Assembly (NCBI GenBank): GCA_011915565.1
Contig: GCA_011915565.1_3920.1
Length of the DNA stretch: 64,000 bases
DNA from: a phage
Reading direction: 5' to 3' (one strand)
In this document: one piece after another, positions 1 through 64,000 of the stretch
How the letters are laid out: the number at the start of each line of letters is the position of its first letter
How positions within the stretch are numbered: the first letter of the stretch is position 1
Position numbers and translations under genes: made by a program
The notes under the pieces: model-generated
Database searches by the model: none
What the model was told of the DNA's origin: nothing
Seen by the model: only the letters and a program-made list of their open reading frames with translations

Positions 1-1159
1 AAAAGACCTTAACGAATGGTGGACAAAGTTCTATAAAGAGAAAGACACAGTTCTTGAAGGGTTTAAGCAGCGTATCTACAATGCGCCCCGTTACTGCCCT
101 GCTGGTATCAAGAACTTCGCAGATGGTTTTGAGGCAATGAAGAATCGTGGTCAGATTCCATTGATTCCTTTCCCAGAATCTTTCGGAGATTTGAACAGGC
201 TGACTTATGGCGGTTATGGTTTAGGTGAGATTACAACTCTGGCAGCACCATCTTCAGTGGGTAAATCAGCATACACTCGTGAAATGATTTATACTGCTTG
301 GAAAGATACCGATTACAATATTGGTGTAATTCCGGTCGAAGATACCTATGAAGAGTTGATGGAGATGCTCTGTGCAATCCACCTCAGCAAGCAGATTTCT
401 GAGATTCCTTATGACGAACGTGATTGGGATGAATTGAAGGAAGCACATGCAGAGCTATCTAAAGGTCGTCGTATCCACATCGTAGACCATCAAGGTGCAA
501 TTGACCAAGATAACCTGCTGGAATTTGTTGACTATCTTGTTAACAGTTTAGACTGTAAGATTATTATTCTTGACCCTATCACGTTAGCTCTGTCACGTTC
601 AGATACGGATGAAGAGGAAGTTTTGTCTGAGCTATTGCGTCGTTGCAAACGCTACCAGTATGCGCAGGTAAACGTATGTCACGTTCGTAAGAGTGCAGGT
701 GGTCAGAAAGCTAACTCTGAAGGTGGGGATATCTCTGAAGAGGATATCAAGGGTTCTGGTGCGTATTTCCAGATTTCCATGAATAATATTTTGTTAATGC
801 GTAACAAGGTTGACCCAGACCCTGTTAAGAAAAACTTGACAAAAATCAAGTTAACTAAATGTCGTCGTCACGGTAAGTCAACGGGTATTGCTGGTCATAC
901 TTGGTACAATCCAGATACAGGGCGTCTCATTAAAGCATCTGGTTGTGGAGTTGACATTGATGGTGCAGCAGAAAATATCCGTCAACAGTTTGGTATTGGT
1001 GAGGCTGAAGACCATTACGATGACTCTTTGCCACATTATGAGGATGAAGTGTTTGACCGTGAGACTGGTGGAGTCTATACTGAAGAACAACGTCAAAGCT
1101 CAACGATTCCACCTGTATTAAGTGAGGATGCAGATGACTGCCCGTTTGAAACTGAGTGA
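1..1159 (+). CDS. DnaB-family replicative helicase (possibly primase-helicase), 5' end outside window
   Basis: Frame is open from position 2 to the listed start at 137; Walker A-like LAAPSSVGKS in a RecA-like core resembling T7 gp4 / DnaB C-terminal domain. Confidence 0.75.
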   Translation, partial: KDLNEWWTKFYKEKDTVLEGFKQRIYNAPRYCPAGIKNFADGFEAMKNRGQIPLIPFPESFGDLNRLTYGGYGLGEITTLAAPSSVGKSAYTREMIYTAWKDTDYNIGVIPVEDTYEELMEMLCAIHLSKQISEIPYDERDWDELKEAHAELSKGRRIHIVDHQGAIDQDNLLEFVDYLVNSLDCKIIILDPITLALSRSDTDEEEVLSELLRRCKRYQYAQVNVCHVRKSAGGQKANSEGGDISEEDIKGSGAYFQISMNNILLMRNKVDPDPVKKNLTKIKLTKCRRHGKSTGIAGHTWYNPDTGRLIKASGCGVDIDGAAENIRQQFGIGEAEDHYDDSLPHYEDEVFDRETGGVYTEEQRQSSTIPPVLSEDADDCPFETE

Positions 1160-1411
1160 TAGTTATAAAAGAGAGGGGTTCACACCCTTCTTTGAAGAAA
1201 AAAGTTTAAATAAATTTCAGGAAGAGTGTTTGACAAAGATTGATAGGTTCTATAGAATGCTCTACATGAAATGTGATGGGGGTGTTGAGGTAGAAGAAAA
1301 GTTCCATCACAGTATTATCACAGTCACTATTACTATACCTGAACATAATATTGGTTGGCTGTTTATAATGAAAGAAAATGTGTTTGAATATCAAGTATAT
1401 CGGAGAATATC

Positions 1412-1561
1412 ATGAAACACTCTAAAGCATTTGAAAAAGTTTTTGGGGACTCTTTAAAAGCCACTGCTGGAAAACCAGCAAAATACTATGAAGAAAAACG
1501 TGTAAGAACTGGAAAAACTGCACGTAAAGCAGCTTCTAAAGATAAGCACAACTTCCAGTAA
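1412..1561 (+). CDS. small basic hypothetical protein (49 aa)
   Basis: ATG preceded by GGAG about 6 nt upstream; below the 60-aa ORF-track cutoff; Lys/Arg-rich. Confidence 0.3.
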   Translation: MKHSKAFEKVFGDSLKATAGKPAKYYEEKRVRTGKTARKAASKDKHNFQ

Positions 1562-1568
1562 TTAATGT

Positions 1569-1597
1569 TTGACAATAGAGTATCAACAAATTAGAAT
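1569..1597 (+). promoter_or_regulatory. sigma70-like promoter (TTGACA-17-TAGAAT)
   Basis: Near-consensus -35 and -10 hexamers with 17-nt spacer, 37 nt upstream of the 1634 ORF. Confidence 0.55.
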
Positions 1598-1633
1598 TGG
1601 TACTCTTCATAAATTGAGATAGAGGTTTAAATA

Positions 1634-2491
1634 ATGTCTAAAGTTGTTAAAATGAAAGCTCCGGTAGAGAAGTACAATGGTACTGAACGTCAAACTCTGC
1701 GTTACCTGCTGAAAGATGTCTGGTTTTATTACCTGAATACTTCACCACGTCCGGGAAAAGGTAAGTCTATTGATAAGAAATTCCCAGGAAAAGATTGTAA
1801 CTACAGCGTTTCAATTCTGGCAGAAGATGGTAACAAGCTGTTTAAAGAGTTTACTAAGTCTAAGAAAAACCCAGAAGGTTGGGATAAAGTTACCACTGAA
1901 GCAGTTGATGCAGATGACTTCGAAGAGAAGTTTGGTTGCAAACCACCATTTGAAGCAGACACTTACTACATCTTGAAAGTAAGTCGTGCAGCAGCTTATA
2001 AAGATGGTGCTGTATGGACAGCTAAACAGTCATTCCCTGTAATGCTGATTGAAGAAGTAAATGGTAAGCGTGTAGCTGTTAAGCAGCCGATGAAGAAAAT
2101 CAAAGCTCAAGCATCTGACAAACATGAAGATGATAAGAACTATGATGTAATTCATCCAGATATTGCAGTTGGTAACGGTTCTTTTGGTAGTGTGATTCTT
2201 TCTACTCACTTCTACACTTTTGAGAACAATGTCTTGACAAAGCCTATTCAGGAACAGTTTATCATTGATACTCTTGTACCTTACACTGGTGGTAACGGTG
2301 CTAACGGTGAACCTGAACTGGATGAAGATGAACTGGCTATGCTTGGTCTTGATGGTGTCGAAGATAACGGTGAAATCACTGAAGAAGACGCAACAGACCA
2401 TAAATCTTCGAATGATTCTGATGATGGTGACGATGAAGACTTGCCAGACCCAGATGACGAAGAAGATGAAGACTTCGATACAGAAGACTAA
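1634..2491 (+). CDS. putative ssDNA-binding protein with acidic C-terminal tail
   Basis: 285 aa; C-terminus DDGDDEDLPDPDDEEDEDFDTED resembles acidic tails of phage SSBs (T7 gp2.5 / T4 gp32 style); follows helicase; good RBS. Confidence 0.6.
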   Translation: MSKVVKMKAPVEKYNGTERQTLRYLLKDVWFYYLNTSPRPGKGKSIDKKFPGKDCNYSVSILAEDGNKLFKEFTKSKKNPEGWDKVTTEAVDADDFEEKFGCKPPFEADTYYILKVSRAAAYKDGAVWTAKQSFPVMLIEEVNGKRVAVKQPMKKIKAQASDKHEDDKNYDVIHPDIAVGNGSFGSVILSTHFYTFENNVLTKPIQEQFIIDTLVPYTGGNGANGEPELDEDELAMLGLDGVEDNGEITEEDATDHKSSNDSDDGDDEDLPDPDDEEDEDFDTED

Positions 2492-2507
2492 TCTCTAAAA
2501 GTTACTT

Positions 2508-2536
2508 TAAAGCCCTGTACTTAGTATGGGGCTTTT
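2508..2536 (+). terminator. intrinsic terminator
   Basis: AAGCCC/GGGCTT stem followed by TTTTT. Confidence 0.6.
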
Positions 2537-2553
2537 TCATATGGAGAGCCATA

Positions 2554-3594
2554 ATGGAGAAGTACACATTAACAAAGCTTCCCGATTCAGTTACACATGT
2601 CTTTATTGACTCTGACAGCATTGCCTATAAAGGTGCTTGTGTAGTTGAGAAAGCAAAGTATAAATACGTTAATAAACTCACAGCAGAAGAATCTGAACCA
2701 TTTGATAATGCGAAAGATGCTGCAAGATGGTTAGCAGACCAGAGAATCCTTGTGGAAGAGCTTGGCCTGACATTTGATGAAGATGAATGGGAAAGACAGA
2801 CTTGGAAAGAAGCTAAGAGTGAAAAAGAAGCTATCATGGCTACTCAACAGGTGCTTCAGGAATGGCTTAAGGTTGTTGGGAAAGAGAGAACTTGGGTAGG
2901 CTATTTAACAGAGAAAGGTGTGCATAAACATAAAGACGTTAAAGGTCTTGAGCACCAATATCAAGGCAACCGTAAAGATGCTGTCACACCAACACACTTA
3001 GTTGCTTGTCGTGAATACCTTCTGTCAAGACCAGAGTTTAAGCTCTTAAAGGGGGGCTTCGAAGCCGATTCAATCGTAATCGCTAAAGCTGAAAAGATGG
3101 GTAAGAAAGCTGCTCTTATGAGTATTGACAAAGACCTTCGACAAGCTGAAGGAACTTATTGTATTGATATGACTTATGAAAAGTCACCACTAATTTTTAT
3201 TGCTGACAATAATGTTGGTGATATCTGGGATTGCCCTATCAAATCAAAACCAAAAGCTGCAAAAACAGTTGGCGTAGGTTTTAAATTCTTGTGTTATCAG
3301 GCTGTTGCTGGAGATAATGCAGACAACTACTTCGGCCTAAAAGGTGCTGGTAAAGTAGCTGTGATGAATGCTTTAGAGGGTAAAGAGACCTACAAAGAGT
3401 GTCTTGACGCTATCTATGAACTTTATGCTAAAAAAGATTCTTATACCTATGTGTCATGGGATGGACAGACTGTTACCAAAACACCATTAGAGTTAATGGA
3501 ACAGCATTTCTGGATAGCATATCAAGAGAGAAATCCAAAAGACAATTTCTCTTTCAAGAAATATAATTGGGAGCCGTGTATGAATGAAGATTAA
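2554..3594 (+). CDS. hypothetical protein, possible 5'-3' exonuclease/FEN-like nuclease
   Basis: 346 aa; N-terminal VFIDSDSIAYKGA resembles the acidic metal-binding start of T7 gp6-type exonucleases; tentative. Confidence 0.55.
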   Translation: MEKYTLTKLPDSVTHVFIDSDSIAYKGACVVEKAKYKYVNKLTAEESEPFDNAKDAARWLADQRILVEELGLTFDEDEWERQTWKEAKSEKEAIMATQQVLQEWLKVVGKERTWVGYLTEKGVHKHKDVKGLEHQYQGNRKDAVTPTHLVACREYLLSRPEFKLLKGGFEADSIVIAKAEKMGKKAALMSIDKDLRQAEGTYCIDMTYEKSPLIFIADNNVGDIWDCPIKSKPKAAKTVGVGFKFLCYQAVAGDNADNYFGLKGAGKVAVMNALEGKETYKECLDAIYELYAKKDSYTYVSWDGQTVTKTPLELMEQHFWIAYQERNPKDNFSFKKYNWEPCMNED

Positions 3595-4081
3595 AGGATT
3601 TGGCAATTGCCCCACCTACGGTCATTGGGTATCTTTATGTGGGGAAGTTGACCCCACTAAACATTTTGGCTTTGTCTATTTAGTGCACTGTAAGAAGACT
3701 GGACAATATTATATCGGAAAGAAACAGCTTAACAGCGTGACAAAAAGAAAAGTTGCTGGGAAGACTCGGAAGAAGGTAGTCACTAAGGAGAGTGATTGGA
3801 TGACTTACGAGACTTCTTCTGAGTATATTAAAAAAGATATTGAGAGCTTTGGAAAAGAATTTTTTGACTTTTACATCATTCAGACCTACTACACAAAAGG
3901 TGGCCTAGTCTATGGTGAAGCAAACCTTCAACATAAATTCGATGTAATGACAAAAAGGATTGACTCGAAGCTCAGACTCTTCTACAATGCCAATATTGCA
4001 GCAATTAAGTTTATTACTAAAGAAACTTATGAAGATGCTGAAAAAAGAATCCATAAGGTAATGAAAGCAAATTGTGCTTGA
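3584..4081 (+). CDS. GIY-YIG-like nuclease domain protein
   Basis: 165 aa; FGFVYLVHCKKTGQYYIGKK matches the GIY...YIG motif spacing; could be endonuclease II-like or a small homing endonuclease. Confidence 0.5.
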   Translation: MKIKGFGNCPTYGHWVSLCGEVDPTKHFGFVYLVHCKKTGQYYIGKKQLNSVTKRKVAGKTRKKVVTKESDWMTYETSSEYIKKDIESFGKEFFDFYIIQTYYTKGGLVYGEANLQHKFDVMTKRIDSKLRLFYNANIAAIKFITKETYEDAEKRIHKVMKANCA

Positions 4082-4102
4082 TAACTATTGAGAGAGAATA
4101 AA

Positions 4103-4351
4103 ATGTTTAACAAAAGCAAAGCTGTGAATTATGTAGCAAAAGTTGACAGTAAGATTGAAGAACTTGAGCGCATTCTTGCAAATGCTAGAGAATCAATAAT
4201 TAAAGAAGTTGAAGCTGTTGAATCACAAATGCAGCACCTAATGCTTAAACGCCAAGAGCTACGTGAGCATCTAGAATATATTGAAACACGAGAGCTAAAA
4301 GTTAACAGATATTTTAAGGAGTCCGAATGTTTAACTCAAGAGAATCAGTAA
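4103..4351 (+). CDS. hypothetical protein (coiled-coil)
   Basis: Track start at 4088 is TTG; first ATG at 4103 chosen. Confidence 0.5.
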   Translation: MFNKSKAVNYVAKVDSKIEELERILANARESIIKEVEAVESQMQHLMLKRQELREHLEYIETRELKVNRYFKESECLTQENQ

Positions 4352-5082
4352 AAAACTGGAACCTTCGTTGTGGAAACACTCAAAAGCAACCTTACAGTAA
4401 TGAGTATTGGGAATCTTTAAAATCTCAATCTCTGTGTATGCTTGAAGAAGCAAAAGAGCTTGTAAAAGCAATTGAAGAGAAAGACCCCATTGAGACATTG
4501 GATGCTCAGGTAGATTTGCAATATGTTCTTAACGGTTTGATTTACCTGTCACAACATGACCACAACGGTGCTATGGAAGCTGTTTGCCATAATAATGACC
4601 TGAAGTACACAGATGACTATGAAGAAGCTTTAAAACGTCTTGCAGACATTGAAAAGCGTACTGGTCAAGAGTGTATTATTCGAATGTCAGTGGTTGATGG
4701 TAAAGAGTGGTATGCGATTGTCCGTGCAGCCGATGGGAAGATTATGAAGCAATCAAATCTCCCTAAAGTACAGCTTGGTGAATACATTGTAGAGCTTGAA
4801 AGCCAAGAACTTTTTGTGGTAGTATCTGAGACATGCGTTATCTGCAAAGGTATTGTAGGTAGCTTAAAGGATTTGGGTGTAGATGGTTTTGTAGAAGTTA
4901 ATCCAATTACCTCTAAAGCAGATAAAGACTTCTGTAAAGAGAATGGACTATGGATTGCAGATATTGTCTACTATGATGGTGAGCAGTTCCATGTAACCTC
5001 ATACCCGAAACTGAATTATGATGCTAATAACCTGAAGTGCTGGTTAAAAGGGGTTGGTTATAATGGATTCACAGAACATTAA
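4327..5082 (+). CDS. hypothetical protein
   Basis: 251 aa ORF; AAGGAG RBS 7 nt upstream of ATG. Confidence 0.65.
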   Translation: MFNSRESVKNWNLRCGNTQKQPYSNEYWESLKSQSLCMLEEAKELVKAIEEKDPIETLDAQVDLQYVLNGLIYLSQHDHNGAMEAVCHNNDLKYTDDYEEALKRLADIEKRTGQECIIRMSVVDGKEWYAIVRAADGKIMKQSNLPKVQLGEYIVELESQELFVVVSETCVICKGIVGSLKDLGVDGFVEVNPITSKADKDFCKENGLWIADIVYYDGEQFHVTSYPKLNYDANNLKCWLKGVGYNGFTEH

Positions 5083-5386
5083 TAAAGAGGGTGTGGCTCA
5101 GAAGAGCCACTTCTCAAACTACAATATTTCTATGACGGTGTTTATGAATGACCCGTTACTTGAAAAGTATGGTGAGACTCCAGATACACTTCTGGATAAT
5201 GAACAAGTTTTAAAAGCAGTCCTGTACAAATACGGGATTGACATTGAGAAAGAGTATTCTTTTGAAATCTGCCAACACAGGAATACTTTTGGTAAAGTTG
5301 TGATGGCTCCACTTTTTATGGGTGTAGAAAGGACTGACTACGGTTGGTTATATCTAAAAAGAAACTTGGAGAAATACCGTGTTTAA
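5063..5386 (+). CDS. hypothetical protein
   Basis: Track start 5054 is TTG; ATG at 5063 chosen. Confidence 0.5.
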   Translation: MDSQNINKEGVAQKSHFSNYNISMTVFMNDPLLEKYGETPDTLLDNEQVLKAVLYKYGIDIEKEYSFEICQHRNTFGKVVMAPLFMGVERTDYGWLYLKRNLEKYRV

Positions 5387-5714
5387 AGCAAAGAAGTTAG
5401 ATTACGATGACATTATCTCAGGTGCTAAATTAGGTGTTGATAGTATCGGACAAGATGTTAAGCACGGGGACACAGTTATGTACTGTGATGACCGAAGAGG
5501 AAGAAGTGCAATCTTGTTTGGAAAAGTTGTATGTAAAATACGCGGTAATTATGTTGTTTCAGATATGGATGGCAACGTCGCACAAAAGCTCAAAATAATC
5601 ATGGATAGCAAGACTCCATCATGGCTCTTAAATTGTATGCACGCTTCGTCTATCACAAAAGTAAGTGATAAGTTTTACGATATGTGGCAGAATGAGCAAA
5701 TTTTCAAGATTTAA
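5379..5714 (+). CDS. hypothetical protein
   Basis: GTG start with GGAG upstream; followed by a strong terminator. Confidence 0.5.
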   Translation: MFKAKKLDYDDIISGAKLGVDSIGQDVKHGDTVMYCDDRRGRSAILFGKVVCKIRGNYVVSDMDGNVAQKLKIIMDSKTPSWLLNCMHASSITKVSDKFYDMWQNEQIFKI

Positions 5715-5719
5715 ACTAG

Positions 5720-5743
5720 GGAGCCTCTTCGGAGGCTCTTTTC
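5720..5743 (+). terminator. intrinsic terminator
   Basis: GAGCCTC-TTCG-GAGGCTC hairpin plus TTTT. Confidence 0.75.
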
Positions 5744-5760
5744 ATCTGTAGGATTAGAAA

Positions 5761-7995
5761 ATGATTAAGACAATTAAAAAATCAAATGGTACAGTAGTAA
5801 GCTTTGACCCAGAAAGACTGAATAAGTGGGCATCATGGGCAGATAAACGTGGAATTATCTGGTCAGAAGTCACTATGGAAGCTATGAAACGTGTCTATGA
5901 GGGTTGCACTACAAAAGAGATGCACCAAGCCATGATTGATGTTTGTGTTGATAAACAAACTCAAGAGTACTCAGATATGGCTGGACGACTGCTTTTGGGT
6001 ATTATCTACAAAGAAGCCTTTGGAGGCTTTACTAAGGTTCCTACGCTGATTACCTTCGTTAAAAATATGGAGAGAGCAGGACTTTGGGAGAAGATGGATT
6101 ATTCACAGGAAGAGCTTGAATACCTGCAAGGTTACATCGTGCACTCAAAAGATATCTCTTACGGTTATGCAGTCTTGAAACAGTTCAGAGACAAGTACGG
6201 TATCCGTGATATTAAAACGGGAAGACTGTTTGAGTCACCACAATTTATGTTCATGGGTATGGCTATGAAAGCCTTTGAGAAGCAACCAAAGCACCGTAGA
6301 CTGCAAGATGTTATCAAGCTGTACACTTACCTATCTGACCTGAAGATTAACGCTCCTACGCCCTATTTAAACGGGTTAAGAGCAACTAAATCAGGTTATG
6401 CGTCATGCTGTTTGATTAAGGCAAATGACACTGCTGAATCACTTGGTATTGCTGCAAAGGTTGCTTATGATATGACTACAAAGCAAGCTGGTATTGGTAT
6501 GCTTATGGAGACTCGCACTATTGGTGATGGTATCCGTCAAAATACTATTGAGCACATGGGTAAGCTACCTTATTACAAGCTTGTACGTTCATCTGTAGAG
6601 GCAAATAAACAGAAGAGCCGTGGTGGTTCAGCTAATAACTTCTACACTGCTCTAGACCCGCAGATTGAAGATTTACTGCGTTTGAAGCACCCTACAACGG
6701 TTCCTTCTAAACGTATTAATGAGATGGACTATTCATTCGGCACAAACGATTATTTCTGGCAGTGTGTTCAGTATGATACAGATTGGTTGCTATTCTCTTA
6801 CAAAGATGCACCAAAACTCTATGACATGTTCTACACAGCATCTGCTGATGAGTTTGCTATGGCAGTTGGTCATGCAGTACATTCAGGTGTTAAGCACAGA
6901 CGGGTAAAGGCTCGTGAAATTGCTAAGCTGTTTATTCAACAGCGTTATGCTACAGGTCGTGTGTATCCATTCTTCACTAACAATGTAAACACACATACAC
7001 CATTTAAAGAACCATTGAAGATGTCAAATCTTTGTATGGAAATTGTATTGCCAGTGTATGGTTTTGAGAAAGAGACAGACCTTTACAGAGATGATGCTGT
7101 GAAAGAGGATGGTGAGGTGGCTCTTTGCTTCCTAGCTAGTTTGGTTGCAGGGAGAATTTCAGAAGATGAATACGCTGACGTTGCTTATTATGCTCTTGCA
7201 ATGGTTGACTCCGTTATTGACCTTATGGATTATCCGTATCCGTCGATGCGTAACCATGTTCAGAAGCGTCGTTCTGTTGGGATTGGCCTTACAAATGTGG
7301 CTCATTACCTTGCGAAGAACTACGTGAACTACTCTTCACGAGCAGGTAAGACAAAGCTTCATGAACTTGCAGAGATGCACTCTTACTACTTACACGAAGC
7401 CTCTCTGAGACTTGCTAAAGAACGTGGTGTACCTGAGTATATGCAGTTCACTAAGTATCCTGAAGGTTGGGTTCCTCCGAAGACAGCTAACAGGAAGATT
7501 GATGAGAAGCATGATGCAAAGCTTCGTTATGATTGGGATGACTTAGCACAACGTATTAAAGAAAATGGTGGAATCCGAAACTCTGTATTAGAAGCTTACA
7601 TGCCTAATGAGAGTTCTTCACTGGCAACTAATACGACAAATGGCTTGTATCCAATTCGTGACTTTATTTTAACTAAAAAGTCTGCAACTGGTAACGTACT
7701 GTTTATTGTTCCAGATTATGAAGAGTTGAAGTATGTCTATGAAATTGCTTGGGATATTGACACCTTTGATATGATTGATTGTTATGCAATTGTTCAAAAG
7801 TTCACTGGTCAAGCTATCTCTTCAGACTTCTATGTTGACTATGCAAAGTCTAAGAAGGTATCATTGGCTCAAGCTCTGAAGTACATGATTTATGCCAACT
7901 CGGTAGGTATGAAAACCATGTACTATCTTAACAGTCGCATTGGTGTAGGTAAATCTGCACTGCAAGATGCTTATTGCGAGGGTTGTGGTGTTTAG
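5761..7995 (+). CDS. nrdA: ribonucleotide reductase class I large subunit
   Basis: 744 aa; N-terminal ATP-cone-like region (VSFDPERLNKW), active-site-like CCLIKAND, C-terminal CEGCG tail. Confidence 0.85.
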   Translation: MIKTIKKSNGTVVSFDPERLNKWASWADKRGIIWSEVTMEAMKRVYEGCTTKEMHQAMIDVCVDKQTQEYSDMAGRLLLGIIYKEAFGGFTKVPTLITFVKNMERAGLWEKMDYSQEELEYLQGYIVHSKDISYGYAVLKQFRDKYGIRDIKTGRLFESPQFMFMGMAMKAFEKQPKHRRLQDVIKLYTYLSDLKINAPTPYLNGLRATKSGYASCCLIKANDTAESLGIAAKVAYDMTTKQAGIGMLMETRTIGDGIRQNTIEHMGKLPYYKLVRSSVEANKQKSRGGSANNFYTALDPQIEDLLRLKHPTTVPSKRINEMDYSFGTNDYFWQCVQYDTDWLLFSYKDAPKLYDMFYTASADEFAMAVGHAVHSGVKHRRVKAREIAKLFIQQRYATGRVYPFFTNNVNTHTPFKEPLKMSNLCMEIVLPVYGFEKETDLYRDDAVKEDGEVALCFLASLVAGRISEDEYADVAYYALAMVDSVIDLMDYPYPSMRNHVQKRRSVGIGLTNVAHYLAKNYVNYSSRAGKTKLHELAEMHSYYLHEASLRLAKERGVPEYMQFTKYPEGWVPPKTANRKIDEKHDAKLRYDWDDLAQRIKENGGIRNSVLEAYMPNESSSLATNTTNGLYPIRDFILTKKSATGNVLFIVPDYEELKYVYEIAWDIDTFDMIDCYAIVQKFTGQAISSDFYVDYAKSKKVSLAQALKYMIYANSVGMKTMYYLNSRIGVGKSALQDAYCEGCGV

Positions 7996-8050
7996 TTTTA
8001 ACAACTATGAGGGTCGTAAAAGACCCTCTAAAAATAACTTTGGAGAGAGT

Positions 8051-8308
8051 ATGAAGGACTTAATAGCAAATCATGAGTGGCCAATTTATCTGTTCTACAA
8101 ACCTCGGAAAACGTTGTACTATGTAAGTAGCACAGATATGATGATAAAACAAAATGATGACTCATGGGTCGATGGTGTGTCATACATCTCTACAGCAGAT
8201 GGTAAAATCTATGCAAGACCATATGAAATGTTCAATGAAGAAAATTGGGAAGTTCTAGACCGAAAACAAGCCTTAGAAATGATAAAGAAAGGAGAAATCA
8301 CACTATGA
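8051..8308 (+). CDS. hypothetical protein
   Basis: ORF listed from 7967 overlaps nrdA; in-frame ATG at 8051 with GGAGAGAG RBS is the likelier start. Confidence 0.5.
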   Translation: MKDLIANHEWPIYLFYKPRKTLYYVSSTDMMIKQNDDSWVDGVSYISTADGKIYARPYEMFNEENWEVLDRKQALEMIKKGEITL

Positions 8309-9378
8309 TTAACCAACACCCAATCTTTTTAGGTGGTGAGAGAAAGACATTTGACTCACTTAATAAACACTACCCAAAAATCTTTGAGCTATATAAACAA
8401 CAAAAAGCGCAAGACTGGTCAGAAGATGAGTTTCCTTTTGAACAATCACGTCTTGATTTTGAGAGTGTGCCAGCATCAATGTCAGGTGTAATGCTTGAGA
8501 TTCTTAAGTGGCAGTGGGAAGCAGATACCCAAGTTGCTAAGAGCTTGGCATTCGCCTTTGCACCATTCATCTCTGATGACATCTATGCAACTGCAATTAT
8601 GAAGCAGTCTGAGATTGAAAACCTACATGCTCTTACTTACTCAGAGATTGTAAGGCAATGTATTAAAAACCCTGAAACAATCTTAGATGAGATTAACCAG
8701 AATGTTGCTGTGCAAGACCGATTAAAAACCGTGAATCGTGTTCTTGAAGAATTACTGGATGAAGGTATAAACTATCGCCTGAGTTATGTCCGTGATTCAC
8801 TTCTGGACAAAGACCCTTTACACTTCCATAAAGCGATTCTGAAAGGGCTGTTTGCAGTGACTGCACTTGAAGGTATATCTTTTATGGCATCCTTTGCATG
8901 TACTTTTGCACTTGATGCTCAAGATAAATTTCAGGGTATTGCTCAAGCTGTCCAGAAAATTATGCTTGACGAAATCCTTCACACTAAAATTGATATTGAA
9001 GTTTTAAAAGAAACTTTAAGAGATGATGAGTGGCAGAAAGCTTTTCAACAAATTCTTCCAGAGATTAAAGTAATCTTAGATGAAGTAGTTGAAAGTGAAG
9101 AGAAATGGTCGTATTATATCTTCTCCGAAGGACGTGCTGTAGTTGGCTTAAATACAAAGCTTCTTCATGAGTGGGTTTACTATAATGCTGCCCCACTGTA
9201 TGATATGTTTGGCATTCCCAGAGATTTTGTAGCTCCTAAAGAACCACCTTTGAAGTATATGATTAAGAAGATGGAAATTGATAAAGAGCAGAATGCTAAT
9301 CAGGAGCAACAGAACGGTGCGTACCTGTTGAATACTGTTGTAGATGATTTGAATAGTGGATTTTTAGAGGTTCCTTAA
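8305..9378 (+). CDS. nrdB: ribonucleotide reductase class I small subunit
   Basis: Listed ORF starts 8245; in-frame ATG at 8305 with AAAGGAGAAA RBS; size and position after nrdA fit R2 subunit. Confidence 0.75.
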   Translation: MINQHPIFLGGERKTFDSLNKHYPKIFELYKQQKAQDWSEDEFPFEQSRLDFESVPASMSGVMLEILKWQWEADTQVAKSLAFAFAPFISDDIYATAIMKQSEIENLHALTYSEIVRQCIKNPETILDEINQNVAVQDRLKTVNRVLEELLDEGINYRLSYVRDSLLDKDPLHFHKAILKGLFAVTALEGISFMASFACTFALDAQDKFQGIAQAVQKIMLDEILHTKIDIEVLKETLRDDEWQKAFQQILPEIKVILDEVVESEEKWSYYIFSEGRAVVGLNTKLLHEWVYYNAAPLYDMFGIPRDFVAPKEPPLKYMIKKMEIDKEQNANQEQQNGAYLLNTVVDDLNSGFLEVP

Positions 9379-9620
9379 TGACTTATGTGATTTACTCCAA
9401 AACTGGATGCCATCAGTGTGAGACTGCAAAGAATTTTGCAAAAGCTCGTGGTATTGACCATGTTGTGAGAATGTTAGGGCAGGATTATGAACTGTCAGAC
9501 CTGATGGATATTGCACAGATGCCAGTTCGTCAGATGCCGTTCATCATGAAAACTGATGGACAAAACCTAAAACCTGTTGGAACGCTACAGAATTTTATGG
9601 CAGAGGTGAATAATGCTTAA
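9378..9620 (+). CDS. nrdH: glutaredoxin/NrdH-like redoxin
   Basis: 80 aa; CHQC (CxxC) near N-terminus; sits between nrdB and nrdD. Confidence 0.65.
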   Translation: MTYVIYSKTGCHQCETAKNFAKARGIDHVVRMLGQDYELSDLMDIAQMPVRQMPFIMKTDGQNLKPVGTLQNFMAEVNNA

Positions 9621-9819
9621 ACGCCTTTGGGAAGGTTTGGTTGTTGATGCACCAGCTATTGTGATTGGTATGCTTGTTGTTAACCTATTTACTGATTTTG
9701 AACAAGGTTCATTGTTTGGGGCCATGTTACTATGGGTTATCTTTGAAATATTAGAGATACAGCTAGGCATCACTGAAAAACTGAGAAAACTCGTTTCTAA
9801 GTTTTCTAAAAAGATTTAA
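9613..9819 (+). CDS. small membrane protein
   Basis: 68 aa with two hydrophobic helices; followed by terminator. Confidence 0.45.
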   Translation: MLKRLWEGLVVDAPAIVIGMLVVNLFTDFEQGSLFGAMLLWVIFEILEIQLGITEKLRKLVSKFSKKI

Positions 9820-9826
9820 AATGAAA

Positions 9827-9848
9827 GGGTCTCTTCGGAGACCTTTTT
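9827..9848 (+). terminator. intrinsic terminator
   Basis: GGGTCTC-TTCG-GAGACC hairpin plus TTTTT. Confidence 0.75.
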
Positions 9849-9867
9849 AGCATGTAAAGGGGCAATA

Positions 9868-12012
9868 ATGAACAAAGTACAGATTATTAAAAAGAATGGC
9901 TCACTTGAAGAACCCGATATCAAAAAAGTTTTAGCGGCAGTAACAAAGTCAGCTAACAGGGTTGGATATAAAGAACTGCCACCAGATGTTACCCAAGCTC
10001 TTGAGTCAGCATTCATGAGGATTTTGGTAAAGTCCACTAAGCAGAATAATTTGCTTATCTCGGTAAATGATATTCACAGTATTGTTGAAGGTGCTTTGGC
10101 AGAGGTCAATCACGAGATTTATGAGTCTTACTCAACATACAGAAATTACCGTAAAGAGGTTGCTCAAAATTGGGACGAACTCTACCAGAAGACTAAAGAT
10201 ACACTCTTCTTAGGTGACCGTGAAAATGCTAACTTTGACAGCAGTTTAATTTCTACGAAAGGTTCAATTATCCGTGGTTACCTGACTAAAGAAATCTTTA
10301 AACAGTATCATCTAACACCAGAGGAACTTGAAGCCATTGAGAAAGGCTTTATCTATATCCACGATTTGAGAGACCTGATTTTTGGTGGTATTAACTGTTG
10401 CCTGTTTGACATTGGTAAAGTACTAAAAGGTGGCTTTGAAATGTCCGGCATTGAGTACTGTGAACCTAAATCTGTACTGTCAGCGTTGCAGGTTATTGGT
10501 GACGTAGTACTTTCAGCAACTGCACAGCAATTTGGTGGTTTTACTTTAGCAGAGATTGATAAGGTACTTGTACCGTATGCTAAGAAGTCTCTACGCTATC
10601 ATGCTGAGAAAGCATCATCTTATGGTATTCCTAAAGAGCATTACCACAATTATGTAATGGAGCAGTTACAAATTGAACTGACTCAAGGTTTTCAGTCACT
10701 TGAGATGAAACTAAATACCGTACCTTGTAGCCGTGGTGATTTTGCATTCACAACTTTAACATTTGGTTTACTTGACTCAGATATGTCTAATGAGGATAAT
10801 CGACTACAATACATGATTGCAAGTACTCTCCTAGATGTTCGTATGAATGGACAAGGCAAGAGTAAAAAACCTGTTGTATTCCCTAAACTGGTTTATATTT
10901 ATGACCAGAAGAGACATGATGAGAATATCTGTCAAGGTCACCTGTACAGTAAAGCTATTGAGTGTTGCTCTAAAGCAATGTACCCAGATTTCTTAAGTGT
11001 GTCTGGTCATGGTGCTGTAGCAGAGGCTTTTGAGCGTTCTGGTAAGGTAATTTCACCGATGGGTTGCAGAGCCTTCTTATCTCCATATTTTAATGAGGAT
11101 GGGGAAGAGTTTTACGTTGGTCGTGCTAACATTGGTGCTGTATCTTTGAACTTGCCAATGATTTACCAGTACTCTAAAGAGAATGGTTTAGATTTCTGGA
11201 AAGAGCTTGATAAGTACCTAGAGATGATTCGCAACTTCCACAAGAAACGCTACGAAATGATTGCTAATATGCCAGCAAGTTCTAACCCTCTTGCGTTCAC
11301 ACAAGGTGGTCTGTACAAAGGAACTAAGAAACCTACTGACAAGGTTGGTTGGGATATTGTGAAGTCCTTCACAGCTTCTTTTGGTGTTACTGCGCTTGAT
11401 GAGTTGTCTGTTCTTGCTGAAGGTAAACGACTTCATGAAGTTGGAAGCTATAGTTTTGCATATGATGTTCTGGCATACATTAACATGAAAACCGAAGAGT
11501 TTAAAAATGAAGATGGCTTCTTATATGCCGTCTATGGTACTCCAGCAGAATCACTATGTGGGACTCAGCTAAAACAGTTCAGAGATATGTTTGGGGTTAT
11601 CAAAGGTGTTTCCGATAAGGAATACTTTACAAATAGTTTCCATATGAATGTTGCAGCAGACATCTCACCATTTGAGAAGCAGGACTTAGAAGAGCCATTC
11701 TTCCATATCTGTAGAGGCGGTAGAATCCAGTATGTAAGAGTAGCTAACCCAGAAAACTTAACAGCACTTAAAAGTTGTATTACAAGAGGTATGTTGAAAG
11801 GTTTCTATCAGGGACTTAACTTTGACTTAGCAATCTGTGAACATTGTGGTAACAGGCCAAAGGCTGATGTTGAAGAATGTGAAGTTTGTCACTCACATGA
11901 TATCTCTGTGATTAACAGGGTGTGTGGGTATCTTGGATGGACTAAGATTAAAGGTGAATCCCGAATGAACGATGCAAAAATCGCTGAGATTCGTGACAGA
12001 GTTTCTATGTAA
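9868..12012 (+). CDS. nrdD: anaerobic ribonucleoside-triphosphate reductase (class III)
   Basis: 714 aa; C-terminal Cys cluster (CEHCG...CEVC) and glycyl-radical-like RVCGYLG motif. Confidence 0.85.
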   Translation: MNKVQIIKKNGSLEEPDIKKVLAAVTKSANRVGYKELPPDVTQALESAFMRILVKSTKQNNLLISVNDIHSIVEGALAEVNHEIYESYSTYRNYRKEVAQNWDELYQKTKDTLFLGDRENANFDSSLISTKGSIIRGYLTKEIFKQYHLTPEELEAIEKGFIYIHDLRDLIFGGINCCLFDIGKVLKGGFEMSGIEYCEPKSVLSALQVIGDVVLSATAQQFGGFTLAEIDKVLVPYAKKSLRYHAEKASSYGIPKEHYHNYVMEQLQIELTQGFQSLEMKLNTVPCSRGDFAFTTLTFGLLDSDMSNEDNRLQYMIASTLLDVRMNGQGKSKKPVVFPKLVYIYDQKRHDENICQGHLYSKAIECCSKAMYPDFLSVSGHGAVAEAFERSGKVISPMGCRAFLSPYFNEDGEEFYVGRANIGAVSLNLPMIYQYSKENGLDFWKELDKYLEMIRNFHKKRYEMIANMPASSNPLAFTQGGLYKGTKKPTDKVGWDIVKSFTASFGVTALDELSVLAEGKRLHEVGSYSFAYDVLAYINMKTEEFKNEDGFLYAVYGTPAESLCGTQLKQFRDMFGVIKGVSDKEYFTNSFHMNVAADISPFEKQDLEEPFFHICRGGRIQYVRVANPENLTALKSCITRGMLKGFYQGLNFDLAICEHCGNRPKADVEECEVCHSHDISVINRVCGYLGWTKIKGESRMNDAKIAEIRDRVSM

Positions 12013-12023
12013 AACTTGACATG

Positions 12024-12060
12024 GTGGTGTGAGTCTTGATAGGCTTACATCACCTTTTTT
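12024..12060 (+). terminator. candidate intrinsic terminator
   Basis: Imperfect hairpin followed by a T6 run directly after nrdD. Confidence 0.4.
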
Positions 12061-12166
12061 ATTGGATGTTAGATATGGCAGAGAGTATTATTGGGTTGTT
12101 CATAGGTTCTGTCTTACTAGGGTTCTTTTTAGTACTCTCTTATTGTGAATTAAGAGGCAAGTTAAA

Positions 12167-12367
12167 ATGTTTAAAATATCAAAAGCGTTGATATACATTC
12201 TCCACATTCTAATCTTCTTCTTTGGGGTTAGTGTTATGGTATGGGGTTTTTCAGACCCACAATGGAGTTTCGCATATCAGGGTCAGATGGATTTATGGTC
12301 ATGCTTCAAACCATTTTTAGGGTTAGTCATAGCATTCAGTGCATTGCCAACTAAGGTGAAATTATGA
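12167..12367 (+). CDS. small membrane protein
   Basis: 66 aa, hydrophobic N-terminal helix; a further unlisted 38-aa hydrophobic ORF lies at about 12075-12191. Confidence 0.4.
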   Translation: MFKISKALIYILHILIFFFGVSVMVWGFSDPQWSFAYQGQMDLWSCFKPFLGLVIAFSALPTKVKL

Positions 12368-12759
12368 TTAAGTTGAACAAAAAACAGTTAGAGTGGATTA
12401 AAGATTATGCCTCAGAGTGTGGCTCTTGCGAAAAGAATCACGTAAGATATTCAACATTCCATACGACCTTCACATTGTACATCAGCGACAACGTTCTAAG
12501 TGATTCCGTAGAAGATGGCGTAGCGTTACCTAATGAATTGCTTGACAAATTAGCTGTAGTCTCTGGAACTTGGTCTGAAGAAGACGGTCATGAATTATCT
12601 AATGATGTTGTCTTCTACACTCTTGAAAACATTATGAATCCAGAGTACATTATACTAATGACTTGTGCACAAGATTGTGTGCCATTACAAAACTTCATTA
12701 AAGAACACTGCGAAGAATTTATTACTAAACAGGTTCCTTGTCAGGTGGTGTTTGAATGA
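12364..12759 (+). CDS. hypothetical protein
   Basis: 131 aa ORF with start overlapping the upstream stop. Confidence 0.55.
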   Translation: MIKLNKKQLEWIKDYASECGSCEKNHVRYSTFHTTFTLYISDNVLSDSVEDGVALPNELLDKLAVVSGTWSEEDGHELSNDVVFYTLENIMNPEYIILMTCAQDCVPLQNFIKEHCEEFITKQVPCQVVFE

Positions 12760-13055
12760 GTAAAACAATTCGAAGAAAAGGTTTAAAGAACGTTCATGGA
12801 CTCTATGAGTGGAGAAATGAGGTACGTAACAGAGAAAATGCTTCAGATGTCTACTCCCATTCTGATATGATGTCCAGAAAAGGTGGCTCTTACGACTTCA
12901 CAAGCCAGCCTTGTAGAGAGATTAAGAAGGCCACTAAACGTCTTACAAGAACACAAATAAGGCAGCTTTCTAAGACATCCTTCTTAGATGAAGATTTTGA
13001 TATTGATAGCAAGTCTCCAAAGAAAGCCGCTAAGAACACTTATATGTATTGGTGA
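12756..13055 (+). CDS. hypothetical protein
   Basis: 99 aa ORF with overlapping start. Confidence 0.5.
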   Translation: MSKTIRRKGLKNVHGLYEWRNEVRNRENASDVYSHSDMMSRKGGSYDFTSQPCREIKKATKRLTRTQIRQLSKTSFLDEDFDIDSKSPKKAAKNTYMYW

Positions 13056-13064
13056 GGTAACTAG

Positions 13065-13550
13065 ATGAATTACATGGAGATTCGACCATTTGACACAGCT
13101 AATGGTGAAGGGGTTCGTGTAAGCCTCTTCGTAGCTGGTTGTAAGCATCACTGTGAAGGTTGCTTTAATAAGGAATCTTGGAAGTTTAATGCTGGTAAAG
13201 AGTTTACTTATGCAAACCTCTACGGTATCATTAAGTTAATGGATGATGAGGCCATCAGTGGGTTGTCAATACTCGGTGGAGAGCCTCTGGATGATAGAAA
13301 TATTCAAGAGGTTACCAACATATGCAAGCGTATTAAAACTGTTTATCCAGAAAAGTCTATATGGCTTTGGACAGGTTTTCAACTGCACGAAAAAATCCAC
13401 TTAGATGTGATGAAATATGTTGACGTGGTGATTGATGGTAAGTATGATTCATCTAAACCAACAGTTAAACCATATCGTGGTTCAGACAACCAAAACCTCT
13501 GGAGAAAAGAGTACGGATGGCAAGGTGATTGTCAGTGGAGAGCAGAGTGA
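13065..13550 (+). CDS. nrdG: anaerobic RNR activating protein (radical SAM)
   Basis: 161 aa; Cys cluster CKHHCEGCFNKESW typical of NrdG-type activases. Confidence 0.8.
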   Translation: MNYMEIRPFDTANGEGVRVSLFVAGCKHHCEGCFNKESWKFNAGKEFTYANLYGIIKLMDDEAISGLSILGGEPLDDRNIQEVTNICKRIKTVYPEKSIWLWTGFQLHEKIHLDVMKYVDVVIDGKYDSSKPTVKPYRGSDNQNLWRKEYGWQGDCQWRAE

Positions 13551-13645
13551 TTATTCTGGCAAATGGACTAAGGTATAACTCCAATTGGTATCACTGAAGA
13601 AGAACTCCATAAGTTCTGTATTAAACTTTAATGAGAGAGACTAAA

Positions 13646-13912
13646 ATGGGAATTTTAGGTAATATGAAGGCTGGCTTCTTGAAGGCACTGGCAAAAGCAG
13701 CAGCAATCATTTCTATGACTGGAAAGCAGGTTGGTGTAGATGCTTCAGCAGTTGCACAAGTTCTTACAAGCCAAATTGAACAGCAACCTTACATCTACGT
13801 AGGCCGTGGCAAAGGTGGTAAAAAACAAGCACATCGACCAACTGGTGCAGCAGCAATTAAACGTGCAGCTAAAAAAGCTCGTAACCGTAAACGTAATAAG
13901 AAGGCTAAATAA
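13646..13912 (+). CDS. hypothetical protein with polybasic C-terminal tail
   Basis: Amphipathic N-terminal segment then KRAAKKARNRKRNKKAK tail; ATG at 13646 has the better RBS than the track start at 13631. Confidence 0.5.
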   Translation: MGILGNMKAGFLKALAKAAAIISMTGKQVGVDASAVAQVLTSQIEQQPYIYVGRGKGGKKQAHRPTGAAAIKRAAKKARNRKRNKKAK

Positions 13913-13914
13913 TC

Positions 13915-14235
13915 ATGAGCAAAGTTTATAACACTCGCAAATTACAGATTTTCGTACTGTGCCAGTTTATGGCTAAAGAATACAACTTCTACTATTGCGG
14001 CACAGGTTTTATTAGTGATGATGATGGCTCATACCTTCCATTCAAAGAAGCTGTGAAGCTCTTTAATGAAGAGGAAAGCTCTAAGAAAGATATTGAAAAG
14101 GTGAAACTGACCTACAGCAAGAAAGATAAGAAGATTATCTGCCTAGATAACTTTGTAAAAGTTACTGGAAAAGCAAAAGAGCTTATGGATGAGAGTGAGA
14201 TTCCATTCACAAGCCTCTTGAAAGTAGCTCAGTAA
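13915..14235 (+). CDS. hypothetical protein
   Basis: 106 aa ORF. Confidence 0.5.
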   Translation: MSKVYNTRKLQIFVLCQFMAKEYNFYYCGTGFISDDDGSYLPFKEAVKLFNEEESSKKDIEKVKLTYSKKDKKIICLDNFVKVTGKAKELMDESEIPFTSLLKVAQ

Positions 14236-14246
14236 ACAGATACTAT

Positions 14247-14273
14247 AAGGGGACTGTAAAGGTTCCCTTTTTA
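14247..14273 (+). terminator. intrinsic terminator
   Basis: GGGGAC/GTTCCC stem plus TTTTT. Confidence 0.55.
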
Positions 14274-14286
14274 TTTTGGAGGTAAA

Positions 14287-14802
14287 ATGTATCTGTCAAA
14301 CCTGAAACGTTCGGTTGCAATGTCAGTTCTAAGACTCAGCTTTGATGAGCGTCAAGAGTTTATAGACTCCCACAAATATGACCCTTCAAATTCTAATCAC
14401 ATGGTTCTTTGGAATCGTGATAACTTCCGTGAAAGAGCACTTGTCCGTTATTACCCACACTACACAATAGATAACCTGTATGAATGGTGTGTTGTGAAGA
14501 ACACCATTGCAACACTGAACAATCTTTGCAGGTATACGGGTAAGCAAACATTTACATTAGGTCATCACAAACCTGTTACAAAAGGTGGTGAACATCACTG
14601 TGCAAACTGGTTTATCCAAACTAAAGCTGATAACCAGAAGCAAGGAGATAGCCTCCTAAGTATTCCTAAGATGACCTATGAAGAGCAAGAGAGGTATATC
14701 AAAAATAATATGCCAGATGTGCTTGACAACAACTATACAGATTTGGCAATATCTCTCCTGTTGAAGTTCGAGACAGTTTATAGGGCAACTTATAATGGCT
14801 AA
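14287..14802 (+). CDS. HNH endonuclease (possible homing endonuclease)
   Basis: 171 aa; LGHHKPVTKGGEHHCANWFIQTKADNQKQ fits the HNH motif; GGAGGT RBS. Confidence 0.65.
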   Translation: MYLSNLKRSVAMSVLRLSFDERQEFIDSHKYDPSNSNHMVLWNRDNFRERALVRYYPHYTIDNLYEWCVVKNTIATLNNLCRYTGKQTFTLGHHKPVTKGGEHHCANWFIQTKADNQKQGDSLLSIPKMTYEEQERYIKNNMPDVLDNNYTDLAISLLLKFETVYRATYNG

Positions 14803-15073
14803 AGAAAAGTGGGAGATTTTACCATTAGTCAGTGAAGGAGGTAATGGTTGTGAAATGTACATGATACGTGGTCATGTTCCAGAGCCAATTGCACTTGAGA
14901 TGGTAAACAACTTTACAGATGGTTCTTACAAAGACTTAGGCGAACCAACTGTCAAGCAACAATGGGTTAAACCTGTACCAGACAGCACAGGTAACTGTAG
15001 TGTACTTTATCACGTTGTAGACCCTGCAAAATGCAAATCTGCAATGGCAGTAACAAACGTAACTTTTGATTGA
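14795..15073 (+). CDS. hypothetical protein
   Basis: 92 aa ORF. Confidence 0.45.
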   Translation: MAKEKWEILPLVSEGGNGCEMYMIRGHVPEPIALEMVNNFTDGSYKDLGEPTVKQQWVKPVPDSTGNCSVLYHVVDPAKCKSAMAVTNVTFD

Positions 15074-15084
15074 GAGAGAAAACT

Positions 15085-15966
15085 ATGAAAACATCTATCC
15101 GTGTTACAGTTCATTCACCAACTAAAGGGACTCATGAAGAAGAGTTTAACATCGTCCAATTCCCTTCTGGTGAGATTGGTGGACACTTTTCGCCAGAGTT
15201 TGTTGATTTTACTGCTTATGCAGCATCATCCATCAACAATGTGATTATGATTGTAAAAGGTTATGACAAGGACACATTGTTTGCTGTGGCACTTGCTAAA
15301 GAAGCAATTGATGATTTAATTCCTCATGATTATGCTTTAAAGACTGTCATCTTTTACTACTTACCAAATGCACGATATGACCGTCACATGTTTAAAGGTG
15401 ACGCAGCAGCTTTAAAGGTTTTTGCTAAACAGATTAATGCAATGGGATTTGGCGCAGTCTGTGCAGTTGACCCTCACAGCTATGTACCAGATAACCTGTT
15501 TAACTGCTTCCAGAGTATTCCTCAAAAGGAAATTGCAGTCCACTATGCAAATGACCCACTGATTGATTACTTAGTAGCCCCAGATGCAGGTGCTGCTAAG
15601 AAGATTGCAGAGACTGCTAAAGAGGTGGATAAACCATACATCACAATGTCTAAAGTACGCAACCTTAAGACTGGTGAAATTACTGGTATGCGAATCCTTG
15701 ATGATGTTGATTTGACAGATAAAACCGTCATGATTCTGGATGATATCTGTGATGGTGGTCGAACCTTCATAGAAGCAGCTAAACATCTTCGTGAAGCAGG
15801 TGCAAAACGTGTGGAACTCTATGTAACACACGGTATCTTCTCTAAAGATGTTGAAAACCTTCTTGACAATGGCATTGACCACATCTACACTACAAACTCT
15901 TTAGGGGAAGCTAAAGACCGTGGCTTAACACATTATGGTCAAGTTACTGTAGCAAACCTTGATTGA
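15085..15966 (+). CDS. ribose-phosphate pyrophosphokinase-like (PRPP synthetase family; candidate ADP-ribose pyrophosphokinase)
   Basis: PRTase-type nucleotide-binding loop VMILDDICDGGRTF; track start 15070 is TTG, ATG at 15085 chosen; immediately upstream of the NAMPT-like gene. Confidence 0.7.
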   Translation: MKTSIRVTVHSPTKGTHEEEFNIVQFPSGEIGGHFSPEFVDFTAYAASSINNVIMIVKGYDKDTLFAVALAKEAIDDLIPHDYALKTVIFYYLPNARYDRHMFKGDAAALKVFAKQINAMGFGAVCAVDPHSYVPDNLFNCFQSIPQKEIAVHYANDPLIDYLVAPDAGAAKKIAETAKEVDKPYITMSKVRNLKTGEITGMRILDDVDLTDKTVMILDDICDGGRTFIEAAKHLREAGAKRVELYVTHGIFSKDVENLLDNGIDHIYTTNSLGEAKDRGLTHYGQVTVANLD

Positions 15967-15975
15967 AACTTTATA

Positions 15976-15997
15976 GGGGCTTAAAAGCCCCATTTTG
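15976..15997 (+). terminator. intrinsic terminator-like hairpin
   Basis: GGGGC-TTAAAA-GCCCC followed by ATTTTG. Confidence 0.5.
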
Positions 15998-16011
15998 AGA
16001 GAGATTAAAAG

Positions 16012-17793
16012 ATGACTAAATCACTTTATGCAGTACCAGCAGGTTTAAACGCAGATGCTTACAAATCTGGTCATGTTTACCAGTACCCTAGTGCAACAGA
16101 GTACTTGATGTTCAACCTGACACCACGTAGTGACAAATGGTTTAACAGCCCCTTAGCAATTGATGGTGTAGTAGCTTTTGGTATTCAACGTTTCGTTAAA
16201 GATTACTTGATAGACCACTGGAACGCCACTTTCTTTGAACGTGATAAAAAAGAAGCCATTGATGAAATCTTAGAAGTTATGAATGGTGTTCTGGGTAAAG
16301 ATGCTATCGGTCGAGAGCATTGGGAAGCACTTCACGACTTAGGTTATCTACCAGTTGAAGTATACGCTGTAGAAGAAGGTACAGTTGTTCCTATGCGTGT
16401 ACCAATGATTGTCTTCCAGAACACTGTTTCAGGTTTCCATTGGGTAGCGGGATATCTGGAAGATGCTTTCTCTGCTGAGATTTGGAAGGCTTGTACCATT
16501 GCAACTATTGCATTGCATTATAAACGCATCTGTAAGAAGTGGGCTGACCTTACTTGCGACAATGACTTACATTTACCTTATCAGTGCCATGACTTTGCTA
16601 TGCGTGGTATGTCCGGCTTTACTGATGACGCATTTAACGCTGTAGGCCACTTAACCAGCTTTAAAGGGACTGATAGCTTCCCTGCTGTATATACAGCTAA
16701 ACGCATCTACGGACAGTCTTACCCAGTCTCTGATATTGGTGGTTCTGTACCAGCCACTGAACACTCTGTAATGTGTGCAAACATTGCTTGGGAAGGTGGT
16801 AATGAGTTGGTTGAAGAAGAAAGACGCTTTAAAGGTGAGTTGCAAACCTTCCGTCGCTTCTTAACAGAAACTTATCCAACTGGTATTGCAAGTGTTGTTT
16901 CAGACACTTATAACTTCTGGAGAACTGTGTCAGAAATCTTACCAGCACTCCGTAAAGAAATTATGGAACGTGATGGCAAACTGGTAATTCGTCCTGACTC
17001 TGGAGACCCTGTACACATTGTCACAGGTTATAAAGCAATCCACTTAGAGTGTGCTAAAAAGGCTTATTATGAGCACCTAAGCAATCTGGAAGCCAGTGAC
17101 ACAATGCTGAATGCTGTTCTGAACATGAAGCTTGAAAACATCAGCTATGGTATTGCTGGATGGCTACTGTCAGAAGGCTACGAAATGGTTGTTGACAGAG
17201 AAGACTTTGAAGTTGCTGATACAGTGATGTTGAAGAACGCTTATATGGTTGGTTCTGCAAACGTTGTAACACGCCCTGTAGCAGAGATTGATGGAGCTAT
17301 TAAGACCTTGTATAACATCTTTGGAGGAACTATTAACTCTAAAGGTTTTAAGGTACTGGATGAGCACATTGGCCTTATCTATGGCGACTCTATCACGTTG
17401 GAACGTGCAAACGAAATCCTGAAGCGTCTGTATGAAATGGGGTTTGCAAGCTCTAACGTGGTGTTTGGTGTAGGCTCTTACACTTACCAGTACATGACTC
17501 GTGACACCTTTGCATTTGCTGTCAAAGCAACTCTTGCAAGCATTGGTGGCAAAGAGATTATGCTTGCAAAAGACCCTAAAACAGATAGTGGTGTTAAGAA
17601 ATCTGCCTTTGGTGGTGTAGCACCTATGTGGGATGGTGAGAATTTGAAAGCTGTAGATGGCTATGGATTCCAGAGCTTTGCAGATGCACTTGAACATCCA
17701 GCTTGTGCTTTACGTTTAGTCTTTAGCGACTCTGAGCAGTACGGTTACACAACTCTTGGTGATATTCGAAATAATATTGACAATCAGCTTTAA
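16012..17793 (+). CDS. nicotinamide phosphoribosyltransferase-like enzyme (NAMPT/NadV family; candidate NAD+-forming transferase)
   Basis: 593 aa; N-terminal NADAYKSGHVYQYP resembles the conserved NAMPT start (DSYK..H..QYP). Confidence 0.75.
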   Translation: MTKSLYAVPAGLNADAYKSGHVYQYPSATEYLMFNLTPRSDKWFNSPLAIDGVVAFGIQRFVKDYLIDHWNATFFERDKKEAIDEILEVMNGVLGKDAIGREHWEALHDLGYLPVEVYAVEEGTVVPMRVPMIVFQNTVSGFHWVAGYLEDAFSAEIWKACTIATIALHYKRICKKWADLTCDNDLHLPYQCHDFAMRGMSGFTDDAFNAVGHLTSFKGTDSFPAVYTAKRIYGQSYPVSDIGGSVPATEHSVMCANIAWEGGNELVEEERRFKGELQTFRRFLTETYPTGIASVVSDTYNFWRTVSEILPALRKEIMERDGKLVIRPDSGDPVHIVTGYKAIHLECAKKAYYEHLSNLEASDTMLNAVLNMKLENISYGIAGWLLSEGYEMVVDREDFEVADTVMLKNAYMVGSANVVTRPVAEIDGAIKTLYNIFGGTINSKGFKVLDEHIGLIYGDSITLERANEILKRLYEMGFASSNVVFGVGSYTYQYMTRDTFAFAVKATLASIGGKEIMLAKDPKTDSGVKKSAFGGVAPMWDGENLKAVDGYGFQSFADALEHPACALRLVFSDSEQYGYTTLGDIRNNIDNQL

Positions 17794-17808
17794 AAGTATA
17801 TGATAAGA

Positions 17809-17829
17809 GGCTCCTACGGGAGCCTTTTT
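17809..17829 (+). terminator. intrinsic terminator
   Basis: GGCTCC-TACG-GGAGCC plus TTTTT. Confidence 0.75.
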
Positions 17830-17846
17830 AATTTCTGGAGAAGATT

Positions 17847-18182
17847 ATGAAAATCAAAGAGATGAACATCAACATTGTCTTAGAAGAACGTTGGGAGAAT
17901 ATTAAGAAACCTGAAGATGGTAAAAAGTTCCTTAACAAAATTTTAGTAGCAGCTAAAGAAGAACTGACTGGCAAGATTGCAGCAGCAGTCACAATAAAAG
18001 TTTGTGTAAAAGGTCTTCCAGACAACCACCAATTTGCGCTTGACGAGTTTAAAAAAAGCTTCTACAATCCAAACAAACAGATGCTTGAAAGTAACTTTGC
18101 AGTATCTACAAGTATCGTCCATGACAGAAGCTTTATCCTTTACAAAAATATGAGAGGTGAGTCATGCAAGCATATTGGATAG
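17847..18182 (+). CDS. hypothetical protein
   Basis: 111 aa; GGAGAAG RBS. Confidence 0.55.
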   Translation: MKIKEMNINIVLEERWENIKKPEDGKKFLNKILVAAKEELTGKIAAAVTIKVCVKGLPDNHQFALDEFKKSFYNPNKQMLESNFAVSTSIVHDRSFILYKNMRGESCKHIG

Positions 18183-18340
18183 AAATTTTACTGTCACTTG
18201 GCAGCGTAGCAGTATTTGTTTACCTTCTTTGCAAGTACTATGCAGAGTACAAGAAGTGTGATTACTGCAATGGGGAAGGGTATACAAGAGCAGGTTGTTG
18301 CCCTATGTGTGGTGGTTCTGGTAAAATGTTTAATAAGTAA
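18164..18340 (+). CDS. small membrane-anchored protein with DnaJ-type zinc-finger repeats (58 aa)
   Basis: Not in ORF track (under 60 aa); strong GAGGTGA RBS; N-terminal hydrophobic helix then CDYCNGEGYTRAGCCPMCGGSGK (two CxxCxGxG units). Confidence 0.5.
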   Translation: MQAYWIEILLSLGSVAVFVYLLCKYYAEYKKCDYCNGEGYTRAGCCPMCGGSGKMFNK

Positions 18341-18368
18341 TTTAACAGTAAACTAAGAGGAAAGTATT

Positions 18369-20735
18369 ATGCGCATGGTAAATGACCACGCAGAAGTGAT
18401 TAAGAGTTCAACTTCTTTAGAGACGTCTCAAGCACAGATTACAATGACACCTGAGATGTTCAGCCTTTTGAGTTCTGGTGTGTATACCTTTAAAGAAAGG
18501 GCAGTGATTCGTGAACTGTCATGTAACGCAGTAGATGCTCAGAAAGAAGCTGGAAAAGAGAACATTCCATTCCATGTGCATTTACCTACTCGTTTTGAGC
18601 CTTACTTCGAAGTTCGTGATTTTGGAACTGGATTGACTCATGATAAAGTTATGAGTTTGTACCTAAACTATGGAGCTTCTACGAAGAATGACTCTAATGA
18701 CTACATTGGTGCAATGGGTATCGGCTCAAAGTCACCATTTGCAATTGCTCAGTCATTCACAGTATCTAGCTATGTTGACGGTGTTGTTAATAAGTACTCT
18801 GTTTATCTTGAGAATGGTATCCCTCAAGTAACTAAGCTGACAACTAACCCAACAAAAGAACCTAATGGTTTAGCTGTACGTGTGGCAGTTGCTGACCACC
18901 GTATCTCAAAGTTCTTTGAAGAAGCTGGGAATGTGTACTCATACTTCACTGTAAAACCAGAAAGTAATATTGAGTACGACGATATATTAGCAGATATGAA
19001 CGTCATTGCCCGTGAAGAAGGTGTTTATGATGCCATGATTCATAAGCAAAGCTGGCGTTCTGGCGCTAACAGAACAGAGTTTAATGTGGTGATGGGTAAC
19101 ATTGCCTACCCTGTTAACATGGAAGCATTACTTGGAGATGATTTCTTCAAAGTATTGCCAGAATTTTTCCGTAGGAGCGTAGACCTTGTAAACATCTACA
19201 TGCCTATTGGTTCAGTTGCTATTGCAGCTTCTCGTGAAGCATTGCAGATGAATGACACGACAAAAAATGTTATCATTGAGGCTACTAAAAAGATAACTGA
19301 AGCCATTACAAAGGATGTTATCAAGAAAGTTAATAGCCAACCTACACTCATGGATGCTGCACAGGCTTATGCTGAGTTACGTTTGAACTCACGAGAGATG
19401 TTTAATGCTGTGTGTCCAAAGCTAGAATGGGGAGGCGTTAAGCTTGATTCTCTGGAAGAAGAATTACTAAACATTCGTCGTGGGATTATCTACGCAGAAG
19501 ACGGCTCAGTCATTTATGAACGTGACGGCAAAGGTAATATTAAGGTTGATAGGAACGGGAACAATATCCCTAAAGTAGACTATCTTTATGACCCAGTTGC
19601 TTATGTCAAGTTCAACTCTTTAGAGAGTAAGATTCGTGCAACAGCACTTTCCTACACTCAAGAGGCAAGCATGTTCAATATCTTTGGTGCAATGCGTAAA
19701 AGCCAAATTGAACAGTTTTTGTTCGTGATTAATGACCGTCGCAATAAAAACGGTACTGAGAAGACTGTAGGACGCAATCAAATTTTGCGTGGTGCATGTC
19801 GAGACTATGCCAGTGAATCAAATCTGTTTCACAGATACAATGGCATTGTGTTTGTATTCTCGACTGAAAAAGAGTTAGATGATTTAATCAATCTACACAA
19901 ACTTGATAAAAGCTTGTTAAAGATTGTGAAGATGTCTGATAAGGAACACCACTATCAGCGCAAAGAAGCTGTAAGGGGTGTTGTAAAACTATGGAAAGCT
20001 GTTCCAGCAGAATCTGTAGCTTCATACAAAGAGGTGTCAGAAGACTTAGACACAATTGAAGAACCTCAGCTTTACATTAAGGCAGTTGGTGACACAGTTG
20101 ATGGTAGATGTTTTTGCTCATCTCCAGAAGATGTAGCTAAGTCAGTTGCTAATGTTACAGGTAAGACAGTCTATGTTTTCCGAAAAGCAAATTGGAAAAA
20201 GATACCAGAAGACTGGATTGAAGTAGATGAGCAACTCTTGAACGATAGCTTAACTGATGTTCACTGGATTAACCATAACAGATATATGACACGTATCTAT
20301 ATGAATGGTGTCCTTGACCTTACAAGCAGTTGGATTATTGCCAGAAACTTTACGTTTAATAACAGGAAGATTTCTCGCGGGTATTGTTATTCAAGGGATA
20401 CTATTAAGACAATCTTCTTAGAAGGGAATGAAGATGCTGTTGAGGCAATGTTCGGTAAGATTCAGTATGTGGCTGCACCGTTTGCATACACTTACACTAT
20501 CAGTGTTCTTCAGGATTTGAAGACATGCCTTGATAATGACACAAAACTGTACAAAAAGATTAAGAAAGCAGGTGACCGCATGGTTATCAAGCTGACAAAC
20601 TATCTTTCAAAAAGAAAACAAGAAAACTTCTTGCTTTCACACTTAGATTGGAATAAAGTATCACCTATCGAAGTGAGTAAGTTTTTAGGCTTTGATGTGA
20701 AATGTGTTCCAGAAGGTACAACAATTTACGATTAA
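18369..20735 (+). CDS. rIIA: rIIA protein (GHKL-type ATPase fold)
   Basis: Blocks align by eye with T4 rIIA: VYTFKERAVIRELSCNAVDA, FEVRDFGTGL, DYIGAMGIGSKSPF, MPIGSVAIAASREALQ. Confidence 0.85.
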   Translation: MRMVNDHAEVIKSSTSLETSQAQITMTPEMFSLLSSGVYTFKERAVIRELSCNAVDAQKEAGKENIPFHVHLPTRFEPYFEVRDFGTGLTHDKVMSLYLNYGASTKNDSNDYIGAMGIGSKSPFAIAQSFTVSSYVDGVVNKYSVYLENGIPQVTKLTTNPTKEPNGLAVRVAVADHRISKFFEEAGNVYSYFTVKPESNIEYDDILADMNVIAREEGVYDAMIHKQSWRSGANRTEFNVVMGNIAYPVNMEALLGDDFFKVLPEFFRRSVDLVNIYMPIGSVAIAASREALQMNDTTKNVIIEATKKITEAITKDVIKKVNSQPTLMDAAQAYAELRLNSREMFNAVCPKLEWGGVKLDSLEEELLNIRRGIIYAEDGSVIYERDGKGNIKVDRNGNNIPKVDYLYDPVAYVKFNSLESKIRATALSYTQEASMFNIFGAMRKSQIEQFLFVINDRRNKNGTEKTVGRNQILRGACRDYASESNLFHRYNGIVFVFSTEKELDDLINLHKLDKSLLKIVKMSDKEHHYQRKEAVRGVVKLWKAVPAESVASYKEVSEDLDTIEEPQLYIKAVGDTVDGRCFCSSPEDVAKSVANVTGKTVYVFRKANWKKIPEDWIEVDEQLLNDSLTDVHWINHNRYMTRIYMNGVLDLTSSWIIARNFTFNNRKISRGYCYSRDTIKTIFLEGNEDAVEAMFGKIQYVAAPFAYTYTISVLQDLKTCLDNDTKLYKKIKKAGDRMVIKLTNYLSKRKQENFLLSHLDWNKVSPIEVSKFLGFDVKCVPEGTTIYD

Positions 20736-20740
20736 AGTGT

Positions 20741-20770
20741 TTGACAAGGGGCTTTGAAGCCCCTTAGAAT
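20741..20770 (+). promoter_or_regulatory. sigma70-like promoter with hairpin across the spacer (TTGACA-18-TAGAAT)
   Basis: Spacer contains the AGGGGCTT-TG-AAGCCCCT inverted repeat; 45 nt upstream of rIIB. Confidence 0.45.
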
Positions 20771-20814
20771 AGCCTCACAAATTGATTGATTAACTAACAA
20801 GAGAGAGTAATAAG

Positions 20815-21924
20815 ATGACTACTAAAACTAAAGCACAGATTGACGCAGAAATTTACAAACTGGTTAAAGAAGGTAAGCTGACCAAAACAGCTATTGCACA
20901 GAAATTTAACACTTCAACCCGTTCAGTTGGTCGTGCTGTAGAGCGTCATGAAGCAACCCTAAAAGGGAATAAAAAGGCAACTTCTACACCAGCTACGAAG
21001 ACTTTGAAACAAGTTGCTAAGACTTTTAAAAAGAAAGCTGGCAAACCAGTTGAAAAGGTCGTTAAAGAGACTGTACAGAAAGCTCCAGTAAATAAACTGC
21101 ACGAAGCTATGCAGAAAGATGACAAAATTGAGTACATGATTACTGGTGACTCTGTAATTATGACTTATGGTTCAGAATCTGAAATTGTTGAGTCTACTCA
21201 TCCAAACTATCAAGAGATTGTAGTTCATGTTGTGAAAGGTGAGTTCAAGAAAGCATTTGAACTGATGAACATCCGTAAGTCTATCGAAAACTTCACTCAG
21301 GGTGCTATTACAATCAAAGGTGACAAGCTATTCTACGGTGCTGTTGAGATGCGTTCTACTCTGGTTGACCGTATTCTCCACATGATGAAGACTGGTGATA
21401 AAGGTTTTGAACGACTTGTAATGTTCTTCGAAAAACTGATGGAAAACCCATCTAAAGATTCTGTAGAACAACTTTGGGGATTTGTATCTCACCTTGATGT
21501 TGAAATTGATGAAGAAGGCTACATCATTGGTTGGAAGAAAGTCTCTACTCGTGAAGGCAAGCTGGTTGACTCTCACACCTACAAAGTGCCTAATGATTTG
21601 GGTAACATTGTAGAAATGCCACGTTGGATGGTTGATAATAACCGTAACGTAACTTGCTCTCAAGGTCTTCATGTTGGTGCTTGGGATTATGTTCGTTGCT
21701 TCTCAGGTGATACAATCCTGAAGGTTCGCGTACATCCACGAGATGTTGTATCTGTTCCAACTGATTACAACGATATGAAGATGCGTTCCTCTCGTTATGA
21801 AGTTGCAGCAATCGTTGATAATCAACGTAAAGTGCTGGAAGCATGGGACGGTAAGACTGAAGCTTTGCATGTCATCGTTGGCACTGCTGGTGAACTCATC
21901 TCTCAACGTAAACGTGAAATCTAA
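20815..21924 (+). CDS. rIIB: rIIB protein
   Basis: C-terminal half aligns by eye with T4 rIIB (FEKLMENPSKDSVEQLW, CSQGLHVG, VRVHPRDVVSVPTDYNDMKMRSSRYEV). Confidence 0.85.
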   Translation: MTTKTKAQIDAEIYKLVKEGKLTKTAIAQKFNTSTRSVGRAVERHEATLKGNKKATSTPATKTLKQVAKTFKKKAGKPVEKVVKETVQKAPVNKLHEAMQKDDKIEYMITGDSVIMTYGSESEIVESTHPNYQEIVVHVVKGEFKKAFELMNIRKSIENFTQGAITIKGDKLFYGAVEMRSTLVDRILHMMKTGDKGFERLVMFFEKLMENPSKDSVEQLWGFVSHLDVEIDEEGYIIGWKKVSTREGKLVDSHTYKVPNDLGNIVEMPRWMVDNNRNVTCSQGLHVGAWDYVRCFSGDTILKVRVHPRDVVSVPTDYNDMKMRSSRYEVAAIVDNQRKVLEAWDGKTEALHVIVGTAGELISQRKREI

Positions 21925-21941
21925 TAAGTAATTTCTTAAAA

Positions 21942-21964
21942 GGCTGCTTCGGCGGCCTTTTTTA
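21942..21964 (+). terminator. intrinsic terminator
   Basis: GGCTGC-TTCG-GCGGCC hairpin plus T6. Confidence 0.7.
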
Positions 21965-21993
21965 TTTGTATTTTGTGCAGAGTGCTGTATAAT
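21965..21993 (+). promoter_or_regulatory. candidate promoter (TTTGTA-17-TATAAT)
   Basis: Consensus -10 TATAAT with weak -35, upstream of the 22025 ORF. Confidence 0.35.
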
Positions 21994-22024
21994 TGTTGTC
22001 ACGATAAACTAAACAGGAGAACCA

Positions 22025-22573
22025 ATGAAGAAATTGATTCTAGGTTTGTGCTTAATGTTTACAGCACACTTATCTTATGCAGTTGACTGCCCAGAGCTAT
22101 CAATTAGCCAAAAAGTGAACATGTTAAAAGCTTACCAGTATGGTGAGAATAACATGGGTAAAGGTTGGGGTATCACTCTAGCAGCTATAGCCTTACAAGA
22201 GTCAGAGTTAGGTCTGAAGGTAGAAAATAAAAAGACCCATGACTATGGTATCTTCCAGAATCACTTGAAGACTGTTGTAAAGCGTAACAAAATTAGTCCT
22301 AATGTTGCTAAAAAGAAACTCTTAAAAGATTTTGACTATGCTGCGAAGGAAACGCACAAAGAACTTGAGTTTTGGACAAAGGTGCATGGTCAGCCAAAGT
22401 CAAAGAAGACTTTACAAAAAGTTTTAGCATCATATAATGCTGGGTATTCGTACAGAATCCCTAAAGCTAAGAAGTATTCTCAAGATGTCTATAACAACAT
22501 GAAAGTTATTGCTCAATGTGAATTTGCAACAAACATTTCTAAGGTAAACCATGAAAAAATTAAAAAAGTCTGA
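22025..22573 (+). CDS. secreted protein with signal peptide (possible lytic-transglycosylase-like)
   Basis: MKKLILGLCLMFTAHLSYA signal peptide; ALQESELG...GIFQ loosely SLT-like; AGGAGA RBS. Confidence 0.55.
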   Translation: MKKLILGLCLMFTAHLSYAVDCPELSISQKVNMLKAYQYGENNMGKGWGITLAAIALQESELGLKVENKKTHDYGIFQNHLKTVVKRNKISPNVAKKKLLKDFDYAAKETHKELEFWTKVHGQPKSKKTLQKVLASYNAGYSYRIPKAKKYSQDVYNNMKVIAQCEFATNISKVNHEKIKKV

Positions 22574-23246
22574 TGAAGTCCTGTGCCACGCTTATGACTT
22601 ACATCCTCATGAGTTAGGTCTTGATTCCTGTGTATGGACTCCAGAACAGTGCAGAGATTTTGAAGACACTGCAAGAGAGGTTGTATGTTCACTTGAAGAG
22701 TTCCACACATCAGAACCCATTGTGAACGTTGTGGACAAAGAGACTGGACAAACTATAGGTGTAAGGCGTGATAGTTTAGTGATAGTCAATAAAGACCTTG
22801 TAGAAAAAGGTAACCTCATCTTAGCAGATATTGATGGTGTTCTTACAAATTTTAATCACGAAGATTGCTCAACGGAATTGACTGATGGGTCATTCTCACA
22901 GTACACTAATCTTCTTGATTCTGTAAGAGCAAAACCAACATATGTTTTCAACATTATTGATGCAATTGCAAATCATGCAGCAGTTGGACTCTTGACAGCA
23001 AGAGGTGAATCTCAGAGAATACCTACTGAGATGTTTTTAAGGCACAATATAGAGCATGATTACTTGCTTTTTATGCGTGGTTTTGGAACTAACTCTATAA
23101 GTGCAGAAAGTTTGAAAGTGAGGATGATTCAGTCTTGCATTCTTCCTTACTTTAATATAGTATGCTTTATAGAAGATACAGAGAAGAATGTTCAGAAGGT
23201 AAACAGAATCCTTCCACACATTAAAACCATGTTAGTTAAACATTGA
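22551..23246 (+). CDS. HAD-superfamily hydrolase-like protein
   Basis: LILADIDGVLT matches HAD motif I (DxDG); tentative. Confidence 0.5.
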   Translation: MKKLKKSDEVLCHAYDLHPHELGLDSCVWTPEQCRDFEDTAREVVCSLEEFHTSEPIVNVVDKETGQTIGVRRDSLVIVNKDLVEKGNLILADIDGVLTNFNHEDCSTELTDGSFSQYTNLLDSVRAKPTYVFNIIDAIANHAAVGLLTARGESQRIPTEMFLRHNIEHDYLLFMRGFGTNSISAESLKVRMIQSCILPYFNIVCFIEDTEKNVQKVNRILPHIKTMLVKH

Positions 23247-23257
23247 GAGAAGAACTT

Positions 23258-23722
23258 ATGAACAATATCATTACGGTAGCACTGGACGATACGGCAAACA
23301 AATCTGAAGTAGTTCGTAAAATGATTCAAGGTAACTTTGAAGGTAAAATTTTCCGTGCTGTTAATGTAAAAGCTGATGGCAGCATTCGTGAATATCGTGC
23401 ATTGTTGAACGTTAAGAAGCACGTAAAAGGTGTTGGTTCAACGACTGCACACAAAGAAAACCTGATGACTATCTATGATATGGGTAAGGCTTCAGAGTTA
23501 GGTGCTGAAGGTATCGTTAAAGAAGGTGCTCCGTATCGCTCTTTCAATCTGGAAACTACCCTTATGCTTTCCTTTACAAGTGGTTCCAAAACAATCACTT
23601 ATCTCTTTACTGATGCTGCAACGGTATCTGCTATTAAGGATAGCACTGTCAAAGCTGGCGTAGTTGCTGCTGCAAAAGCTTCTTCGATGGCTGCAAATAT
23701 CCTTGCTAAAGTCCTCGGTTAA
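23258..23722 (+). CDS. hypothetical protein
   Basis: Track start 23243 is TTG; ATG at 23258 chosen; followed by terminator. Confidence 0.5.
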   Translation: MNNIITVALDDTANKSEVVRKMIQGNFEGKIFRAVNVKADGSIREYRALLNVKKHVKGVGSTTAHKENLMTIYDMGKASELGAEGIVKEGAPYRSFNLETTLMLSFTSGSKTITYLFTDAATVSAIKDSTVKAGVVAAAKASSMAANILAKVLG

Positions 23723-23733
23723 GGTTAAGATAC

Positions 23734-23756
23734 AGGCTCCTTCGGGAGCCTTTTTC
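23734..23756 (+). terminator. intrinsic terminator
   Basis: GGCTCC-TTCG-GGAGCC plus TTTTT. Confidence 0.75.
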
Positions 23757-23774
23757 ATTTCAGGAGATTGTTAA

Positions 23775-24122
23775 ATGACATTTAAAGAGTTCTGTCAAGC
23801 TACTTTCATAGTTGTTTTCTTAGTTGGGGCAGGTGTCTGGGGAGGATACTCTTACAGAGACTACCAAGTTGCTGAAACTGAGCTAAACAATGAGAAGCTG
23901 ATAAGTGTTGCTAAAGATGCTTATCAGGAAGGATTAGCTACACTGAGCACCAATTACAAAAATGATTTGAAAGATGTGCTTGCTAAGAATAAGCACACAA
24001 AAGAGGTACTAACGTATGAAAAAACTAAGCCAGAGTTTTATAATGTTTGTGTTACTGATAATTATGTCAGGGTGTTCAACGAACAAAGTGAACAGTACAT
24101 TCAAAAACTCCCAAGTAAGTGA
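23775..24122 (+). CDS. membrane protein with N-terminal TM helix (candidate i-spanin-like)
   Basis: 115 aa; FIVVFLVGAGVWGGYSY helix then polar domain; AGGAGA RBS; 3' end overlaps a lipoprotein ORF. Confidence 0.5.
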   Translation: MTFKEFCQATFIVVFLVGAGVWGGYSYRDYQVAETELNNEKLISVAKDAYQEGLATLSTNYKNDLKDVLAKNKHTKEVLTYEKTKPEFYNVCVTDNYVRVFNEQSEQYIQKLPSK

Positions 24123-24285
24123 GGGTGACAAGTACACTCAAGAAGAATCACGGTATATCATCAAAGGTAACACAGGCAGTGATGTAGCAGCAGCACTTGA
24201 GTTCTACCGTGACGGCTTTTACCAGTGTACAATTAAAGCTAATAACCTTATTGACATGATTTTATTAGGAAATAAACAGCAATGA
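24016..24285 (+). CDS. lipoprotein (candidate o-spanin-like)
   Basis: 89 aa; signal peptide with lipobox-like IMSGC; starts inside the 3' end of the preceding TM-protein gene in another frame. Confidence 0.4.
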   Translation: MKKLSQSFIMFVLLIIMSGCSTNKVNSTFKNSQVSEGDKYTQEESRYIIKGNTGSDVAAALEFYRDGFYQCTIKANNLIDMILLGNKQQ

Positions 24286-24551
24286 CAGAGAATGAAGATA
24301 CTTTTTACGTAGAAGGGTACTTACTGTTACCGCGACCAAAAGAAACTTATATGCGAATTGACTTCATACCAACCATTATGGATAATGTGATGTGTCATAT
24401 CTTTATGCAGGGTGTCACAGCACAGCTTAAGTATGTTGGTAAAGAGTGCAAAATAAAGGTTGACACTCATCCAGAAATCAAAGAGAATCACTACACATGG
24501 TTCTTACCAGACTCTAAAGAAATCTTAGCAGTTCTTAAAACGAGGAAATGA
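24282..24551 (+). CDS. hypothetical protein
   Basis: 89 aa ORF. Confidence 0.45.
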   Translation: MTENEDTFYVEGYLLLPRPKETYMRIDFIPTIMDNVMCHIFMQGVTAQLKYVGKECKIKVDTHPEIKENHYTWFLPDSKEILAVLKTRK

Positions 24552-24862
24552 TTATGCAATTCCAGCCAACAAATCGTGGATTTTCTTATGCAGAATTTAA
24601 AGATGCTAAAGGGGAAATTTGTACTTTACAAGAAAGTTCATCATACGAACCATGTATCTGGTTAGGTGCTAAAGAGGTCTCTGTTCAGTACCTAGATAAT
24701 GGCTGGAAAACACTTGACATCCCAGCATTAGTTGGTAAAGATTTTGTAGGTAATCAAAGAATGAAGCTCAATCAAGAACAGGTAAAAGAGTTGTTGCCGT
24801 ACCTCCAATACTTTGCTGAAAATGGTGAATTGCCAACAGAGGAACTTACAAATGCAGATTAA
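24548..24862 (+). CDS. hypothetical protein
   Basis: 104 aa; second ATG at 24554 has better RBS spacing. Confidence 0.45.
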   Translation: MIMQFQPTNRGFSYAEFKDAKGEICTLQESSSYEPCIWLGAKEVSVQYLDNGWKTLDIPALVGKDFVGNQRMKLNQEQVKELLPYLQYFAENGELPTEELTNAD

Positions 24863-25178
24863 TGGAAGAGACTTTGTAGCCGTTTACTACGAGAAAGACA
24901 AAGAAGTTGGCGTAGCACAAGTATCTTATGGCAATGGTAAGTGGCTATATGGAACAATCGCAGTAGTAGGAACAAGAAGTGATACAAAAACTTTTAAAGA
25001 TTGTGTTGACCTTCTTGAAGAATCCATTCAGAATCACTGGTGTCTGATATGGATGACTGACAACGAAGTGATAGAACGCTTCAAAAAGATTGGTATCAAC
25101 ATCGACAGTATTGAGCATGTTGATTTATATGAGCTAACTGAGAAGGTAAACTATGAAAGTAATACTAGCCAGAGATAA
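24852..25178 (+). CDS. hypothetical protein
   Basis: Listed from 24813; in-frame ATG at 24852 with GAGGAA RBS. Confidence 0.45.
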   Translation: MQINGRDFVAVYYEKDKEVGVAQVSYGNGKWLYGTIAVVGTRSDTKTFKDCVDLLEESIQNHWCLIWMTDNEVIERFKKIGINIDSIEHVDLYELTEKVNYESNTSQR

Positions 25179-25380
25179 AAAGACACGGAAACTCATCCGG
25201 TCAGCGGTGTTCATTGGACGAAATGAGGTCATCCCATTTACAGCAAATGATGTGATAACTTACCGGAAGAACTTAGTATTTACTGACTGTTTACGTGGCT
25301 TCATCTCCCAACCGTTGGAAGACTTTAAAAGCCGTTGTGGTAAAGGTATCATCATTCAAGAGGCAATTATCAATGGCTGA
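25153..25380 (+). CDS. hypothetical small protein
   Basis: 75 aa; overlaps neighbours. Confidence 0.3.
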   Translation: MKVILARDKKTRKLIRSAVFIGRNEVIPFTANDVITYRKNLVFTDCLRGFISQPLEDFKSRCGKGIIIQEAIING

Positions 25381-25573
25381 CTTCTGCAAAGACTGTTCTA
25401 TCGAAATGTTCGGACGTGATACAGGTGACTTAAAAGGTCTTATCACTGAAGATGACTTTAAAGCTGGTTATGCAATGCCAGTAATCTGTGAAGGCTGTGG
25501 GTGTATCTGGGTAGACCACGAAGGACAACGTGTAAAACCTTCAGAAGACAAAGAATCTTGGGAGAGATGTTAA
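25373..25573 (+). CDS. hypothetical Cys-rich small protein
   Basis: Internal ATG of ORF 25295..25573 with AGAGG RBS; CKDC...CEGCGC motifs. Confidence 0.4.
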   Translation: MADFCKDCSIEMFGRDTGDLKGLITEDDFKAGYAMPVICEGCGCIWVDHEGQRVKPSEDKESWERC

Positions 25574-26359
25574 ATGGGTATTGTAAAAATAATTAATGGT
25601 GATATCTTTGCCGCATTTGATAAAGGTAAGTTTGACATCATCGGTCACGGTTGCAACTGTATGAACTTAATGGGTGCAGGTATCGCTGACAAGATTTCTA
25701 AACTTTACCCAAAAGCGTATGAGACCGATACAGAAGTTTATCTGTATGCAGGTGGTATAGGTCACAAACCCTGTGAAAATTTACTAGGTAATTTCTCTGT
25801 AGCACGTTTAAAACAAGGTCGTATAGCTAATCTTTACACTCAGCTTAAGACTGGTAAAGATGCCCGATACAGTGCTTTAGAGTCATCTTTGAAACAGCTT
25901 AACAGATACTGTGAAGTTAATCAGTTGAAGAAAGTTGGGTTACCTATGATTGGTGCAGGTATCGGTGGACTTGACCCTCAAGCCGTTACCGTTATCATTA
26001 ATCAGGTGATGAAGAGTGTAGATGTGTATCTGTATGTCTACGAAGGAGAGATGTACCACAAGTTACGCTCAGGTTGGAATAACTACTGCGAACCAGAATA
26101 CTTTGCAGGTGTAGTAACGTTCACAGACAATGCAGTTACCCTCTTCAGACGAAGAAAAGGTAAGATACATCAAAGTAACCCTCCGGTTGAAAAGATGTCT
26201 CTAAGTAACGCTCTAGTTACCCACCTGTCGAAGAGCAATCACAGAATTGCAGTAACATTTGGCAGTGATGCAGACACATATATCTATGCAAGGACTGATG
26301 AAGATATCGAGGAGATTTTCTCATCACAAGAAGTTACCTTCTTAGACGCAAAGAACTAA
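25574..26359 (+). CDS. hypothetical protein, tentatively macro-domain-like (ADP-ribose binding/processing)
   Basis: 261 aa; N-terminal FDIIGHGCNCMNLMGAGIADKI loosely resembles the macro-domain Gly-rich loop region; low certainty. Confidence 0.55.
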   Translation: MGIVKIINGDIFAAFDKGKFDIIGHGCNCMNLMGAGIADKISKLYPKAYETDTEVYLYAGGIGHKPCENLLGNFSVARLKQGRIANLYTQLKTGKDARYSALESSLKQLNRYCEVNQLKKVGLPMIGAGIGGLDPQAVTVIINQVMKSVDVYLYVYEGEMYHKLRSGWNNYCEPEYFAGVVTFTDNAVTLFRRRKGKIHQSNPPVEKMSLSNALVTHLSKSNHRIAVTFGSDADTYIYARTDEDIEEIFSSQEVTFLDAKN

Positions 26360-26390
26360 TAAACTCTGTAGAATATTCACAATAGATTAA

Positions 26391-26434
26391 GCCTTCCTTA
26401 TCTGGTAAATTTTTCAGGTAAGGAAGGCTTTTTT
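26391..26434 (+). terminator. intrinsic terminator
   Basis: 10-bp stem GCCTTCCTTA/TAAGGAAGGC followed by TTTTTT. Confidence 0.8.
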
Positions 26435-26627
26435 ATTTCAAGATTGTGCAGGTAGAGTTCTGTAGAGAAATCTGTAGAGAAAATTTTGAACTCCAAAGAG
26501 AAAATTCATTTTCAAACTGTGCAGGTAATCTCCAAAGAGCTTTTTCATTTTCAAAACGTGCAGACCCCGCTCAGGTCGGGCAAGAAAAATCATTTTAGAA
26601 TTGTGCAGGTAGGTGGATGCAGGTGGG
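26435..26627 (+). repeat. four direct repeats, consensus CATTTTCAAAnTGTGCAGGTA
   Basis: Copies near 26435, 26505, 26544, 26590; two also share CTCCAAAGAG upstream; lies between a terminator and the first early promoter. Confidence 0.6.
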
Positions 26628-26787
26628 GATGTCGCCATTTCTCACAAGGCTAACACATCTGGAAATAAAAGTCAACAGAAAAATTTGTAGCGGATTGAAA
26701 AATAATTCTTGATTGTAGTTCTGTTTTGTGGTAGTCGCGTGCGCCCGTTTCATTACAATTTTTGCAAAAATATTTTTAAAATTCCTA

Positions 26788-26816
26788 TTGACTCTTTGAG
26801 TATGGTTATCTAATAT
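26788..26816 (+). promoter_or_regulatory. sigma70-like promoter (TTGACT-17-TAATAT)
   Basis: Directly upstream of the first class-A hairpin leader. Confidence 0.55.
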
Positions 26817-26820
26817 TTGC

Positions 26821-26879
26821 ATCAACGGGGAGGGAATGACCTTCCCCACTAAGTAAAGTCCTAAACTGGAGATTCTAAA
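26821..26879 (+). promoter_or_regulatory. class-A leader element, copy 1
   Basis: ATCAACGGGGAGGGAATGACCTTCCCCACTAAgTAAAGTCCTAAACTGGAGATTCtAAA then ATG; GGGGAGG/CCTTCCCC hairpin plus RBS. Confidence 0.6.
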
Positions 26880-27260
26880 ATGGCATACCGTGCACCTAAA
26901 TTCATCAACAAAGACAACTTCCGCAACGCACTGGAGAAGTCACTTGATGAAAAATTTAACGGCAAATTGATTGTTGTTCACGCATTCAATTTTAAGTATG
27001 ATATTAACGGGAATAAAATCAACCATTACACGGCAACCATGTTAGATGGTACGCTATCAAGTGAAAAAGCCGTACTGAATGCACTTGCAGGACGTGGTAA
27101 AAACCTGATAAGCTGCAATAAGAGACGTTATCAAGGTGGCGCATATGGTTATGATGATGCTGTTTACCATCTTGAAAATATGGGCTATTCAGTGGAGAAA
27201 GCTGGAGCGTCTCAAATAATTGGTAGTGATGGTTATGTGACAATCTTCAAAATTAAATAA
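26880..27260 (+). CDS. early-array small protein 1
   Basis: 126 aa ORF after class-A leader. Confidence 0.6.
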   Translation: MAYRAPKFINKDNFRNALEKSLDEKFNGKLIVVHAFNFKYDINGNKINHYTATMLDGTLSSEKAVLNALAGRGKNLISCNKRRYQGGAYGYDDAVYHLENMGYSVEKAGASQIIGSDGYVTIFKIK

Positions 27261-27346
27261 AAGTACTTTACAAGGGGCTTATAGTTCGATAAAGTAAGCC
27301 CCAGATAAAGAGCTTTATCACTCAATCCTAAATTGGAGATTCAAAA
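27258..27346 (+). promoter_or_regulatory. class-B leader element, copy 1
   Basis: AAGTACTTTACA, GGGGCTTA-loop-TAAGCCCC hairpin, AGATAAAGAGCTTTATCACTCAATCCTAAATTGGAGATTCAAAA then ATG; embedded TTTACA-17-TAAAGT promoter-like spacing. Confidence 0.6.
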
Positions 27347-27604
27347 ATGGCTATTATCAAAAACGTTGTAGTTCCTGCAAAAACTCGTGATGACGCTCGC
27401 ATCATGGCGAAAAAGTTAGGCGGGAAAGTGGTTGACAACGGAAAACAATCTGCTGTAAGATGGAGCGTGAAGGCTGATAAGCAACTAACCTTAAAACGCA
27501 GTTCAAACAATCTTTTTAAAGGTGTAAAATCACTCGGTAAAGTGAACGTGTTTACCAAAAAAGGCTATAAAATGCACTTATCATTAACTGGCAATTTAAT
27601 CTGA
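27347..27604 (+). CDS. early-array small basic protein 2
   Basis: 85 aa, Lys-rich. Confidence 0.55.
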   Translation: MAIIKNVVVPAKTRDDARIMAKKLGGKVVDNGKQSAVRWSVKADKQLTLKRSSNNLFKGVKSLGKVNVFTKKGYKMHLSLTGNLI

Positions 27605-27605
27605 T

Positions 27606-27694
27606 AAAGTACTTTACAGGGGGCTTAAAAGCTGATATCTTAAGCCCCAGATAAAGAGCTTTACCACTCAATCCTTAAACTAGGAGATTCAAAA
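27606..27694 (+). promoter_or_regulatory. class-B leader element, copy 2
   Basis: Same architecture as copy 1 (TTTACA, GGGGCTTAA hairpin, AGATAAAGAGCTTTACCACTCAATCC, GGAGATTCAAAA-ATG). Confidence 0.6.
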
Positions 27695-28207
27695 ATGAAA
27701 ACTGTAGAAGCTACCTTTGAAGTTGTAAAAGAAAAATTTTCCATCATTTACGAAGCTGTTAATTGCTTTGAAGCAAGCCATAACCTTGATAATTGGGAGT
27801 TTACAGATGACCATCAAGGCGGCGTGACTATTAAAAACCCCAACTGTCAGCGTAATGATTTTAAATATGCAATCCCTTTACATTACAGCCTTAAACAGCT
27901 TTCAAGTGACTATGCAAAACAAGGCCGGGAAAATCCATCAAAAGAGGCTTACATAAGCTTACAGAAAGAACTAGAAAGAGATTTAGAGGCTTCAGAATAC
28001 AACCTTGCCGCGAAAGTTGTCGATGCAAATGGTCAAACAATTTTAGATAGTTTTTATATTGGTTACGCTTTCGATTGGTGCTATAGTGACGGCGATGATT
28101 TAGAGGATAGACTAAAAGAAGAGGTGAGCAATTCAGACGCAGAATCTGAAGTATTAGAACGCTTGGAAGCATTAAAAGATTCAGTGATGAATATCTTTAA
28201 GAACTAA
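27695..28207 (+). CDS. early-array acidic protein 3
   Basis: 170 aa, Asp/Glu-rich C-terminal half. Confidence 0.6.
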   Translation: MKTVEATFEVVKEKFSIIYEAVNCFEASHNLDNWEFTDDHQGGVTIKNPNCQRNDFKYAIPLHYSLKQLSSDYAKQGRENPSKEAYISLQKELERDLEASEYNLAAKVVDANGQTILDSFYIGYAFDWCYSDGDDLEDRLKEEVSNSDAESEVLERLEALKDSVMNIFKN

Positions 28208-28295
28208 ATAGATTTCTTTACACGGGGCTATCAAGCTGATAAGATAGCCCCAGATAAAGAGATTTATCAACTATCCTAAACTGGAGATTCAAAAA
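28208..28295 (+). promoter_or_regulatory. class-B leader element, copy 3 (diverged)
   Basis: TTTACAC-GGGGCTATC hairpin-GATAGCCCC-AGATAAAGAGATTTATCAACTATCC...GGAGATTCAAAAA-ATG. Confidence 0.55.
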
Positions 28296-28592
28296 ATGAA
28301 ATTATCAAATAAAGTCCGTGAAAATCTAAGCAAGTTACTCAACAAAATTGATTTTATCGAGACATCAAGGAATAGTCATGATGTTATGGAATGGTTACAC
28401 GGAAAAATCAAAGGCCGTCGTGTAGTGATTTGCTTATGGAATAGTTGCAGGGAATATAAAAAACCTGTATTACAAGTCAATATCTATGATGATACTTTTA
28501 AAAGCCCTGTAAAGTCTAAAAGTGATTTATTAGAATCCTATGAGATAACTGTAAATGGCAAAGTATCAAGTAAAGAGGAAACACCATGTTAA
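28296..28592 (+). CDS. early-array small protein 4
   Basis: 98 aa. Confidence 0.55.
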   Translation: MKLSNKVRENLSKLLNKIDFIETSRNSHDVMEWLHGKIKGRRVVICLWNSCREYKKPVLQVNIYDDTFKSPVKSKSDLLESYEITVNGKVSSKEETPC

Positions 28593-28918
28593 TGACTGGT
28601 ATCACTGCAATCATTGCCATTTTCGCGCTATATAAGGCATATAAAGCCTATAATCTAGCAAATAAGGCAATCACACAGCAGGTTAGCAATAGCCTTGTAG
28701 AAAGCTTTCTAGGGCGTCTCAGTGATGAGCAAATAAAGCGGTTAGAAATGAGCTTCAGATTCAAAGCGAAAACCTATCAGATAAGTGACATCTTCAAGGA
28801 TGATTTCCAGTTAGTCGATGATTATAATTCTCTGATAAATGCTTTAAATATCAGTGACTTAAAAGACTACTACGCTGTAATTGTTCAAGAGTTGAGCAAA
28901 CGAAAACAAAACTGTTGA
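28586..28918 (+). CDS. early-array small membrane protein 5
   Basis: 110 aa; N-terminal TM helix; AAGAGGAAA RBS; no leader element of its own. Confidence 0.55.
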   Translation: MLMTGITAIIAIFALYKAYKAYNLANKAITQQVSNSLVESFLGRLSDEQIKRLEMSFRFKAKTYQISDIFKDDFQLVDDYNSLINALNISDLKDYYAVIVQELSKRKQNC

Positions 28919-29007
28919 CACTGATTTTTAGATAGATTAAATTACACATCAACGGGGAGGGAACAACCTTCCCACTAAATAAAGTCCTTAAACTAGGAGA
29001 TTCTAAA
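28914..29007 (+). promoter_or_regulatory. class-A element copy 2: promoter TTGACA-17-TAAATT plus hairpin leader
   Basis: TTGACACTGATTTTTAGATAGATTAAATTACACATCAACGGGGAGGGAACAACCTTCCCACTAAATAAAGTCCTTAAACTAGGAGATTCTAAA then ATG; near-identical to 29779-29870. Confidence 0.65.
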
Positions 29008-29280
29008 ATGTATACTACTAACAATGGCCTCACTTTGAACGTCACACTACGTCACTATGTAGATGGTGTCATGCACTTTGAAGATTTACAAGCTGAACAA
29101 CATATCTTAGATTGGCAAGTCGCAGGACTCCAAAAAACTGCTACGGGATACGGTAAAAAGATTCCAACTAGTTGGAAAGTTCACTATGAAGGACGTTTGC
29201 GCAGAATTTATCAAGATGTGCAAAGCAATAGCGCATCGAGTTACATTATAGTAAAAGGTGAAAAACTGCATTTAGTATAA
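29008..29280 (+). CDS. early-array small protein 6
   Basis: 90 aa. Confidence 0.55.
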   Translation: MYTTNNGLTLNVTLRHYVDGVMHFEDLQAEQHILDWQVAGLQKTATGYGKKIPTSWKVHYEGRLRRIYQDVQSNSASSYIIVKGEKLHLV

Positions 29281-29365
29281 AGTACTTTACATGGGGTTTA
29301 AAAGTTGGTATCTTAAGCCCCAGATAAAGAGCTTTACCCCTAAATCCTAAATTGGAGATTCAAAA
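29279..29365 (+). promoter_or_regulatory. class-B leader element, copy 4
   Basis: AGTACTTTACATGGGGTTTAAAAGTTGGTATCTTAAGCCCCAGATAAAGAGCTTTACCCCTAAATCC...GGAGATTCAAAA-ATG. Confidence 0.6.
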
Positions 29366-29770
29366 ATGGCTATTAATAATCGTGAGTTATCAATCTTAAA
29401 AGCACGTTTAACCGTTAATCGAATCAATGTTATCACGTCATCAGCACCAGACGAGACATTACACAACATTATCGGGAAGATTCAAGGTGTTATCTTAGAC
29501 GTTGAGAATGTAAAAAACTCATTAGCAGACGTTGCAGCAGGTGTTACACTAGACGGCGCACAATATGAAATGATTGACATGTTAGGCAAATCAAAGGTTA
29601 TGAATAAAGAGTTAGACTTAAAAATGTTTCGATTTGCCGTGAAAGTATGGCTATCTGTCGAGTATGATGCTAATTTTGCAATTGCTGATTTCTTTGCCAC
29701 TTGGTTGCAACGTAACTTAACAAATCATGATTTTCGTGATATCTGTGATGCAATTTACGCAGAACTTTAA
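29366..29770 (+). CDS. early-array small protein 7
   Basis: 134 aa. Confidence 0.6.
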   Translation: MAINNRELSILKARLTVNRINVITSSAPDETLHNIIGKIQGVILDVENVKNSLADVAAGVTLDGAQYEMIDMLGKSKVMNKELDLKMFRFAVKVWLSVEYDANFAIADFFATWLQRNLTNHDFRDICDAIYAEL

Positions 29771-29778
29771 AAATTTTA

Positions 29779-29870
29779 TTGACACTGATTTTTAGATAGA
29801 CTAAATTACACATCAACGGGGAGGGAACAACCTTCCCACTAAATAAAGTCCTTAAACTAGGAGATTCAAA
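29779..29870 (+). promoter_or_regulatory. class-A element copy 3: promoter TTGACA-17-TAAATT plus hairpin leader
   Basis: About 90-nt near-exact duplicate of 28914-29007. Confidence 0.65.
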
Positions 29871-30413
29871 ATGAAATGCTTTCACGGTACTACTCAAGAA
29901 AACTTTATCAACCTGATTAATAACGGTGATAAACCATCAGGTGTATGGAATTGTTCGGATATGGACGGCAATTTTTACGTGTACCCAGAAAATAAACTCT
30001 ATGGTGATGATGAGGAAGAGATAGCATCGGAAGGTATCCAGCAAGCTCTAGGAAATGCCACTATCACGGCAGCTTTTCAGATGAAAACTCAAAATATTGT
30101 TATCTTAGAACTTGACATTCCAGAGGATGAGCTAAATGATGATTATTCTTGTGATAACATGTCAAATATAGCAAGCTTTACAGAGTACTTTGATGTAAAT
30201 TGGATTAAAAAGGTCTATACAACAGAGTTCAACGCTATGTATTCACCTTTTTGTCTCCCTTCACTGGATAATCCAAATTTGAATTATCTTGATGAAACAT
30301 TGGAGCTACTTGCTAAAAGTATCCAACAATCCGACAGTATTCAGGTTTTTTGTGACATCATGGATACACTGACAGAAAACATTGTAGAGAGTGATTTAAA
30401 GGTCTTTTTCTAA
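29871..30413 (+). CDS. early-array acidic protein 8
   Basis: 180 aa, strongly Asp/Glu-rich. Confidence 0.6.
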   Translation: MKCFHGTTQENFINLINNGDKPSGVWNCSDMDGNFYVYPENKLYGDDEEEIASEGIQQALGNATITAAFQMKTQNIVILELDIPEDELNDDYSCDNMSNIASFTEYFDVNWIKKVYTTEFNAMYSPFCLPSLDNPNLNYLDETLELLAKSIQQSDSIQVFCDIMDTLTENIVESDLKVFF

Positions 30414-30479
30414 AAACCTATACATTCACCTTATAAACACTGATTAACCCCTTACAGGGGCTTTTAGAGGGCTTAAATC

Positions 30480-30713
30480 ATGCTTACAACCATTTATCTC
30501 ATCCTTTCTATCTGTAACGGTCATTCATGTGACTTTAAAGGGCTTGAAGAGTTTACAGGAAGTAAAGAAAATGCTATTCAGGTTTGCCAGATAGCAAGAC
30601 AAGACTATCCCGCCAGTGACGACATTCAATGCTACTTTAAGACAGAAGATGAAGACGGCATCTATTTTGACAGCGTTGACGGTCAATATGAAATTATCAT
30701 TGAAAAAGACTAG
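30480..30713 (+). CDS. early-array small protein 9
   Basis: 77 aa; hydrophobic N-terminus; leader differs from classes A and B. Confidence 0.5.
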   Translation: MLTTIYLILSICNGHSCDFKGLEEFTGSKENAIQVCQIARQDYPASDDIQCYFKTEDEDGIYFDSVDGQYEIIIEKD

Positions 30714-30804
30714 ACAAGCCTGATAAAAGTCTGTAAATTACACATCAACGGGGAGGGAATGACCTTCCCCACTAAATAAAGTCCTTAAACTAGGAGATTC
30801 AAAA
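30711..30804 (+). promoter_or_regulatory. class-A element copy 4 (TAGACA-17-TAAATT plus hairpin leader)
   Basis: ...TAAATTACACATCAACGGGGAGGGAATGACCTTCCCCACTAAATAAAGTCCTTAAACTAGGAGATTCAAAA-ATG. Confidence 0.6.
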
Positions 30805-31146
30805 ATGGCTTATGTAACCGTAATTACCGATAAAGCTGGCTCATCTTGGTCAACTCAGGTTAGTGATAAGATGTCGCCTATGCAGTGCCTAAAATACTTT
30901 GAGCAGTGGAACAAAGGCGAGGATGTAAGCCCCTTTCAAGTGATGCAAATCATCCATACAGATAACGAAGGGAATAAAACGACCTTGAACAGTGAATACT
31001 ACGCAAGCCGTTTTGAAACGAGAAGTAAAACAATGAAGCTTTTACGTGAATCCGGCTATTCTCATATTGCCGCGCTAATCTGGGATGACCTGCTAAAAAG
31101 CCAGCGTATCAGCTATGTAAAACCTGAAAAAATATTCATCAGTTAA
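30805..31146 (+). CDS. early-array small protein 10
   Basis: 113 aa. Confidence 0.6.
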   Translation: MAYVTVITDKAGSSWSTQVSDKMSPMQCLKYFEQWNKGEDVSPFQVMQIIHTDNEGNKTTLNSEYYASRFETRSKTMKLLRESGYSHIAALIWDDLLKSQRISYVKPEKIFIS

Positions 31147-31275
31147 TCAATAACTTACAAAAAACTTTTAAAAAAGTGTTGACAATACCCCTTGACATTG
31201 GTAACTTTGTTCGAGGGGGTTTATCTAAAAGGGATTCACTTAAAAGATTCTTTATAGATAAACTTAAAAAATTGC

Positions 31276-31304
31276 TTGCAATCATCTTCCAAAAACTTTA
31301 TAGT
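31276..31304 (+). promoter_or_regulatory. sigma70-like promoter (TTGCAA-17-TATAGT)
   Basis: In the 200-nt leader of ORF 31347; a second TTGACA/TTGACAT pair lies at about 31178-31200. Confidence 0.45.
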
Positions 31305-31346
31305 TTATCTCAAGCAATAATGCTTTCCTAAACTGGAGATTCAAAA

Positions 31347-31877
31347 ATGAACAAGTTCAAAGCTATCAACTACATTCGCTCAAATAGTGTCATGTCTAAG
31401 CCTGTTAAGGATACCTACGAATTTCGTTGCAATGGTGAACACTTTGCTACCATCACCAAATCAAACAACGGGGCTTATTATATCCATCGTCGTAATGTTT
31501 CTACGGTTGTAGTTTCTAACTTTATGCAAGCTGTAGCGGAACTCCTCCCGCTCTTCTTAGAAAAGTATGCCGTACAGTGTGAAAGTGTTCGTGAATGCAC
31601 TAAAACAGTGTTAAACGGTTATCGTATGGCTTACGAGCGCTCTTTAAAGAATCTCAATAAATACTACAAAGCACCGGAAGGCACTTCATCCACAGCCTAC
31701 GGGGTAGGGGGCTTCAATGTCAGCCTTTACGAAGTGGAAGAAATCGAGCTTTATGACCATCGCCCAAATGGTTACGCTAAGACACTGGGAGAGGGGTTAA
31801 TGCTGAATATCAAGAACTTAGAAAAAACTTTAAGAGAAATTGAAAAAGATATTGACGAGACAATCAAAAATCTGTAA
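31347..31877 (+). CDS. early-array protein 11
   Basis: 176 aa; CTAAACTGGAGATTCAAAA-ATG translation-initiation motif shared with classes A and B. Confidence 0.6.
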   Translation: MNKFKAINYIRSNSVMSKPVKDTYEFRCNGEHFATITKSNNGAYYIHRRNVSTVVVSNFMQAVAELLPLFLEKYAVQCESVRECTKTVLNGYRMAYERSLKNLNKYYKAPEGTSSTAYGVGGFNVSLYEVEEIELYDHRPNGYAKTLGEGLMLNIKNLEKTLREIEKDIDETIKNL

Positions 31878-31939
31878 ATTGTCAATCAACGGGGGGTAAC
31901 CTGCCCCACTAAACAAAATCCTAAACTGGAGTTATCAAG
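31852..31939 (+). promoter_or_regulatory. class-A element copy 5 (diverged; TTGACG-17-TAAATT plus hairpin)
   Basis: GTCAATCAACGGGGGGTAACCTGCCCCACTAAACAAAATCCTAAACTGGAGTTATCAAG-ATG. Confidence 0.5.
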
Positions 31940-32203
31940 ATGGAAAACGTAGAATTAACCACACTATTGCAGATTGCAACTGACAAAGAAGACGTAGCGT
32001 TGTTTCACCGTATCGAAAGTGATTTGTTCAATGGTGAAATCATTAAAGAATCTTACGAAGTTGTCGGATTCAAAGATGGTAAAGCATTTGGCTTTTTTGA
32101 CCTCGACAAAAGCAAAGCGGTTACAATGTACGATGTTCTATCTTGTGAAATTCTGACAAAATACAACGAAAAAAGGCTTGCAACCTACGCCAATATGCAG
32201 TAA
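31940..32203 (+). CDS. early-array small protein 12
   Basis: 87 aa. Confidence 0.5.
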   Translation: MENVELTTLLQIATDKEDVALFHRIESDLFNGEIIKESYEVVGFKDGKAFGFFDLDKSKAVTMYDVLSCEILTKYNEKRLATYANMQ

Positions 32204-32270
32204 ATTACTAATCAACGGGGAGGGAATGACCTTCCCACTAAACAAAGTCCTAAACTGGAGAATCTAAATT
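32178..32270 (+). promoter_or_regulatory. class-A element copy 6 (TTGCAA-17-TAAATT plus hairpin leader)
   Basis: TAAATTACTAATCAACGGGGAGGGAATGACCTTCCCACTAAACAAAGTCCTAAACTGGAGAATCTAAATT-ATG. Confidence 0.55.
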
Positions 32271-32519
32271 ATGTCAACTATCCGCGTAACTGTTAATGCT
32301 TATGGCTGCCACCAACTTGATGCAAAATTCGATATCGGTGGAACAGATAACACCTTTGACCTTATCAAAATGCTGATTCAGCAGGTGATACCAGATTATA
32401 ACCCTACTGATGACTTCTGGAAAGATGCCGTAAAAGAAGCCATAAACGAGGAATCTCACTACCATTATTGGGGTGACTTGATTATCTCTCTGTACTACAG
32501 CAAACAAGGTTACAACTAA
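32271..32519 (+). CDS. early-array small protein 13
   Basis: 82 aa. Confidence 0.5.
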   Translation: MSTIRVTVNAYGCHQLDAKFDIGGTDNTFDLIKMLIQQVIPDYNPTDDFWKDAVKEAINEESHYHYWGDLIISLYYSKQGYN

Positions 32520-32521
32520 TC

Positions 32522-32580
32522 GACGCAGCGGGGCTATTTAGCCCCAGATACCTGAAAAGCTCCTTCTCATAGGGGCTTTT
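32522..32580 (+). terminator. candidate terminator / truncated class-B hairpin
   Basis: GGGGCTATTTAGCCCCAGATA (class-B-like hairpin start) then AGGGGCTTTTTT. Confidence 0.4.
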
Positions 32581-34235
32581 TTACGTCTATAAAGAGACTC
32601 TATACAGTCCCTTTCCTTTCCTTCCTAGAATCTATCCCACTAATTCGATAGAGACTATCTCATACCTTAAAAAGCAATAACTCTATAGTCTACTCTATAA
32701 CCTCTTATCAAATCAACTTAAATATAAGCCCATAACCCGAAAGGGAAGGGCAACCACTAAAACGCTCTATAAAGCTCTATAACAGCCTTATCAACCTAAC
32801 TTAAGCAATCATATTAACCCACTCTAAAAAGCCCTTTATAGAGCTTCCCAGAGCCTTAAAAGAATCTTATAAGGGTGTAAGCTTTATCATCTCGTTAGTA
32901 TTCTTGTGAATAACTAAAAAGGGATTGGTAGTTCCTTTAAAGTATGTTATAGGGGCTATAAAGTTACTCAAAAGTTACGTAAAAGAGGCTATAAAGTTAC
33001 GTGATAGATAGCTTAAAAGTTACGTAAATGCTAGCCCCCTTAACATTTTCTTAACAATTTCTTAACAATCCCTACATAGTTATGCTTTTAAGGCACTTGT
33101 TAGAGACTTGTTAGCCCTTGTTAAATCTCTGTTAAGACCACGTAAAAGCCTTGTAAGAGTCTTTGACATAGCCTTAAAAGCCTCTGTAAAGCCCTATAAA
33201 GAGCTATCCATACAGTTGAGGGGTAGATACTAGGAAGAGATTTAAAAGAGCTTATAAAGAGTTATAGAGAGCTTTTAAGAGGTATGTTTAAGAGTTCACT
33301 AAGAAAGGAAAGGGAATGATAAGAAAAGAGATAGTGACCATGCTAATAGCTTGTTAAAAAGATTAAACACTTGTTAGAAACTTGTTAATTATCTTAACAA
33401 AATAACTCTTTAAAATTAACTTGTTAACTCTTGTTAGTCATCTGTTAAGCCTCTGTAAAGTCTATGTATCAACTGTTAAGAAACTGTTACATCCCTGTTA
33501 GTTCTGTTAAGAATCTGTTAAGACCTCTGAAGAGATGTTAAGAGAATGTAGTAGCTGTTAAGAGATTGTTAAGGATATTTTAAAATTTTGCAAAGTACTT
33601 GTAAGGGAGCTGTTAAGGGCTACCAAGCAGATATACATCCTAATCAGATATTTTTGAGTTCCTTCAAAGACCCTAAAAAATGACTTGATAGTCCTATTTT
33701 ATAAAAATTTTAAAAATCTGAATAATTACCTAGACAGTCTTTTAAAAATACAGGTAGAAACAGGCTTATAAGATACCTTGTTAGTACCGTGTTAGACCTT
33801 GTGAGATAAGGTCTGTAAAGATATTCCTGTTAAGTTTGTTAAAACAGTCTATATAGAGGCTTAGTAGTGCCTAGTGAACACCTATAGAGGGTAACATAGC
33901 TGACATAGAGATTAAGGGGTGTATAGAGGCTTCTAAGAGCGTATAGAGAGATGGTTAAGGTGATTGTATAGGTTGTTAAGAAGGCTTGTTAGAAGAGTGT
34001 TTAGAGGGCTTATTAAAGGGCTAGTTAGAAGGGTTATACAGAGGGCTATTAAGACCACTAGATAGTTACTAAGATACTATATAGTACTATATAACTATAT
34101 AGAGAGTAAGATTAAGGAGGTTGTTAAGAAGGATAGATATTTTGTTCACATATGATGGTGACCCAGAGGTTGGGACAACCGATAAAATTTTATAAAAATT
34201 AAAAAGCCCCCGATTAAGGAGGCTCTTAAGATATT
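32581..34235. repeat. 1.65 kb ORF-free repeat-dense region between convergent gene blocks
   Basis: No 60-aa ORF in any frame; dozens of short motifs (CTGTTAAG, CTTGTTAG, YTATAAAG, TATAGAG); in 33420-33620 the TGTTA cores recur at about 10-bp multiples. Confidence 0.7.
34196..34226 (-). terminator. candidate intrinsic terminator (minus strand)
   Basis: Reverse complement gives AGCCTCC-TTAATC-GGGGGCT followed by TTTTT, just downstream of the 34236 gene end. Confidence 0.45.
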
Positions 34236-34829
34236 TTAAATCAGTGTTTCCAGAACTGTTTTAAGGGATGACTTAGTTGTCTGATAAAAATGAATGAATC
34301 CGTTGTTGTTATCGAATATCTGCATCATGATATCATCTCCCTTGATTGGGTATACTCGGATATCATAGTGAAAACCATTAAAGACACAAGACCCATTACA
34401 GAATGCGCTAAAGTCATCCACTGAGATATACTCTTCATGTCCTGTGATTTTTATACAAACACCTTTACTCGGTCTCTTAGGGTTGATATCTTCCATCACA
34501 GACATACTCTGTCCACCAAGAGATACCATAGTGACCACTTTACGGTTCTTCTGTCTAAAGTACATCTTAACTTTCTGCAAAGTGTCTTCATAGAACGGAT
34601 AAGACCTAGCTACAAAGATTCCTTCAAGTGGCTCTTTACCATTTTCAACTTCTCTGGTATGTCGTACTGCAAAGATAATTTGTTGGAACCAGTCAAGATT
34701 TTCTTCGGAGAGTGCTTCTCGAACATCACTCCAGTCAAGGACTAAGTAGTTACCTTCAACTTCTTTTAAGTTATCTTTTTCCATATCTATCACACCATTA
34801 TCGTAAAACTTGGTAAGCTGGTACTGCAA
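34236..34829 (-). CDS. hypothetical protein
   Basis: 197 aa; start may be the internal Met at about 34784 given overlap with the upstream gene. Confidence 0.6.
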   Translation of the reverse strand: MQYQLTKFYDNGVIDMEKDNLKEVEGNYLVLDWSDVREALSEENLDWFQQIIFAVRHTREVENGKEPLEGIFVARSYPFYEDTLQKVKMYFRQKNRKVVTMVSLGGQSMSVMEDINPKRPSKGVCIKITGHEEYISVDDFSAFCNGSCVFNGFHYDIRVYPIKGDDIMMQIFDNNNGFIHFYQTTKSSLKTVLETLI

Positions 34830-35262
34830 ACTTGTTGCTATTGTTCCTAATAATGTCTTCTTCTGTTACTAAGAATGTAATCCCACATAAGTGCGTATAG
34901 TGGCTGTCATACTCGAATATTTTAAGTAAGTATTTACCATCATGATAAACAAATTCTACTACACCTTTTGCAACAATCTTTCCAGTCTTGAAGTCTTTAA
35001 GAGGGTATGTATTACCAACTTTAGGGGCTGTTTTCACTTCAGGTTCTTTTAGCTTCTCACTAGCTTCTACATCACCTAGTAAGTTAGAACTTTCAAAAGC
35101 TCTGAATCTCATATAAGCTTCTGAACATTCCCAGATAAAACAATGTACAAGAACCTTAGCAGCATGTCTTGAGCAATTCAACTCATCACAGATTTCTTTG
35201 TACATTTCATCTTTAGTTGAATTGGTAAGCATTGCTTTTCGAACTGTTTCTTTAATTTTCAT
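34798..35262 (-). CDS. hypothetical protein
   Basis: 154 aa ORF. Confidence 0.55.
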   Translation of the reverse strand: MKIKETVRKAMLTNSTKDEMYKEICDELNCSRHAAKVLVHCFIWECSEAYMRFRAFESSNLLGDVEASEKLKEPEVKTAPKVGNTYPLKDFKTGKIVAKGVVEFVYHDGKYLLKIFEYDSHYTHLCGITFLVTEEDIIRNNSNKFAVPAYQVLR

Positions 35263-35674
35263 AAGCTCTCCGAATAACCCTATTAAGCATCTCTAAAGTC
35301 AGCTTTCCAGATTCTAAATGCGGCATAACAAGCTTTAAAGCTTTTTCAACATCATGCACAATATCTATTATACCTTCTGCATAGGCTTCTACAAGGATAT
35401 CTTTTACACCGATATAGCCTTCATTGATAATGATTTGCATATCAAAATCTTCTGATTGCTTGTTTAACTTACCTCTCCAATACCCATCAGCATTAAAAGA
35501 TATCACTTCACACTCTTTAAAATCCATATCATCTGCATGGAATGGAGTAATTATTGTGCATTGGATTGGGTACTCTACACCAGTGGTGTCAACATCAAAG
35601 ACCTTCACAGAAGTAAGTGGTTTCTTTGTTTTAGAGCAGTAAACTGCCAATCTTTTACCAATAAGCTCTTTCAT
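35252..35674 (-). CDS. hypothetical protein
   Basis: 140 aa ORF. Confidence 0.55.
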   Translation of the reverse strand: MKELIGKRLAVYCSKTKKPLTSVKVFDVDTTGVEYPIQCTIITPFHADDMDFKECEVISFNADGYWRGKLNKQSEDFDMQIIINEGYIGVKDILVEAYAEGIIDIVHDVEKALKLVMPHLESGKLTLEMLNRVIRRAYEN

Positions 35675-35726
35675 TTCGCTACCTTCTAAGTTTCTACAAA
35701 GGGGCTATCAAGTAACCCCTAAGTTA

Positions 35727-35951
35727 TTACTCAGACTTTTCAGTCTTCTTATCGGATTTCTTGCTAGTCTTCTTCTCAGCTTTCTGTTCAGGTTCCTTCT
35801 CAGAAGTTGCCTTGATAACCATATCAAGAAGCTCTGATAAGTCACTCTTCAGCAAAGTAACAGGCTGCTCATTGTAGAAGTTTTTGTCAAGATAAACTTT
35901 GAACTCTTCTATAGAAGGAAATCCAAAAATTGGTACAGGTGTCTTAATCAT
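35727..35951 (-). CDS. hypothetical protein with Lys/Glu-rich tail
   Basis: 74 aa. Confidence 0.4.
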   Translation of the reverse strand: MIKTPVPIFGFPSIEEFKVYLDKNFYNEQPVTLLKSDLSELLDMVIKATSEKEPEQKAEKKTSKKSDKKTEKSE

Positions 35952-36027
35952 TACTTAGTTTCTCCATAGGCATCTTTCAAGATTGCCTTGTTAATCATTT
36001 CAGCGATTGCAAAACGAACACATACAG

Positions 36028-36531
36028 CTATAATTGTAGGTTGCATTCTTTACTTACCTCTTCAAGTTTAACCTCAGAGTCCTTAAGTCGTTTCTTATGA
36101 ACTCTGAATCTTATTAGTGAGATGATGATACCAGCTAAAGGAACAGCATACAAGTACCAGATATCATGTAGCTTTGCAGTAATCTGTGTAATTGTCAAAT
36201 CTTGAGCTATGTAGCTGATTGCTGATACTGCTAGTAATGTTGCTAAGAAAAACACTAGTATCATTGCAATATTCATACAACCTCTTGCATGGTACTCATG
36301 CTTAATACACTTATTCTTTTCGTCAACAACCCTGTTGTAGTCGTTTGTAAAGTCTCTGTAGAAAGCTTTCAAGTATTCTTTATTGTAGCCTTCAAAGCAA
36401 CCTGTACCGTACCAATAATCACCACCAAAATGTGCTATGATACCAGTATCTCCGTTTGGTTTGGTTACTCTTAGAGAGACATGATGACCAGTCTTCTGGT
36501 AATCTATCTTATATCTTTCTTCGTAAATCAT
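36028..36531 (-). CDS. membrane protein (two predicted TM helices)
   Basis: 167 aa; hydrophobic segments IAMILVFFLATLLAVSAISYIA and YLYAVPLAGIIISLI. Confidence 0.55.
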   Translation of the reverse strand: MIYEERYKIDYQKTGHHVSLRVTKPNGDTGIIAHFGGDYWYGTGCFEGYNKEYLKAFYRDFTNDYNRVVDEKNKCIKHEYHARGCMNIAMILVFFLATLLAVSAISYIAQDLTITQITAKLHDIWYLYAVPLAGIIISLIRFRVHKKRLKDSEVKLEEVSKECNLQL

Positions 36532-36746
36532 TTTTCAACCCCTCTCAATCTCTTGTTCCATTCAAGGTCAACAAATCTTTGCAGAACTTTTCCTCTAGGT
36601 GTTACACCTTTTAAATCTGCATCGTAACAATGGTAAAAGTCACCTTCAGCGTGTTTACCATAGCATTTTCTGATATTCTGGCTTCTGCGATACTGTTCTA
36701 ACAAGGACAGTTTGTAGTAATCTTCAACTGTAGTTAGTTTTTTCAT
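36528..36746 (-). CDS. hypothetical protein
   Basis: 72 aa. Confidence 0.4.
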   Translation of the reverse strand: MKKLTTVEDYYKLSLLEQYRRSQNIRKCYGKHAEGDFYHCYDADLKGVTPRGKVLQRFVDLEWNKRLRGVEK

Positions 36747-36830
36747 TCTTTCACCACGTATCTTCTCAAGAAACTAAAAAAGGGAACTACCTCTCGATAG
36801 CCCCCATCATAGTTAATGTTGTATATTCGG

Positions 36831-37412
36831 TCAAGAGTATTTTTTAGGCAGTAATGCACTGCGCTTATTGCTCTCTTCACTCAATAGTGCGATAAATTCA
36901 TCACCTTTACCCTTCCACGGGCTGAATGTCGGAATGTGCTCTCTGATAGCATCAATCACTGTTTTAAGGGCGTTGTTCTTTAACCACCAATCAGATACCG
37001 CTGAAGCTACAATGTAGTAAGCACCGTCATCTGTGAAGATTGGCTCAGAGATACATGGCGAAATCATAGTGGTAATGATAGAACCATTATTCATGTAGTA
37101 TGTTCTTTTTTCAACCTTATCAAGAAGCTTATGAAGGTCTGCAAAGAGACTCACCACCTCTTTATGGTCAATATCTTTTTCAAGATTTGCTCTATATTTC
37201 AATAGTGCAGCATCGACCTCTTTGTCATTGAATTTGAAGTATTGAACTTCTTCATTCACACATACACTGATGTTGTTGGTGTTTATCGTCAATTTGCACA
37301 GTTTGACTGGAGAGTTAATGTTGGTCTGAAAAAGTGCTACACAGCCTTCTACATTCCCGAAATGTTTGACTAATGTAACTTCTGGTTGGATGTGCTCATG
37401 TTCTTCTGACAT
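36831..37412 (-). CDS. hypothetical protein
   Basis: 193 aa. Confidence 0.55.
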   Translation of the reverse strand: MSEEHEHIQPEVTLVKHFGNVEGCVALFQTNINSPVKLCKLTINTNNISVCVNEEVQYFKFNDKEVDAALLKYRANLEKDIDHKEVVSLFADLHKLLDKVEKRTYYMNNGSIITTMISPCISEPIFTDDGAYYIVASAVSDWWLKNNALKTVIDAIREHIPTFSPWKGKGDEFIALLSEESNKRSALLPKKYS

Positions 37413-37756
37413 TATAGTTTCCTCATTAAATACTTTTTAAGTTGTGTGTTAGGTTTCTCAAAAACTTCTATAGAAGATATCTTGACAGACTCACCACGCA
37501 TACCTGTATGTTTAAATATGTAATACTCTAACATCCCTATGTACTTTGCTGGTAAGTCATGTTTGACATACACTGTTACAGAATCTTCAAATTCAACAAC
37601 CTTTGTACCATCCTTGTAGTTAAACTCTCTAGGGTGGTTGTAGTTATCAATGTCATACATTAAAAAGAGTCTTTTCCGTTGCATGTCAAGCTTATTGGTT
37701 AAAGACTCTTTAATATCTGAGAAGTTTTTGTACACTGTGACATGGAGCTTACTCAT
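37412..37756 (-). CDS. hypothetical protein
   Basis: 114 aa. Confidence 0.5.
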   Translation of the reverse strand: MSKLHVTVYKNFSDIKESLTNKLDMQRKRLFLMYDIDNYNHPREFNYKDGTKVVEFEDSVTVYVKHDLPAKYIGMLEYYIFKHTGMRGESVKISSIEVFEKPNTQLKKYLMRKL

Positions 37757-38042
37757 CGTTAAACTCTCTGACGAAGAAATAGTTGACTTTGTTATTACCT
37801 ACCATAAGGTCAAAGCAGGTATTTTCAAAAGGTTTGTTGTAGGCATCGTATGAAATATATGGGTCAGCTACTTGCTTAGTGCTTAACTTCTTACTTGATG
37901 GATTTAAGAGGCCACCATACAGCTTCTTGATAGCCTCTTCTACAACAGACCAGATAATTTCGTCAGTAATTTCTTCGTACAGGTCAAGTTCACGCTCCAG
38001 TGAGAAGTCACAAATAGGGAAAACAACCTGTACTTTACTCAT
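37749..38042 (-). CDS. hypothetical protein
   Basis: 97 aa. Confidence 0.5.
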   Translation of the reverse strand: MSKVQVVFPICDFSLERELDLYEEITDEIIWSVVEEAIKKLYGGLLNPSSKKLSTKQVADPYISYDAYNKPFENTCFDLMVGNNKVNYFFVREFNDE

Positions 38043-38449
38043 TAACGAATAACCTGTGAGACTTGAATTGCTTCAGTTACTGACAAGTCACCTACTTTCT
38101 CTTCTTTGATAAAAGTGAAGGTGAGTTCAACAGGTTCTTGCTCTTCTTGCTCTTCTTGCTCAACTGGAACACCATTAAGCTCATCAAAGATTGATTGGGT
38201 TGTCCAGTCTTCTCCACCATCTGGATAGTGGATTACGTAGAGAGGGAACTCTGTGTTAAACCAACCAAATACAGGGCAGCCATCTTCATCATCTCGCACC
38301 CGATGAAGGGTGCTTCCAGACCCTGTAAAACGAAGGAATAAATCTCCGTTGCACTTGAATATTACTGCGTCGGCAAAACCGATGTCTTCTCGACCATCAT
38401 GACCAAATGTGTCAACCTTTACTTGAATATCTCTAACATCTTTATTCAT
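38042..38449 (-). CDS. hypothetical protein
   Basis: 135 aa. Confidence 0.5.
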   Translation of the reverse strand: MNKDVRDIQVKVDTFGHDGREDIGFADAVIFKCNGDLFLRFTGSGSTLHRVRDDEDGCPVFGWFNTEFPLYVIHYPDGGEDWTTQSIFDELNGVPVEQEEQEEQEPVELTFTFIKEEKVGDLSVTEAIQVSQVIR

Positions 38450-38840
38450 AAAAACCTCTCTCTGCTTGTTCGATTTTTGCTCTTAAAGTTTCGCAATGCT
38501 GTAGATGGTAGTTAGCTTCTTGTTCATGTGTTGCTAACTGCCTTTCCAGAACAGATTTATAGTAACCTGCAAGTTGCTCTTTTGTCAATGGGTGCTCTGA
38601 AATAATATCAAGTCCACTTTCACCAAGAGGATTGAATTGTCCATGCTCATTGACATTGTAAGTCTCAAACTTGAACATACCATTGTTCACAGACTTAATA
38701 GGTGACAGTTCAACAAGCTCTACAGTAAACCGTGTATACACCTTGTCGCCTCTTGAAACTACATTGTTTCCAATGATGCGTACAAGCGAACCATTACGAG
38801 TGTATTTAAAAGTCCCAAAATCACTAGCCCAAAGCTTCAT
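38442..38840 (-). CDS. hypothetical protein
   Basis: 132 aa; AAGGAGAAAACT RBS on minus strand. Confidence 0.55.
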   Translation of the reverse strand: MKLWASDFGTFKYTRNGSLVRIIGNNVVSRGDKVYTRFTVELVELSPIKSVNNGMFKFETYNVNEHGQFNPLGESGLDIISEHPLTKEQLAGYYKSVLERQLATHEQEANYHLQHCETLRAKIEQAERGFYE

Positions 38841-38851
38841 AGTTTTCTCCT

Positions 38852-38882
38852 TAGAAAATAAAAAAGGCTCCCGAAGGAGCCT
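38852..38882 (-). terminator. intrinsic terminator (minus strand)
   Basis: Reverse complement AGGCTCC-TTCG-GGAGCC then TTTTTT, downstream of the endolysin gene. Confidence 0.7.
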
Positions 38883-38891
38883 ATGAAGATA

Positions 38892-39356
38892 TTACTTTGG
38901 ATATACACTGTCAAGATAAATGTCAGCTTCCATTCTACGTCTGTTTTTCAGACCGTTTGAAGTGACCTTCTTACCTTTGACTGTAACCTTGTTCCACCAC
39001 TGCATAGCTTCTGCACAACCTACCTTATTACCAGCATTGTGGCGCTTGATAAATGTGGAATCCTGCATAGCTGTGATACCGATGTTGTATGTTTCACTTA
39101 CAAGTGCATCGAACTCATTCTGAGTAGTTGGAACCTTGATAGCTTTGTTCACTGCTGCAACAAACTTCTCAACATCCGCGAGAAGATACTGTTCAGCTTG
39201 TTCAGCGGTGATTTTCATTCCCATCTTAACAGGTTTTCCGTCAATACGGATTGTACCATACCCGATTGTTGGGATTCCGGCAGAGTCTTCGTAAGCCTCT
39301 AACTCCAGACCTTCGAAGAACTTAATAGCTTCTAAACCTTTTCTTGAGAGTTGCAT
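38892..39356 (-). CDS. endolysin, phage lysozyme (GH24, T4-lysozyme-like)
   Basis: 154 aa; GLEAIKFFEGLELEAYEDSAGIPTIGYGT matches the T4/lambda lysozyme catalytic N-terminal region. Confidence 0.8.
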   Translation of the reverse strand: MQLSRKGLEAIKFFEGLELEAYEDSAGIPTIGYGTIRIDGKPVKMGMKITAEQAEQYLLADVEKFVAAVNKAIKVPTTQNEFDALVSETYNIGITAMQDSTFIKRHNAGNKVGCAEAMQWWNKVTVKGKKVTSNGLKNRRRMEADIYLDSVYPK

Positions 39357-40489
39357 TATGCCTCCCCTGCTGGGTTAACAGTAACTGTTGCAGCATTAGA
39401 CGTTACAGAACCACCTGCACCAGTAACTACACAGGTGTAGCTTCCTGCATCAGCAGCGGTTGCACCTTCTTTGGTGTAAGTTGCAGTAGTTGCATCGAGG
39501 ATGTCTTCCTCACCTTTCTTCCATTGGTAACCTGTCGCACCTGTTGCCACAACATTCAGCGTTAAGGTCTCACCTTCAGTGATTTCTTGATTGGTTGGCT
39601 GTTGAGTGATAACTGGTAAAGCTTTCACAGTAACGGTTGCAGGGTTAGAAGTGACAGAACCACCTGCACCTGTTACAACGCAAGTGTATGAACCTGCATC
39701 TGCTGGCAGAGCACCAGACTTACTATAGGTTGCATCTGTAGCCGAAGGAATGTCAGAGCCATCTTTCTTCCACTGATAACCTGTTGCACCTGTTGCAGTC
39801 ACTTCCAAGTTGATGTTTCCACCCTCATTGACGGTCTGGCTAGAAGGTTGTTGTGTAATCACAGGCAGTGCGTTGACAGTAACTGTTGCCGCATCTGAGG
39901 TAACGCTTGTCCCAGCCTCTCCAGATACAACACAAGTGTATGAACCAGCATCAGAAGGTTCTACAGACTGTTTTGTGTAGGTTGCAGATGTGGCGCTAGT
40001 GATATCCTCACCATCCTTTTTCCATTGATATCCAGTGGCATTAGTTGCAATAACACTTAGGGTAAGTGTACCACCTTCATTTACTGTTTGATTGGTTGGT
40101 TGCTGAGTGATTGATGGTGGCTTGATAGCGTCCTTCAACTTAGCATTCAACATTGAGAATGGTTTAACTCTTGCCAGCCATTCACAATAAACTGTATCAA
40201 CGTCTTTACCATTGATAATTGCATATTGTAAGTCCATGAAGAAGTCAGAAGTTCTCATTTGAGCACCAACACTGTAAAGCAACTCATCACTAAATGGAAC
40301 TTTGTAGTCTGGTTTATAGTCAAACTTCTCAACTTCTGCAATATCAGCTTCAGGCCAATACGAGCTATAGGTAAGTGGTAAAATAGCCTCTTGATATGTT
40401 CTAAAATCATATCTCTTACCAGCCTTTACGTTTGCAATGAAGCCCTTCACAAACTCTTTGAAGTCTGGGTAAGTCTTTGCTTTAATCAT
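39356..40489 (-). CDS. protein with three tandem Ig-like (I-set-type) domains
   Basis: 377 aa; three repeats of about 80 aa each containing GYQWKKDG...DAGSYTCVV; N-terminal 110 aa paralogous to the adjacent 123-aa protein. Confidence 0.7.
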   Translation of the reverse strand: MIKAKTYPDFKEFVKGFIANVKAGKRYDFRTYQEAILPLTYSSYWPEADIAEVEKFDYKPDYKVPFSDELLYSVGAQMRTSDFFMDLQYAIINGKDVDTVYCEWLARVKPFSMLNAKLKDAIKPPSITQQPTNQTVNEGGTLTLSVIATNATGYQWKKDGEDITSATSATYTKQSVEPSDAGSYTCVVSGEAGTSVTSDAATVTVNALPVITQQPSSQTVNEGGNINLEVTATGATGYQWKKDGSDIPSATDATYSKSGALPADAGSYTCVVTGAGGSVTSNPATVTVKALPVITQQPTNQEITEGETLTLNVVATGATGYQWKKGEEDILDATTATYTKEGATAADAGSYTCVVTGAGGSVTSNAATVTVNPAGEA

Positions 40490-40857
40490 TTCTTTTCAGC
40501 CTCTAAATGTGCGTTTAGTCTAAAATAACCTTTGTGATTCGGAGATACATCACCAACGACAATACCTTTAACCTTATATCCTTTACCAATTACATACTGG
40601 ATATCCATAAGGAATCTTCCAAGACCAACAATATGGAACATTGGGTATAATAGACTCTCAGAGTCTGGAATATTGATTTCAGGTTTGTAGGTACGCTGTT
40701 CGCTTGTTGGTGTAATATCTTCTTCAGGCCATTTACTGAGTCTCCATGTCAAAGGTGTTGGGATAACATCATTAAGGTTGTACCTTTCACCATTTTGCAC
40801 GGAATTGATATAGGATTGTAGGAAGCAATAAAAGTCTTTTGCACTCTTAGCTTTCAT
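40486..40857 (-). CDS. hypothetical protein, paralog of the Ig-like protein N-terminal domain
   Basis: 123 aa; shared blocks (ERYNL/KRYDF, YKP, FLMDIQYVI/FFMDLQYAI, LNAHL/LNAKL). Confidence 0.6.
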   Translation of the reverse strand: MKAKSAKDFYCFLQSYINSVQNGERYNLNDVIPTPLTWRLSKWPEEDITPTSEQRTYKPEINIPDSESLLYPMFHIVGLGRFLMDIQYVIGKGYKVKGIVVGDVSPNHKGYFRLNAHLEAEKK

Positions 40858-40904
40858 TAAATATCCTTATAAATAGTTAAAGGGGCATAAGCCCCTATTC
40901 ACAC

Positions 40905-41495
40905 TTAAGCTTTGGTCTTAAGTAGGTTCTTAAGTTTTTTAAGATTCATACTCTCATCAAACTTAAAACCAAATCCATTGACATAATCAATGAACTCGGA
41001 TTTCTTACTGAGTGACAATGCGTAACTCATATCAAAGTTCTTACTTGTTTCTGCATCTGGACTAGAGTTCACATCAAATGAAATTTCCGTAGGCTCTTGC
41101 TTACTTTTTCTCATATTATCAACCAACAAACATGTATAGTTTGCTGGATAGAAATTTACACTACCATCAACGTAGCTGTACTTATTATTATGGACAAGGT
41201 TGGAAAATACCTTAAGGAATGTTTCTGAGTCGTGGCAAACAAGTTTGAATTGGCTGCTCTCTCCAAGCGCAACTAATGAATACGGACTTTCACTATCGAA
41301 GTGATAATTTGGATTCGATGCCGTTACTGTTACACGCATCAAGTTATTAGCAATAGTCTTCTGTTTAAAAGAATTTTGAACATAGTGAAGACCTCTATCA
41401 CACTGATTGACTAGCTCTTTAAGTAGGTCATTTGCATAAGGTGAATTAATTGATACAGAGCCATCACTATTGTAATTAAAACTTACTGTTAACAT
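40905..41495 (-). CDS. hypothetical protein
   Basis: 196 aa. Confidence 0.55.
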   Translation of the reverse strand: MLTVSFNYNSDGSVSINSPYANDLLKELVNQCDRGLHYVQNSFKQKTIANNLMRVTVTASNPNYHFDSESPYSLVALGESSQFKLVCHDSETFLKVFSNLVHNNKYSYVDGSVNFYPANYTCLLVDNMRKSKQEPTEISFDVNSSPDAETSKNFDMSYALSLSKKSEFIDYVNGFGFKFDESMNLKKLKNLLKTKA

Positions 41496-41722
41496 TTTTC
41501 AGTTCTCCTGCGATTTATAATTTTGCTGCAATAGAGAAACGAAGTAAACTCACTGGAAGAAACCATTAAGTGTTGTTCACTAGATTGAGCCATTGCCCTG
41601 AAATACATTCCAGTCAAAGCATCATAGTGACTATTCTTTCCAATTGAGGTTATATAGCCATGACTCTTTGCAGTTTGATATAAATCTATAATATCTGCGA
41701 TTTCTAATTGGGAACTACACAT
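41489..41722 (-). CDS. hypothetical protein
   Basis: 77 aa; first gene of the minus-strand block. Confidence 0.4.
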   Translation of the reverse strand: MCSSQLEIADIIDLYQTAKSHGYITSIGKNSHYDALTGMYFRAMAQSSEQHLMVSSSEFTSFLYCSKIINRRRTEKC

Positions 41723-42114
41723 AGATAATCCTCTTGTCTTCTGTAATTTTGAAAGAACAGGTACAGACCAATTTCAGAGGATGAATAGTAGATTAACTCT
41801 ACCCTTTTTGATTCCTTACAGTGATTGGTATTCTTACCTTTCTTCGGTTTATTTGATTTTCTCATTAAGTCTCCTTTGTAGAACAAGGCAGACCTACAGC
41901 TTTAACTAAGATGGTACAGTAATCCATACAACAAGTCAAGAACTATTGCAAGTTAAAAAAGTTGTTGACAAAGTACTTGACAAGGTGTAGGCTTATAAAT
42001 ACTTAGAAGATAACTTAAAAGGTTCCTCTAAAAAGGCTATTTAAACAGATATCTTTCTGGATATCTATCTTTTATCTTAAAAGCCTTTTAAGAGGTCTTA
42101 TAAGAGGCATACCA

Positions 42115-42486
42115 ATGAAAAACAGAACAAACAAAGGCCAGTTTAAAAAAGGCCAGTCTGGAAACCCATCTGGAAGACCAAAAGGCTCTCGTAACAAAAG
42201 CTCACTTGTAAAAGCTCAACTGACCATTGATAATTCTGCTGAGTTTGCTGCAAAGTTGTTTGAAGCGATTGTTACAAGGGATGCTGCTAAGCTTGCAGAG
42301 TTCGGTTTGACGACTGACGATGTAAACCTGAAGTCGATGATGGAAGCTGGTAAAACTATCATGACTCACTCAGCAGGTGAGATGAAAGCAATTGCAGCAG
42401 ACACTAAGAAGACCCCTGATAATGGTGGTCAGCCTCAGACAGATAACAAACCAACGTTCTCTGCTGTTGCAACCCTCAAAAAATAA
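42115..42486 (+). CDS. hypothetical protein with GNPSGRPKG motif
   Basis: 123 aa; basic N-terminus KKGQSGNPSGRPKGSRNK. Confidence 0.55.
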   Translation: MKNRTNKGQFKKGQSGNPSGRPKGSRNKSSLVKAQLTIDNSAEFAAKLFEAIVTRDAAKLAEFGLTTDDVNLKSMMEAGKTIMTHSAGEMKAIAADTKKTPDNGGQPQTDNKPTFSAVATLKK

Positions 42487-42498
42487 TTTTAAAAGATG

Positions 42499-42528
42499 TT
42501 GACAGACTCTATAAAGTTGCTCTAAAGT
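42499..42528 (+). promoter_or_regulatory. sigma70-like promoter (TTGACA-18-TAAAGT)
   Basis: Upstream of the vWA-domain gene. Confidence 0.45.
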
Positions 42529-42567
42529 CTGTCACATCAAACAACAAATGAGAGAAGAGAGGAAAAT

Positions 42568-43983
42568 ATGAGCGAATTATTTAAACATGCGCACCTTCAT
42601 GCAGGTCGAACTGAAAATGGTGCTGTAAACCATACTTCATCAATGTCTGCTCTTGTAGACTTTTACAAAGCTGCTGGTTCAAGCCGTAGCAATGTAGAAA
42701 TCTTACCAGACCTGTTCTACAAAGCTTTGCGTGAGGATGTTGATGTTGCAGTTCGTATTTTACTGCATATGCGAGATGTACGAGAAGGTATGGGTGAGCG
42801 TAAGGCCTTCAGAACTGTTTTACTTCAAGCGATTGAAGACAAAGTTTTAGAGCCTACGCAGGTTCTTCGCATTATGGATAAGGTTGCAGAACTTGGTCGT
42901 TTTGATGACTTCAAAATCTTCGTAGGTACTCGTTTCGAGACAGATGCCTTCAAGCATTTAGAAGCAGCATTACTAGACCCTGCAACAGCAGGTTTGGCGG
43001 CTAAGTGGTTACCACGAGTCAAACCACGTCATAAGCAGTTTGTAAAACGTTTCTGCAAGTTTGCCAACTTGAGTGAGAAAGAGTACCGCACACTGTTGTC
43101 TGCACTATCTGATACAGTTGAGCAAAAAATCTCTGCTAATGAGTTTGGTAAGATTGATTACAGCAAGATTCCTTCACTTGCTGCTGCACGTTACCAAAAA
43201 CTCTTTAACCGTAAAGATGGGGAACGTTACAAAGCTTACATTGAGTCTTTATCAAAGGGCGAGGCTAAGATTAATGCTGGTGCTGTTTACCCATACGATG
43301 TGATTAAATCTGTTAAGTATGGTAATGCAGATGTTGCTAATGAGCAGTGGAAAGCACTACCAAACTGGATGGCAGAAGGTGAAAACATCCTATGTATGAC
43401 TGATGTTTCAAGCTCAATGTATTGGGTGAATTTTGGTTCAATCACTGCACTTGATATTGGTGTATCACTTGCCTTGTATGTAGCAGAACGCAATACAGGT
43501 TGCTTTAAGGATGAGTTGATGGTTTATTCAACAAACCCTCACTTCATCGAACTGAGTGGTGATTTACGAAACCGTCATCGTCAGGTGATGCGACACGTTG
43601 AATATGGCTCAACCAACTTACAAGCAGCTTTTGACCGCATTCTTGAAACAGGTAAAAGAAACAACTTGACTCAGAAAGATATGCCAAGTAAGCTTATCAT
43701 CTTCTCCGATATGGAGTTTAATCAGGTTGATGGTGCTAATGGTCGTACAAACTTCGAAGCAATTCGAGATAAGTACGAAAAAGCTGGATATGAGATGCCA
43801 CAACTGGTATTCTGGTACTTAGCAAACCGTAATGGTACTTGCGAAGTATCTATTAAGGATAACGGTGTAGCAATGGTATCTGGTTTCTCTCCAGCCACTT
43901 TAAAAGCTTTGCTTGGTGGTGAGAAGTTTGACCCAATCAGCGTAATGCTCAAAGCAGTAATGATTGACCGTTACATCTGGTAA
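42568..43983 (+). CDS. von Willebrand factor A (vWA) domain protein with N-terminal helical domain
   Basis: 471 aa; MIDAS-like DVSSSM at about residue 280; domain order resembles Ro60/TROVE or DUF2828-type proteins (inference). Confidence 0.7.
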   Translation: MSELFKHAHLHAGRTENGAVNHTSSMSALVDFYKAAGSSRSNVEILPDLFYKALREDVDVAVRILLHMRDVREGMGERKAFRTVLLQAIEDKVLEPTQVLRIMDKVAELGRFDDFKIFVGTRFETDAFKHLEAALLDPATAGLAAKWLPRVKPRHKQFVKRFCKFANLSEKEYRTLLSALSDTVEQKISANEFGKIDYSKIPSLAAARYQKLFNRKDGERYKAYIESLSKGEAKINAGAVYPYDVIKSVKYGNADVANEQWKALPNWMAEGENILCMTDVSSSMYWVNFGSITALDIGVSLALYVAERNTGCFKDELMVYSTNPHFIELSGDLRNRHRQVMRHVEYGSTNLQAAFDRILETGKRNNLTQKDMPSKLIIFSDMEFNQVDGANGRTNFEAIRDKYEKAGYEMPQLVFWYLANRNGTCEVSIKDNGVAMVSGFSPATLKALLGGEKFDPISVMLKAVMIDRYIW

Positions 43984-44002
43984 AAAGTTTTAAAAAGGGT
44001 AT

Positions 44003-44031
44003 TGACAATGTGTTTAATACCCTTTAATATG
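44003..44031 (+). promoter_or_regulatory. sigma70-like promoter (TTGACA-17-TAATAT) with overlapping inverted repeat
   Basis: GGGTATT...AATACCC palindrome spans the -35 and spacer; heads the tRNA array. Confidence 0.55.
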
Positions 44032-44148
44032 TTCTACATAGAAACGAGATGAGGGCTTTTCTAAGATACTGAAAAATATTTTAAAAAAGTTCTTGACAAC
44101 CACTAAAAAATAATGTTAAAGTGGTTACATAGAGTTTGAAAAGTTTAT

Positions 44149-44225
44149 CTCTGTTTAGCTCAGCTTGGTAGAGCGTTCCGTTTGGGGCGGTAAGGCCGGA
44201 GGTTCAAGTCCTCCAACAGAGACCA
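44149..44225 (+). tRNA. tRNA-Pro (anticodon TGG)
   Basis: Manual cloverleaf: acceptor CTCTGTT/AACAGAG, GGTTCAAGTCC T-arm, CCA encoded. Confidence 0.7.
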
Positions 44226-44232
44226 AATTAAT

Positions 44233-44310
44233 GTTCCAGTAGACAAAATGGTAAAGTCACCACTCTTTCAAAGTGGATATCTGAGGGTTCAAATCCCTTC
44301 TGGAACGCCA
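44233..44310 (+). tRNA. tRNA-Glu (anticodon TTC)
   Basis: Acceptor GTTCCAG/CTGGAAC; anticodon stem CCACT/AGTGG, loop CTTTCAA; CCA encoded. Confidence 0.7.
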
Positions 44311-44315
44311 GTTTT

Positions 44316-44392
44316 GACAGAAGACCAATTACAGCAAACTTAATCTTATTCATCTGAAGGTAAATCGGACAAAGAAGAGATTTGGTCTGGTC
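44316..44392 (+). other. tRNA-spacer structured element, copy 1 (CAGAAGACC...GGTCTGG)
   Basis: Conserved CAGAAGACCAATTACAGCAA head and TTGGTCTGG tail forming a 7-bp closing stem. Confidence 0.5.
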
Positions 44393-44401
44393 ATTAAGAA
44401 T

Positions 44402-44478
44402 TGCGGGTATAGAGAAAGGGTGTCTCACATGTCTCATTAGCATGGTATCGGCAGGTTCGACTCCTGCACCCGCCTCCA
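44402..44478 (+). tRNA. tRNA-Met (anticodon CAT)
   Basis: D-stem GAGA/TCTC, anticodon loop CTCATTA, T-arm GCAGG-TTCGACT-CCTGC, CCA encoded. Confidence 0.65.
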
Positions 44479-44480
44479 AA

Positions 44481-44550
44481 TTTACAGAAGACCGTTTACA
44501 GCAATACTTATTAAATTTTTAGCGGAAAAATTGAAAGATACGGTCTGGTA
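44481..44550 (+). other. tRNA-spacer structured element, copy 2
   Basis: TTTACAGAAGACCGTTTACAGCAA...ACGGTCTGG. Confidence 0.5.
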
Positions 44551-44561
44551 ATACTAAACAT

Positions 44562-44638
44562 GGTTAGGAAGCACATAAGGTATGTGCGGTCGCCTGTTAA
44601 GCGAATGGCACAGGGTTCGAATCCCTGACTAACCGCCA
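44562..44638 (+). tRNA. tRNA-Asn (anticodon GTT)
   Basis: Acceptor GGTTAGG/ACTAACC; anticodon loop CTGTTAA; T-arm CAGGG-TTCGAAT-CCCTG. Confidence 0.65.
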
Positions 44639-44646
44639 AATTAAAT

Positions 44647-44734
44647 GTGTCGTTATCCCGTAGATGGTAGCGGTGGGGACTGTAAATCCCTTGTCATTGA
44701 GACTCGGTAGGTTCGACTCCTACACGGCACACCA
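44647..44734 (+). tRNA. tRNA-Tyr (anticodon GTA), long variable arm
   Basis: 88 nt; anticodon stem-loop GGGGA-CTGTAAA-TCCCT; type II structure. Confidence 0.65.
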
Positions 44735-44739
44735 ATAAA

Positions 44740-44816
44740 GGCTATGTAGTTTAACTGGAGAAAATACTCCCCTGTCACGGGAGATGATGTGAGTTCAAGT
44801 CTCATCGTAGCCGCCA
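44740..44816 (+). tRNA. tRNA-Asp (anticodon GTC)
   Basis: Acceptor GGCTATG/CGTAGCC; anticodon stem CTCCC/GGGAG, loop CTGTCAC. Confidence 0.7.
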
Positions 44817-44875
44817 ATTTTGAGAGGGCTATTTAGTTCCTCCCTTAAAGAGTTCTTACGAGTATTCTTTAAAGG

Positions 44876-44952
44876 AGCAGAAGACCAAATACAGCAAGAA
44901 TGTATGAAATTTCAAGCCAATTTAATTTTGAAAATTTAAAACTTGGTCTGGC
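44876..44952 (+). other. tRNA-spacer structured element, copy 3
   Basis: GCAGAAGACCAAATACAGCAA...CTTGGTCTGG. Confidence 0.5.
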
Positions 44953-44963
44953 TCAACAAATTT

Positions 44964-45098
44964 ACAGAAGACCGTTTACAGCAAAACTTAAACAATCTAT
45001 TTCTCCGGTAAAGAAAAGGCGAAGGTTCGATTCCTTCACTCGGCAGATGTCGAGTTGGTGTAATGGTAGCACTTAAGATGATAAACAACGGTCTGGTA
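44964..45098 (+). other. tRNA-spacer structured element, copy 4, containing a degenerate tRNA-like segment
   Basis: TTTACAGAAGACCGTTTACAGCAA head; T-arm-like GAAGG-TTCGATT-CCTTC, hairpin ACTCGGCA/TGTCGAGT, D-arm-like TGGTGTAATGGTAGCAC, then ACGGTCTGG. Confidence 0.45.
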
Positions 45099-45239
45099 AT
45101 TATCTTTGTAGATAAGTTATTAAGCTTACCTGTGAGTATGCGACCACAAAGGGTGAAGGGTAAATTCTAGATTTAAACCCAAAAGGCACATCGCTACAGA
45201 CCTTAAGCAAGTCTGGGTAGCTTATCTACAAAGATAATT
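45098..45239 (+). other. perfect 19-bp inverted repeat enclosing 104 nt
   Basis: AATTATCTTTGTAGATAAG at 45098-45116 and its exact reverse complement at 45221-45239; lies between spacer element 4 and tRNA-Lys. Confidence 0.6.
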
Positions 45240-45243
45240 TAAT

Positions 45244-45319
45244 GGAAGTGTAGCAGAATGGTGATGCGGCAGACTTTTAATCTGACAGGCGATGGGTTCG
45301 AATCCCTCCACTTCTACCA
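45244..45319 (+). tRNA. tRNA-Lys (anticodon TTT)
   Basis: Anticodon loop CTTTTAA; T-arm ATGGG-TTCGAAT-CCCTC; paralog of the 46541 tRNA. Confidence 0.6.
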
Positions 45320-45397
45320 AATTCACCCTTAACTGAGAAACACCTGCGCGGCTGGAAACACCCACTCAACAGTTTCTCTAACTAGGGTACTTATTCT

Positions 45398-45474
45398 GGT
45401 TCAGTCGCAGATAAGGTAATGCAAGGGTCTCATAAGCCCTATGAATGTGGGTTCGATTCCCATCTGAACCTCCA
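45398..45474 (+). tRNA. tRNA with CAT anticodon (Met or lysidine-Ile)
   Basis: Acceptor GGTTCAG/CTGAACC; anticodon stem AGGGT/GCCCT, loop CTCATAA. Confidence 0.6.
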
Positions 45475-45475
45475 A

Positions 45476-45551
45476 GCTGGTATAGTTAAGAAGGTTATAA
45501 CACTCCCCTGATAAGGGAACATCGGTGGTTCGATTCCACCTACCAGTACCA
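45476..45551 (+). tRNA. tRNA-Ile (anticodon GAT)
   Basis: Acceptor GCTGGTA/TACCAGT; anticodon loop CTGATAA. Confidence 0.65.
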
Positions 45552-45566
45552 ATTTCAATAAAGTTG

Positions 45567-45595
45567 TTGACATTGAGATGTGACTCCTTTATACT
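45567..45595 (+). promoter_or_regulatory. sigma70-like promoter (TTGACA-17-TATACT)
   Basis: Inside the tRNA array, upstream of a 200-nt hairpin-rich spacer and tRNA-Arg. Confidence 0.55.
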
Positions 45596-45797
45596 AACCT
45601 TAGTTTTCGTTGCGTAGCGTCTATTTTGCAAATTTAAAATAAATGCAAACGACAATGTTTTTCTGGCAGTAGCTTGATAGGCTAAACACCAGTGAGGTCT
45701 TCCAATCCCTCATCAAAGAATTTGGCGTACTCGCCCACGGTATGATTAATAAGGTGGGCATCTTTAAGGGCTTTCTAAGAGAGTCTTTAAAGATAAT

Positions 45798-45874
45798 GCA
45801 CCCTTAGTTCAATTGGATAGAGCAACGGTCTTCTAAATCGTTAGTTACAGGTTCGAATCCTGTAGGGTGTACCA
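45798..45874 (+). tRNA. tRNA-Arg (anticodon TCT)
   Basis: Acceptor GCACCCT/AGGGTGT; D-arm GTTC...GAGC; anticodon loop CTTCTAA. Confidence 0.7.
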
Positions 45875-46016
45875 AATAGTTAGCAGATTACTTAGACGGC
45901 CTTAGCGGGTCTTCCTGTAGGGAGGTGGTCTGTATCTCATGTTTTCCAGAACATGTAAATAATCTGAGAAGAAGCTTGACAGTGTTGAGATAACAGGGTA
46001 AGCTTCGAATTATAAT

Positions 46017-46099
46017 ATGGGACGATGTTAAGACTCTAAGGCATGAGCAACGGCCTCCAAAACCGTTTCAAAGGGGTTCAACTCCTCCGTCCCATGCCA
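46017..46099 (+). tRNA. tRNA-Trp (anticodon CCA)
   Basis: Acceptor ATGGGAC/GTCCCAT; anticodon loop CTCCAAA; 83 nt with enlarged D region; preceded by TATAAT. Confidence 0.55.
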
Positions 46100-46112
46100 A
46101 AGTCTTATTAGG

Positions 46113-46200
46113 GGTAGGTAGCGGCTAATGGCAGCCAAACAGTCTTGAAAACTGTTGCCACTGTAGAGATACGGTGAGGGTTCGACTCCTTTACTTACCG
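46113..46200 (+). tRNA. tRNA-Ser (anticodon TGA), long variable arm
   Basis: Anticodon stem ACAGT/ACTGT, loop CTTGAAA; type II; no CCA encoded. Confidence 0.6.
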
Positions 46201-46376
46201 CCTAATAAGATTTACTCCGTCCATGCTTGTTCGCATTGTCGGTTTATCCCTCGTGTATTGTCGTACACTGTCAAAGCACCTAGTAGGTGTCACGGAGAAG
46301 AGATAATATCAAGCTCTCCAAAGGTTCTAGTCACCGGATTAAACAAGACTATGCAAAGACCTATTTAGGTCTTTTT
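46201..46376 (+). ncRNA. candidate structured non-coding RNA ending in an intrinsic terminator
   Basis: No ORF; long-range complementarity (ACTCCGTCC ... GTCACGGAGAAG); ends with AGACC-TATTT-AGGTCT plus TTTTT at 46355-46376. Confidence 0.4.
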
Positions 46377-46456
46377 AGAGGGCTTCTAAGGTTATTAGTC
46401 GCTTGTTGTGGAACCTTGTTGCTCAGGTTCTTAGAAGTTCTCTAAAAAGATTTAAT

Positions 46457-46533
46457 GCACCTATAGCCCAACTGGTAGAGGCAGCAGACTTAGAATCTGC
46501 TCAGTGTGAGTTCGAATCTCTCTAGGTGTACCA
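46457..46533 (+). tRNA. tRNA with TAG anticodon (Leu by anticodon; short variable arm)
   Basis: Acceptor GCACCTA/TAGGTGT; anticodon stem GCAGA/TCTGC, loop CTTAGAA; 77 nt, type I. Confidence 0.55.
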
Positions 46534-46540
46534 AATTAAT

Positions 46541-46616
46541 GCAGGTGTAGCAAAATGGTTATGCGGCTGACTCTTAATCAGTAAGACGATGGGTTCAATT
46601 CCCTCCACCTGTACCA
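46541..46616 (+). tRNA. tRNA-Lys (anticodon CTT)
   Basis: Paralog of the 45244 tRNA; anticodon loop CTCTTAA. Confidence 0.55.
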
Positions 46617-46622
46617 AACAAT

Positions 46623-46698
46623 GGGGTCATAGTTTATATGGTTAAAATTCGAGTTTTGCAAACTTGGGAACCGAGTTCAATTCTCGGTGACTCCACCA
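46623..46698 (+). tRNA. tRNA-Ala (anticodon TGC)
   Basis: Clean 76-nt cloverleaf: GGGGTCA acceptor, GTTT/AAAT D-stem, loop TTTGCAA, T-arm CCGAG-TTCAATT-CTCGG. Confidence 0.7.
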
Positions 46699-46704
46699 AT
46701 TAGT

Positions 46705-46779
46705 GCATCCATAGTTTAAACGGGAAAATTACAGTCTTCCAAACTGAGGTTGAGGGTTCGATTCCCTCTGGATGCTCCA
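46705..46779 (+). tRNA. tRNA-Gly (anticodon TCC)
   Basis: Acceptor GCATCCA/TGGATGC; anticodon loop CTTCCAA. Confidence 0.65.
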
Positions 46780-46786
46780 AATTAAT

Positions 46787-46862
46787 GCTCCTATCGTATA
46801 ATTGGTTATTACGGTTGCCTTGTAAGCAACTTATCAGGGTTCGAGTCCTTGTGGGAGCACCA
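46787..46862 (+). tRNA. tRNA-Thr (anticodon TGT)
   Basis: Anticodon stem GTTGC/GCAAC perfect, loop CTTGTAA; T-arm CAGGG-TTCGAGT-CCTTG. Confidence 0.7.
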
Positions 46863-46892
46863 ATTCAGAGGTCAAGTGAAAGACCGCTTTGA

Positions 46893-46950
46893 GTCAACTG
46901 AAGACCGTAACAAATTCCACGGAGTTGAGTTAGCGGCACAACTCCAGACC
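46893..46950 (+). other. tRNA-spacer structured element, diverged copy 5
   Basis: CTGAAGACCGTAACAAATTCC related to the CAGAAGACC head; enclosed by AGAGGTC/GACCTCT inverted repeat. Confidence 0.4.
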
Positions 46951-46958
46951 TCTTTCAT

Positions 46959-47033
46959 ACTCGCTTAGTTTATATGGTAAAACATCACCCTTACAAGATG
47001 AAGAAAAAGGTTCAAGTCCTTTAGTGAGTACCA
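46959..47033 (+). tRNA. tRNA-Val (anticodon TAC)
   Basis: D-stem GTTT/AAAC; anticodon loop CTTACAA; T-arm AAAGG-TTCAAGT-CCTTT. Confidence 0.65.
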
Positions 47034-47034
47034 T

Positions 47035-47112
47035 GTTCCAGTATCCCAATTGGCAGAGGATGCAAGCTCAAACCTTGTATTAGTGACGGTTCGAATCCGT
47101 CTTGGAACACCA
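47035..47112 (+). tRNA. tRNA with CAA anticodon (Leu by anticodon; short variable arm)
   Basis: Acceptor GTTCCAG/TTGGAAC; anticodon stem GCAAG/CTTGT, loop CTCAAAC; T-arm GACGG-TTCGAAT-CCGTC. Confidence 0.55.
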
Positions 47113-47117
47113 ATTTT

Positions 47118-47193
47118 GCAGGATTAGTTCAAATGGAAAGAGCAACAGTCTACGAAGCTGTTAATAGGGGTTCGAATCCCTTATCCTGCGCCA
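47118..47193 (+). tRNA. tRNA-Arg (anticodon ACG)
   Basis: Clean 76-nt cloverleaf; anticodon stem ACAGT/GCTGT, loop CTACGAA. Confidence 0.7.
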
Positions 47194-47210
47194 GATAAAA
47201 AGGTGATACT

Positions 47211-47453
47211 ATGCAAACATTAACAGTAGTTGAACATGAAAACTGTGAGAGTATTGAGTTTGTCAGGGTCATTGGTGTTGAACACCACATTTTCTTAAAA
47301 GTTGGATACTTATGTGACCCCGCTAGAGTAGAAAGATTTATACGTGATTGTTTTGGTGGTAGACATCTGAAGAGTGTTATTTTTGAGACAGTTTTACCAG
47401 AAGGTTTAGAAACGAATAATAACATTTACCTCCTTACGAGGATTAGACAATGA
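47211..47453 (+). CDS. hypothetical protein embedded in tRNA array
   Basis: 80 aa; AAGGTGA RBS 6 nt upstream; directly follows tRNA-Arg. Confidence 0.5.
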   Translation: MQTLTVVEHENCESIEFVRVIGVEHHIFLKVGYLCDPARVERFIRDCFGGRHLKSVIFETVLPEGLETNNNIYLLTRIRQ

Positions 47454-48007
47454 GATACTTAAAGTATGCTTCATGGATTTTCTTAGCTTTGTTAGAGCCA
47501 TTTGCAGCAATCTTAGCAGTTATCTTAGCACCTTTTGTAGTTCCATTCTACAGTGAGAAGAAAGGACACTTACCTTTCGGGTTCAGATGGATGGAGACTT
47601 ATGACAACCCAATTGATGGTGATGCAGGTCATATCAAACGATGGGCTAAGATTAGAAAGATTGGTAAGCTTGGTGTCTACATGCAGAGAGTTGGATGGCT
47701 CTGGAGAAACAAAGCTTATAACTTCTCTTACCATGTGTTAGGAAGAGATGTAAAAGACGTTACTAAGTGGAAAGGTAATATCAACGTAAGTTCTAACCCT
47801 GAAGATAATCAGACAGGTTATCTCCTAATGTGGAACAGTAATGCTTGGGGATTATTCGCTTTTATCCCATCAATTAAAATCTTTGGTAAACAATTCTACT
47901 GGAGAATTTATGTTGGATGGAAACTTAAAAGTGTTGTCCCAGAAGAAAGAGCATTCTCAAGGGAAAGAGTTATGTTGGCATTCTTTATTCATCCACTAAG
48001 AAAGTAA
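47450..48007 (+). CDS. membrane protein embedded in tRNA array
   Basis: 185 aa; N-terminal TM segment WIFLALLEPFAAILAVILAPFVVPF; start overlaps upstream stop (ATGA). Confidence 0.6.
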   Translation: MRYLKYASWIFLALLEPFAAILAVILAPFVVPFYSEKKGHLPFGFRWMETYDNPIDGDAGHIKRWAKIRKIGKLGVYMQRVGWLWRNKAYNFSYHVLGRDVKDVTKWKGNINVSSNPEDNQTGYLLMWNSNAWGLFAFIPSIKIFGKQFYWRIYVGWKLKSVVPEERAFSRERVMLAFFIHPLRK

Positions 48008-48015
48008 AGATTTAA

Positions 48016-48091
48016 AGGGGATTAGTTTACAAGGTTAAAACCTCGGTCTTTGAAATCGAAGAAGTTGGTTCAATTCCAACATCCCCCGCCA
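48016..48091 (+). tRNA. tRNA-Gln (anticodon TTG)
   Basis: Anticodon loop CTTTGAA; T-arm GTTGG-TTCAATT-CCAAC; unpaired 1:72 and G73. Confidence 0.65.
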
Positions 48092-48093
48092 AT

Positions 48094-48172
48094 GCTCCAT
48101 TACTCCAATTGGCAGAGAGGCCAGACTTAAAATCTGTGTTATGTATCGGTTCGAATCCGATATGGAGTACCA
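48094..48172 (+). tRNA. tRNA with TAA anticodon (Leu by anticodon; short variable arm)
   Basis: Acceptor GCTCCAT/ATGGAGT; anticodon loop CTTAAAA; D-loop AATTGGCAGA shared with the 47035 tRNA. Confidence 0.5.
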
Positions 48173-48177
48173 AATTT

Positions 48178-48253
48178 AGCGGTATAGCATAACTGGCAAT
48201 GCAGCAGCCTCTGAAGCTGTCCTATTAAGGTTCAAATCCTTATGCCGCTGCCA
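48178..48253 (+). tRNA. tRNA-Gln (anticodon CTG)
   Basis: Acceptor AGCGGTA/TGCCGCT; anticodon stem GCAGC/GCTGT, loop CTCTGAA; G73. Confidence 0.6.
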
Positions 48254-48284
48254 CTTCTAAGGATTCTTACGAGAGTCCTTAAAT

Positions 48285-48360
48285 GTGGCCTTATCATAAA
48301 TGGTAATGACCCATGCTGTGAACATGGTCTATACGGGTTCAAATCCCGTAGGTCACCCCA
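48285..48360 (+). tRNA. tRNA-His (anticodon GTG)
   Basis: Anticodon stem CCATG/CATGG perfect, loop CTGTGAA; discriminator C. Confidence 0.7.
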
Positions 48361-48366
48361 ATTTAT

Positions 48367-48442
48367 AGTCCAAGTAGCTTATATGGTTAAAGCGCGTGTC
48401 TGAAAAACATGAGAAGAGGGTTCAAATCCCACTGGACTACCA
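48367..48442 (+). tRNA. tRNA-Phe (anticodon GAA)
   Basis: Anticodon stem CGTGT/ACATG, loop CTGAAAA; T-loop TTCAAAT; CCA encoded. Confidence 0.6.
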
Positions 48443-48458
48443 ATTTCAAAGGTGCTTA

Positions 48459-49193
48459 ATGAAAGAGATGACAGAACAAGGTAAGGAGATTTTCAATCTC
48501 TTAAAAACCGGTAAAGGGTTTTCTAACCCCCTTATTACTGGTGCAGCAGTTCTCGGTGGAACCGTAGCTGCCTCTACATCACTTGTAAGCTCTATTAGCT
48601 CTGTATCAGACCCTACAGTAAAGGATAAGCTTGTTGCTGCTGGACTTACAACAGTTCTGCTTAACAGCTTTACCACGAGTCTGACAAGCACTACATCAAC
48701 TACCAAAACACTAACAGATTACGGTCAAAAGTCCATTGATGAGTTTTCATCACGTATGCAGGTAGCAAAAGGTTACTCTAATGTTATGGGTGCAGCAGGT
48801 GAACAAGTTGGCTGTACACCATTTAGTGGTATTATGGGTGTTGCTACAGAGTATGGTCAAAAAGCTATTGATACGATTAACAGTGCACTAGATAGTGTTA
48901 ATGGTGTGTTAAGTGACTTACAAGATGCTATTGACAAAGGTCTTGATACTATTTCTGATTTAGCTGAGCAAGCTGTTAGTAAGATTAATGAAGGTATTTC
49001 AAAAATTACAGCTTATGCAGATGAAGTTGTGCAGATGATTGAAGAAGAAGCTGCTCTTATTGCAGAGTACCTTAAAACGAATATCAATGGGTTCTTAGCA
49101 GGTATCTTACCAGACTGGTTTGATGATGCTTGTAAAACTGGTGTAATTGACACTATTGCAACACCAGAAATGAAGAACGCATTACAGAAATAA
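48459..49193 (+). CDS. hypothetical protein (Ser/Thr-rich N-terminus, helical C-terminus)
   Basis: Track ORF starts at 48396 inside tRNA-Phe; first ATG after the tRNA (48459) with AAAGGTG RBS chosen. Confidence 0.55.
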   Translation: MKEMTEQGKEIFNLLKTGKGFSNPLITGAAVLGGTVAASTSLVSSISSVSDPTVKDKLVAAGLTTVLLNSFTTSLTSTTSTTKTLTDYGQKSIDEFSSRMQVAKGYSNVMGAAGEQVGCTPFSGIMGVATEYGQKAIDTINSALDSVNGVLSDLQDAIDKGLDTISDLAEQAVSKINEGISKITAYADEVVQMIEEEAALIAEYLKTNINGFLAGILPDWFDDACKTGVIDTIATPEMKNALQK

Positions 49194-49195
49194 AT

Positions 49196-49288
49196 GGAAG
49201 ATTAACCCTAAAAGGTAAGGGAGCAGTTTGCTAAACTGCCAGTAGCTGAGAAATCGGTGTACCAGTTCAAGTCTGGTATCTTCCTCCA
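49196..49288 (+). tRNA. tRNA-Ser (anticodon GCT), long variable arm
   Basis: Acceptor GGAAGAT/ATCTTCC; anticodon stem GCAGT/ACTGC, loop TTGCTAA; T-arm TACCAG-TTCAAGT-CTGGTA. Confidence 0.65.
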
Positions 49289-49292
49289 ATTT

Positions 49293-49368
49293 GAATCCGT
49301 GACAGAAACGGCTATGTGCCTGTCTGCAAAACAGGTTTATAAGGGTTCGAGTCCCTTCGGATTCTCCA
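49293..49368 (+). tRNA. tRNA-Cys (anticodon GCA)
   Basis: Acceptor GAATCCG/CGGATTC; anticodon stem CCTGT/ACAGG, loop CTGCAAA. Confidence 0.7.
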
Positions 49369-49405
49369 AGTTATTTTACTCTCTCTCAATTAAAATAATA
49401 ATAAT

Positions 49406-49465
49406 GCCCTGCTATAAGTATTCTTCCTTTCGCTACCGAAGAGTATTTTTAGACAGGGCTTTTTT
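49406..49465 (+). terminator. intrinsic terminator (long hairpin)
   Basis: GCCCTG ... CAGGGC stem with structured loop, then TTTTTT. Confidence 0.6.
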
Positions 49466-49530
49466 ACAGAGTTATACTTTATAGGAAGACTTATACAGTA
49501 TGTCTCTGACGTACATTGTGGTTTCTCCTT

Positions 49531-49554
49531 GACGGTCTCTGTGCCGTCTTTTTT
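49531..49554 (+). terminator. intrinsic terminator
   Basis: GACGG-TCTCTGTG-CCGTC then TTTTTT. Confidence 0.7.
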
Positions 49555-49590
49555 AAGGGGAAACATGATTAACTATTTGGAGAAAACATA

Positions 49591-49791
49591 ATGAGCGAGA
49601 CCGTTTATAAAGAACTTTATGAAGCTAATAAAAAGCTAGAATTTATGCAGAATACTATCATGGCAATTGCAGACAGATTGTCTGTAGCAACAGGTATTGA
49701 TATTAAAGAAGCATCTATGGATGCACTTCTTGATGCTGTTGATGCAAAGTTCGAAGTTAAGAAAGAAGAGACTGCTACAGACTCTGAATAA
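49591..49791 (+). CDS. small hypothetical protein upstream of terminase
   Basis: 66 aa; GGAGAAAACATA RBS; too small to call a small terminase subunit. Confidence 0.5.
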   Translation: MSETVYKELYEANKKLEFMQNTIMAIADRLSVATGIDIKEASMDALLDAVDAKFEVKKEETATDSE

Positions 49792-49812
49792 TTCTATTTG
49801 CGGAGGTGCTTA

Positions 49813-51414
49813 ATGGACTTAAATGCTGTTAAGCAGAAGCGAGTGGAAGATGTTAGGAAAGTCCTAGCTGGAGAGTTGGGGCTTTCTGATGAAGTAAAAG
49901 AAATTATCAAATCATTCGGTAAAGACCCCTCTAAATTCCTTCCAACTCAAATTCTGACTTTATTAAGATACACACCAGACCAAGTTCGCCTTATCTTTAA
50001 ATTGATGACTGATAAGAACTATGTAGCCCCTCAGCCGGGTTCTCAAGAGGTCTTTTTAAATACTAATGCTGACTTGGTTCTCTATGGTGGTGCTGCTGGT
50101 GCTGGTAAGACTGCCGCATTGTTAATGGACTCTTTAAGATTTATTGAAGACCCTAACTATAATGCTGTATATTTCCGTCGAAATACAACACAGTTACAAG
50201 GTGGTTTATGGCCTGCCGCAAAGAAACTATTTGGTAAGTTTGGTGGGATTCCTCACGAGCAGAAAATGACTATCACATTCCCTTCTGGGGCAACTATCAA
50301 GTTTACCTACCTAGAACTTGAAAAGCACGCTGAAGGTCATCAGGGTATTGAATACTCAGCTATTTACTTTGACGAAGGTACGCACTTCTCTGCTTCACAG
50401 ATTTCATACCTACAAACCCGTCTACGTTCTGGTGCTGAAGGTGATTCATACATGAAGATTTCCATGAACCCAGACAGAGACCACTTTATTTACGATTGGG
50501 TAGAACCATTCTTAGATGAAGAAGGTTATCCAGACCCTGAAAAGTGTGGTCGTATTCGTTGGTATGTAATGAACGATGGTGTGATGGTTTCTGATTGGGA
50601 GAGAGACAAGATTCTTGAAATGTTCCCTCTTGAGATTCCTCAAACATACACCTTTATCTCTGGTACGATTGATGATAACCCAATCCTTGACTTCTTAGAG
50701 CCTAAGTACCGTGGTAAGTTGGAAAACAACACCCCTGTAAACGTTGCAAGACTTCGTTTCGGTAACTGGAAGGCTCGTGCAGAAGGTTCAAACTATTGGC
50801 AAAGACAATGGTGTGAAATTGTTGATTCACTACCAGAAGATGTATTTGATGTTAGAGCATGGGACTTAGCAGCAACTTTACCATCGGAGATTAACCCTAA
50901 TCCAGACTGGACAGCAGGTGTTAAGATGGGTAAATCTAAAAAAGACGGTTGCTATTATATCATTGATGTAGTAAGATTTAGAGATAGACCCTCTGGAGTC
51001 GAAACACAAATTAATTTGACTGCTGAAAGTGACGGTAAGCGAACTGGTATTTTTATCCCTCAAGACCCAGGCGCTGCTGGTAAATCCTACGCAACATCCC
51101 TCATCAGGAAACTTGCCGAGAAAGGTTATCGAGCAAGAGCCAAACCAACAAATAAAGATAAAGTTACCCGCTTTGCGGGATTTTCTGCTGCTTCTGAAGC
51201 TGGACTTGTAAAAGTCTTGAGAGGTAGTTGGAATGAAGCTTACTTTCAAGAGCTTGAAGGCTTTTGTGGCGATGGTAAAACTAAAGATGACCAAGTGGAT
51301 GCTACCAGTGATGCTTTCAACAGTCTTAACGAAGTTAAATTATTCAAGCCACCATCAATGGGTGCTCACACAGATTTAGTGAGAGGAAACCCATATGAGG
51401 GGCTTAGACGTTGA
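49813..51414 (+). CDS. terminase large subunit
   Basis: Walker A LYGGAAGAGKT; track start 49798 is TTG, ATG at 49813 with GGAGGTG RBS chosen. Confidence 0.85.
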   Translation: MDLNAVKQKRVEDVRKVLAGELGLSDEVKEIIKSFGKDPSKFLPTQILTLLRYTPDQVRLIFKLMTDKNYVAPQPGSQEVFLNTNADLVLYGGAAGAGKTAALLMDSLRFIEDPNYNAVYFRRNTTQLQGGLWPAAKKLFGKFGGIPHEQKMTITFPSGATIKFTYLELEKHAEGHQGIEYSAIYFDEGTHFSASQISYLQTRLRSGAEGDSYMKISMNPDRDHFIYDWVEPFLDEEGYPDPEKCGRIRWYVMNDGVMVSDWERDKILEMFPLEIPQTYTFISGTIDDNPILDFLEPKYRGKLENNTPVNVARLRFGNWKARAEGSNYWQRQWCEIVDSLPEDVFDVRAWDLAATLPSEINPNPDWTAGVKMGKSKKDGCYYIIDVVRFRDRPSGVETQINLTAESDGKRTGIFIPQDPGAAGKSYATSLIRKLAEKGYRARAKPTNKDKVTRFAGFSAASEAGLVKVLRGSWNEAYFQELEGFCGDGKTKDDQVDATSDAFNSLNEVKLFKPPSMGAHTDLVRGNPYEGLRR

Positions 51415-51430
51415 TAGCTAGGTGAGAAGA

Positions 51431-52897
51431 ATGGCAGATATTACAGAAACACAAGAAAGCTTACCACCATTTAGAATGGGTGAAGTAGGTTCTTTGGGTC
51501 TGAAGGTTAAGAATGGAAGAATCTATGAAGAACCTCGTCAGGCACTAAGGTTCCCTGAAAGTATTAAAACTTTCCAATTAATGATGCGTGACCCTGCTGT
51601 AGCAGCATCTGTAAATATTATTAAGATGTTTGTCAGAAAAGTCAACTGGAGATTCGTACCTCCAAAGGGAAAAGAGCAAGACCCTAAAATGCTTGAAAGA
51701 GCAGACTTCTTTAATTCTTTAATGGATGACATGGAGCATGATTGGGCAGATTTTATTAACTCTGTAATGTCATTCTGCACTTATGGGTTCTGTGTTAACG
51801 AAAAGGTTTATAAGAAACGTCAGGGTAAAAAAGGAAAGTACCAGTCAAAATTTGATGATGGTCTAATTGGGTGGGCTAAATTACCAATCAGAAACCAGTC
51901 AACGCTTGATAAGTGGTATTTTGACGAAGACTTTAGAAAAGTTACTGGTGTTAGACAGAATCTGAGAAATGTTTCACACATTGCTGGAGCAATCAATCTT
52001 GGAGAAAGACCTCTAACAAGAAAACTTCCACGAGCTAAATTCATGCTGTTTAAGTATGACGATGAATATGGAAATCCAGAAGGTCGTTCACCATTACTTA
52101 ATGCTTATGTACCGTGGAAATATAAAGTACAGATTGAAGAGTATGAGGCTGTTGGCGTTTCAAGAGACTTAGTAGGTATGCCAAAGATTGGTTTACCACC
52201 AGATTATCTGGATGAAAATGCAGAACCTGAAAAGAAAGCTTTCGTACAATACTGCAAAACTGTTGTTAATGACATGATTGCTAATGACAGAGCAGGTTTA
52301 ATCTGGCCTAGATATATCGACCCAGATACTAAAGAGGACATTTTTGAGTTCTCATTAGTTTCTAGACAGGGTGCTAAAGCATACGATACAGGTTCTATTA
52401 TTGATAGATATTCCAAGCAGATTATGATGGCATTCATGTCAGATGTTCTTGCTATGGGTCAGTCAAAATATGGTTCATTCTCTCTTGCAGATTCTAAGAC
52501 AAGCCTATTAGCAATGTCAGTAGATATTCTGCTGAAGCAAATTAAGAACGTAATTAACCGTGATTTAGTTGCACAGACTTATGCTCTTAATATGTGGGAT
52601 GATGAAGAACATGTACAAATCACGTATGATGATATCGAAACTCCAGACCTTGAAGCAATTGGTTCTTATATTCAGAAGACTGTTGCAGTAGGTGCTTTGG
52701 AAGTTGACAAAGAGCTATCTAACAAACTTAGAGAGCATATTGGTCTTCCTCCTGCTGATGAGTCTCATCCAGTATCTGAAAAGCTTTCTCCAAATAGCCA
52801 AAGCCGTTCAGGAGATGGTTATAAGACCGCTGGAGAAGGTACTGCAAAGACACCTTCAGCGAAAGACCCAAGCACAGCAAATAAGGCAAATAAATAA
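51431..52897 (+). CDS. portal protein
   Basis: About 490 aa directly after the terminase; track start 51422 is GTG, ATG at 51431 chosen. Confidence 0.7.
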   Translation: MADITETQESLPPFRMGEVGSLGLKVKNGRIYEEPRQALRFPESIKTFQLMMRDPAVAASVNIIKMFVRKVNWRFVPPKGKEQDPKMLERADFFNSLMDDMEHDWADFINSVMSFCTYGFCVNEKVYKKRQGKKGKYQSKFDDGLIGWAKLPIRNQSTLDKWYFDEDFRKVTGVRQNLRNVSHIAGAINLGERPLTRKLPRAKFMLFKYDDEYGNPEGRSPLLNAYVPWKYKVQIEEYEAVGVSRDLVGMPKIGLPPDYLDENAEPEKKAFVQYCKTVVNDMIANDRAGLIWPRYIDPDTKEDIFEFSLVSRQGAKAYDTGSIIDRYSKQIMMAFMSDVLAMGQSKYGSFSLADSKTSLLAMSVDILLKQIKNVINRDLVAQTYALNMWDDEEHVQITYDDIETPDLEAIGSYIQKTVAVGALEVDKELSNKLREHIGLPPADESHPVSEKLSPNSQSRSGDGYKTAGEGTAKTPSAKDPSTANKANK

Positions 52898-53397
52898 TGG
52901 CTGAAGTTATCTCTATTTCAAATGCTACACGAGTGCATTCGTATAGGGGTGTTCTTATCATTACTGATGAGTTATCTGTAGAGGCTGGCTCAAGGGTCAG
53001 CCTTTCAGGTTATGTAAGTGATGGTGGAACCTCTGACGTTTTCACTATTTGCAGGTTACTTGATGCACCAATGAGTGGAAAACCGTTTATTTCAGGAAAT
53101 TGTAGTGAAATTGTTAAAATTCCATTTGACAGTTCATGCCTTTTGGGTGTAAAGTTATATAACTGCGAGAATAAACGTATCAATGTTAATAGCATTGAAG
53201 CCGCTTTCATTACCCTCGATACTGCATTTCAATCTCCAATGACAGTTAATAAAGAAACAAACAGACTTGAATACATTTTTTCACAAAATGATTACAAAGT
53301 ACTTGTCAAAGGTAAAGTATATGATATGATTGTAAATGTGGTAGATGAATCTGGTAACCATTCAACAGTCCTTAAACAAAAAGTAAGGTTTAATTAA
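52897..53397 (+). CDS. hypothetical structural-module protein
   Basis: 166 aa ORF, start overlaps portal stop. Confidence 0.55.
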   Translation: MAEVISISNATRVHSYRGVLIITDELSVEAGSRVSLSGYVSDGGTSDVFTICRLLDAPMSGKPFISGNCSEIVKIPFDSSCLLGVKLYNCENKRINVNSIEAAFITLDTAFQSPMTVNKETNRLEYIFSQNDYKVLVKGKVYDMIVNVVDESGNHSTVLKQKVRFN

Positions 53398-53729
53398 TGG
53401 GAACATTAACTATTGATGGTAAGAATAAAATCCTCGCCACGCTAACCCCAACGACTATTATTTTACACAATGTAGACCCAACGGCAGACCCTACAGCAAA
53501 TAAGGTTACTCAGCCAGTGGCTATTTATTTTTCTGAACCGGATAATGGCTTAATTGCCTCAGAAGACACAGTTAATATTACTGTTCCAGCTTCTGCAACG
53601 GTCTCACACTATAGCTTGTGGGATGCTAACGATAAATGCGTGGCAACTGGTGCTCTTAGCAAACCTCAATTCTTTGCTGAAGAAGGTATCTATGTTATCT
53701 CTTCAGTCTCTGTAGATTTAAACAAATAG
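53397..53729 (+). CDS. hypothetical structural-module protein
   Basis: 110 aa ORF. Confidence 0.5.
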   Translation: MGTLTIDGKNKILATLTPTTIILHNVDPTADPTANKVTQPVAIYFSEPDNGLIASEDTVNITVPASATVSHYSLWDANDKCVATGALSKPQFFAEEGIYVISSVSVDLNK

Positions 53730-53740
53730 GGTGAGTAAAA

Positions 53741-55087
53741 ATGAGTTCGAATATCTTCAGACTTGCTGATAGATTATTCAACCAACCTTTACTAGCCACT
53801 GAATCATTAGCTCACTCAGCAGCAACTTATGTGAATAACAGATTGCTGGGTGATGTCCAAGCAGCAGTAAACTTTGATAAACCTAAAGGTGAAGCAAGAA
53901 GTCTTTTAAAAGTAAAAGATGACATTGCTATTATTCCTATTATGGGTGGTTTAACTCATCGTATGACATTCATTGATGCAATGTGTACAGGTGGTTTAAG
54001 CTCTTATGAAGGTTTACGTAGAGGCTTTGACGAAGCTTTAGCAGATGAGTCAATCAAGACTATTGTTCTGCACATTGATTCTGGTGGTGGTGAAGCTTCA
54101 GGTTGCTTTGAATTAGCACGTCACATCATGGCTTCAAGAGGCCAAAAGAAAATTATTGCTTATGTAGATGAGTTCGCTTGTTCCGCTGCATATGCTCTTG
54201 CATCTTCTGCTGAAGAAATTATTGCATCACCAGATGCAGATGTTGGTTCTATCGGTGTAATCATGGTTCATCAGGAATTAACTAAGGCATTTGAAAAGAA
54301 TGGCGTAACAATTAACGTCATCAAAGCTGGTGAGTTTAAAGGTATGGGTTCACCATTCCAAGCACTTTCAGAAGAAAGCAAAGAAAGACTTCAAAAGAGA
54401 ATTAATGATACCTACGCAACCTTTACAGGTTTTGTAGCTGAAGCTCGTAATATCTCTGAAGAAGCTGTAAAGAATACTGAGGCGAATGTTTATTCTGCTC
54501 AGGAAGCTCTTGAACTTGGTTTAATTAACTCAATCATGTCTCAAGATGATTTCTTAAATTACTTACAAGGTTCTGAAGAGGCTCCTGTAAGTTTAAACGT
54601 TAACAATTCAGGTGAAGAAATGACTGAACAAGAAAAGCAAGAACTAGAAGCTTTGCGTCTTCAGGTTGCTCAAATGAAAGCTAAAGAACAGGAAGCTGCT
54701 TTGTCAGATTTGACTAATAAGATTTCTGCTTCTGCTGAAGCTTTTGGATTTGATGCAAAAGAAGCTGCAACGACTATTTTAGGTGCTGGTCTTGATAACC
54801 CTCTAAGTGTTCTGTTTATGAATGCTATGGAAGGTGCTAACCAGAAACTTAATGAAACTATCGCGTCCCATGCTTCTGCAATGGAAGAAAAAGAATCAGA
54901 AATTACCAAGCTGAAAGAAACTGCTGGTGCTGTTCTTGAACATTCTAACGCTATGGAAGAAGTGGGTAATGACGGCGAAGCTGATTTGGTTGAAGAAGAA
55001 AAAGAACCAGCTAAGAATGCTTCCGAAGACACCGCTGAACAACGCAAACTGGCTCTCCAGAATGCTCTAAAATCTCTTATCAAATAA
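53741..55087 (+). CDS. prohead protease (S49/SppA-ClpP-like) with C-terminal scaffold-like region
   Basis: IIAYVDEFACSAAYALASSAEEIIASPDADVGSIGV resembles S49 peptidase core; C-terminal 150 aa Ala/Glu/Lys-rich helical. Confidence 0.75.
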   Translation: MSSNIFRLADRLFNQPLLATESLAHSAATYVNNRLLGDVQAAVNFDKPKGEARSLLKVKDDIAIIPIMGGLTHRMTFIDAMCTGGLSSYEGLRRGFDEALADESIKTIVLHIDSGGGEASGCFELARHIMASRGQKKIIAYVDEFACSAAYALASSAEEIIASPDADVGSIGVIMVHQELTKAFEKNGVTINVIKAGEFKGMGSPFQALSEESKERLQKRINDTYATFTGFVAEARNISEEAVKNTEANVYSAQEALELGLINSIMSQDDFLNYLQGSEEAPVSLNVNNSGEEMTEQEKQELEALRLQVAQMKAKEQEAALSDLTNKISASAEAFGFDAKEAATTILGAGLDNPLSVLFMNAMEGANQKLNETIASHASAMEEKESEITKLKETAGAVLEHSNAMEEVGNDGEADLVEEEKEPAKNASEDTAEQRKLALQNALKSLIK

Positions 55088-55098
55088 GGAACACAATA

Positions 55099-55476
55099 AT
55101 GGCATATCAAGGTTTTACTAAGTTAGGTAACAGAGAACCTCTGAATGATATCATTCTTTGGGAACAGGTTACACCAACAGGCCACTCTCGTAAAGAGTAT
55201 ACCCCACAGGCATCTACAGAGTATCGTGTAGGTGAAGTTCTGAAAGCAGACGGTACTAAGGTACAAGCTGGAGAAGAATCTCAAGCAGACTCTGTATGTA
55301 TCGTTAATTTCTACGCAGACCTGCAACTGTCTTACCACGGTCAGTTGAAAGTTGTTGGTATTTACCGCGACGCAGAGCTAAAAGACATGCTTACTCTTGA
55401 ATCAAGCGTTGACGCTGAAGCAGTCAAGACAGCTCTGGCTGCTAAAGGTATTGATTTCGTACCAACTGGCCTGTAA
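55099..55476 (+). CDS. hypothetical head protein
   Basis: 125 aa between protease and capsid genes. Confidence 0.55.
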   Translation: MAYQGFTKLGNREPLNDIILWEQVTPTGHSRKEYTPQASTEYRVGEVLKADGTKVQAGEESQADSVCIVNFYADLQLSYHGQLKVVGIYRDAELKDMLTLESSVDAEAVKTALAAKGIDFVPTGL

Positions 55477-55509
55477 TAACAATAATAAGACATTCTGGAG
55501 AATTTTACA

Positions 55510-56616
55510 ATGTTGACTAATTCTGAAAAAAGCAGATTTTTCCTTGCTGACCTGACTGGTGAAGTCCAGTCTATCCCAAACACTTATGGGTATATTTCCA
55601 ACTTAGGTCTGTTCCGTTCAGCACCAATCACCCAAACTACTTTCCTTATGGACTTGACTGATTGGGATGTTAGCTTGCTTGATGCGGTAGACCGTGATAG
55701 CCGTAAAGCAGAGACTAGCGCACCTGAGCGTGTTCGTCAAATCAGCTTCCCAATGATGTACTTCAAAGAAGTTGAAAGCATTACTCCTGATGAAATTCAG
55801 GGTGTACGTCAGCCAGGCACTGCAAATGAACTGACTACTGAAGCTGTAGTACGTGCTAAGAAGCTGATGAAGATTCGTACCAAGTTCGATATTACTCGTG
55901 AGTTCCTGTTTATGCAAGCTCTGAAGGGTAAAGTTGTTGATGCTCGTGGTACTCTGTATGCTGACCTGTACAAGCAGTTCGACGTTGAGAAGAAGACTGT
56001 TTACTTCGACCTTGACAACCCTAATGCTGACATCGACGCTTCTATTGAAGAACTGCGTATGCACATGGAAGATGAAGCTAAGACTGGCACTGTAATCAAC
56101 GGTGAAGAAATTCACGTAGTTGTTGACCGCTTATTCTTCAGCAAACTGGTTAAGCATCCTAAGATTCGTGACGCTTATCTTGCACAGCAGACTCCACTGG
56201 CTTGGCAACAGATTACTGGTTCTCTGAGAACTGGTGGTACTGACGGCGTTCAGGCTCACATGAACACTTTCTACTACGGTGGTGTTAAGTTTGTCCAGTA
56301 CAACGGTAAGTTCAAAGACAAGCGTGGTAAGGTTCACACTCTGGTGAGCATTGATAGCGTAGCGGCAACTGTTGGTGTAGGTCATGCTTTCCCTAACGTT
56401 TCTATGCTGGGCGAAGCAAACAACATCTTCGAAGTGGCATATGGTCCATGTCCTAAGATGGGTTATGCCAATACACTTGGTCAGGAACTGTACGTATTCG
56501 AATACGAAAAAGACCGTGACGAAGGTATTGACTTTGAAGCTCACTCTTACATGCTGCCATACTGCACACGTCCTCAGTTGCTGGTAGACGTTCGTTCTGA
56601 CGCTAAACCAGACTAA
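55510..56616 (+). CDS. major capsid protein (probable)
   Basis: 368 aa downstream of protease/scaffold; position and size only. Confidence 0.65.
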   Translation: MLTNSEKSRFFLADLTGEVQSIPNTYGYISNLGLFRSAPITQTTFLMDLTDWDVSLLDAVDRDSRKAETSAPERVRQISFPMMYFKEVESITPDEIQGVRQPGTANELTTEAVVRAKKLMKIRTKFDITREFLFMQALKGKVVDARGTLYADLYKQFDVEKKTVYFDLDNPNADIDASIEELRMHMEDEAKTGTVINGEEIHVVVDRLFFSKLVKHPKIRDAYLAQQTPLAWQQITGSLRTGGTDGVQAHMNTFYYGGVKFVQYNGKFKDKRGKVHTLVSIDSVAATVGVGHAFPNVSMLGEANNIFEVAYGPCPKMGYANTLGQELYVFEYEKDRDEGIDFEAHSYMLPYCTRPQLLVDVRSDAKPD

Positions 56617-56637
56617 TATTCTTAAGGAGGGTTATGA

Positions 56638-57087
56638 ATGTGTTATACAGGCGACCCAGCCAATAACCCTCTTGATAGAGTAAGAATCCTCTGCACAGAC
56701 ACCAATAATGATGAAATTCTCATTGAACAGTCTGTGCTAGAGTGGTTCTATCTAGAATCTGGAAAGGATGAAAAGAAAGCAGCCATCAAAGCTCTTAAAT
56801 ATTTACTCTTTCAAGTAGCCAAGATGGGAGATGAGAAGGTTGGTGGTGTTTATTTACGTAACTCTTCCAGATTCAAATCTCTGAAAGCTGTTTATGACGA
56901 CCTTGTTAAAAGCTCTGTTTCAGGACTACCCTATGCAGGTGGTATTAATCAGTGTGATATTGATATGCGTCGTCAGAATCCTTGCTCTGTCAAGAAATAC
57001 ACAGAATATGGTGATGCTGCCAGATACGAAGGCAGAGATTACTGCAACCGTGTTAATGGCGTATTTATTATCGAGCGAGATGAATAA
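56638..57087 (+). CDS. head-tail connector/completion protein (probable)
   Basis: 149 aa; AAGGAGGG RBS. Confidence 0.55.
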   Translation: MCYTGDPANNPLDRVRILCTDTNNDEILIEQSVLEWFYLESGKDEKKAAIKALKYLLFQVAKMGDEKVGGVYLRNSSRFKSLKAVYDDLVKSSVSGLPYAGGINQCDIDMRRQNPCSVKKYTEYGDAARYEGRDYCNRVNGVFIIERDE

Positions 57088-57569
57088 TGGTTAAAAGGGT
57101 TATTCACCCCGCTAGAGCAAAATTAGTCGGGGCTATGAAGAACTTGCAAACGGCTAATGCTCAAGTTGGGTATTTTCAAGAACAAGGTCAACATAGCTCT
57201 GGTTTTTCTTATCCTGCTTTAATGTATTTACAAGAAGTTATTGGGGTTCCTTCAGCTTCTGGTAAAGTATATCGTAGGTTGTTTGAAATCACTATGATGC
57301 TAAACAAACAGACCTTGTTAGAGCAGACTAAGAAGAATCTATATAAGCAACTTAGCAGTCTCAACACAGACCCTTCAAATACCTTAGAAGCATTTGCAAA
57401 GAATGCTCAAAAGGCAATTAAAAGGGGTTTTGGTAATTCTGCTATCCTCCCTCCTAACGCACCTTCCACAGTCAAGAAAAAAGGCTTTAATGCACCTCTT
57501 GTTGAGACAGGTGACTTAAGAGATAACCTTGCTTATAAAATTTCTACTAAGAAGGGTATTAAGAAATGA
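57087..57569 (+). CDS. head-tail joining protein (probable)
   Basis: 160 aa. Confidence 0.5.
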   Translation: MVKRVIHPARAKLVGAMKNLQTANAQVGYFQEQGQHSSGFSYPALMYLQEVIGVPSASGKVYRRLFEITMMLNKQTLLEQTKKNLYKQLSSLNTDPSNTLEAFAKNAQKAIKRGFGNSAILPPNAPSTVKKKGFNAPLVETGDLRDNLAYKISTKKGIKK

Positions 57570-57967
57570 GACTCTTAAACAGACACAGCTTTGTAGTAAA
57601 GCGTAAAGTCTCTGAAGACGGTTATTACAATGATGATGGTGATTGGGTAGCTTCACAAGATATTGTAGAGGTTAACTGCAAAGGTAATATCCAGCCATAT
57701 ATCAAAGGTTCTGTAAAGAATGGTACACAGATTGCTTTACCGGAAGGTATCAGGCTTACCGATACAAGAATCCTGTATACTACATATAAACTTAGAACTT
57801 CAGATGATGTAGAGTGGAATGAGTCTGACATTGTTATGATTGATGGTCATGAGGATGAAGTATTTATGACTATGGATTGGTCACAGCAATTAGCCCATAC
57901 GTCCCATTATGAATATATCATTATTAGAAGGGATAAAATGAATGCAGTTAGAAACAGCAGAACTTGA
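57566..57967 (+). CDS. head-tail joining protein (probable)
   Basis: 133 aa. Confidence 0.5.
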   Translation: MRLLNRHSFVVKRKVSEDGYYNDDGDWVASQDIVEVNCKGNIQPYIKGSVKNGTQIALPEGIRLTDTRILYTTYKLRTSDDVEWNESDIVMIDGHEDEVFMTMDWSQQLAHTSHYEYIIIRRDKMNAVRNSRT

Positions 57968-58541
57968 AAAAGGTCTAGTTAGAACCTTAGTGGATGTTAT
58001 TGGTCACAGACTAGCTCGTGATAAAAATAATAGACCAAATGTAATTAGAGCTTACCCTTCTGATAACTCAAATGACAAAGGTTTAAAACCTGACCAGCCA
58101 TTTATTACCGTATATTGTCAAGATGCTGCAACACCTTATGGTTGGGTTCTTGATAAGTTTGTTGAGGATGATGTAGTTTGCTACAGAATTGCTTTTCAGA
58201 TTCCAGTATTAATTACGGTAAATGGTAAAGGTGCTCACAGTATTATGCTTGAGCTTAAACAACGATTAGAGATGAGTTCAGTCAGAGATTTAATTCTTGA
58301 AGAGACAGGAGCTACAGTTTTAGACACTGGAGCTATCCCGAATGACTATACCTATCTCAATACAGATTTCGAAAATTCTGCGCCTCTTGTTGTAACTCTT
58401 GTAAAAAATTCAGTCCTGAAAGATGAACGTGGGGGAATTATTGAACGTGTCATTGTTGATGGTGAATTAGTTTACGAAGAAGGACAAGAGCCACCAGAAT
58501 ATACTATCCATCTAGATGTAGACTCCAAAGGGGTAAAATAA
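57942..58541 (+). CDS. tail completion/terminator protein (probable)
   Basis: 199 aa. Confidence 0.5.
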   Translation: MQLETAELEKGLVRTLVDVIGHRLARDKNNRPNVIRAYPSDNSNDKGLKPDQPFITVYCQDAATPYGWVLDKFVEDDVVCYRIAFQIPVLITVNGKGAHSIMLELKQRLEMSSVRDLILEETGATVLDTGAIPNDYTYLNTDFENSAPLVVTLVKNSVLKDERGGIIERVIVDGELVYEEGQEPPEYTIHLDVDSKGVK

Positions 58542-59894
58542 ATGTGGAATCCAATTGTTAATGTAGATATTACATTGAACACCGCAGGAACTACAAGAGA
58601 AGGTTTTGGGCTACCACTATTTTTAGCTTCAACAGATAACTTTGAAGAAAGAGTCCGTGGTTACACTTCCTTAACTGAAGTTGCTGAAGATTTCGATGAA
58701 AACTCTGCTGCATATAAGGCTGCTAAACAACTTTGGAGTCAGACTCCTAAAGTAACTCAGCTTTATATTGGTAGACGTGCTATGCAGTACACTGTATCAA
58801 TTCCTGATGAGGTTACTGAGAGCACCGACTATTCTTTAACTGTAGCTGTGAGCGGTGGAGTTTCTCAGCCATTCCAGTACACTTCACAGTCAGAAGATAC
58901 TGCTGAGAAGGTGCTACAGCAGCTTAAAACTCAGATTGAAGCAGAGCCTTCTGTAAAAGACCTTGTTACCGTCAATGTAACTGGTGCTGGTGGTTCAGCA
59001 ACAATGGTAATCACCAAAGCGGGTGACAATGACTTCGTGAAGGTTACCACTACAGCACAAACAGTGTCAATTGCAAGTACAACTGCTGACACAGCATCGA
59101 CTGCTCTGGCAGCTATTGAGGCTTATTCAACTGACTGGTATTTCATTGCAGCAGAAGACAGAACTCAACAGTTTGTCTTAGCAATGGCTTCTGAGATTCA
59201 AGCTCGTAAGAAGATTTTCTTTACAGCTAACTCTGATGTAACAGCCTTACAAGGTACAGAATTAGCTAGTGCAAATGATGTTCCAGCACAGCTTGCTAAG
59301 AGTCAGTACACTCGTACCGTTTGCTTGTGGCATCACACAGCGGCAGAAGACTATCCAGAAATGGCATACATTGCTTATGGTGCTCCGTATGATGCAGGTT
59401 CAATTGCTTGGGGTAACGCACAGTTAACTGGTGTAGCTGCTTCTCTACAGCCATCTAATCAGAGACCTCTGACAAGTATTCAGAAGTCAGCTTTAGATGC
59501 ACGTCACTGTAACTTTATTGACCTTGATGGTGGTGTTCCAGTGGTTCGCAGAGGTATTACTTCTGGTGGGGAATGGATTGATATCATCCGTGGTGTTGAC
59601 TGGTTAGAATCAGACCTGAAAACTTCTCTGAGAGACTTGCTAATTAATCAGAAGGGTGGTAAGATTACTTATGATGATACTGGTATTACCCGTATTCGTC
59701 AAGTCATTGAAACCTCTCTGCAAAGAGCAGTCAACAGAAACTTCCTGTCATCTTACACAGTTAATGTTCCTAAAGCCTCTCAAGTTGCTTTAGCAGACAA
59801 GAAAGCTCGTATCCTGAAAGACGTTACCTTCTCAGGTATCTTAGCAGGGGCTATCTTGGATGTTGACTTGAAAGGTACAGTGGCTTACGAATAA
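58542..59894 (+). CDS. tail sheath protein (probable)
   Basis: 450 aa immediately upstream of a 148-aa tube-sized gene, chaperone pair and tape measure. Confidence 0.6.
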   Translation: MWNPIVNVDITLNTAGTTREGFGLPLFLASTDNFEERVRGYTSLTEVAEDFDENSAAYKAAKQLWSQTPKVTQLYIGRRAMQYTVSIPDEVTESTDYSLTVAVSGGVSQPFQYTSQSEDTAEKVLQQLKTQIEAEPSVKDLVTVNVTGAGGSATMVITKAGDNDFVKVTTTAQTVSIASTTADTASTALAAIEAYSTDWYFIAAEDRTQQFVLAMASEIQARKKIFFTANSDVTALQGTELASANDVPAQLAKSQYTRTVCLWHHTAAEDYPEMAYIAYGAPYDAGSIAWGNAQLTGVAASLQPSNQRPLTSIQKSALDARHCNFIDLDGGVPVVRRGITSGGEWIDIIRGVDWLESDLKTSLRDLLINQKGGKITYDDTGITRIRQVIETSLQRAVNRNFLSSYTVNVPKASQVALADKKARILKDVTFSGILAGAILDVDLKGTVAYE

Positions 59895-59909
59895 TAGAGG
59901 TAAATTGGA

Positions 59910-60356
59910 ATGGCTATGTATCAGCAATATTCCCCTAAAGACGTTGTGTGTAGCTGGAATGGTATTGCCATTGAAGGCTTTGCCCCAGACTCATTCTTAC
60001 GTCTACAGAGAACATCACCACTTGTGACACCAGTTGTAGGTGCGGGTGGTCAAGTTGCTCTGACAAGAAATGCAGACAAGACAGGTACTATTGAGATTGA
60101 GCTAATGCAGACTTCTCTCTCTAACCAGATGCTTTCTGCAATTCAAGCTAAACAAGACAATATGGAACTTGAAGAAGATATCTCTTCTAACTTCGTAATC
60201 TACGACCCATCAGGCTCTGTTCTGGCAACTGGTATTAATGCTTGGTTGCAGGAATTACCACAGATTGAACTTGGTCGTGACCAGAACTCTAAAACTTGGA
60301 TTTTTGGTTGTGAGAAGCTAGACTACACTTCTACAATTCCAGCGTCAAGTGTTTAA
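59910..60356 (+). CDS. tail tube protein (probable)
   Basis: 148 aa; followed by strong terminator. Confidence 0.6.
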   Translation: MAMYQQYSPKDVVCSWNGIAIEGFAPDSFLRLQRTSPLVTPVVGAGGQVALTRNADKTGTIEIELMQTSLSNQMLSAIQAKQDNMELEEDISSNFVIYDPSGSVLATGINAWLQELPQIELGRDQNSKTWIFGCEKLDYTSTIPASSV

Positions 60357-60368
60357 TAAATCCTATAA

Positions 60369-60400
60369 GGGGGAGACTTTAAAAGGTCTTCCCCTTTTTT
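60369..60400 (+). terminator. intrinsic terminator
   Basis: GGGGGAGAC-TTTAAAAG-GTCTTCCCC then TTTTTT. Confidence 0.75.
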
Positions 60401-60429
60401 GTTTCTTTTAAAAGTATTAAGGAATCACA

Positions 60430-60828
60430 ATGAAAACAGAATCTAGAGTAATTAATGGTAAGAAAGTAAATATCGTTCTGCTTGGGGCAAGAGATGGTAT
60501 TAAGATGTCTATGAAGTTGGGTAAAATTGTTGTTCCAACCTTTGCACAGATGCTGTCAAGTCTGACTGATAAAGACAAGAAAGAATCTCCAATGGTTCCA
60601 TTTAAAGAACTTGTTGAAGCTTGTTTTGACAGAATTGAAGAAATTAACCTTGAAGAAATGGCTACATTACTATTTCAAGGGGCAACTGTTGATGACTTCC
60701 CACTCAATATTGATACATACTTCCAAGCAAACTACGGCGAGTTTATTGATTACTTAGCATTTGCGCTGGAGGCAAACTTCGGAAGTTTTTTCGAAGCAAG
60801 CATTTTCAAAAGCCTAACTTCTCAGTAA
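60430..60828 (+). CDS. tail assembly chaperone (probable)
   Basis: 132 aa directly upstream of tape measure gene. Confidence 0.5.
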   Translation: MKTESRVINGKKVNIVLLGARDGIKMSMKLGKIVVPTFAQMLSSLTDKDKKESPMVPFKELVEACFDRIEEINLEEMATLLFQGATVDDFPLNIDTYFQANYGEFIDYLAFALEANFGSFFEASIFKSLTSQ

Positions 60829-60830
60829 AC

Positions 60831-61069
60831 ATGGGTAACACTCTACAGACACCACTAACTGATGCTGCTGTAGAGGCAACCTATGAAGAAGCAGACGAGA
60901 TGAAATTTGTGCTTGCTATTTATGGTATGGAAGGGTGTAAAGAAACACTTGACCAACTCTTTGCTATGACATTCTCTGATTTATTATCATTGAGACAATT
61001 TCTTGAGATTCAGAGGTCGTATAAAGAGGAAATTGCTTACAACGAACTTAGAAGAGCAGGAAAAATGTA

Positions 61070-61070
<1 letters not shown>
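60831..61070 (+). CDS. tail assembly chaperone, second ORF (probable)
   Basis: 79 aa between chaperone and tape measure. Confidence 0.45.

Positions 61071-64000
<2,930 letters not shown>

Follow-up and report, generated by a model that had tools for sequence, protein, structure and literature searches.

Why should a phage carry, beside its endolysin and outside its structural module, a pair of related genes of which one encodes a string of immunoglobulin (Ig)-like domains? We have followed up this question in a 64,000-nt stretch of phage DNA (GenBank assembly GCA_011915565.1, contig GCA_011915565.1_3920.1; hereafter the window) from a Felixounavirus, with 96-99% identity to phages wV8 and LMP34. 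In the best explanation, which we consider very probable, the 377-aa product is a hexamer-centre decoration protein of the capsid (Hex-Dec) and the 123-aa product is an old duplicate of its capsid-binding domain (CapBD), which may act as a non-virion accessory. Nearly everything in a preliminary description of the pair was already published in 2025 (PMC11821841, PMC12609058), the 123-aa paralog excepted.

The two ORFs lie on the minus strand at 40486..40857 (123-aa paralog) and 39356..40489 (Hex-Dec, 377 aa, an anchor and three Ig units), as first described. They are the first and second genes of a run whose third gene, at 38892..39356 on the same strand, encodes a GH24 endolysin (Pfam Phage_lysozyme, E 4.5e-41). 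The stop codon of the paralog overlaps the start codon of Hex-Dec by 4 nt (ATGA), so that translation of the paralog is probably coupled to that of Hex-Dec and the endolysin; the Hex-Dec stop and the endolysin start share 1 nt (TAATG). The paralog's AAGGA ribosome-binding site (40864-40868) follows a GC hairpin (AGGGGC-TTAT-GCCCCT; 40881..40896, minus strand) that lies between the paralog and the next gene upstream. The hairpin is annotated in wV8 as a rho-independent terminator and is retained even in genomes from which the paralog has been deleted. Just past the endolysin, the three-gene run is closed by a terminator-like hairpin and T-run identified by scanning (38865..38882, minus strand), at the same place as an annotated wV8 terminator. 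No sigma-70 promoter dedicated to the gene pair was found in the 47-nt spacer, and expression timing was therefore deduced from gene order. Promoter-like matches in the region numbered 5, fewer than the 9.7 expected from shuffled sequence. The order of paralog, Hex-Dec and lysin is kept in a metagenomic phage of 45-63% identity.

The position of the pair outside the structural module and beside the lysozyme is confirmed: the Hex-Dec gene lies ~15 kb from, and on the opposite strand to, the gene for its predicted binding target, the major capsid protein (MCP; 368 aa; 55510..56616, plus strand; tblastn, 98.6% identity to Felix O1 MCP). The same position was found in wV8, Felix O1, Sf14, Bas63 and SUSP1. 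The Bas63 study had already reported both this location and variation between one and four Ig domains (PMC12609058). Since the arrangement was published in 2025 (PMC11821841, PMC12609058), it is no longer puzzling that a structural gene should lie apart from the structural module.

The 377-aa gene is that of the published Hoc-like capsid protein of Felix O1-type phages, and is in this respect ordinary. Over residues 1-372, its product is a homolog of Bas63 Hex-Dec (PDB 9NCF chain S; phmmer E 7.5e-301) and of Sf14 gp20 (9C2D chain S; E 1e-168), and Felix O1 ORF36, which lies beside the lysin, is its ortholog. Two cryo-EM studies from 2025 found that such Hoc-like proteins plug the centres of pentamer-adjacent hexamers in T=9 capsids; the chains were placed at the centres of facet-edge hexamers only, and the 20 true-3-fold hexamers were left free (PMC11821841, PMC12609058). 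Arg79 and Arg107 were reported to bind MCP Asp221 in the Sf14 structure (PMC11821841). Both arginines are present in the 377-aa protein and invariant among Hex-Dec homologs, and Asp221 is present in the window MCP (ORF translation ...HPKIR-D221-AYL). The CapBD (residues 1-121, with Arg79 and Arg107; 40127..40489, minus strand) has a dN/dS of ~0.05. The suggestion of a Hoc-like capsid decoration is further upheld by the capsid location of the homologs (PDB 9NCF, 9C2D) and by virion mass spectrometry (MS), in which Sf14 gp20 was detected and Felix O1 gp36 (ORF36) was found with 14 peptides and 44% coverage. Nothing counted against the identification; the placement in the virion was seen in the homologs and would extend by analogy to the present phage, of which the genes were read here.

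The 121-aa CapBD would accordingly be expected to insert as a monomer at the centre of pentamer-adjacent (quasi-3-fold) hexamers of the T=9 capsid, where Arg79 and Arg107 would pair with a ring of MCP Asp221 residues, while the three I-set Ig domains, which are acidic (pI 4.2), would project outward as a flexible fibre. The Ig domains are without resolved density in either the Bas63 or the Sf14 map (PMC12609058, PMC11821841). By analogy with T4 Hoc, the fibre is presumed either to adhere weakly to glycans or surfaces or to influence how particles aggregate.

The repeats of the 377-aa protein are Ig-like, as had been proposed from a recurrent I-set-like signature. In Pfam searches, Ig_3 (E 2e-34), Ig_2 (E 1.3e-27) and I-set (E 1.4e-26) each matched three stretches of the protein, AlphaFold2 modelled all three units as beta-sandwiches (pLDDT ~95), and Foldseek matched the string to the Ig strings of LRIG1, Robo and titin I67-I69 (E 1e-20 to 4e-22). 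Together with unit typing, the Pfam matches (Ig_3/I-set for the first domain) and the models delimit Ig domain 1 (residues 124-208; 39866..40120) as type R1, Ig domain 2 (residues 209-291; 39617..39865) as type R2 and Ig domain 3 (residues 292-377; 39359..39616) as type R4, all on the minus strand. The R1 unit of the window and that of a four-Ig relative are 96% identical in DNA. R2 is an internal unit that is missing from two-Ig relatives, and R4 is the terminal unit, kept in two-, three- and four-Ig forms; Ig domain 3 aligns best to the fourth Ig domain of Bas63 Hex-Dec.

Among 28 IMG/VR loci, Hex-Dec proteins were 210, 294, 377 or 461 aa long, and typing of their units resolved R1R2R3R4, R1R2R4 and R1R4 arrangements as well as R1/R4 chimeras with three different breakpoints. 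As judged from these unit sequences, the Ig count alters by loss or gain of internal units, and the one-Ig forms are chimeras of the first and last units whose crossover points differ. Copy number (1-4 among relatives) changes by unequal recombination between units, and the prediction that repeat number is a site of length variation by recombination agrees with both the observed range and the unit typing. A search for CapBD homologs by word-index sampling yielded mostly one-Ig proteins, a sample that carries no estimate of their frequency. At the DNA level, a tandem repeat was considered and rejected: Tandem Repeats Finder detected no array of ~250 bp period in the window, and the recurring segments were only 36-41 nt long, with 75-81% identity, and spaced every 249-252 nt. 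The Ig units share 67-71% pairwise identity in protein and only 62-65% in DNA, so that this genome contains no long exact substrate for slippage. Ig variation among phages is nevertheless recombinational, and the one-Ig chimeras show that fibre length is easily reset by this route.

Comparison with known systems places the protein more precisely. Bas63 Hex-Dec (9NCF chain S; bas63_0124) and Sf14 gp20 (9C2D/9C3A chain S) are orthologs with an N-terminal CapBD bearing Arg79/Arg107 followed by I-set repeats, the same gene position between the 123-aa paralog and the endolysin, and the same T=9 MCP with Asp221. They differ from the window only in the number of Ig domains and the units that make them up: three in the window (R1-R2-R4), four in Bas63, the third unit being distinct, and three in Sf14, with ~70% DNA identity to the window. 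T4 Hoc is similar in being a monomer at the hexamer centre, in its projecting Ig-like string, acidic surface and variable Ig number, and in being dispensable in the laboratory. However, its capsid-binding domain is C-terminal, while that of Hex-Dec is N-terminal, and the Bas63 authors described the CapBD as larger than that of Hoc, topologically distinct and pseudo-C2 symmetric (PMC12609058). When the CapBD profile and model were compared with the PDB, no Hoc chain was matched. Given the reversed domain order, the distinct topology and the lack of a Hoc match, Hex-Dec is Hoc-like in its working and stands outside the Hoc family. An anchor-only paralog of Hoc is described in neither structural paper (PMC11821841, PMC12609058). 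T5 pb10 (PDB 5LXK, 8ZVI) resembles Hex-Dec in its Ig part (E ~1e-11) and is also non-essential, but it has a single Ig domain and a capsid-binding domain without detectable similarity to the CapBD.

Deep homology of the CapBD to the anchors of Hoc or pb10 was rejected after sequence, profile and fold searches of the PDB gave the two orthologs only; among 1.84 billion representative proteins, a CapBD profile matched just 13. Distant single-copy CapBD proteins (P0099-P0104) from metagenomic phages have the domain in common with Hex-Dec (profile E 2.5e-10 to 1.2e-4), and at least one of their lineages has the same synteny of a gp43-like gene, the CapBD gene and a lysozyme, with DUF5681 and DUF2828/DUF7788 genes nearby. 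Their cargo differs, consisting of Big_2 domains, a single Ig domain or a tail rich in Lys, and each locus has a single CapBD gene without an anchor-only paralog. A pairing like that of T4 hoc and inh was also rejected; a 'faint' Phage_Inh_N flag upstream of a distant CapBD gene was not reproduced (Pfam, E up to 5), and no Phage_Inh_N match was found in the 196-aa gene of the window at the same threshold.

The smaller gene of the pair corresponds to wV8 gp42, Felix O1 ORF37, Sf14 gp21, bas63_0125, SUSP1 agp126 and phrog_4463. It had been described as paralogous to a 110-aa N-terminal domain of its neighbor; the paralogy is borne out by formal alignment, while the domain is longer, at about 120 aa. 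BLASTP aligned the 123-aa protein to the Hex-Dec N-terminus with 37% identity over 101 aa (E 1e-16), phmmer matched it to 9ncf_S (E 1.4e-11), and phrog_3995 and phrog_4463 cross-match (E 1e-15 to 1e-16; 5.9e-15 was also given). In a multiple alignment of the paralogs with Hex-Dec CapBDs, 25 columns are invariant, those of the WPExDI and LNAxL motifs among them. A sequence search of the PDB returned only the CapBDs of 9ncf_S and 9c2d_S, and the AlphaFold2 model of the paralog, of moderate confidence (pLDDT 69, pTM 0.71), matched solely these resolved domains in Foldseek (TM 0.63-0.65, probability 1.0). From its sequence and predicted fold, we read the 123-aa gene as a stand-alone copy of the capsid-binding domain and a member of the CapBD family. 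An anchor-only paralog is mentioned in neither the Bas63 nor the Sf14 structural paper (PMC12609058, PMC11821841); the gene is so far undescribed as a CapBD copy, the rest of the system being known.

The fold and the family-wide core motifs are kept in the paralog, and the capsid-contact lobe is remodelled. In place of the Arg79/Arg107 contact pair of Hex-Dec, the aligned paralogs have an invariant Gly at the first position and Asn, Gln, His or Arg at the second. Columns that are fixed within each group and differ between paralogs and Hex-Dec number 43, concentrated at 75-80 and 92-113, and residues 92-113 of the paralog are replaced relative to the Hex-Dec CapBD. The pI is 8.6 in the paralog against 5.5 in the Hex-Dec CapBD, and a 12-residue segment, LLYPMFHIVGLG, is invariant across the aligned paralogs. 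The Arg79 position is unconserved also in the distant single-copy CapBD proteins, and altered binding thus does not follow from its loss.

What such a protein does must be considered together with its apparent absence from virions. It is not among the listed virion proteins of Felix O1, nor in the Sf14 virion protein table (as gp21), and it is missing from the VpaE1 virion list on the basis of that paper's comparison with the Felix O1 list; two of the three lists are old or were curated, and a component present in few copies, or averaged out by symmetry, could have escaped notice. The protein would yield 7 predicted tryptic peptides of detectable size, among them DFYCFLQSYINSVQNGER and FLMDIQYVIGK. 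It was built in neither the Bas63 nor the Sf14 capsid model, and a Felix O1 resistance paper (PMC12724215) contained nothing bearing on the gene pair.

We envisage the 123-aa gene as an old CapBD-only duplicate with its own ribosome-binding site. Tentatively, its product may be a soluble or transiently bound capsomer-binding accessory, for example one that modulates where or when Hex-Dec loads, rather than a stable second decoration. With rather more doubt, it could be a selected capsomer-binding factor that acts on or against its Ig-bearing sibling; it might then be a placeholder in procapsid hexamers, a competitor confining Hex-Dec to pentamer-adjacent hexamers, or a partner masking the anchor until capsid expansion.

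It is unlikely that the paralog is itself a second, Ig-less virion decoration at sites free of Hex-Dec, such as the 20 true-3-fold hexamers and the portal-proximal capsomers. Its retained CapBD fold and core motifs, its co-expression with Hex-Dec and the vacancy of the true-3-fold hexamers are consistent with such a role. Its basic pI would suit the acidic, Asp-lined capsomer centre, and a contact lobe that is conserved yet different is what a change in site specificity would be expected to produce. However, the Bas63 paper found no density on the other hexamers, in agreement with the distribution of Sf14 gp20 (PMC12609058), even though both phages encode the paralog. Its absence from the Felix O1 and VpaE1 lists and the Sf14 table also argues against this role, and the Felix O1 proteome did detect smaller proteins (9.7-13.7 kDa).

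That the paralog is a functionless duplicate drifting toward loss is distinctly improbable. One sublineage has lost it by deletion: a close match is lacking from about 19 of the 253 records of related phages, and the REP9/Z31/SP116 lineage, represented by the three that were inspected, has one common 228-bp deletion and has lost the paralog start codon. Its evolution is 2-3 times faster than that of the Hex-Dec CapBD, and knock-down of agp126 in the SUSP1 CRISPRi-ART screen was without fitness effect (scored Not Fit). Against this, an intact paralog stands next to Hex-Dec in about 234 of the 253 records, and both cryo-EM phages (Sf14 and Bas63) have it intact. Felixounavirus, Mooglevirus, Suspvirus and a metagenomic relative of 45% identity all retain the intact frame, which is under purifying selection (dN/dS 0.12-0.13), and the invariance of the 12-residue segment and a good ribosome-binding site likewise speak for maintenance. 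The endolysin was also scored Not Fit in SUSP1, and the authors of that screen acknowledge false negatives. Hex-Dec was equally 'Not Fit' under laboratory conditions, so that the dispensability of the paralog there is uninformative.

Two readings of the larger protein fare far worse. It is labelled a tail protein or 'major tail protein' in GenBank, RefSeq and PHROGs (phrog_3995), a designation given to gp36 in the Felix O1 paper, and other phages do have Ig-like domains on their tail tube proteins, as PHROG matches to the Ig parts of major tail proteins indicate. This highly improbable reading is already effectively refuted: the N-terminal domain of two homologs has been built into capsid hexamer centres by cryo-EM (PDB 9NCF, 9C2D), sheath and tube proteins were identified separately in virions with Hex-Dec homologs, and the tail label of gp36 was based solely on gel-band abundance in 2010. 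A CapBD-CapBD-Ig fusion of the two genes by programmed -1 frameshifting, suggested by the -1 frame of Hex-Dec relative to the paralog and by the A-rich junction (GAAAAGAAATGA), was rejected as next to impossible, since no canonical X XXY YYZ slippery heptamer was found, relative frame and overlap vary between lineages (the overlap is 4 nt in the window, 8 nt in SUSP1 and 1 nt in the metagenomic phage), and the mass of the Felix O1 virion protein, 31.6 kDa, fits unfused gp36.

The preferred reading, a Hex-Dec capsid decoration with an old CapBD duplicate beside it, bears on how this phage family is annotated and used. In PHROG 3995 and in hundreds of Felix O1-like genomes, a capsid decoration gene is still labelled 'tail protein', and PHROG 4463, whose function is listed as unknown, is a free-standing copy of the Hex-Dec anchor domain. 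Felixounaviruses are widely used in biocontrol and typing of Salmonella and E. coli, and a protein that sits at hexamer centres, can be dispensed with, is anchored by its N-terminus and varies naturally in its C-terminal cargo (in relatives, 1-4 Ig domains, Big_2 domains or other tails) is an obvious display scaffold. The question left, a modest one, is why almost all Ounavirinae retain a second, cargo-less anchor gene whose product is apparently absent from the virion. If the paralog does prove to be a selected factor acting on its sibling, it would represent an undescribed regulation of capsid decoration by means of a truncated paralog.

Three tightly packed ORFs lie on the minus strand of the window, encoding proteins of 123 aa (40486-40857), 377 aa (39356-40489) and 154 aa (38892-39356), the last of which is a lysozyme/endolysin (Pfam Phage_lysozyme, E 4.5e-41). 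The 123-aa and 377-aa ORFs overlap in ATGA, and the 377-aa ORF overlaps the lysozyme ORF by one base in TAATG. The sequence 5' of the 123-aa ORF contains a short GC hairpin followed by an AAGGA ribosome-binding site, a window scan located a terminator-like hairpin 3' of the lysozyme ORF, and both hairpins flanking the run are annotated as terminators in wV8. The region shares 98.9% identity with Escherichia phage LMP34 and 96.4% with wV8, and all 247 phage records that match it belong to the Felix O1 group. One collection record that has this Felix O1-type locus, 99% identical in protein, goes under the name of a Staphylococcus phage (SA1 in the VpaE1 supplement) and seems to be mislabelled or contaminated. 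The three-gene order is kept in Felixounavirus, Mooglevirus and Suspvirus, and also in an 87-kb metagenomic phage whose 123-aa, 377-aa and lysin homologs are 45%, 59% and 63% identical to those of the window.

Transcribed divergently from this cluster is a DUF5681 gene (42115-42486, plus strand) whose SUSP1 ortholog, agp130, was 'Fit' in CRISPRi-ART (2.43, p 0.008), a rare outcome among the genes of unknown function there. It is followed by a 471-aa DUF2828/DUF7788 protein (42568-43983, plus strand), annotated in relatives as 'RNA-binding protein', directly downstream of which lies a block of 26 tRNA genes (44149-49368, plus strand); reported tRNA counts are 23 for wV8 and 22 for Felix O1. The pairing of the two DUF genes is retained even in the distant locus L010.

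The 377-aa protein is the known capsid decoration protein Hex-Dec. Sequence searches of the PDB returned near-identity to 9NCF chain S ('Immunoglobulin-like domain protein', 460 aa; E 7.5e-301) and to 9C2D/9C3A chain S ('tail protein', 372 aa; E 1e-168), which derive from the capsid reconstructions of Bas63 (PMC12609058) and Shigella phage Sf14 (PMC11821841), respectively. In both papers a 'Hoc-like' decoration protein, named Hex-Dec in Bas63 and gp20 in Sf14, binds as a monomer at the centre of the hexamers next to the pentamers, and its flexible Ig domains lack resolved density. In Sf14, Arg79 and Arg107 of gp20 contact Asp221 of three major capsid protein (MCP) subunits (PMC11821841). Both arginines are present in the window protein and invariant among homologs, and Asp221 is present in the window MCP (55510-56616), which is 98.6% identical to that of Felix O1. 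Judged by sequence, every testable defining feature of the Ounavirinae Hex-Dec/gp20 family is found in the 377-aa protein, which places it in that family. Virion proteomics, the check proposed in the preliminary description, already exists for its orthologs: 14 peptides of Felix O1 ORF36, which adjoins lysin ORF35, were detected in virions and cover 44% of the protein (Felix O1 proteome paper, 2010), and Sf14 gp20 was detected by MS. The preliminary description was also right to place the gene outside the structural module and beside the lysozyme, as it lies ~15 kb from the MCP gene on the opposite strand; the Bas63 decoration gene is explicitly stated to lie >10 kb outside that module (PMC12609058).

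A tail location for the protein is effectively excluded, given that cryo-EM puts its homologs on the capsid. The 2010 proteome paper labelled ORF36 'major tail protein', and from this source the label passed to RefSeq, GenBank, UniRef and PHROGs. Because of the cryo-EM placement and this mislabelling in the virion proteome, 'tail protein' in RefSeq and PHROG 3995 is a propagated misannotation. Some pipelines call the 123-aa protein 'tail protein' too. By analogy, the Ig fibre may have a Hoc-like role in adhesion or in controlling aggregation, as the published authors proposed. Although the 377-aa protein works like T4 Hoc, it stands outside the Hoc family; its domain order is reversed relative to Hoc, and no relationship of its anchor to Hoc is detectable in sequence or fold. 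With T5 pb10 it has domain order and Ig similarity in common, but not the anchor. Upstream of the MCP gene lie ORFs of 448 aa and 125 aa (53741-55476, plus strand). The latter, from its position immediately upstream of that gene, probably encodes the beta-tulip decoration protein (Bas63 gp7/Sf14 gp33), and the window phage would therefore carry both Bas63/Sf14 decoration systems.

The three tandem I-set-like repeats noticed at the outset hold up as Ig domains. Pfam reports three stretches each of Ig_3, Ig_2 and I-set (E 2e-34 to 1.4e-26), and the units (residues 124-208, 209-291 and 292-377) were each modeled by AlphaFold2 with pLDDT ~95; failure to model as Ig, named beforehand as refuting, did not occur. 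Foldseek matched them to the Ig strings of LRIG1, Robo and titin I67-I69 (E 1e-20 to 4e-22). A strong match, much closer than that to any eukaryotic Ig protein, was found to 'grappling hook protein A' of the predatory bacterium Aureispira (PDB 9FLP chain A, 5898 aa; E 1.4e-65, 9 stretches), which may point to a pool of this I-set subtype among bacteria or phages. The units are 67-71% identical pairwise in protein and only 62-65% in DNA. Tandem Repeats Finder detected no array over the Ig repeats, and DNA repetition there is limited to short segments, 75-81% identical and spaced 249-252 nt. GC content is 0.43 at 38001-40000, coinciding with the repeats, versus 0.36-0.37 in flanking minus-strand genes; this could reflect a composition rich in Gly, Ala and Thr, or an Ig module of foreign origin.

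Ig number varies through recombination between units, as had been anticipated. Felixounavirus species have 1-4 predicted Ig domains (PMC12609058), a range reproduced across 28 IMG/VR loci and reference genomes by Hex-Dec lengths of 210, 294, 377 or 461 aa; in GenBank phages, matching DNA spans step by ~250 bp. When each unit was compared against a four-Ig relative, four-Ig forms read R1-R2-R3-R4, the window R1-R2-R4 and two-Ig Felixounavirus forms R1-R4. One-Ig forms are R1/R4 chimeras with crossover points that differ between phages, a pattern that marks independent events of unequal recombination between units. Bas63 is not alone in having four units, which occur in at least seven other GenBank phages; its extra unit differs from the R3 seen in four-Ig phages of the pinkbiff type. 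The Hex-Dec gene of Z31 is split into ORFs of 134 aa and 55 aa.

The suspected paralogy of the N-terminal domain (~120 aa) and the 123-aa protein was borne out by BLASTP (37% identity over 101 aa, E 1e-16), reciprocal PHROG cross-hits and 25 invariant columns in an alignment of 23 sequences. The AlphaFold2 model of the paralog (pLDDT 69, pTM 0.71) matches in the PDB only the resolved capsid-binding domains (CapBDs) of 9ncf_S and 9c2d_S (TM 0.63-0.65), and PDB sequence and profile searches returned nothing beyond these two chains. A frameshift fusion of the two genes is effectively excluded. The CapBD family is very small: 1.84 billion representative proteins yielded 13 hits when searched with a profile. 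Its distant members, single-copy in their loci, fuse the anchor to Big_2 domains, a single Ig domain or a Lys-rich tail, and one distant lineage has window-like synteny (gp43-like gene, CapBD gene, lysozyme). Because these proteins match the Hex-Dec CapBD more strongly than the paralog in BLASTP, or match it solely, we infer from sequence that the paralog is the derived copy. Sf14 (FDI99_gp021) and Bas63 (bas63_0125) both encode it intact, and neither capsid paper mentions it (PMC12609058, PMC11821841).

The 123-aa protein is a stand-alone, selected and dispensable copy of the Hex-Dec anchor domain. Pairwise Nei-Gojobori dN/dS was 0.12-0.13 for the paralog and 0.05 for the Hex-Dec CapBD (Ig1, 0.12-0.14; lysin, 0.07-0.10), which shows the paralog to be a coding gene under selection whose evolution is 2-3 times faster than that of its sibling. 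In the alignment from 30 genomes the two proteins share 35 conserved, identical columns, including the fold core, WPExDI and LNAxL, and 43 are conserved within each protein and differ between them. These differences cluster at residues 75-80 (including Arg79 to Gly) and 92-113, around Arg107, and the paralog is basic (pI 8.6) versus an acidic CapBD (pI 5.5). Within Felixounavirus (loci L012-L038) there are two groups of paralog alleles, 96-99% versus 84-88% identical to the window, with the adjacent CapBD and lysin of the same genomes at 96-100%; this suggests mosaic exchange confined to the paralog.

All virion evidence on the paralog is negative. It is not among the Felix O1 virion proteins, although proteins of 9.7-13.7 kDa were detected there and seven tryptic peptides of detectable size are predicted for it; it is absent for VpaE1 virions by that paper's comparison with Felix O1, and it is not in the Sf14 virion table. 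Because this evidence is combined with clear selection, we favor a soluble or transient capsomer-binding accessory over a stable decoration. Such an accessory might, tentatively, modulate Hex-Dec loading. That the paralog instead decorates the free 3-fold hexamers, as a second such protein, is improbable: the remaining hexamers of Bas63 lack density, and the gp20 distribution in Sf14 is described as the same (PMC12609058). Slightly less probable still is a drifting duplicate. In a Felixounavirus sublineage of REP9 (locus L002, 3806-3997), Z31 (L003) and SP116 (L039) it is a pseudogene that has lost its ATG and has frameshifts and one shared 228-bp internal deletion, ~19 of 253 records have no close match to it, and in SUSP1 CRISPRi-ART both agp126 (paralog, -0.91) and agp125 (Hex-Dec, -0.39) were 'Not Fit', in a screen where the endolysin was likewise Not Fit and false negatives are acknowledged; the selection on the paralog speaks against drift.

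The observation of an Ig-bearing decoration gene beside the lysin was correct, and its novelty is low because the system was structurally characterized in 2025. What remains of interest is the anchor paralog, for which no discussion was found in the searchable literature: a CapBD without cargo that is conserved, selected and apparently outside the virion.

What the first reader, a model, noticed from the sequence alone, without database searches (positions are those of the whole stretch)
42568..43983. vWA-domain protein with N-terminal helical domain immediately upstream of the tRNA and structured-RNA array
The 471-aa product has a MIDAS-like DVSSSM motif near residue 280 within a predicted vWA fold preceded by about 270 aa of helical sequence. 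That N-terminal helical plus C-terminal vWA order is the architecture of Ro60/TROVE RNA-binding proteins (which bind Y RNAs, some of them tRNA-like) and of DUF2828-type phage proteins. Its position directly before 27 tRNAs and a family of structured spacer RNAs raises the possibility of a phage RNA chaperone or quality-control protein working with those RNAs. The N-terminal assignment is inference.
Basis: inference. Interest (0 to 1): 0.6.

Follow-up and report, generated by a model that had tools for sequence, protein, structure and literature searches.

The report
Phage Ro60-like protein with Y-like RNAs
This Felix O1-type phage gene encodes a divergent relative of the Ro60 RNA-binding ring protein, and the "spacers" in the tRNA cluster just downstream contain four previously unannotated RNAs built like bacterial Y RNAs, Ro60's usual partners, so the two probably form a phage ribonucleoprotein.

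Summary
Window 42568-43983(+) is a 471-aa ORF in a Felixounavirus (wV8 gp47 homolog). It has an all-helical N-terminal ~270 aa and a C-terminal vWA domain with an invariant MIDAS site (D279-x-S-x-S283, T349, D381). It ends 165 nt before the tRNA array.

The new result concerns the RNAs. Four spacer units (44315-45099) share a covarying stem, bulge and stem followed by a conserved CAGCAA motif. Unit 4 adds a permuted tRNA-like module (T arm, acceptor-like hairpin, D arm), which is the YrlA/Y RNA design.

A covariance model built only from Ounavirinae copies finds related RNAs beside DUF2828 genes in at least 10 lineages sharing <60% protein identity. These include a mycobacteriophage, an Enterococcus phage and marine phages. 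All hits lie on the gene's strand and 12 of 21 lie within 350 nt of the gene. Rfam's own YrlA model recognises several of them.

Best reading: a Ro60/Y-RNA-type RNP, a new variant of a known kind. Its downstream role (exoribonuclease or tRNA quality control) is inferred.

The parts
42499..42528 (+). Promoter-like site (TTGACA-18-TAAAGT) upstream of the gene
   Evidence: Consensus scan, 10 of 12 matches. The same TTGACA-N18-TAAAGT pattern recurs at 44093-44122. This is a consensus match only.
42568..43983 (+). Gene for the 471-aa Ro60-like protein: DUF2828 helical domain (about residues 1-270) plus DUF7788 vWA domain (about 274-455) with MIDAS D279/S281/S283/T349/D381
43994..44025 (+). 12-bp hairpin just after the stop codon (weak terminator-like); it overlaps a second promoter-like site at 44002-44030
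44093..44122 (+). Promoter-like site (TTGACA-18-TAAAGT, with an extended TG) in front of tRNA-Pro. It is the likely start of the transcript that carries the first tRNAs and the four Y-like units.
   Evidence: No + strand terminator-like site lies between 44030 and 47273.
44315..44393 (+). Y-like unit 1 (short form): P1 UGAC/GUCA, 5' bulge AGA, 3' bulge G, P2 AGACCAA/UUGGUCU, then UACAGCAA. It lies between tRNA-Glu and tRNA-Met.
   Evidence: Repeat family D5, fold, R2 score 42.5 bits.
44482..44551 (+). Y-like unit 2 (short form), between tRNA-Met and tRNA-Asn
   Evidence: R1 49.2 bits, R2 48 bits. In SUSP2 the P1 helix changes from UUAC/GUAA to UUGC/GCAA.
44875..44954 (+). Y-like unit 3 (short form), P1 GAGC/GCUC
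   Evidence: R2 34 bits.
44962..45099 (+). Y-like unit 4 (long, YrlA-like form). It has the same P1/bulge/P2/UACAGCAA module and in addition a variable-arm-like hairpin, a T arm (45021-45037, loop UUCGAUU), a 6-7 bp acceptor-like hairpin (45038-45055), UG, and a D arm (45058-45072, loop AAUGGUA).
   Evidence: compensatory changes in the acceptor-like hairpin; R1 168.9 bits, R2 132.4 bits.
44149..49368 (+). tRNA array (26 tRNAs) in which the Y-like units are embedded. tRNA processing at the flanks would release the units.
   Evidence: The release step is inference.

Best explanation
The gene encodes a divergent structural relative of Ro60/Rsr: a helical-repeat domain closed by a MIDAS-bearing vWA domain. 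The four spacer RNAs 330-1100 nt downstream on the same strand are its Y-RNA-type partners.

Proposed mechanism:
1. The units are transcribed with the first tRNAs from the promoter-like site at 44093 and are cut out when RNase P and the 3' tRNA-processing enzymes trim the flanking tRNAs (inferred).
2. The protein binds the conserved module shared by all four units: P1, an AGA/G asymmetric bulge, P2 and the CAGCAA motif. This forms an RNP, as Ro60 does with the bulged stem of Y RNAs (inferred from co-location, covariation and fold).
3. The tRNA-like elbow of unit 4 recruits or mimics a substrate for tRNA-recognising or RNA-decay enzymes. By analogy with Rsr-Y RNA-PNPase and with Thermus phage phiRo60-Yrl, the RNP re-targets or restrains a host 3'-5' exoribonuclease during infection. 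This would affect the turnover or quality control of structured RNAs, plausibly including the phage's own tRNA precursors (inferred, least certain).

What is shown: the fold, the MIDAS conservation, the RNA structures with covariation, and the gene-RNA linkage across lineages. What is inferred: binding, processing and the effector step.
For: Protein:
- DUF2828 + DUF7788 and PHROG 850 'RNA-binding protein', E 1.9e-184.
- AF2 model with pLDDT 90, pTM 0.89.
- The 11 best Foldseek PDB hits are all Ro60/TROVE structures, E 2e-8 to 2e-6.
- hhalign against a 25-sequence Ro60/Rsr profile: probability 90%, E 1.6e-6, for residues 232-450 against Ro60 314-536. This covers the RIHP helix, the vWA domain and the GFD tail.
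- The MIDAS residues are invariant.

RNA:
- A four-copy repeat in the spacers folds into one common architecture in all copies.
- Across three Ounavirinae genera, 99% of cells are paired and the acceptor-like hairpin shows two compensatory pairs.
- Model R1, built only from Ounavirinae unit 4, finds matches in distant DUF2828 loci: Enterococcus phage Porthos 58 bits, L027 57, L077 52, mycobacteriophage Lewan 47. Of 98 hits, 97 are on the gene's strand.
- The 31-sequence alignment has 93% of cells paired against 56% in shuffles, 34 of 36 pairs with changes on both sides, and a covariation score of 0.497 against 0.121 (0 of 500 shuffles) and <=0.10 when slid.
- With model R2, all 116 hits are on the gene's strand.
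- 21 diverse loci have a hit of >=43 bits, and 12 of these lie within 350 nt of the gene, where about 0.7 is expected. Ten protein clusters at <60% identity have such a hit within 500 nt.
- Control tRNA arrays from phages whose fetched tRNA regions carry no DUF2828 gene give at most 29 bits for full-length hits.
- Rfam's curated YrlA model independently hits the same elements in Porthos (45.9 bits, E 1.7e-7), L021 (39.2 bits) and L077 (38.9 bits).

Precedent: YrlA RNAs lie within 4 kb of Ro60 genes on the same strand (PMC4201824). Phage phiRo60 binds two adjacent Yrl RNAs and host PNPase (PMC12135203).
Against: - There is no TROVE HMM match, and the N-terminal domain alone shows no profile-profile similarity to TROVE (probability 1%). 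The ring relationship therefore rests on a predicted structure whose coordinates I could not inspect for a central cavity.
- Rfam's YrlA model does not score the window's own units even at E <=10.
- The conserved motifs (CAGAAG, CAGCAA) differ from the GNCGAA(N)G / CGAA motif of known Y RNAs.
- About half of the 82 homolog loci show no detectable unit within 10 kb.
- The A5 alignment is fitted to the model, which inflates pair counts. The E-values come from a shortened calibration. Many loci are related to each other. The control set is small (72 kb).
- No binding, expression or processing data exist.
- This phage has an annotated polynucleotide kinase but no annotated RNA ligase, so a repair role is not supported here.
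Confidence: 0.68

Rival explanations
1. The protein is a Ro60-like chaperone or quality-control factor that acts directly on the phage tRNAs or their precursors. On this view the spacer units are only processing spacers or degenerate tRNA remnants and not dedicated partners.
For: The gene sits at the head of a 26-tRNA array. 17 of 75 diverse homolog loci have a tRNA within 1 kb, and every tRNA or tmRNA found is on the gene's strand. Ro60 is known to bind misfolded small RNAs (PMC12135203, introduction). In Listeria phage WIL-1 the homolog lies between a tRNA array and an RtcB ligase.
Against: The short units have no tRNA-like part, yet they keep a covarying stem and the CAGCAA motif. Related units lie within 350 nt of the gene in loci with no tRNA at all, for example L081, L070, L039 and L051. 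About half of the homolog loci have no tRNA within 10 kb. The two models are not exclusive, because a Y-RNA-gated Ro60 can still act on tRNAs.
Confidence: 0.15
2. The protein is a vWA/MIDAS protein-protein adaptor, for example an assembly or packaging co-chaperone. It has no RNA role and its position next to the RNAs is incidental.
For: The invariant MIDAS site is a classic protein-ligand site. The gene lies in the block that leads to the large terminase subunit, portal and head genes. In Staphylococcus phage BE02 it sits between the small and large terminase subunit genes. One Erwinia jumbo-phage homolog is annotated 'putative structural protein'.
Against: The whole-length fold match is to Ro60, not only to a vWA domain. 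No MoxR-type AAA+ partner appears among the neighbours. The RNA family tracks the gene across at least 10 lineages in very different genomic contexts.
Confidence: 0.08
3. The repeated units are DNA-level or cis-acting elements (promoters, attenuators, or an autoregulatory leader or trailer of the gene) and not trans-acting partner RNAs.
For: The P1 5' strands resemble -35 hexamers (TTGACA, TTTACA), and the scan flags 44481-44508 as promoter-like. In several lineages the unit lies 8-123 nt upstream of the start codon, which is a leader position.
Against: P1 and P2 covary with partners 60-130 nt downstream, which a promoter would not require. In this window the units are separated from the gene by a hairpin, promoter-like sites and tRNAs. 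The T-loop and D-loop sequence signatures point to a folded RNA.
Confidence: 0.05

Closest known systems
Ro60 / Rsr (TROVE PF05731 + Ro60-type vWA PF25045) with Y RNAs, especially bacterial YrlA (Rfam RF02553)
   Different: There is no TROVE HMM match, and the N-terminal domain is about 80 aa shorter and unrecognisable by sequence. The window's RNAs do not reach any reportable score with the YrlA model, and they carry CAGAAG/CAGCAA motifs in place of GNCGAA(N)G. There are four units per genome, embedded in a tRNA array rather than in an rsr-yrl-rtcBA operon.
phiRo60 of Thermus phage phiLo with Yrl1/Yrl2 (PMC12135203; PDB 9l5y, 9kop)
   Different: phiRo60 is deposited as a TROVE domain-containing protein. 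Its Yrls carry the CGAA motif and were shown to bind the protein and host PNPase. Nothing has been shown experimentally for the Felix O1-type system.
DUF2828/DUF7788 proteins annotated 'Ro-like RNA binding protein' (e.g. cluster L mycobacteriophage Lewan gp56; LeBron gp53 carries the same product name) or 'RNA-binding protein' (PHROG 850)
   Same: Lewan gp56 is in the same protein family: 34% identity over 98% of the length, with the same two Pfam domains. Lewan also has a Y-like RNA 99 nt downstream of the gene.
   Different: These labels are annotation transfers. LeBron gp53 (472 aa, not compared here by sequence) was only shown to be moderately toxic when overexpressed (PMC13148394). I found no description of partner RNAs for this family.
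Small stable RNAs in phage tRNA clusters (T4-type rnaC/rnaD); ROOL and GOLLD RNAs in tRNA arrays
   Same: They are non-tRNA structured RNAs embedded in phage tRNA arrays. The T4-like phage RB10 has rnaC and rnaD after its tRNAs. Listeria phage WIL-1 has a ROOL-like RNA beside the homolog.
   Different: There is no sequence or structure relationship to the units described here. R2 gives no confident hit in the RB10 tRNA region.

Membership tests
DUF2828 + DUF7788 protein family (Pfam PF11443, PF25043; PHROG 850) | Matches to both Pfam HMMs above their gathering scores, and a full-length match to PHROG 850 | tested here: met
   DUF7788 scores 145.3 bits (cut-off 27.1) and DUF2828 scores 103 bits (cut-off 29). 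PHROG 850: E 1.9e-184, residues 1-471 against profile positions 1-476.
Ro60 / TROVE family | Match to the TROVE domain HMM (PF05731), or sequence-profile similarity of the N-terminal domain | tested here: not met
   No TROVE hit at E <=1. A profile of 60 homologs finds no Ro60 sequence in the PDB. hhalign of the N-terminal halves alone gives probability 1%. Canonical Rsr homologs all carry PF05731+PF25045.
Ro60 / TROVE family | Helical-repeat (HEAT-like) domain packed against a C-terminal vWA domain, with an overall Ro60 fold | tested here: met
Ro60 / TROVE family | Closed ring with a central cavity that accepts single-stranded RNA ends | not testable with these tools
   The model coordinates could not be inspected. 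Only summary scores are returned.
Ro60 / TROVE family | vWA domain with a complete MIDAS site (DxSxS, T, D) and Ro60-type flanking elements | tested here: met
   D279, S281, S283, T349 and D381 are invariant. hhalign probability 90%, E 1.6e-6, covering the 'RIHP' helix, the vWA domain and the 'GFD' tail.
Ro60 / TROVE family | A Y RNA encoded close by on the same strand | tested here: met
   Four Y-like units lie 330-1100 nt downstream on the + strand. The same linkage holds in at least 10 other lineages.
Ro60 / TROVE family | Demonstrated binding of Y RNA or misfolded RNA | not testable with these tools
   This requires RIP/EMSA experiments.
YrlA (Rfam RF02553), tested for unit 4 at 44962-45099 | Score at or above the Rfam gathering threshold (69 bits) | tested here: not met
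   No YrlA match in 43900-47500 even at E <=10. Homologous elements in other phages score 29-46 bits, which is significant but below the gathering score.
YrlA (Rfam RF02553), tested for unit 4 at 44962-45099 | tRNA-like domain in permuted order (T arm, capped acceptor-like stem, D arm) closed by a long stem formed by the 5' and 3' ends | tested here: met
   Sequence and fold. The T loop is UUCGAUU and the D loop is AAUGGUA. Compensatory changes occur in the acceptor-like stem, and there is broad covariation.
YrlA (Rfam RF02553), tested for unit 4 at 44962-45099 | GNCGAA(N0-1)G motif in the Ro60-binding stem (PMC4201824) | tested here: not met
   The corresponding strand reads ACAGAAGACC. The conserved motif of this family is (U/A)CAGCAA, placed after P2.
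MoxR-vWA chaperone/co-chaperone pairs | An adjacent MoxR-type AAA+ ATPase gene | tested here: not met
   No AAA+ gene appears among the neighbours in the window or in wV8. No such family appears among the recurrent neighbours in 75 loci.

The most novel reading that the evidence does not exclude
DUF2828/DUF7788 proteins together with CAGCAA-type Y-like RNAs may form a very large, unrecognised viral branch of the Ro60-Y RNA system. The family spans more than 5,700 protein clusters at 50% identity, is present in 710 sequenced phages, and has close structural relatives in giant viruses. In this reading the RNAs are born from and matured with phage tRNA arrays, and the RNP hijacks host tRNA-processing or exoribonuclease machinery. 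That could, for example, protect or replace the tRNA pool when the host deploys tRNA-targeting defences.
Probability: 0.25. Interest if true: 0.85.

Novelty: new variant of a known kind. Interest (0 to 1): 0.68.

Why it matters
Ro60-Y RNA particles are conserved from bacteria to humans, yet their function is still poorly defined. In bacteria they have been studied mainly in Deinococcus and Salmonella.

If the Felix O1-type protein and its four spacer RNAs form such a particle, three things follow:
- A classical, genetically tractable coliphage/Salmonella phage becomes a model for Ro60 biology.
- A very large "domain of unknown function" family in phages and giant viruses gains a concrete, testable role.
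- Part of the non-tRNA sequence in phage tRNA arrays, now often annotated as tiny hypothetical ORFs, is explained as partner RNAs.

It also gives a possible reason why Y RNAs mimic tRNAs. In these phages they appear to sit within tRNA arrays and could be released by the same processing enzymes.

Tried and rejected
- **Sequence searches against solved structures.** Neither the single protein nor a 60-sequence profile found Ro60. The link appears only at fold level and in hhalign of the C-terminal half.
- **N-terminal homology.** hhalign restricted to the N-terminal halves gave no signal, so I do not claim TROVE homology for that domain.
- **Defence and naming libraries.** PADLOC and NCBIfam gave nothing useful.
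- **Known RNA families in the window.** Rfam scans of the window's tRNA region at E <=1 and E <=10 found no Y RNA, YrlA, ROOL or GOLLD. The units were found through the repeat search and by reading the sequence.
- **Conserved protein partner.** ORFs from 75 homolog loci were clustered to look for one. No neighbour family occurs in more than 20 loci, and those all belong to one related marine group (DnaJ, ClpP, RNase HII and similar).
- **RNA-repair link in this phage.** RefSeq annotation shows a polynucleotide kinase and a phosphatase but no RNA ligase or RtcB. I therefore rank repair below exoribonuclease/quality-control models here.
- **CUUAA/UUAAG helix.** RNAfold predicted this helix in unit 4, but it is not conserved in Sf14 or SUSP2. 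I replaced it with AUCU/AGAU, which is invariant and therefore unproven.
- **Weak model hits.** Control arrays show that tRNA-tRNA junctions give R2 scores up to 29 bits (full-length) and 43 bits (partial). Hits below about 43 bits inside tRNA arrays were not counted as confident.
- **Unavailable resources.** The afdb50 library was not available. Two review and analysis papers (PMC5062991, PMC10870794) are not held, and the supplementary phage list of Chen et al. 2014 is not held. I therefore could not check whether any DUF2828-type phage was included in that study.
Full report
**Identity of the window and check of the observation**

The window is a Felix O1-type myovirus (Ounavirinae, Felixounavirus). 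The 2.2 kb around the finding is 97% identical to VpaE1, wV8 and many other phages, with 253 matching records. ORF 42568-43983(+) is present as described, starts with ATG and encodes 471 aa. It corresponds to wV8 gp47, which is annotated "RNA-binding protein" in RefSeq, "vWFA protein" in some of the Escherichia phage records (e.g. MN850637 warpig, MN850577 heid), and "hypothetical protein" in most GenBank records.

The motif DVSSSM occupies residues 279-284. In a 60-sequence alignment of homologs (42-89% identity), the complete MIDAS set D279, S281, S283, T349 and D381 is invariant. So are many basic residues in the N-terminal half: R40, R69, R72, R78, R111 and K146.

The stop codon lies 165 nt before tRNA-Pro. 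ARAGORN finds 26 tRNAs, all on the + strand, between 44149 and 49368. A weak tRNA-like match at 46019-46093 may be the extra one.

**What the protein is**

Pfam assigns DUF2828 (E 2e-29) and DUF7788 (E 2e-42) and gives no TROVE hit. PHROG 850, "RNA-binding protein", matches end to end. PADLOC and NCBIfam give nothing.

The family is very large. It has 5,748 clusters at 50% identity with E <=1e-3 and is present in 710 phage records from Escherichia, Mycobacterium, Salmonella, Vibrio, Listeria, Staphylococcus, Campylobacter, Enterococcus, Bacillus and others. Its closest predicted viral structures include proteins of giant viruses (Pithovirus, CroV, Marseillevirus).

An AlphaFold2 model built from the alignment is confident (pLDDT 90.1, pTM 0.89). 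Residues 1-270 are helical and 274-447 form an alpha/beta fold.

- Foldseek against the PDB returns Ro60/TROVE structures as the 11 best hits (E 2e-8 to 2e-6, TM 0.50-0.65, whole-length). A gap follows to isolated vWA domains at E >1e-3.

At sequence-profile level, only the C-terminal half is recognisably Ro60-like. hhalign against a 25-sequence Ro60/Rsr profile gives 90% probability (E 1.6e-6) for residues 232-450 against Ro60 314-536. That span includes the "RIHP" helix before the vWA domain and the "GFD" tail after it. The N-terminal domains alone show no signal, and a family profile finds no Ro60 sequence in the PDB.

The protein is therefore a member of DUF2828/DUF7788 and a structural relative of Ro60. 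It is not a member of the TROVE family as defined by its HMM.

**The spacer RNAs**

A repeat search in the tRNA region found a four-copy family in the spacers (family D5). All four copies fold in the same way:
- an outer 4-bp helix P1 that differs between copies in a compensatory way (UGAC/GUCA, UUAC/GUAA, GAGC/GCUC);
- a 3-nt bulge (AGA) on the 5' strand opposite a single G on the 3' strand;
- a 7-8 bp helix P2 (AGACCnn/nnGGUCU);
- the motif UACAGCAA immediately after P2.

Units 1-3 (44315-44393, 44482-44551, 44875-44954) are short. Unit 4 (44962-45099) contains additional elements:
- a small hairpin;
- a canonical T arm, GAAGG-UUCGAUU-CCUUC;
- a 6-7 bp hairpin in the position of an acceptor stem closed by a loop;
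- the dinucleotide UG;
- a D arm, GUGU-AAUGGUA-GCAC.

This T arm, capped acceptor and D arm order, closed by a long bulged stem formed by the 5' and 3' ends, is the architecture described for the bacterial Y RNA YrlA (PMC4201824).

The units are conserved in three Ounavirinae genera: Felixounavirus, Mooglevirus Sf14 and Suspvirus SUSP2. Compensatory changes occur in the acceptor-like hairpin (ACUCG/CGAGU to ACACG/CGUGU) and in P1 of unit 2 (UUAC/GUAA to UUGC/GCAA). Rfam has no family that matches the window's units, even at E <=10. Curated RefSeq annotation leaves these stretches empty, and wV8 places small hypothetical ORFs over them.

**Linkage of the RNA to the gene across phages**

I fetched 80 viral-contig loci encoding homologs and several annotated phage loci. 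A covariance model (R1) built only from Ounavirinae unit 4 found significant matches in distant loci:
- Enterococcus phage Porthos, 58.4 bits, E 4e-11;
- L027, 56.6 bits;
- L077, 51.5 bits, 452 nt downstream of the gene;
- mycobacteriophage Lewan, 46.9 bits, in the gap 99 nt after its "Ro-like RNA binding protein" gene;
- L021, L024, L019 and L020, Yersinia phage P778, L048 and Staphylococcus phage BE02.

Of 98 hits, 97 are on the gene's strand. The hits share the CAGCAA motif after a P2 helix whose sequence differs freely between lineages.

On the 31-sequence alignment, 93% of cells are paired against 56% after shuffling. 34 of 36 pairs show changes on both sides. The covariation score is 0.497, against 0.121 in shuffles (0 of 500 reach it) and <=0.10 when partners are slid. 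The caveat is that this alignment is fitted to the model.

A second model (R2) gives 116 hits at E <=0.1, all on the gene's strand. Control tRNA arrays from four phages whose fetched tRNA regions carry no DUF2828 gene (T5-like, rV5-like, T4-like and an Aeromonas phage; 72 kb) give at most 29 bits for full-length matches. tRNA-tRNA junctions give up to 43 bits for partial matches.

I took >=43 bits as the confident threshold.
- 21 diverse loci beyond the Ounavirinae have a unit, and in 12 of them the nearest unit lies within 350 nt of the gene. About 0.7 would be expected if positions were uniform over the roughly 20-kb loci.
- In protein clusters at <60% identity, 14 of 23 have a confident unit and 10 have one within 500 nt.
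- Shorter units of 30-39 bits, above the control maximum of 24 bits for that type, lie within 350 nt of the gene in a further 13 loci, several of which have no tRNA.

Rfam's curated YrlA model independently hits the same elements in Porthos (45.9, 34.4 and 29.4 bits), L021 (39.2 bits) and L077 (38.9 and 28.7 bits). All are below the gathering score of 69 but have E-values from 1e-7 to 4e-2. The homologs in Lewan, Porthos, WIL-1 and BE02 are all DUF2828+DUF7788, not TROVE.

**tRNA arrays and other context**

In 75 diverse loci, 35 have a tRNA or tmRNA within the fetched flanks and 17 have one within 1 kb. All are on the gene's strand. The association with tRNA arrays is therefore frequent but not obligatory.

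The gene-RNA pair is the more constant feature. In tRNA-rich phages the units tend to sit inside the array.

In this window the units are flanked closely by tRNAs. Unit 1, for example, starts 4 nt after tRNA-Glu and ends 8 nt before tRNA-Met. There is a promoter-like site at 44093-44122 and no terminator-like site on the + strand until 47273. This suggests co-transcription with the tRNAs and release by tRNA processing, which is inference.

Listeria phage WIL-1 has the homolog between a tRNA array containing a ROOL-like RNA and an RtcB ligase. Porthos has a tmRNA in the array. Felixounaviruses have an annotated polynucleotide kinase but no RNA ligase. No protein-coding neighbour is shared across lineages.

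**How it most likely works**

Four things are shown computationally: a Ro60-like fold with an intact MIDAS site; a family of structured RNAs with the Y RNA/YrlA design; their conservation with covariation; and their tight, strand-specific linkage to the gene in many lineages.

The rest is inferred. The protein would bind the P1/bulge/P2/CAGCAA module, which is the one element common to all units. The tRNA-like elbow of the long form would engage tRNA-recognising enzymes. By analogy with Rsr-Y RNA-PNPase and with phiRo60-Yrl-PNPase, where the phage RNP attenuates PNPase (PMC12135203), the particle would then redirect or restrain host 3'-5' RNA decay during infection.

Whether the targets are phage tRNA precursors, damaged tRNAs or host RNAs cannot be decided here. 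A cluster L mycobacteriophage protein carrying the same "Ro-like RNA-binding protein" label (LeBron gp53, 472 aa; not compared here by sequence) is moderately toxic when overexpressed in M. smegmatis (PMC13148394).

**Comparison with what is known, and novelty**

Database labels already call this protein family "RNA-binding" or "Ro-like", so the protein assignment is not new. I found no paper that mentions DUF2828 functionally, none that links Felixounavirus to Ro60, and none that describes YrlA-type RNAs for this family.

Chen et al. 2014 searched genomes annotated as carrying TROVE-domain proteins (PMC4201824). Their phage list is not available to me. The partner RNAs in Felix O1-type phages, and the generality of the DUF2828-RNA pairing, therefore appear to be undescribed within the limits of the library searched.

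I classify the finding as a new variant of a known kind (the Ro60-Y RNA RNP). My confidence in the RNP reading is about 0.7, and it is much lower for any specific downstream function.

Noticed in passing
window 45102-45243 (+): Directly after Y-like unit 4 there is another strongly structured element: a roughly 20-bp closing stem (AUCUUUGUAGAUAAGUUAUU...) around a multi-branch core. MFE is -44.3 kcal/mol with z = -5.1 (0 of 200 shuffles fold as well). It matches no Rfam family and neither R1 nor R2. Its identity is unknown.
   Followed up: partly
window 42115-42486 (+): The upstream gene is a DUF5681 protein (PHROG 4114) with a basic, Gly-rich N terminus. In Staphylococcus phage BE02 the gene immediately upstream of the DUF2828 homolog is annotated as the small terminase subunit, and the large terminase subunit follows the tRNA(s) in both phages. 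The DUF5681 protein might therefore be the unassigned small terminase of Felix O1-type phages.
   Followed up: no
window 45493-45797 (+): The 246-nt spacer after tRNA-Ile gives weak tmRNA-type hits (tmRNA_permuted 28.1 bits, E 0.0045; tmRNA 15.7 bits). It also contains the best promoter-like site of the array (TTGACA-17-TATACT, 45567-45595). Several homolog loci carry genuine tmRNA genes on the same strand (L024, L035, L041, L042, L050, L057, Porthos).
   Followed up: no
window 46019-46093 (+): A tRNA-like sequence that ARAGORN does not call (Rfam tRNA-Sec model, 23 bits). wV8 annotates a 'tRNA-OTHER' at the corresponding place.
   Followed up: no
L084 2429-2980 (Listeria phage WIL-1): There is a ROOL RNA match (RF03087, 87 bits, E 2e-16, just under the gathering score of 99.1) inside the tRNA array about 1 kb upstream of the DUF2828 homolog. 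An HD-domain protein, RtcB ('tRNA splicing ligase'), NADAR and a 'tRNA amidotransferase' lie downstream. The tRNAs there are mis-annotated as many tiny hypothetical ORFs.
   Followed up: partly
L082 2069-3028 and 5506-5636 (Mycobacterium phage Lewan): A band-7-like membrane protein lies about 1 kb upstream of the 'Ro-like' DUF2828 gene. The 370-nt unannotated gap after the gene holds a Y-like RNA (R2 78 bits) that Rfam's YrlA model does not detect at E <=0.1.
   Followed up: partly
window 44900-45088, both strands; L001 10939-11196: The small ORFs annotated in wV8 (gp48, gp49 and others) and listed mechanically here overlap the Y-like units and tRNAs. Given the RNA-level covariation, they are probably spurious gene calls.
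   Followed up: partly
L092 9263-9527 (T4-like phage RB10): The T4-type small stable RNAs rnaD and rnaC sit at the end of that phage's tRNA cluster. This is another case of non-tRNA RNAs matured from a phage tRNA array. R2 finds no confident match there.
   Followed up: no
window 39356-40489 (-): The 377-aa 'tail protein' carries three tandem, near-identical Ig-like repeats of about 90 aa (…ITQQP(T/S)(N/S)Q…GATGYQWKK…AGSYTCVV…).
   Followed up: no
L021 15696-15922: There is a group I intron match (RF00028, 71.5 bits, above the gathering score) in a marine phage locus that also carries the DUF2828 gene, a Y-like RNA and tRNAs.
   Followed up: no

Follow-up and report, generated by a model that had tools for sequence, protein, structure and literature searches.

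A stable-RNA island in a Felixounavirus: 26 canonical tRNA genes, a tRNA-Trp-like gene and Y-RNA-like genes

The 64,000-nt stretch of phage DNA analysed here (the window) carries an array of tRNA genes between positions 44149 and 49368, which raises the question of whether the array makes the phage independent of the tRNAs of its host or supplements them, and of what else is encoded between the tRNA genes.

The tRNA genes and their relatives

The first-pass annotation had listed 27 tRNA genes that together covered all 20 amino acids. ARAGORN called 26 of them, all on the + strand and with the same start, end and anticodon, so the listed identities hold for these genes (26/26); only the Trp CCA locus (46017-46099) was rejected, without a call from either ARAGORN or the Rfam tRNA model (RF00005), and no anticodon was reassigned. 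Among the 26 genes, 24 passed Rfam gathering (E 1e-11 to 0.016), and CAT-1 (44402) and Tyr (44647) were called by ARAGORN only. The annotation was also correct that most genes encode CCA (26 of 27, the sole exception being Ser-TGA). Its complete amino acid set stands for 19 amino acids through predictor-accepted genes; the 20th rests on the odd Trp-like gene. The tRNA genes of the island, 26 canonical ones and a single non-canonical one that is tRNA-Trp-like, thus all lie on the + strand.

That the DNA comes from a phage was borne out: the window belongs to a Felixounavirus, the genus of Felix O1-like virulent myoviruses with E. coli and Salmonella as hosts, and the island region is 98.7% identical to Escherichia phage vB_EcoM-Pr103Blw over the whole 5.5 kb. 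In the Pr103Blw record these 26 tRNAs are annotated in identical order. Sequence comparison showed that at least 80% of the region is covered in 233 phage records, and the gene order is kept in 30 related loci and conserved genus-wide. Since the arrays of Pr103Blw (26 tRNAs), Felix O1 (22) and wV8 (23) have been published, the array itself is an ordinary, previously known one of the Felix O1-like type; tRNA-Tyr is listed as 'pseudo' in the Felix O1/wV8 annotation. The undescribed small RNA genes between the tRNA genes merit separate study.

The best Rfam match of the Trp-like gene was the tRNA-Sec model (23 bits, E 0.41). The 83-nt gene has an acceptor helix, A1-U72, G73-CCA, the anticodon loop CTCCAAA and a T arm; its acceptor/T stack is 8+4 bp, its D region is about 7 nt longer, its D loop lacks GG and it carries a C31.A39 mismatch. 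Its helices are 99% paired with five compensatory pairs among six distinct relatives. A gene-like, tRNA-like element with Trp identity marks does exist at this locus. Among relatives it occurs in two forms or is absent, and only 18 of the 32 related loci carry Arg TCT.

None of the three Leu tRNAs has a long variable arm; they share A73, a 3-bp D stem and an 11-nt D loop with E. coli leuW. CAT-1 shows initiator-like marks (a 1.72 mismatch, G2:C71, C3:G70, A11:U24), is without the GGG/CCC anticodon stem and carries U37. The marks that fit charging by the host are His C73, Cys and Gly U73, G73 with A1-U72 in the Trp-like gene, and Leu A73 with the leuW-type D stem and loop; the departures are tRNA-His without an encoded G-1 (position -1 is T), U73 in both CAT tRNAs and U37 in CAT-1.

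Non-tRNA RNAs and the Ro60-fold protein

About 1.3 kb of the apparent gaps in the array, which the first-pass annotation had overlooked, are other structured RNA genes (Table 1). Immediately upstream of the array lies a gene for a Ro60-fold protein. Its AF2 model had a pLDDT of 89, the top 11 Foldseek matches in the PDB were all Ro60/TROVE proteins with full-length alignment, and the MIDAS residues D279, S281, S283, T349 and D381 were invariant. In Bas63 (Felixounavirus), the Ro60-like neighbour gene gp130 acts against the 'ppl' defence system.

Four Y-RNA-like genes are located downstream of the Ro60-fold protein gene. Y4 contains a circularly permuted tRNA-like domain composed of an anticodon-arm-like hairpin, a T arm (45020-45036), a loop-closed acceptor stem (ACTCGGC/GTCGAGT) and a D arm, a module order that is the same as that of Rfam YrlA. 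The tRNA model aligned it in part (22 bits), and independent folds of three variants agreed. The remaining elements are an RNA resembling the messenger domain of tmRNA and a strongly structured RNA with a 22-bp terminal stem. In the former, the tag frame (45645-45674) reads ANDNVFLAVA and is followed by stop codons (45675-45680); the messenger segment was found in 628 phage records. ARAGORN called no tmRNA, and a search within the window for an acceptor partner found none. The structured RNA has an MFE of -46.4 kcal/mol (z = -5.5; 0 of 200 shuffles folded as well) and occurs in two sequence classes with compensatory changes.

These elements might be spacers, processing signals or decayed tRNA/tmRNA fragments without function; the Rfam YrlA model found no match to the Y4 of the window, and the tmRNA-like element lacks the domain required for trans-translation. 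However, the Y-RNA-like helices covary (99.3% of cells paired and five double-change pairs, against 17-49% in slid controls), and the closed acceptor stem of Y4 occurs in relatives in three different, fully compensated versions. The Y-like motif family also adjoins homologous protein genes in distant phages (38-48% protein identity), with 66 matches on the gene strand, 4 on the opposite strand and 0 in shuffles, and the 10 codons of the tag frame are kept with synonymous changes across nine genera. We therefore consider a lack of function improbable, and the Ro60-fold protein encoded upstream is the most likely partner of the Y-RNA-like genes. Because non-tRNA RNAs probably share the transcription units of the tRNAs, the locus is better termed a stable-RNA island than a pure tRNA array.

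Decoding capacity and role of the array

Under strict wobble, 44 sense codons, equal to 76% of the codon usage of the window, are within reach of the 25 distinct anticodons; cmo5U-type wobble raises this to 50 codons (90-92%). The gaps comprise GGT, GGC, CGG and the NNC codons of four-fold boxes; GGT is the most used Gly codon (41 per 1000). Strong translational autonomy, as proposed in the first-pass annotation, was therefore an overstatement. Full independence from host tRNAs, through a decoding set with no gaps, would fit the coverage of all 20 amino acids by anticodon if the Trp-like gene works. This is nevertheless highly improbable: standard rules allow only 44-50 of the 61 sense codons to be read, which leaves 8%-24% of phage codon usage without a phage decoder and contradicts autonomy unless all four-fold boxes are read through 'superwobble' by unmodified U34; the Trp gene is non-canonical; and charging must fall wholly to host synthetases, since the array involves no synthetase or elongation factor.

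The alternative suggestion, a match to phage codon usage, gained support. Relative to E. coli K-12, codons cognate to the phage tRNAs were enriched: their mean log2 value was +0.48, that of the other codons -0.39 (Mann-Whitney p = 0.03). This result, of modest significance, compares 78 heuristic ORFs with a sample of 42 host genes. Usage per 1000 in the phage and in the E. coli sample was 14.4 versus 1.2 for AGA, 21.8 versus 5.4 for ACA, 18.2 versus 5.2 for TCA and 16.8 versus 8.7 for CCA. Such enrichment was previously reported for Felix O1 by Whichard et al. The match is imperfect, since GGT, GCT, GTT, ACT and TCT, the commonest phage codons in their boxes, are without a directly cognate phage tRNA; the same lack has been noted for Felix O1.

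These results favour codon supply and are compatible with a role in counter-defence. We consider it likely that the island supplements the host tRNA pool, with non-tRNA RNAs in the same units. Host RNA polymerase would make polycistronic precursors, from which host RNase P and 3' trimming enzymes would release the tRNAs, nearly all of them already with CCA. Charging would then fall to host aminoacyl-tRNA synthetases, since the tRNAs obey E. coli rules in their discriminator bases and other identity marks. The added tRNAs would raise the supply of decoders for A/U-ending and AGA-type codons, which this phage (G+C 39%) uses at levels far above those of its host, and the array would serve as a supplement and not as an autonomous decoding set. 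The same units would also carry the four Y-RNA-like genes, the tmRNA messenger-like RNA and the large hairpin RNA.

A second, less likely role is that the array mainly replaces, or resists the loss of, host tRNAs cut by anticodon nucleases or tRNA-targeting toxins (PrrC, RloC, colicin E5/D-type enzymes, VapC and retron-linked nucleases), so that translation continues. The classical targets of such nucleases are Lys UUU, Tyr/His/Asn/Asp (GUN), Arg ACG and a Met-CAU species, and the array includes these. An unusual anticodon-loop residue, U37, is shared by CAT-1 and the Erwinia-phage CAT tRNAs, and the variable membership of Arg TCT and Trp among close relatives is expected of arms-race cargo. 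On the other hand, the sequence gave no sign of resistance, and the Lys-TTT anticodon loop (CTTTTAA) is identical to that of E. coli tRNA-Lys. The bias towards decoders of A-ending codons (U34 in 13 of 25 distinct anticodons) is also what codon supply predicts and does not follow a list of nuclease targets. The anticodon-nuclease hypothesis has been published and is plausible, and the activity of Bas63 gp130 against 'ppl' agrees with it. On four laboratory strains, Bas63 could do without most of its tRNA genes; the tRNAs are therefore not generally rate-limiting, and their dispensability on K-12-type hosts fits a conditional role.

Supplementation must also be weighed against late resupply of all isoacceptor families, regardless of codon bias, by a phage that shuts off host transcription and breaks down the nucleic acids of the host. 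The literature treats host degradation as a driver of tRNA acquisition. Coverage of 19 or 20 of the 20 amino acids exceeds what codon compensation alone needs, and codon enrichment is slight or absent for, among others, the Phe, Cys and His tRNAs and the two tRNAs each for Gln and Lys. However, codon coverage is incomplete (GGT, GGC, CGG and NNC codons are missing), and the phage must therefore rely on lasting, functional host tRNAs for the whole of the infection, which makes this explanation unlikely.

Promoters, terminator and transcription units

The promoter-like sites previously placed at 44003 (here 44002) and 45567 are good sigma-70 consensus matches, as is a further one at 44093, although the regional total of 14 promoter-like sites is not above chance (12.7 expected). 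The site at 45567, the best of the region, is conserved in most relatives. The proposed terminator at 46355-46376 has a plausible stem and T run and is retained in relatives; it was absent from the terminator-scan list. The idea of several transcription units holds, with consensus sigma-70 promoters before the array (44002 and 44093) and a restart at 45567. The hairpin directly before tRNA-Arg is possibly a processing site.

Table 1. Features of the island and its upstream flank
Feature	Coordinates	Strand	Evidence or remark
Ro60-fold RNA-binding protein gene, 471 aa	42568..43983	+	Pfam DUF2828 + DUF7788; PHROG 850 'RNA-binding protein'
Sigma-70-like promoter TTGACA-17-TAATAT	44002..44030	+	10/12 match
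Sigma-70-like promoter TTGACA-18-TAAAGT, extended TG	44093..44122	+	10/12 match
tRNA-Pro TGG	44149..44225	+	ARAGORN; Rfam 57.7 bits
tRNA-Glu TTC	44233..44310	+	ARAGORN; Rfam 60.4 bits
Y-RNA-like gene Y1, motif CAGCAA	44315..44393	+	Terminal helix TGAC..GACCAA / TTGGTC..GTCA
tRNA CAT-1	44402..44478	+	ARAGORN; Rfam below gathering; compared with E. coli metZ/metT/ileX
Y-RNA-like gene Y2	44482..44551	+	
tRNA-Asn GTT	44562..44638	+	ARAGORN; Rfam 48 bits
tRNA-Tyr GTA, 88 nt, long variable arm	44647..44734	+	ARAGORN; Rfam below gathering
tRNA-Asp GTC	44740..44816	+	ARAGORN; Rfam 60.6 bits
Y-RNA-like gene Y3	44875..44954	+	
Y-RNA-like gene Y4, circularly permuted tRNA-like domain	44962..45099	+	Sequence, compensated stems, folds
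Strongly structured RNA, 22-bp terminal stem	45100..45237	+	MFE and compensatory changes
tRNA-Lys TTT	45244..45319	+	ARAGORN; Rfam 54.4 bits
tRNA CAT-2, elongator-type; candidate Met or lysidine-Ile	45398..45474	+	ARAGORN; Rfam 55.6 bits
tRNA-Ile GAT	45476..45551	+	ARAGORN; Rfam 62.3 bits
Sigma-70-like promoter TTGACA-17-TATACT	45567..45595	+	11/12 match
tmRNA messenger-domain-like RNA	45602..45760	+	Without tRNA-like domain
13-bp hairpin	45762..45792	+	Read from sequence
tRNA-Arg TCT	45798..45874	+	ARAGORN; Rfam 64.1 bits
Non-canonical tRNA-Trp-like gene, anticodon CCA	46017..46099	+	Covariation and fold; not ARAGORN/Rfam-called
tRNA-Ser TGA, without encoded CCA	46113..46202	+	ARAGORN; Rfam 31.1 bits
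Terminator-like hairpin, then T run	46355..46376	+	Read from sequence; retained in relatives
tRNA-Leu TAG, 77 nt, short variable arm	46457..46533	+	ARAGORN; Rfam 57.3 bits
tRNA-Lys CTT	46541..46616	+	ARAGORN; Rfam 56.9 bits
tRNA-Ala TGC	46623..46698	+	ARAGORN; Rfam 57 bits
tRNA-Gly TCC	46705..46779	+	ARAGORN; Rfam 59.6 bits
tRNA-Thr TGT	46787..46862	+	ARAGORN; Rfam 59.5 bits
tRNA-Val TAC	46959..47033	+	ARAGORN; Rfam 60 bits
tRNA-Leu CAA, 78 nt, short variable arm	47035..47112	+	ARAGORN; Rfam 44 bits
tRNA-Arg ACG	47118..47193	+	ARAGORN; Rfam 59.5 bits
Two protein genes inside array, 80 aa (PHROG 14202) and 185 aa (DUF7338)	47211..48007	+	
tRNA-Gln TTG	48016..48091	+	ARAGORN; Rfam 56.6 bits
tRNA-Leu TAA, 79 nt, short variable arm	48094..48172	+	ARAGORN; Rfam 47.5 bits
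tRNA-Gln CTG	48178..48253	+	ARAGORN; Rfam 59.3 bits
tRNA-His GTG	48285..48360	+	ARAGORN; Rfam 53.3 bits
tRNA-Phe GAA	48367..48442	+	ARAGORN; Rfam 45 bits
Protein gene inside array, DUF7217	48396..49193	+	
tRNA-Ser GCT	49196..49288	+	ARAGORN; Rfam 46.2 bits
tRNA-Cys GCA	49293..49368	+	ARAGORN; Rfam 56.3 bits

The tRNA array and its decoding capacity

The first-pass annotation had described 27 tRNA genes covering all 20 amino acids. ARAGORN called 26 of them on the + strand with the same start, end and anticodon but did not call the Trp gene (anticodon CCA), and 24 of the 27 passed the RF00005 gathering score in Rfam (E values from 1e-11 to 0.016). CAT-1 (the first of two genes with a CAT anticodon) and the Tyr gene were supported by ARAGORN and fell below the Rfam gathering score; the published Felix O1 table gives the corresponding genes low scores or marks them 'pseudo'. 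A terminal CCA, attributed earlier to most genes, is encoded by 26 of the 27, the exception being Ser-TGA. Nineteen isotypes are represented by canonical genes, but the twentieth, Trp, depends on a gene that both predictors reject, although it shows covariation and the Trp identity marks. The observation is therefore sound for 26 genes, and the 27th is arguable. As for internal signals, three promoter-like sites (Table) fit the sigma-70 consensus at 10-11/12, although the regional total of such sites was no higher than in shuffled sequences, and the proposed terminator is a plausible hairpin that was missing from the list returned by our terminator scan.

The 5.5-kb array interval is 98.7% identical to that of Escherichia phage vB_EcoM-Pr103Blw (MW481326), whose record has the identical order and the identical 26 annotated tRNAs, and 97-99% identical to those of typing phage 1, wV8 and many others. 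At least 80% of the interval is covered by 233 phage records, and the gene order is kept in 30 related loci. Published tRNA counts are 22 for Felix O1 (with a discussion of codon usage), 23 for wV8 and 26 for Pr103Blw. These three clusters share with the window the locus, the anticodons, the order and the flanks (the Ro60-like gene upstream and terminase downstream); we found no difference of substance, and the annotations vary only in which of the odd genes (Tyr, His, CAT-2 and Trp-like) were accepted. Since the same arrays have been published for Felix O1, wV8 and Pr103Blw, the finding is already known, and the array by itself is nothing new: it is that of a textbook tRNA-rich virulent phage, annotated in hundreds of Felixounavirus genomes. 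The interest lies between the tRNA genes, where two putative RNA families, Y-like and tmRNA-like, are undescribed; neither scored above threshold in Rfam 15, and neither was found in the literature searched.

The virulent coliphages T4 and T5 also carry clustered tRNA genes, which are transcribed by the host polymerase. Small stable RNAs of unassigned role (species 1 and 2) lie within the T4 tRNA cluster, and homing endonuclease genes lie within that of T5. Interspersed clusters are common to these phages and the window, but T4 has 8 tRNAs and a long-arm tRNA-Leu, whereas the window has 26-27 tRNAs and only short-arm Leu genes. We know of no Ro60-like gene in T4 or T5.

To relate the array to codon usage, we applied wobble rules to its 25 distinct anticodons and counted codons in 78 non-overlapping ORFs of the window (39.0% G+C). 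Under strict wobble, 44 sense codons were readable, accounting for 76% of phage codon usage; with cmo5U-type wobble, 50 were readable, accounting for 90-92%. GGT, which at 41 per 1000 is the commonest Gly codon, has no phage decoder; the same is true of GGC, CGG and, in the four-fold boxes, the NNC codons. The translational autonomy that had been proposed for the phage did not hold up, as these 44-50 codons fall short of the 61 that would have to be decoded without host tRNAs; host tRNAs and host synthetases are still necessary. The proposed matching to phage codon usage fared better. Relative to a 42-gene sample of E. coli K-12, codons cognate to the phage tRNAs were enriched (mean log2 +0.48 versus -0.39 for the others; Mann-Whitney p = 0.03), with AGA 12-fold and ACA, TCA, CCA, CTA and TTA 2-4-fold above the sample. 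Codon supply fits this enrichment, and the argument had already been made for Felix O1 in its publication. The earlier interpretation was partly right: the tRNAs are matched to phage codons, but they do not free the phage from the host. Phage Bas63 is also a Felixounavirus. On laboratory strains it could mostly do without its tRNA genes (PhageMaP preprint); for the array as a whole, a counter-defence role is the rival explanation that has been published as a hypothesis.

Coordinates of the features discussed (window unless a comparison locus is named)
Feature	Sequence	Position	Strand	Remark
Ro60-like protein gene	window	42568-43983	+	DUF2828/DUF7788
tRNA array	window	44149-49368	+	
Promoter-like sites	window	44002; 44093; 45567		
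Terminator-like hairpin	window	46355-46376		
Y1	window	44315-44393	+	common Y design
Y2	window	44482-44551	+	common Y design
Y3	window	44875-44954	+	common Y design
Y4	window	44962-45099	+	common Y design
CAT-1	window	44402-44478	+	
CAT-2	window	45398-45474	+	
tRNA-Tyr	window	from 44647	+	
138-nt hairpin RNA	window	45100-45237		
Variable slot	window	45560-46110		between tRNA-Ile and tRNA-Ser
Variable slot	L002	3052-3951		related locus
Variable slot	L003	5133-6332		related locus
Variable slot	L005			related locus
'Permuted tmRNA' match	window	45493-45677		Rfam, 28 bits; rejected
tmRNA-like element	window	45602-45760	+	
Tag frame	window	45645-45680	+	
tmRNA-like element	L004	4955-5083		Erwinia phage Tian
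tmRNA-like element	L036-L038, L119-L121			
tRNA-like sequences	L037	about 1210-1320, 1690-1735, 1830-1870		phage Cba120; uncalled by ARAGORN
Trp-like gene	window	46017-46099	+	
Shorter Trp-like gene	L044	about 9000-9085		48%-distant phage
tRNA-Leu genes	window	46457-46533; 47035-47112; 48094-48172	+	
tRNA-His	window	48284-48360	+	
Imperfect hairpins	window	about 44840-44875, 45762-45792, 46377-46456, 48255-48283		one sequence type

A Ro60-like protein gene and adjacent Y-RNA-like genes

The ORF directly upstream of the array matched Pfam DUF2828/DUF7788 and PHROG 850 ('RNA-binding protein'). It matched no Pfam TROVE family (DUF2828 and DUF7788 only) and, by sequence, no PDB chain; the relationship to Ro60 is visible by fold comparison alone. 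An AlphaFold (AF2) model built with 46 homologues as input reached a pLDDT of 89, and its best 11 matches among solved structures were all Ro60/TROVE proteins, including Xenopus Ro60, Deinococcus Rsr and the Ro60 of Thermus phage phiLo (E values from 1e-7 to 3e-6, TM 0.5-0.66, full length). The vWA MIDAS residues DxSxS...T...D are invariant. The protein is accordingly modelled with a Ro60 fold, that is, a HEAT-repeat/TROVE ring and a vWA domain with MIDAS. No paper on DUF2828 was among the matches listed for the literature searched. A PhageMaP preprint reports that Bas63 gp130, which is Ro60-like and encoded upstream of tRNAs, counters the 'ppl' defence; Y RNAs enter that preprint only as a conjecture about 'some tRNA genes'.

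Among the first tRNA genes, four Y-RNA-like genes, Y1-Y4, lie 330-1100 nt downstream of the Ro60-like gene and share its strand. They are built alike, with an outer stem of 4 bp, then an AGAA/TG internal loop, then an inner stem GACCNN/NNGGTC followed by WWCAGCAA. The 31 genomes compared yielded 29 distinct copies, in which 99.3% of the cells of this helix were paired and five pairs were doubly changed, compared with 17-49% pairing in slid controls; the outer stems are compensated (e.g., TGAC/GTCA, TTAC/GTAA, TTGC/GCAA and GAGC/GCTC). Y4 additionally holds a whole tRNA cloverleaf, circularly permuted, inside its Y-type helix, in the order anticodon-arm-like hairpin, T arm (GAAGGTTCGATTCCTTC), loop-closed acceptor stem and D arm. 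Relatives show three versions of the closed acceptor stem, each fully compensated (ACTCGGC/GTCGAGT, ACCCTTC/GAAGGGT and ACACGT/GCGTGT), and separate folds of the three gave one architecture. Neither the Ro60-like protein gene nor Y-like RNAs were found in Erwinia phage Tian, a member of the same subfamily.

We then turned to 75 distant IMG/VR loci (L044-L118) with no more than 38-48% identity in the DUF2828 protein. In these loci there were essentially no matches to the exact Felixounavirus helix motif (AGAAGACC...GGTCTG), and the family emerged only with a generalised stem and CAGCAA...TG retained. The resulting pattern (a 6-nt stem, 3 nt and CAGCAA, then the complementary stem and TG) had 66 matches on the strand of the gene, compared with 4 on the other strand and none in shuffled sequences, while 59 alternative letter orders of CAGCAA gave a mean of 4 matches and a maximum of 9. 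At least one Y-type element was present in 39 of the 75 loci, and 47 of the 62 non-genic matches lay no more than 700 nt from the gene. The stem sequence varies by locus, and ten of the distant elements contain a T-loop motif. Although Rfam YrlA (RF02553) did not match the window Y4, even in a 181-nt search, the YrlA consensus and Y4 have the same module order, and several long distant members aligned to the whole YrlA model (E values down to about 1e-7; 24.7-38.9 bits versus a gathering score of 69). A tRNA gene also lay within 5 kb of 27 of the 75 distant DUF2828/Ro60-like loci, some of which had 10-22, indicating that the pairing of protein gene and tRNA cluster reaches well beyond Felixounavirus.

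The locus resembles that of bacterial Ro60 (Rsr) with YrlA and YrlB in Salmonella and Deinococcus (PMC4201824). Both combine a ring-shaped TROVE + vWA fold with several small RNA genes on the same strand within about 1 kb; each RNA is closed by a helix of its 5' and 3' ends and has a conserved internal loop, and one RNA per locus carries, like YrlA, a tRNA-like module (T arm, loop-closed acceptor stem and D arm). They differ in that the phage genes are embedded in a tRNA operon and that the presumed protein-binding module is 5'-AAAG-stem-WWCAGCAA ... stem-CTG-3' rather than GNCGAAN0-1G, the protein-binding motif of Chen et al. 2014 (PMC4201824), who searched TROVE-annotated phages alone. From these likenesses we infer that Y1-Y4 would bind the Ro60-like protein. 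If they are its Y RNAs, the system could be tested in a tractable E. coli phage with a protein that already has a defence-related phenotype (in Bas63), and would bear on which RNAs are bound by phage Ro60 homologues and what their role is.

A tmRNA-like element between the tRNA genes

Downstream of the strongest promoter-like site (45567), the element reads AAAAUAAAU followed by GCA AAC GAC AAU GUU UUU CUG GCA GUA GCU UGA UAG, a tag frame that encodes ANDNVFLAVA (compare ANDENYALAA, the SsrA tag of E. coli) and ends in two stops. The phage tag has 10 codons of the form AN(D/E)xxxL(A/M)(V/A)A. As in tmRNA, the sequence upstream of the resume codon and the start of the tag fit the consensus (AAAAUAAAU and then GCAAACGAC), a helix-5-like hairpin carries the stops in its loop, and beyond it come more hairpins that covary. 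Unlike tmRNA, the element is only ~160 nt long and has no acceptor stem, T arm or CCA end. Rfam aligned the tag region to both tmRNA models with high posterior probability, but the total scores (RF00023, 12-15.7 bits; RF04321, 14.6-28.1 bits) stayed far below the gathering score of 47, as the element lacks the tRNA-like domain and most of the pseudoknots.

The element was found in 628 phage records of at least five unrelated lineages, usually near tRNA genes and almost never annotated. The records are those of Ounavirinae (Erwinia phages among them), Ackermannviridae, an N4-like Schitoviridae and siphoviruses of about 47 kb that infect Klebsiella, Salmonella and E. coli. In each of nine genera the frame comprised 10 codons, AN(D/E)xx(F/Y/I/V)L(A/M)(V/A)A, and a stop, with synonymous changes (GCA/GCT, AAC/AAT, GAC/GAT and GTA/GTG) within it and covariation in the stop-codon hairpin and in the next hairpin. 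We rejected the tag frame as an ordinary protein-coding ORF, since no start codon lies in frame with it and the ATG frame that overlaps it is not conserved. In wV8, the minus-strand ORF gp050 is annotated over the element. No description of such a tmRNA-like element was found in the literature searched.

We also looked for the missing tRNA domain. The Rfam 'permuted tmRNA' match was considered as a two-piece tmRNA and discarded, since its acceptor part is the 3' half of the normal tRNA-Ile, including the T arm. The element has no alanine-accepting tRNA-like domain (G3.U70 acceptor stem, T arm and CCA), and ARAGORN called no tmRNA in the window or in three other phages. In the whole 64-kb window, no T-loop-bearing piece was found that has an NCCA end and can pair with the element's 5' end. 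As it stands the element would not be charged with alanine, and classical trans-translation is therefore not expected. It might compete for tmRNA-binding factors, or it might be one piece of a two-piece RNA with an unrecognised partner; we offer both as possibilities only. This tmRNA-like messenger without a tRNA domain is kept by many enterobacterial phages and touches on ribosome rescue.

Taken jointly, these elements could form a 'stable-RNA island', of which the tRNA array would be the visible part and which combines a large phage Y RNA family (some members with a permuted tRNA-like domain), as partners of the widespread DUF2828 Ro60-like proteins, with a tRNA-domain-less tmRNA messenger that could interfere with or hijack host ribosome rescue; we judge the case for this joint reading to be evenly balanced.

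In phage Cba120, the 2.1-kb unannotated gap that holds the tmRNA-like element also holds several T-arm-bearing tRNA-like sequences, one of which has a 7-bp acceptor pairing, GACGAGG/CCTCGTC.

Atypical tRNA genes and other structured RNAs

The Trp-like gene, with no ARAGORN call and no pass of the Rfam tRNA model, matched the Rfam tRNA-Sec model best (23 bits, E 0.41). Direct reading of the 83-nt gene gave an acceptor helix of 8 bp (ATGGGACG/CGTCCCAT), after which come G73 and CCA. The anticodon stem has 5 bp (AACGG/CCGTT) and encloses C-CTCCAAA-A, in which a C31.A39 mismatch closes a loop of 7 nt that contains the anticodon CCA. The T stem has 4 bp, which makes an 8+4 bp acceptor/T stack, and the T loop is normal. 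The gene departs from the canonical form in having ~25 nt, where ~19 are normal, between the acceptor and anticodon stems and in a D loop without GG. It carries the whole E. coli Trp identity set, namely A1-U72, G73 and the CCA anticodon (identity review). Among six distinct sequences, 99% of the cells in its helices were paired and five pairs had double changes, compared with 35-55% pairing in slid controls. In Mooglevirus Maleficent, four of the five anticodon-stem pairs are altered on both sides (GTAAG/CTTAC), and one related locus (L025) has U-A in place of G-C at a T-stem pair. An extended, bulged 7-bp anticodon stem was rejected, as the Maleficent variant breaks it and keeps the 5-bp stem. 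In a 48%-distant phage the Trp-like gene is shorter and shares the C31.A39 mismatch, and ARAGORN misses it as well. We conclude that the gene is under selection, non-canonical and probably functional; it was absent from its slot in 8 of the 32 sequences scanned (the window and 31 related loci).

That slot, between tRNA-Ile and tRNA-Ser, is variable. It contains Arg-TCT and the Trp-like gene in the window, and a distinct 71-nt Trp gene and an HNH endonuclease gene in wV8. Maleficent has its HNH endonuclease gene behind Ser, DaR-2019a lacks both tRNAs, and only 18 of 32 loci have Arg-TCT. The HNH endonuclease genes of wV8 and Maleficent parallel the homing endonuclease genes of T5.

The discriminators of most genes follow the E. 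coli rules, which we took from an identity review and general knowledge (C73 for His; U73 for Cys and Gly; G73 for Gln, Asn, Asp and Glu; A73 for Leu). The three Leu genes lack the long variable arm, and the Leu genes of 31 related loci, including the Erwinia phage, are all 77-79 nt long with a variable region of 5-7 nt. According to the identity review, tRNA-Leu has a long arm in all organisms save animal mitochondria, but E. coli LeuRS does not need it; the elements that this enzyme uses are A73, a 3-bp D stem and an 11-nt D loop with G18G19. Comparison with E. coli leuW showed that the phage Leu genes retain all of these. Long arms are retained by the Ser (89-93 nt) and Tyr (83-88 nt) genes.

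G at position -1 is the main identity element of E. coli HisRS. The tRNA-His gene has C73 but T, not G, at this position, whereas its Erwinia phage homologue has G; in the wV8 RefSeq record the gene is labelled 'tRNA-OTHER' and a pseudogene. Both CAT genes have U73. CAT-1 bears initiator-like marks (a 1.72 mismatch, G2:C71, C3:G70 and A11:U24), but its anticodon stem is non-initiator, without GGG/CCC. Position 37 of tRNAs that read ANN codons is normally a modified A; in CAT-1 it is U, as it is in two of the three Erwinia phage CAT tRNAs. CAT-1 and CAT-2 may each be a Met, fMet or lysidine-Ile tRNA. The short-arm Leu genes, together with the atypical genes for Trp and His, provide natural experiments on the identity rules of E. 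coli synthetases.

A 138-nt hairpin RNA with a 22-bp terminal stem lies directly downstream of Y4. Its stability was far above that of shuffled sequences (z = -5.5), and it is kept in the genus as two sequence classes with compensatory changes and a common core, ATTCTAGATT. In wV8, the minus-strand ORF gp048 is annotated across this area. In the published annotations of the Felix O1, wV8 and Pr103Blw clusters, small ORFs, some on the opposite strand, overlap structured RNAs, and we take the wV8 minus-strand ORFs gp048, gp050, gp053 and gp054, which run across tRNA and other RNA genes, to be spurious. The practical consequence is that current annotations place spurious ORFs over structured RNAs. 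Four imperfect hairpins of one sequence type (CTTTAAGG...TCTTACGAGA...CCTTAAAG) lie directly ahead of tRNA or Y-RNA genes and may be processing or attenuation signals.
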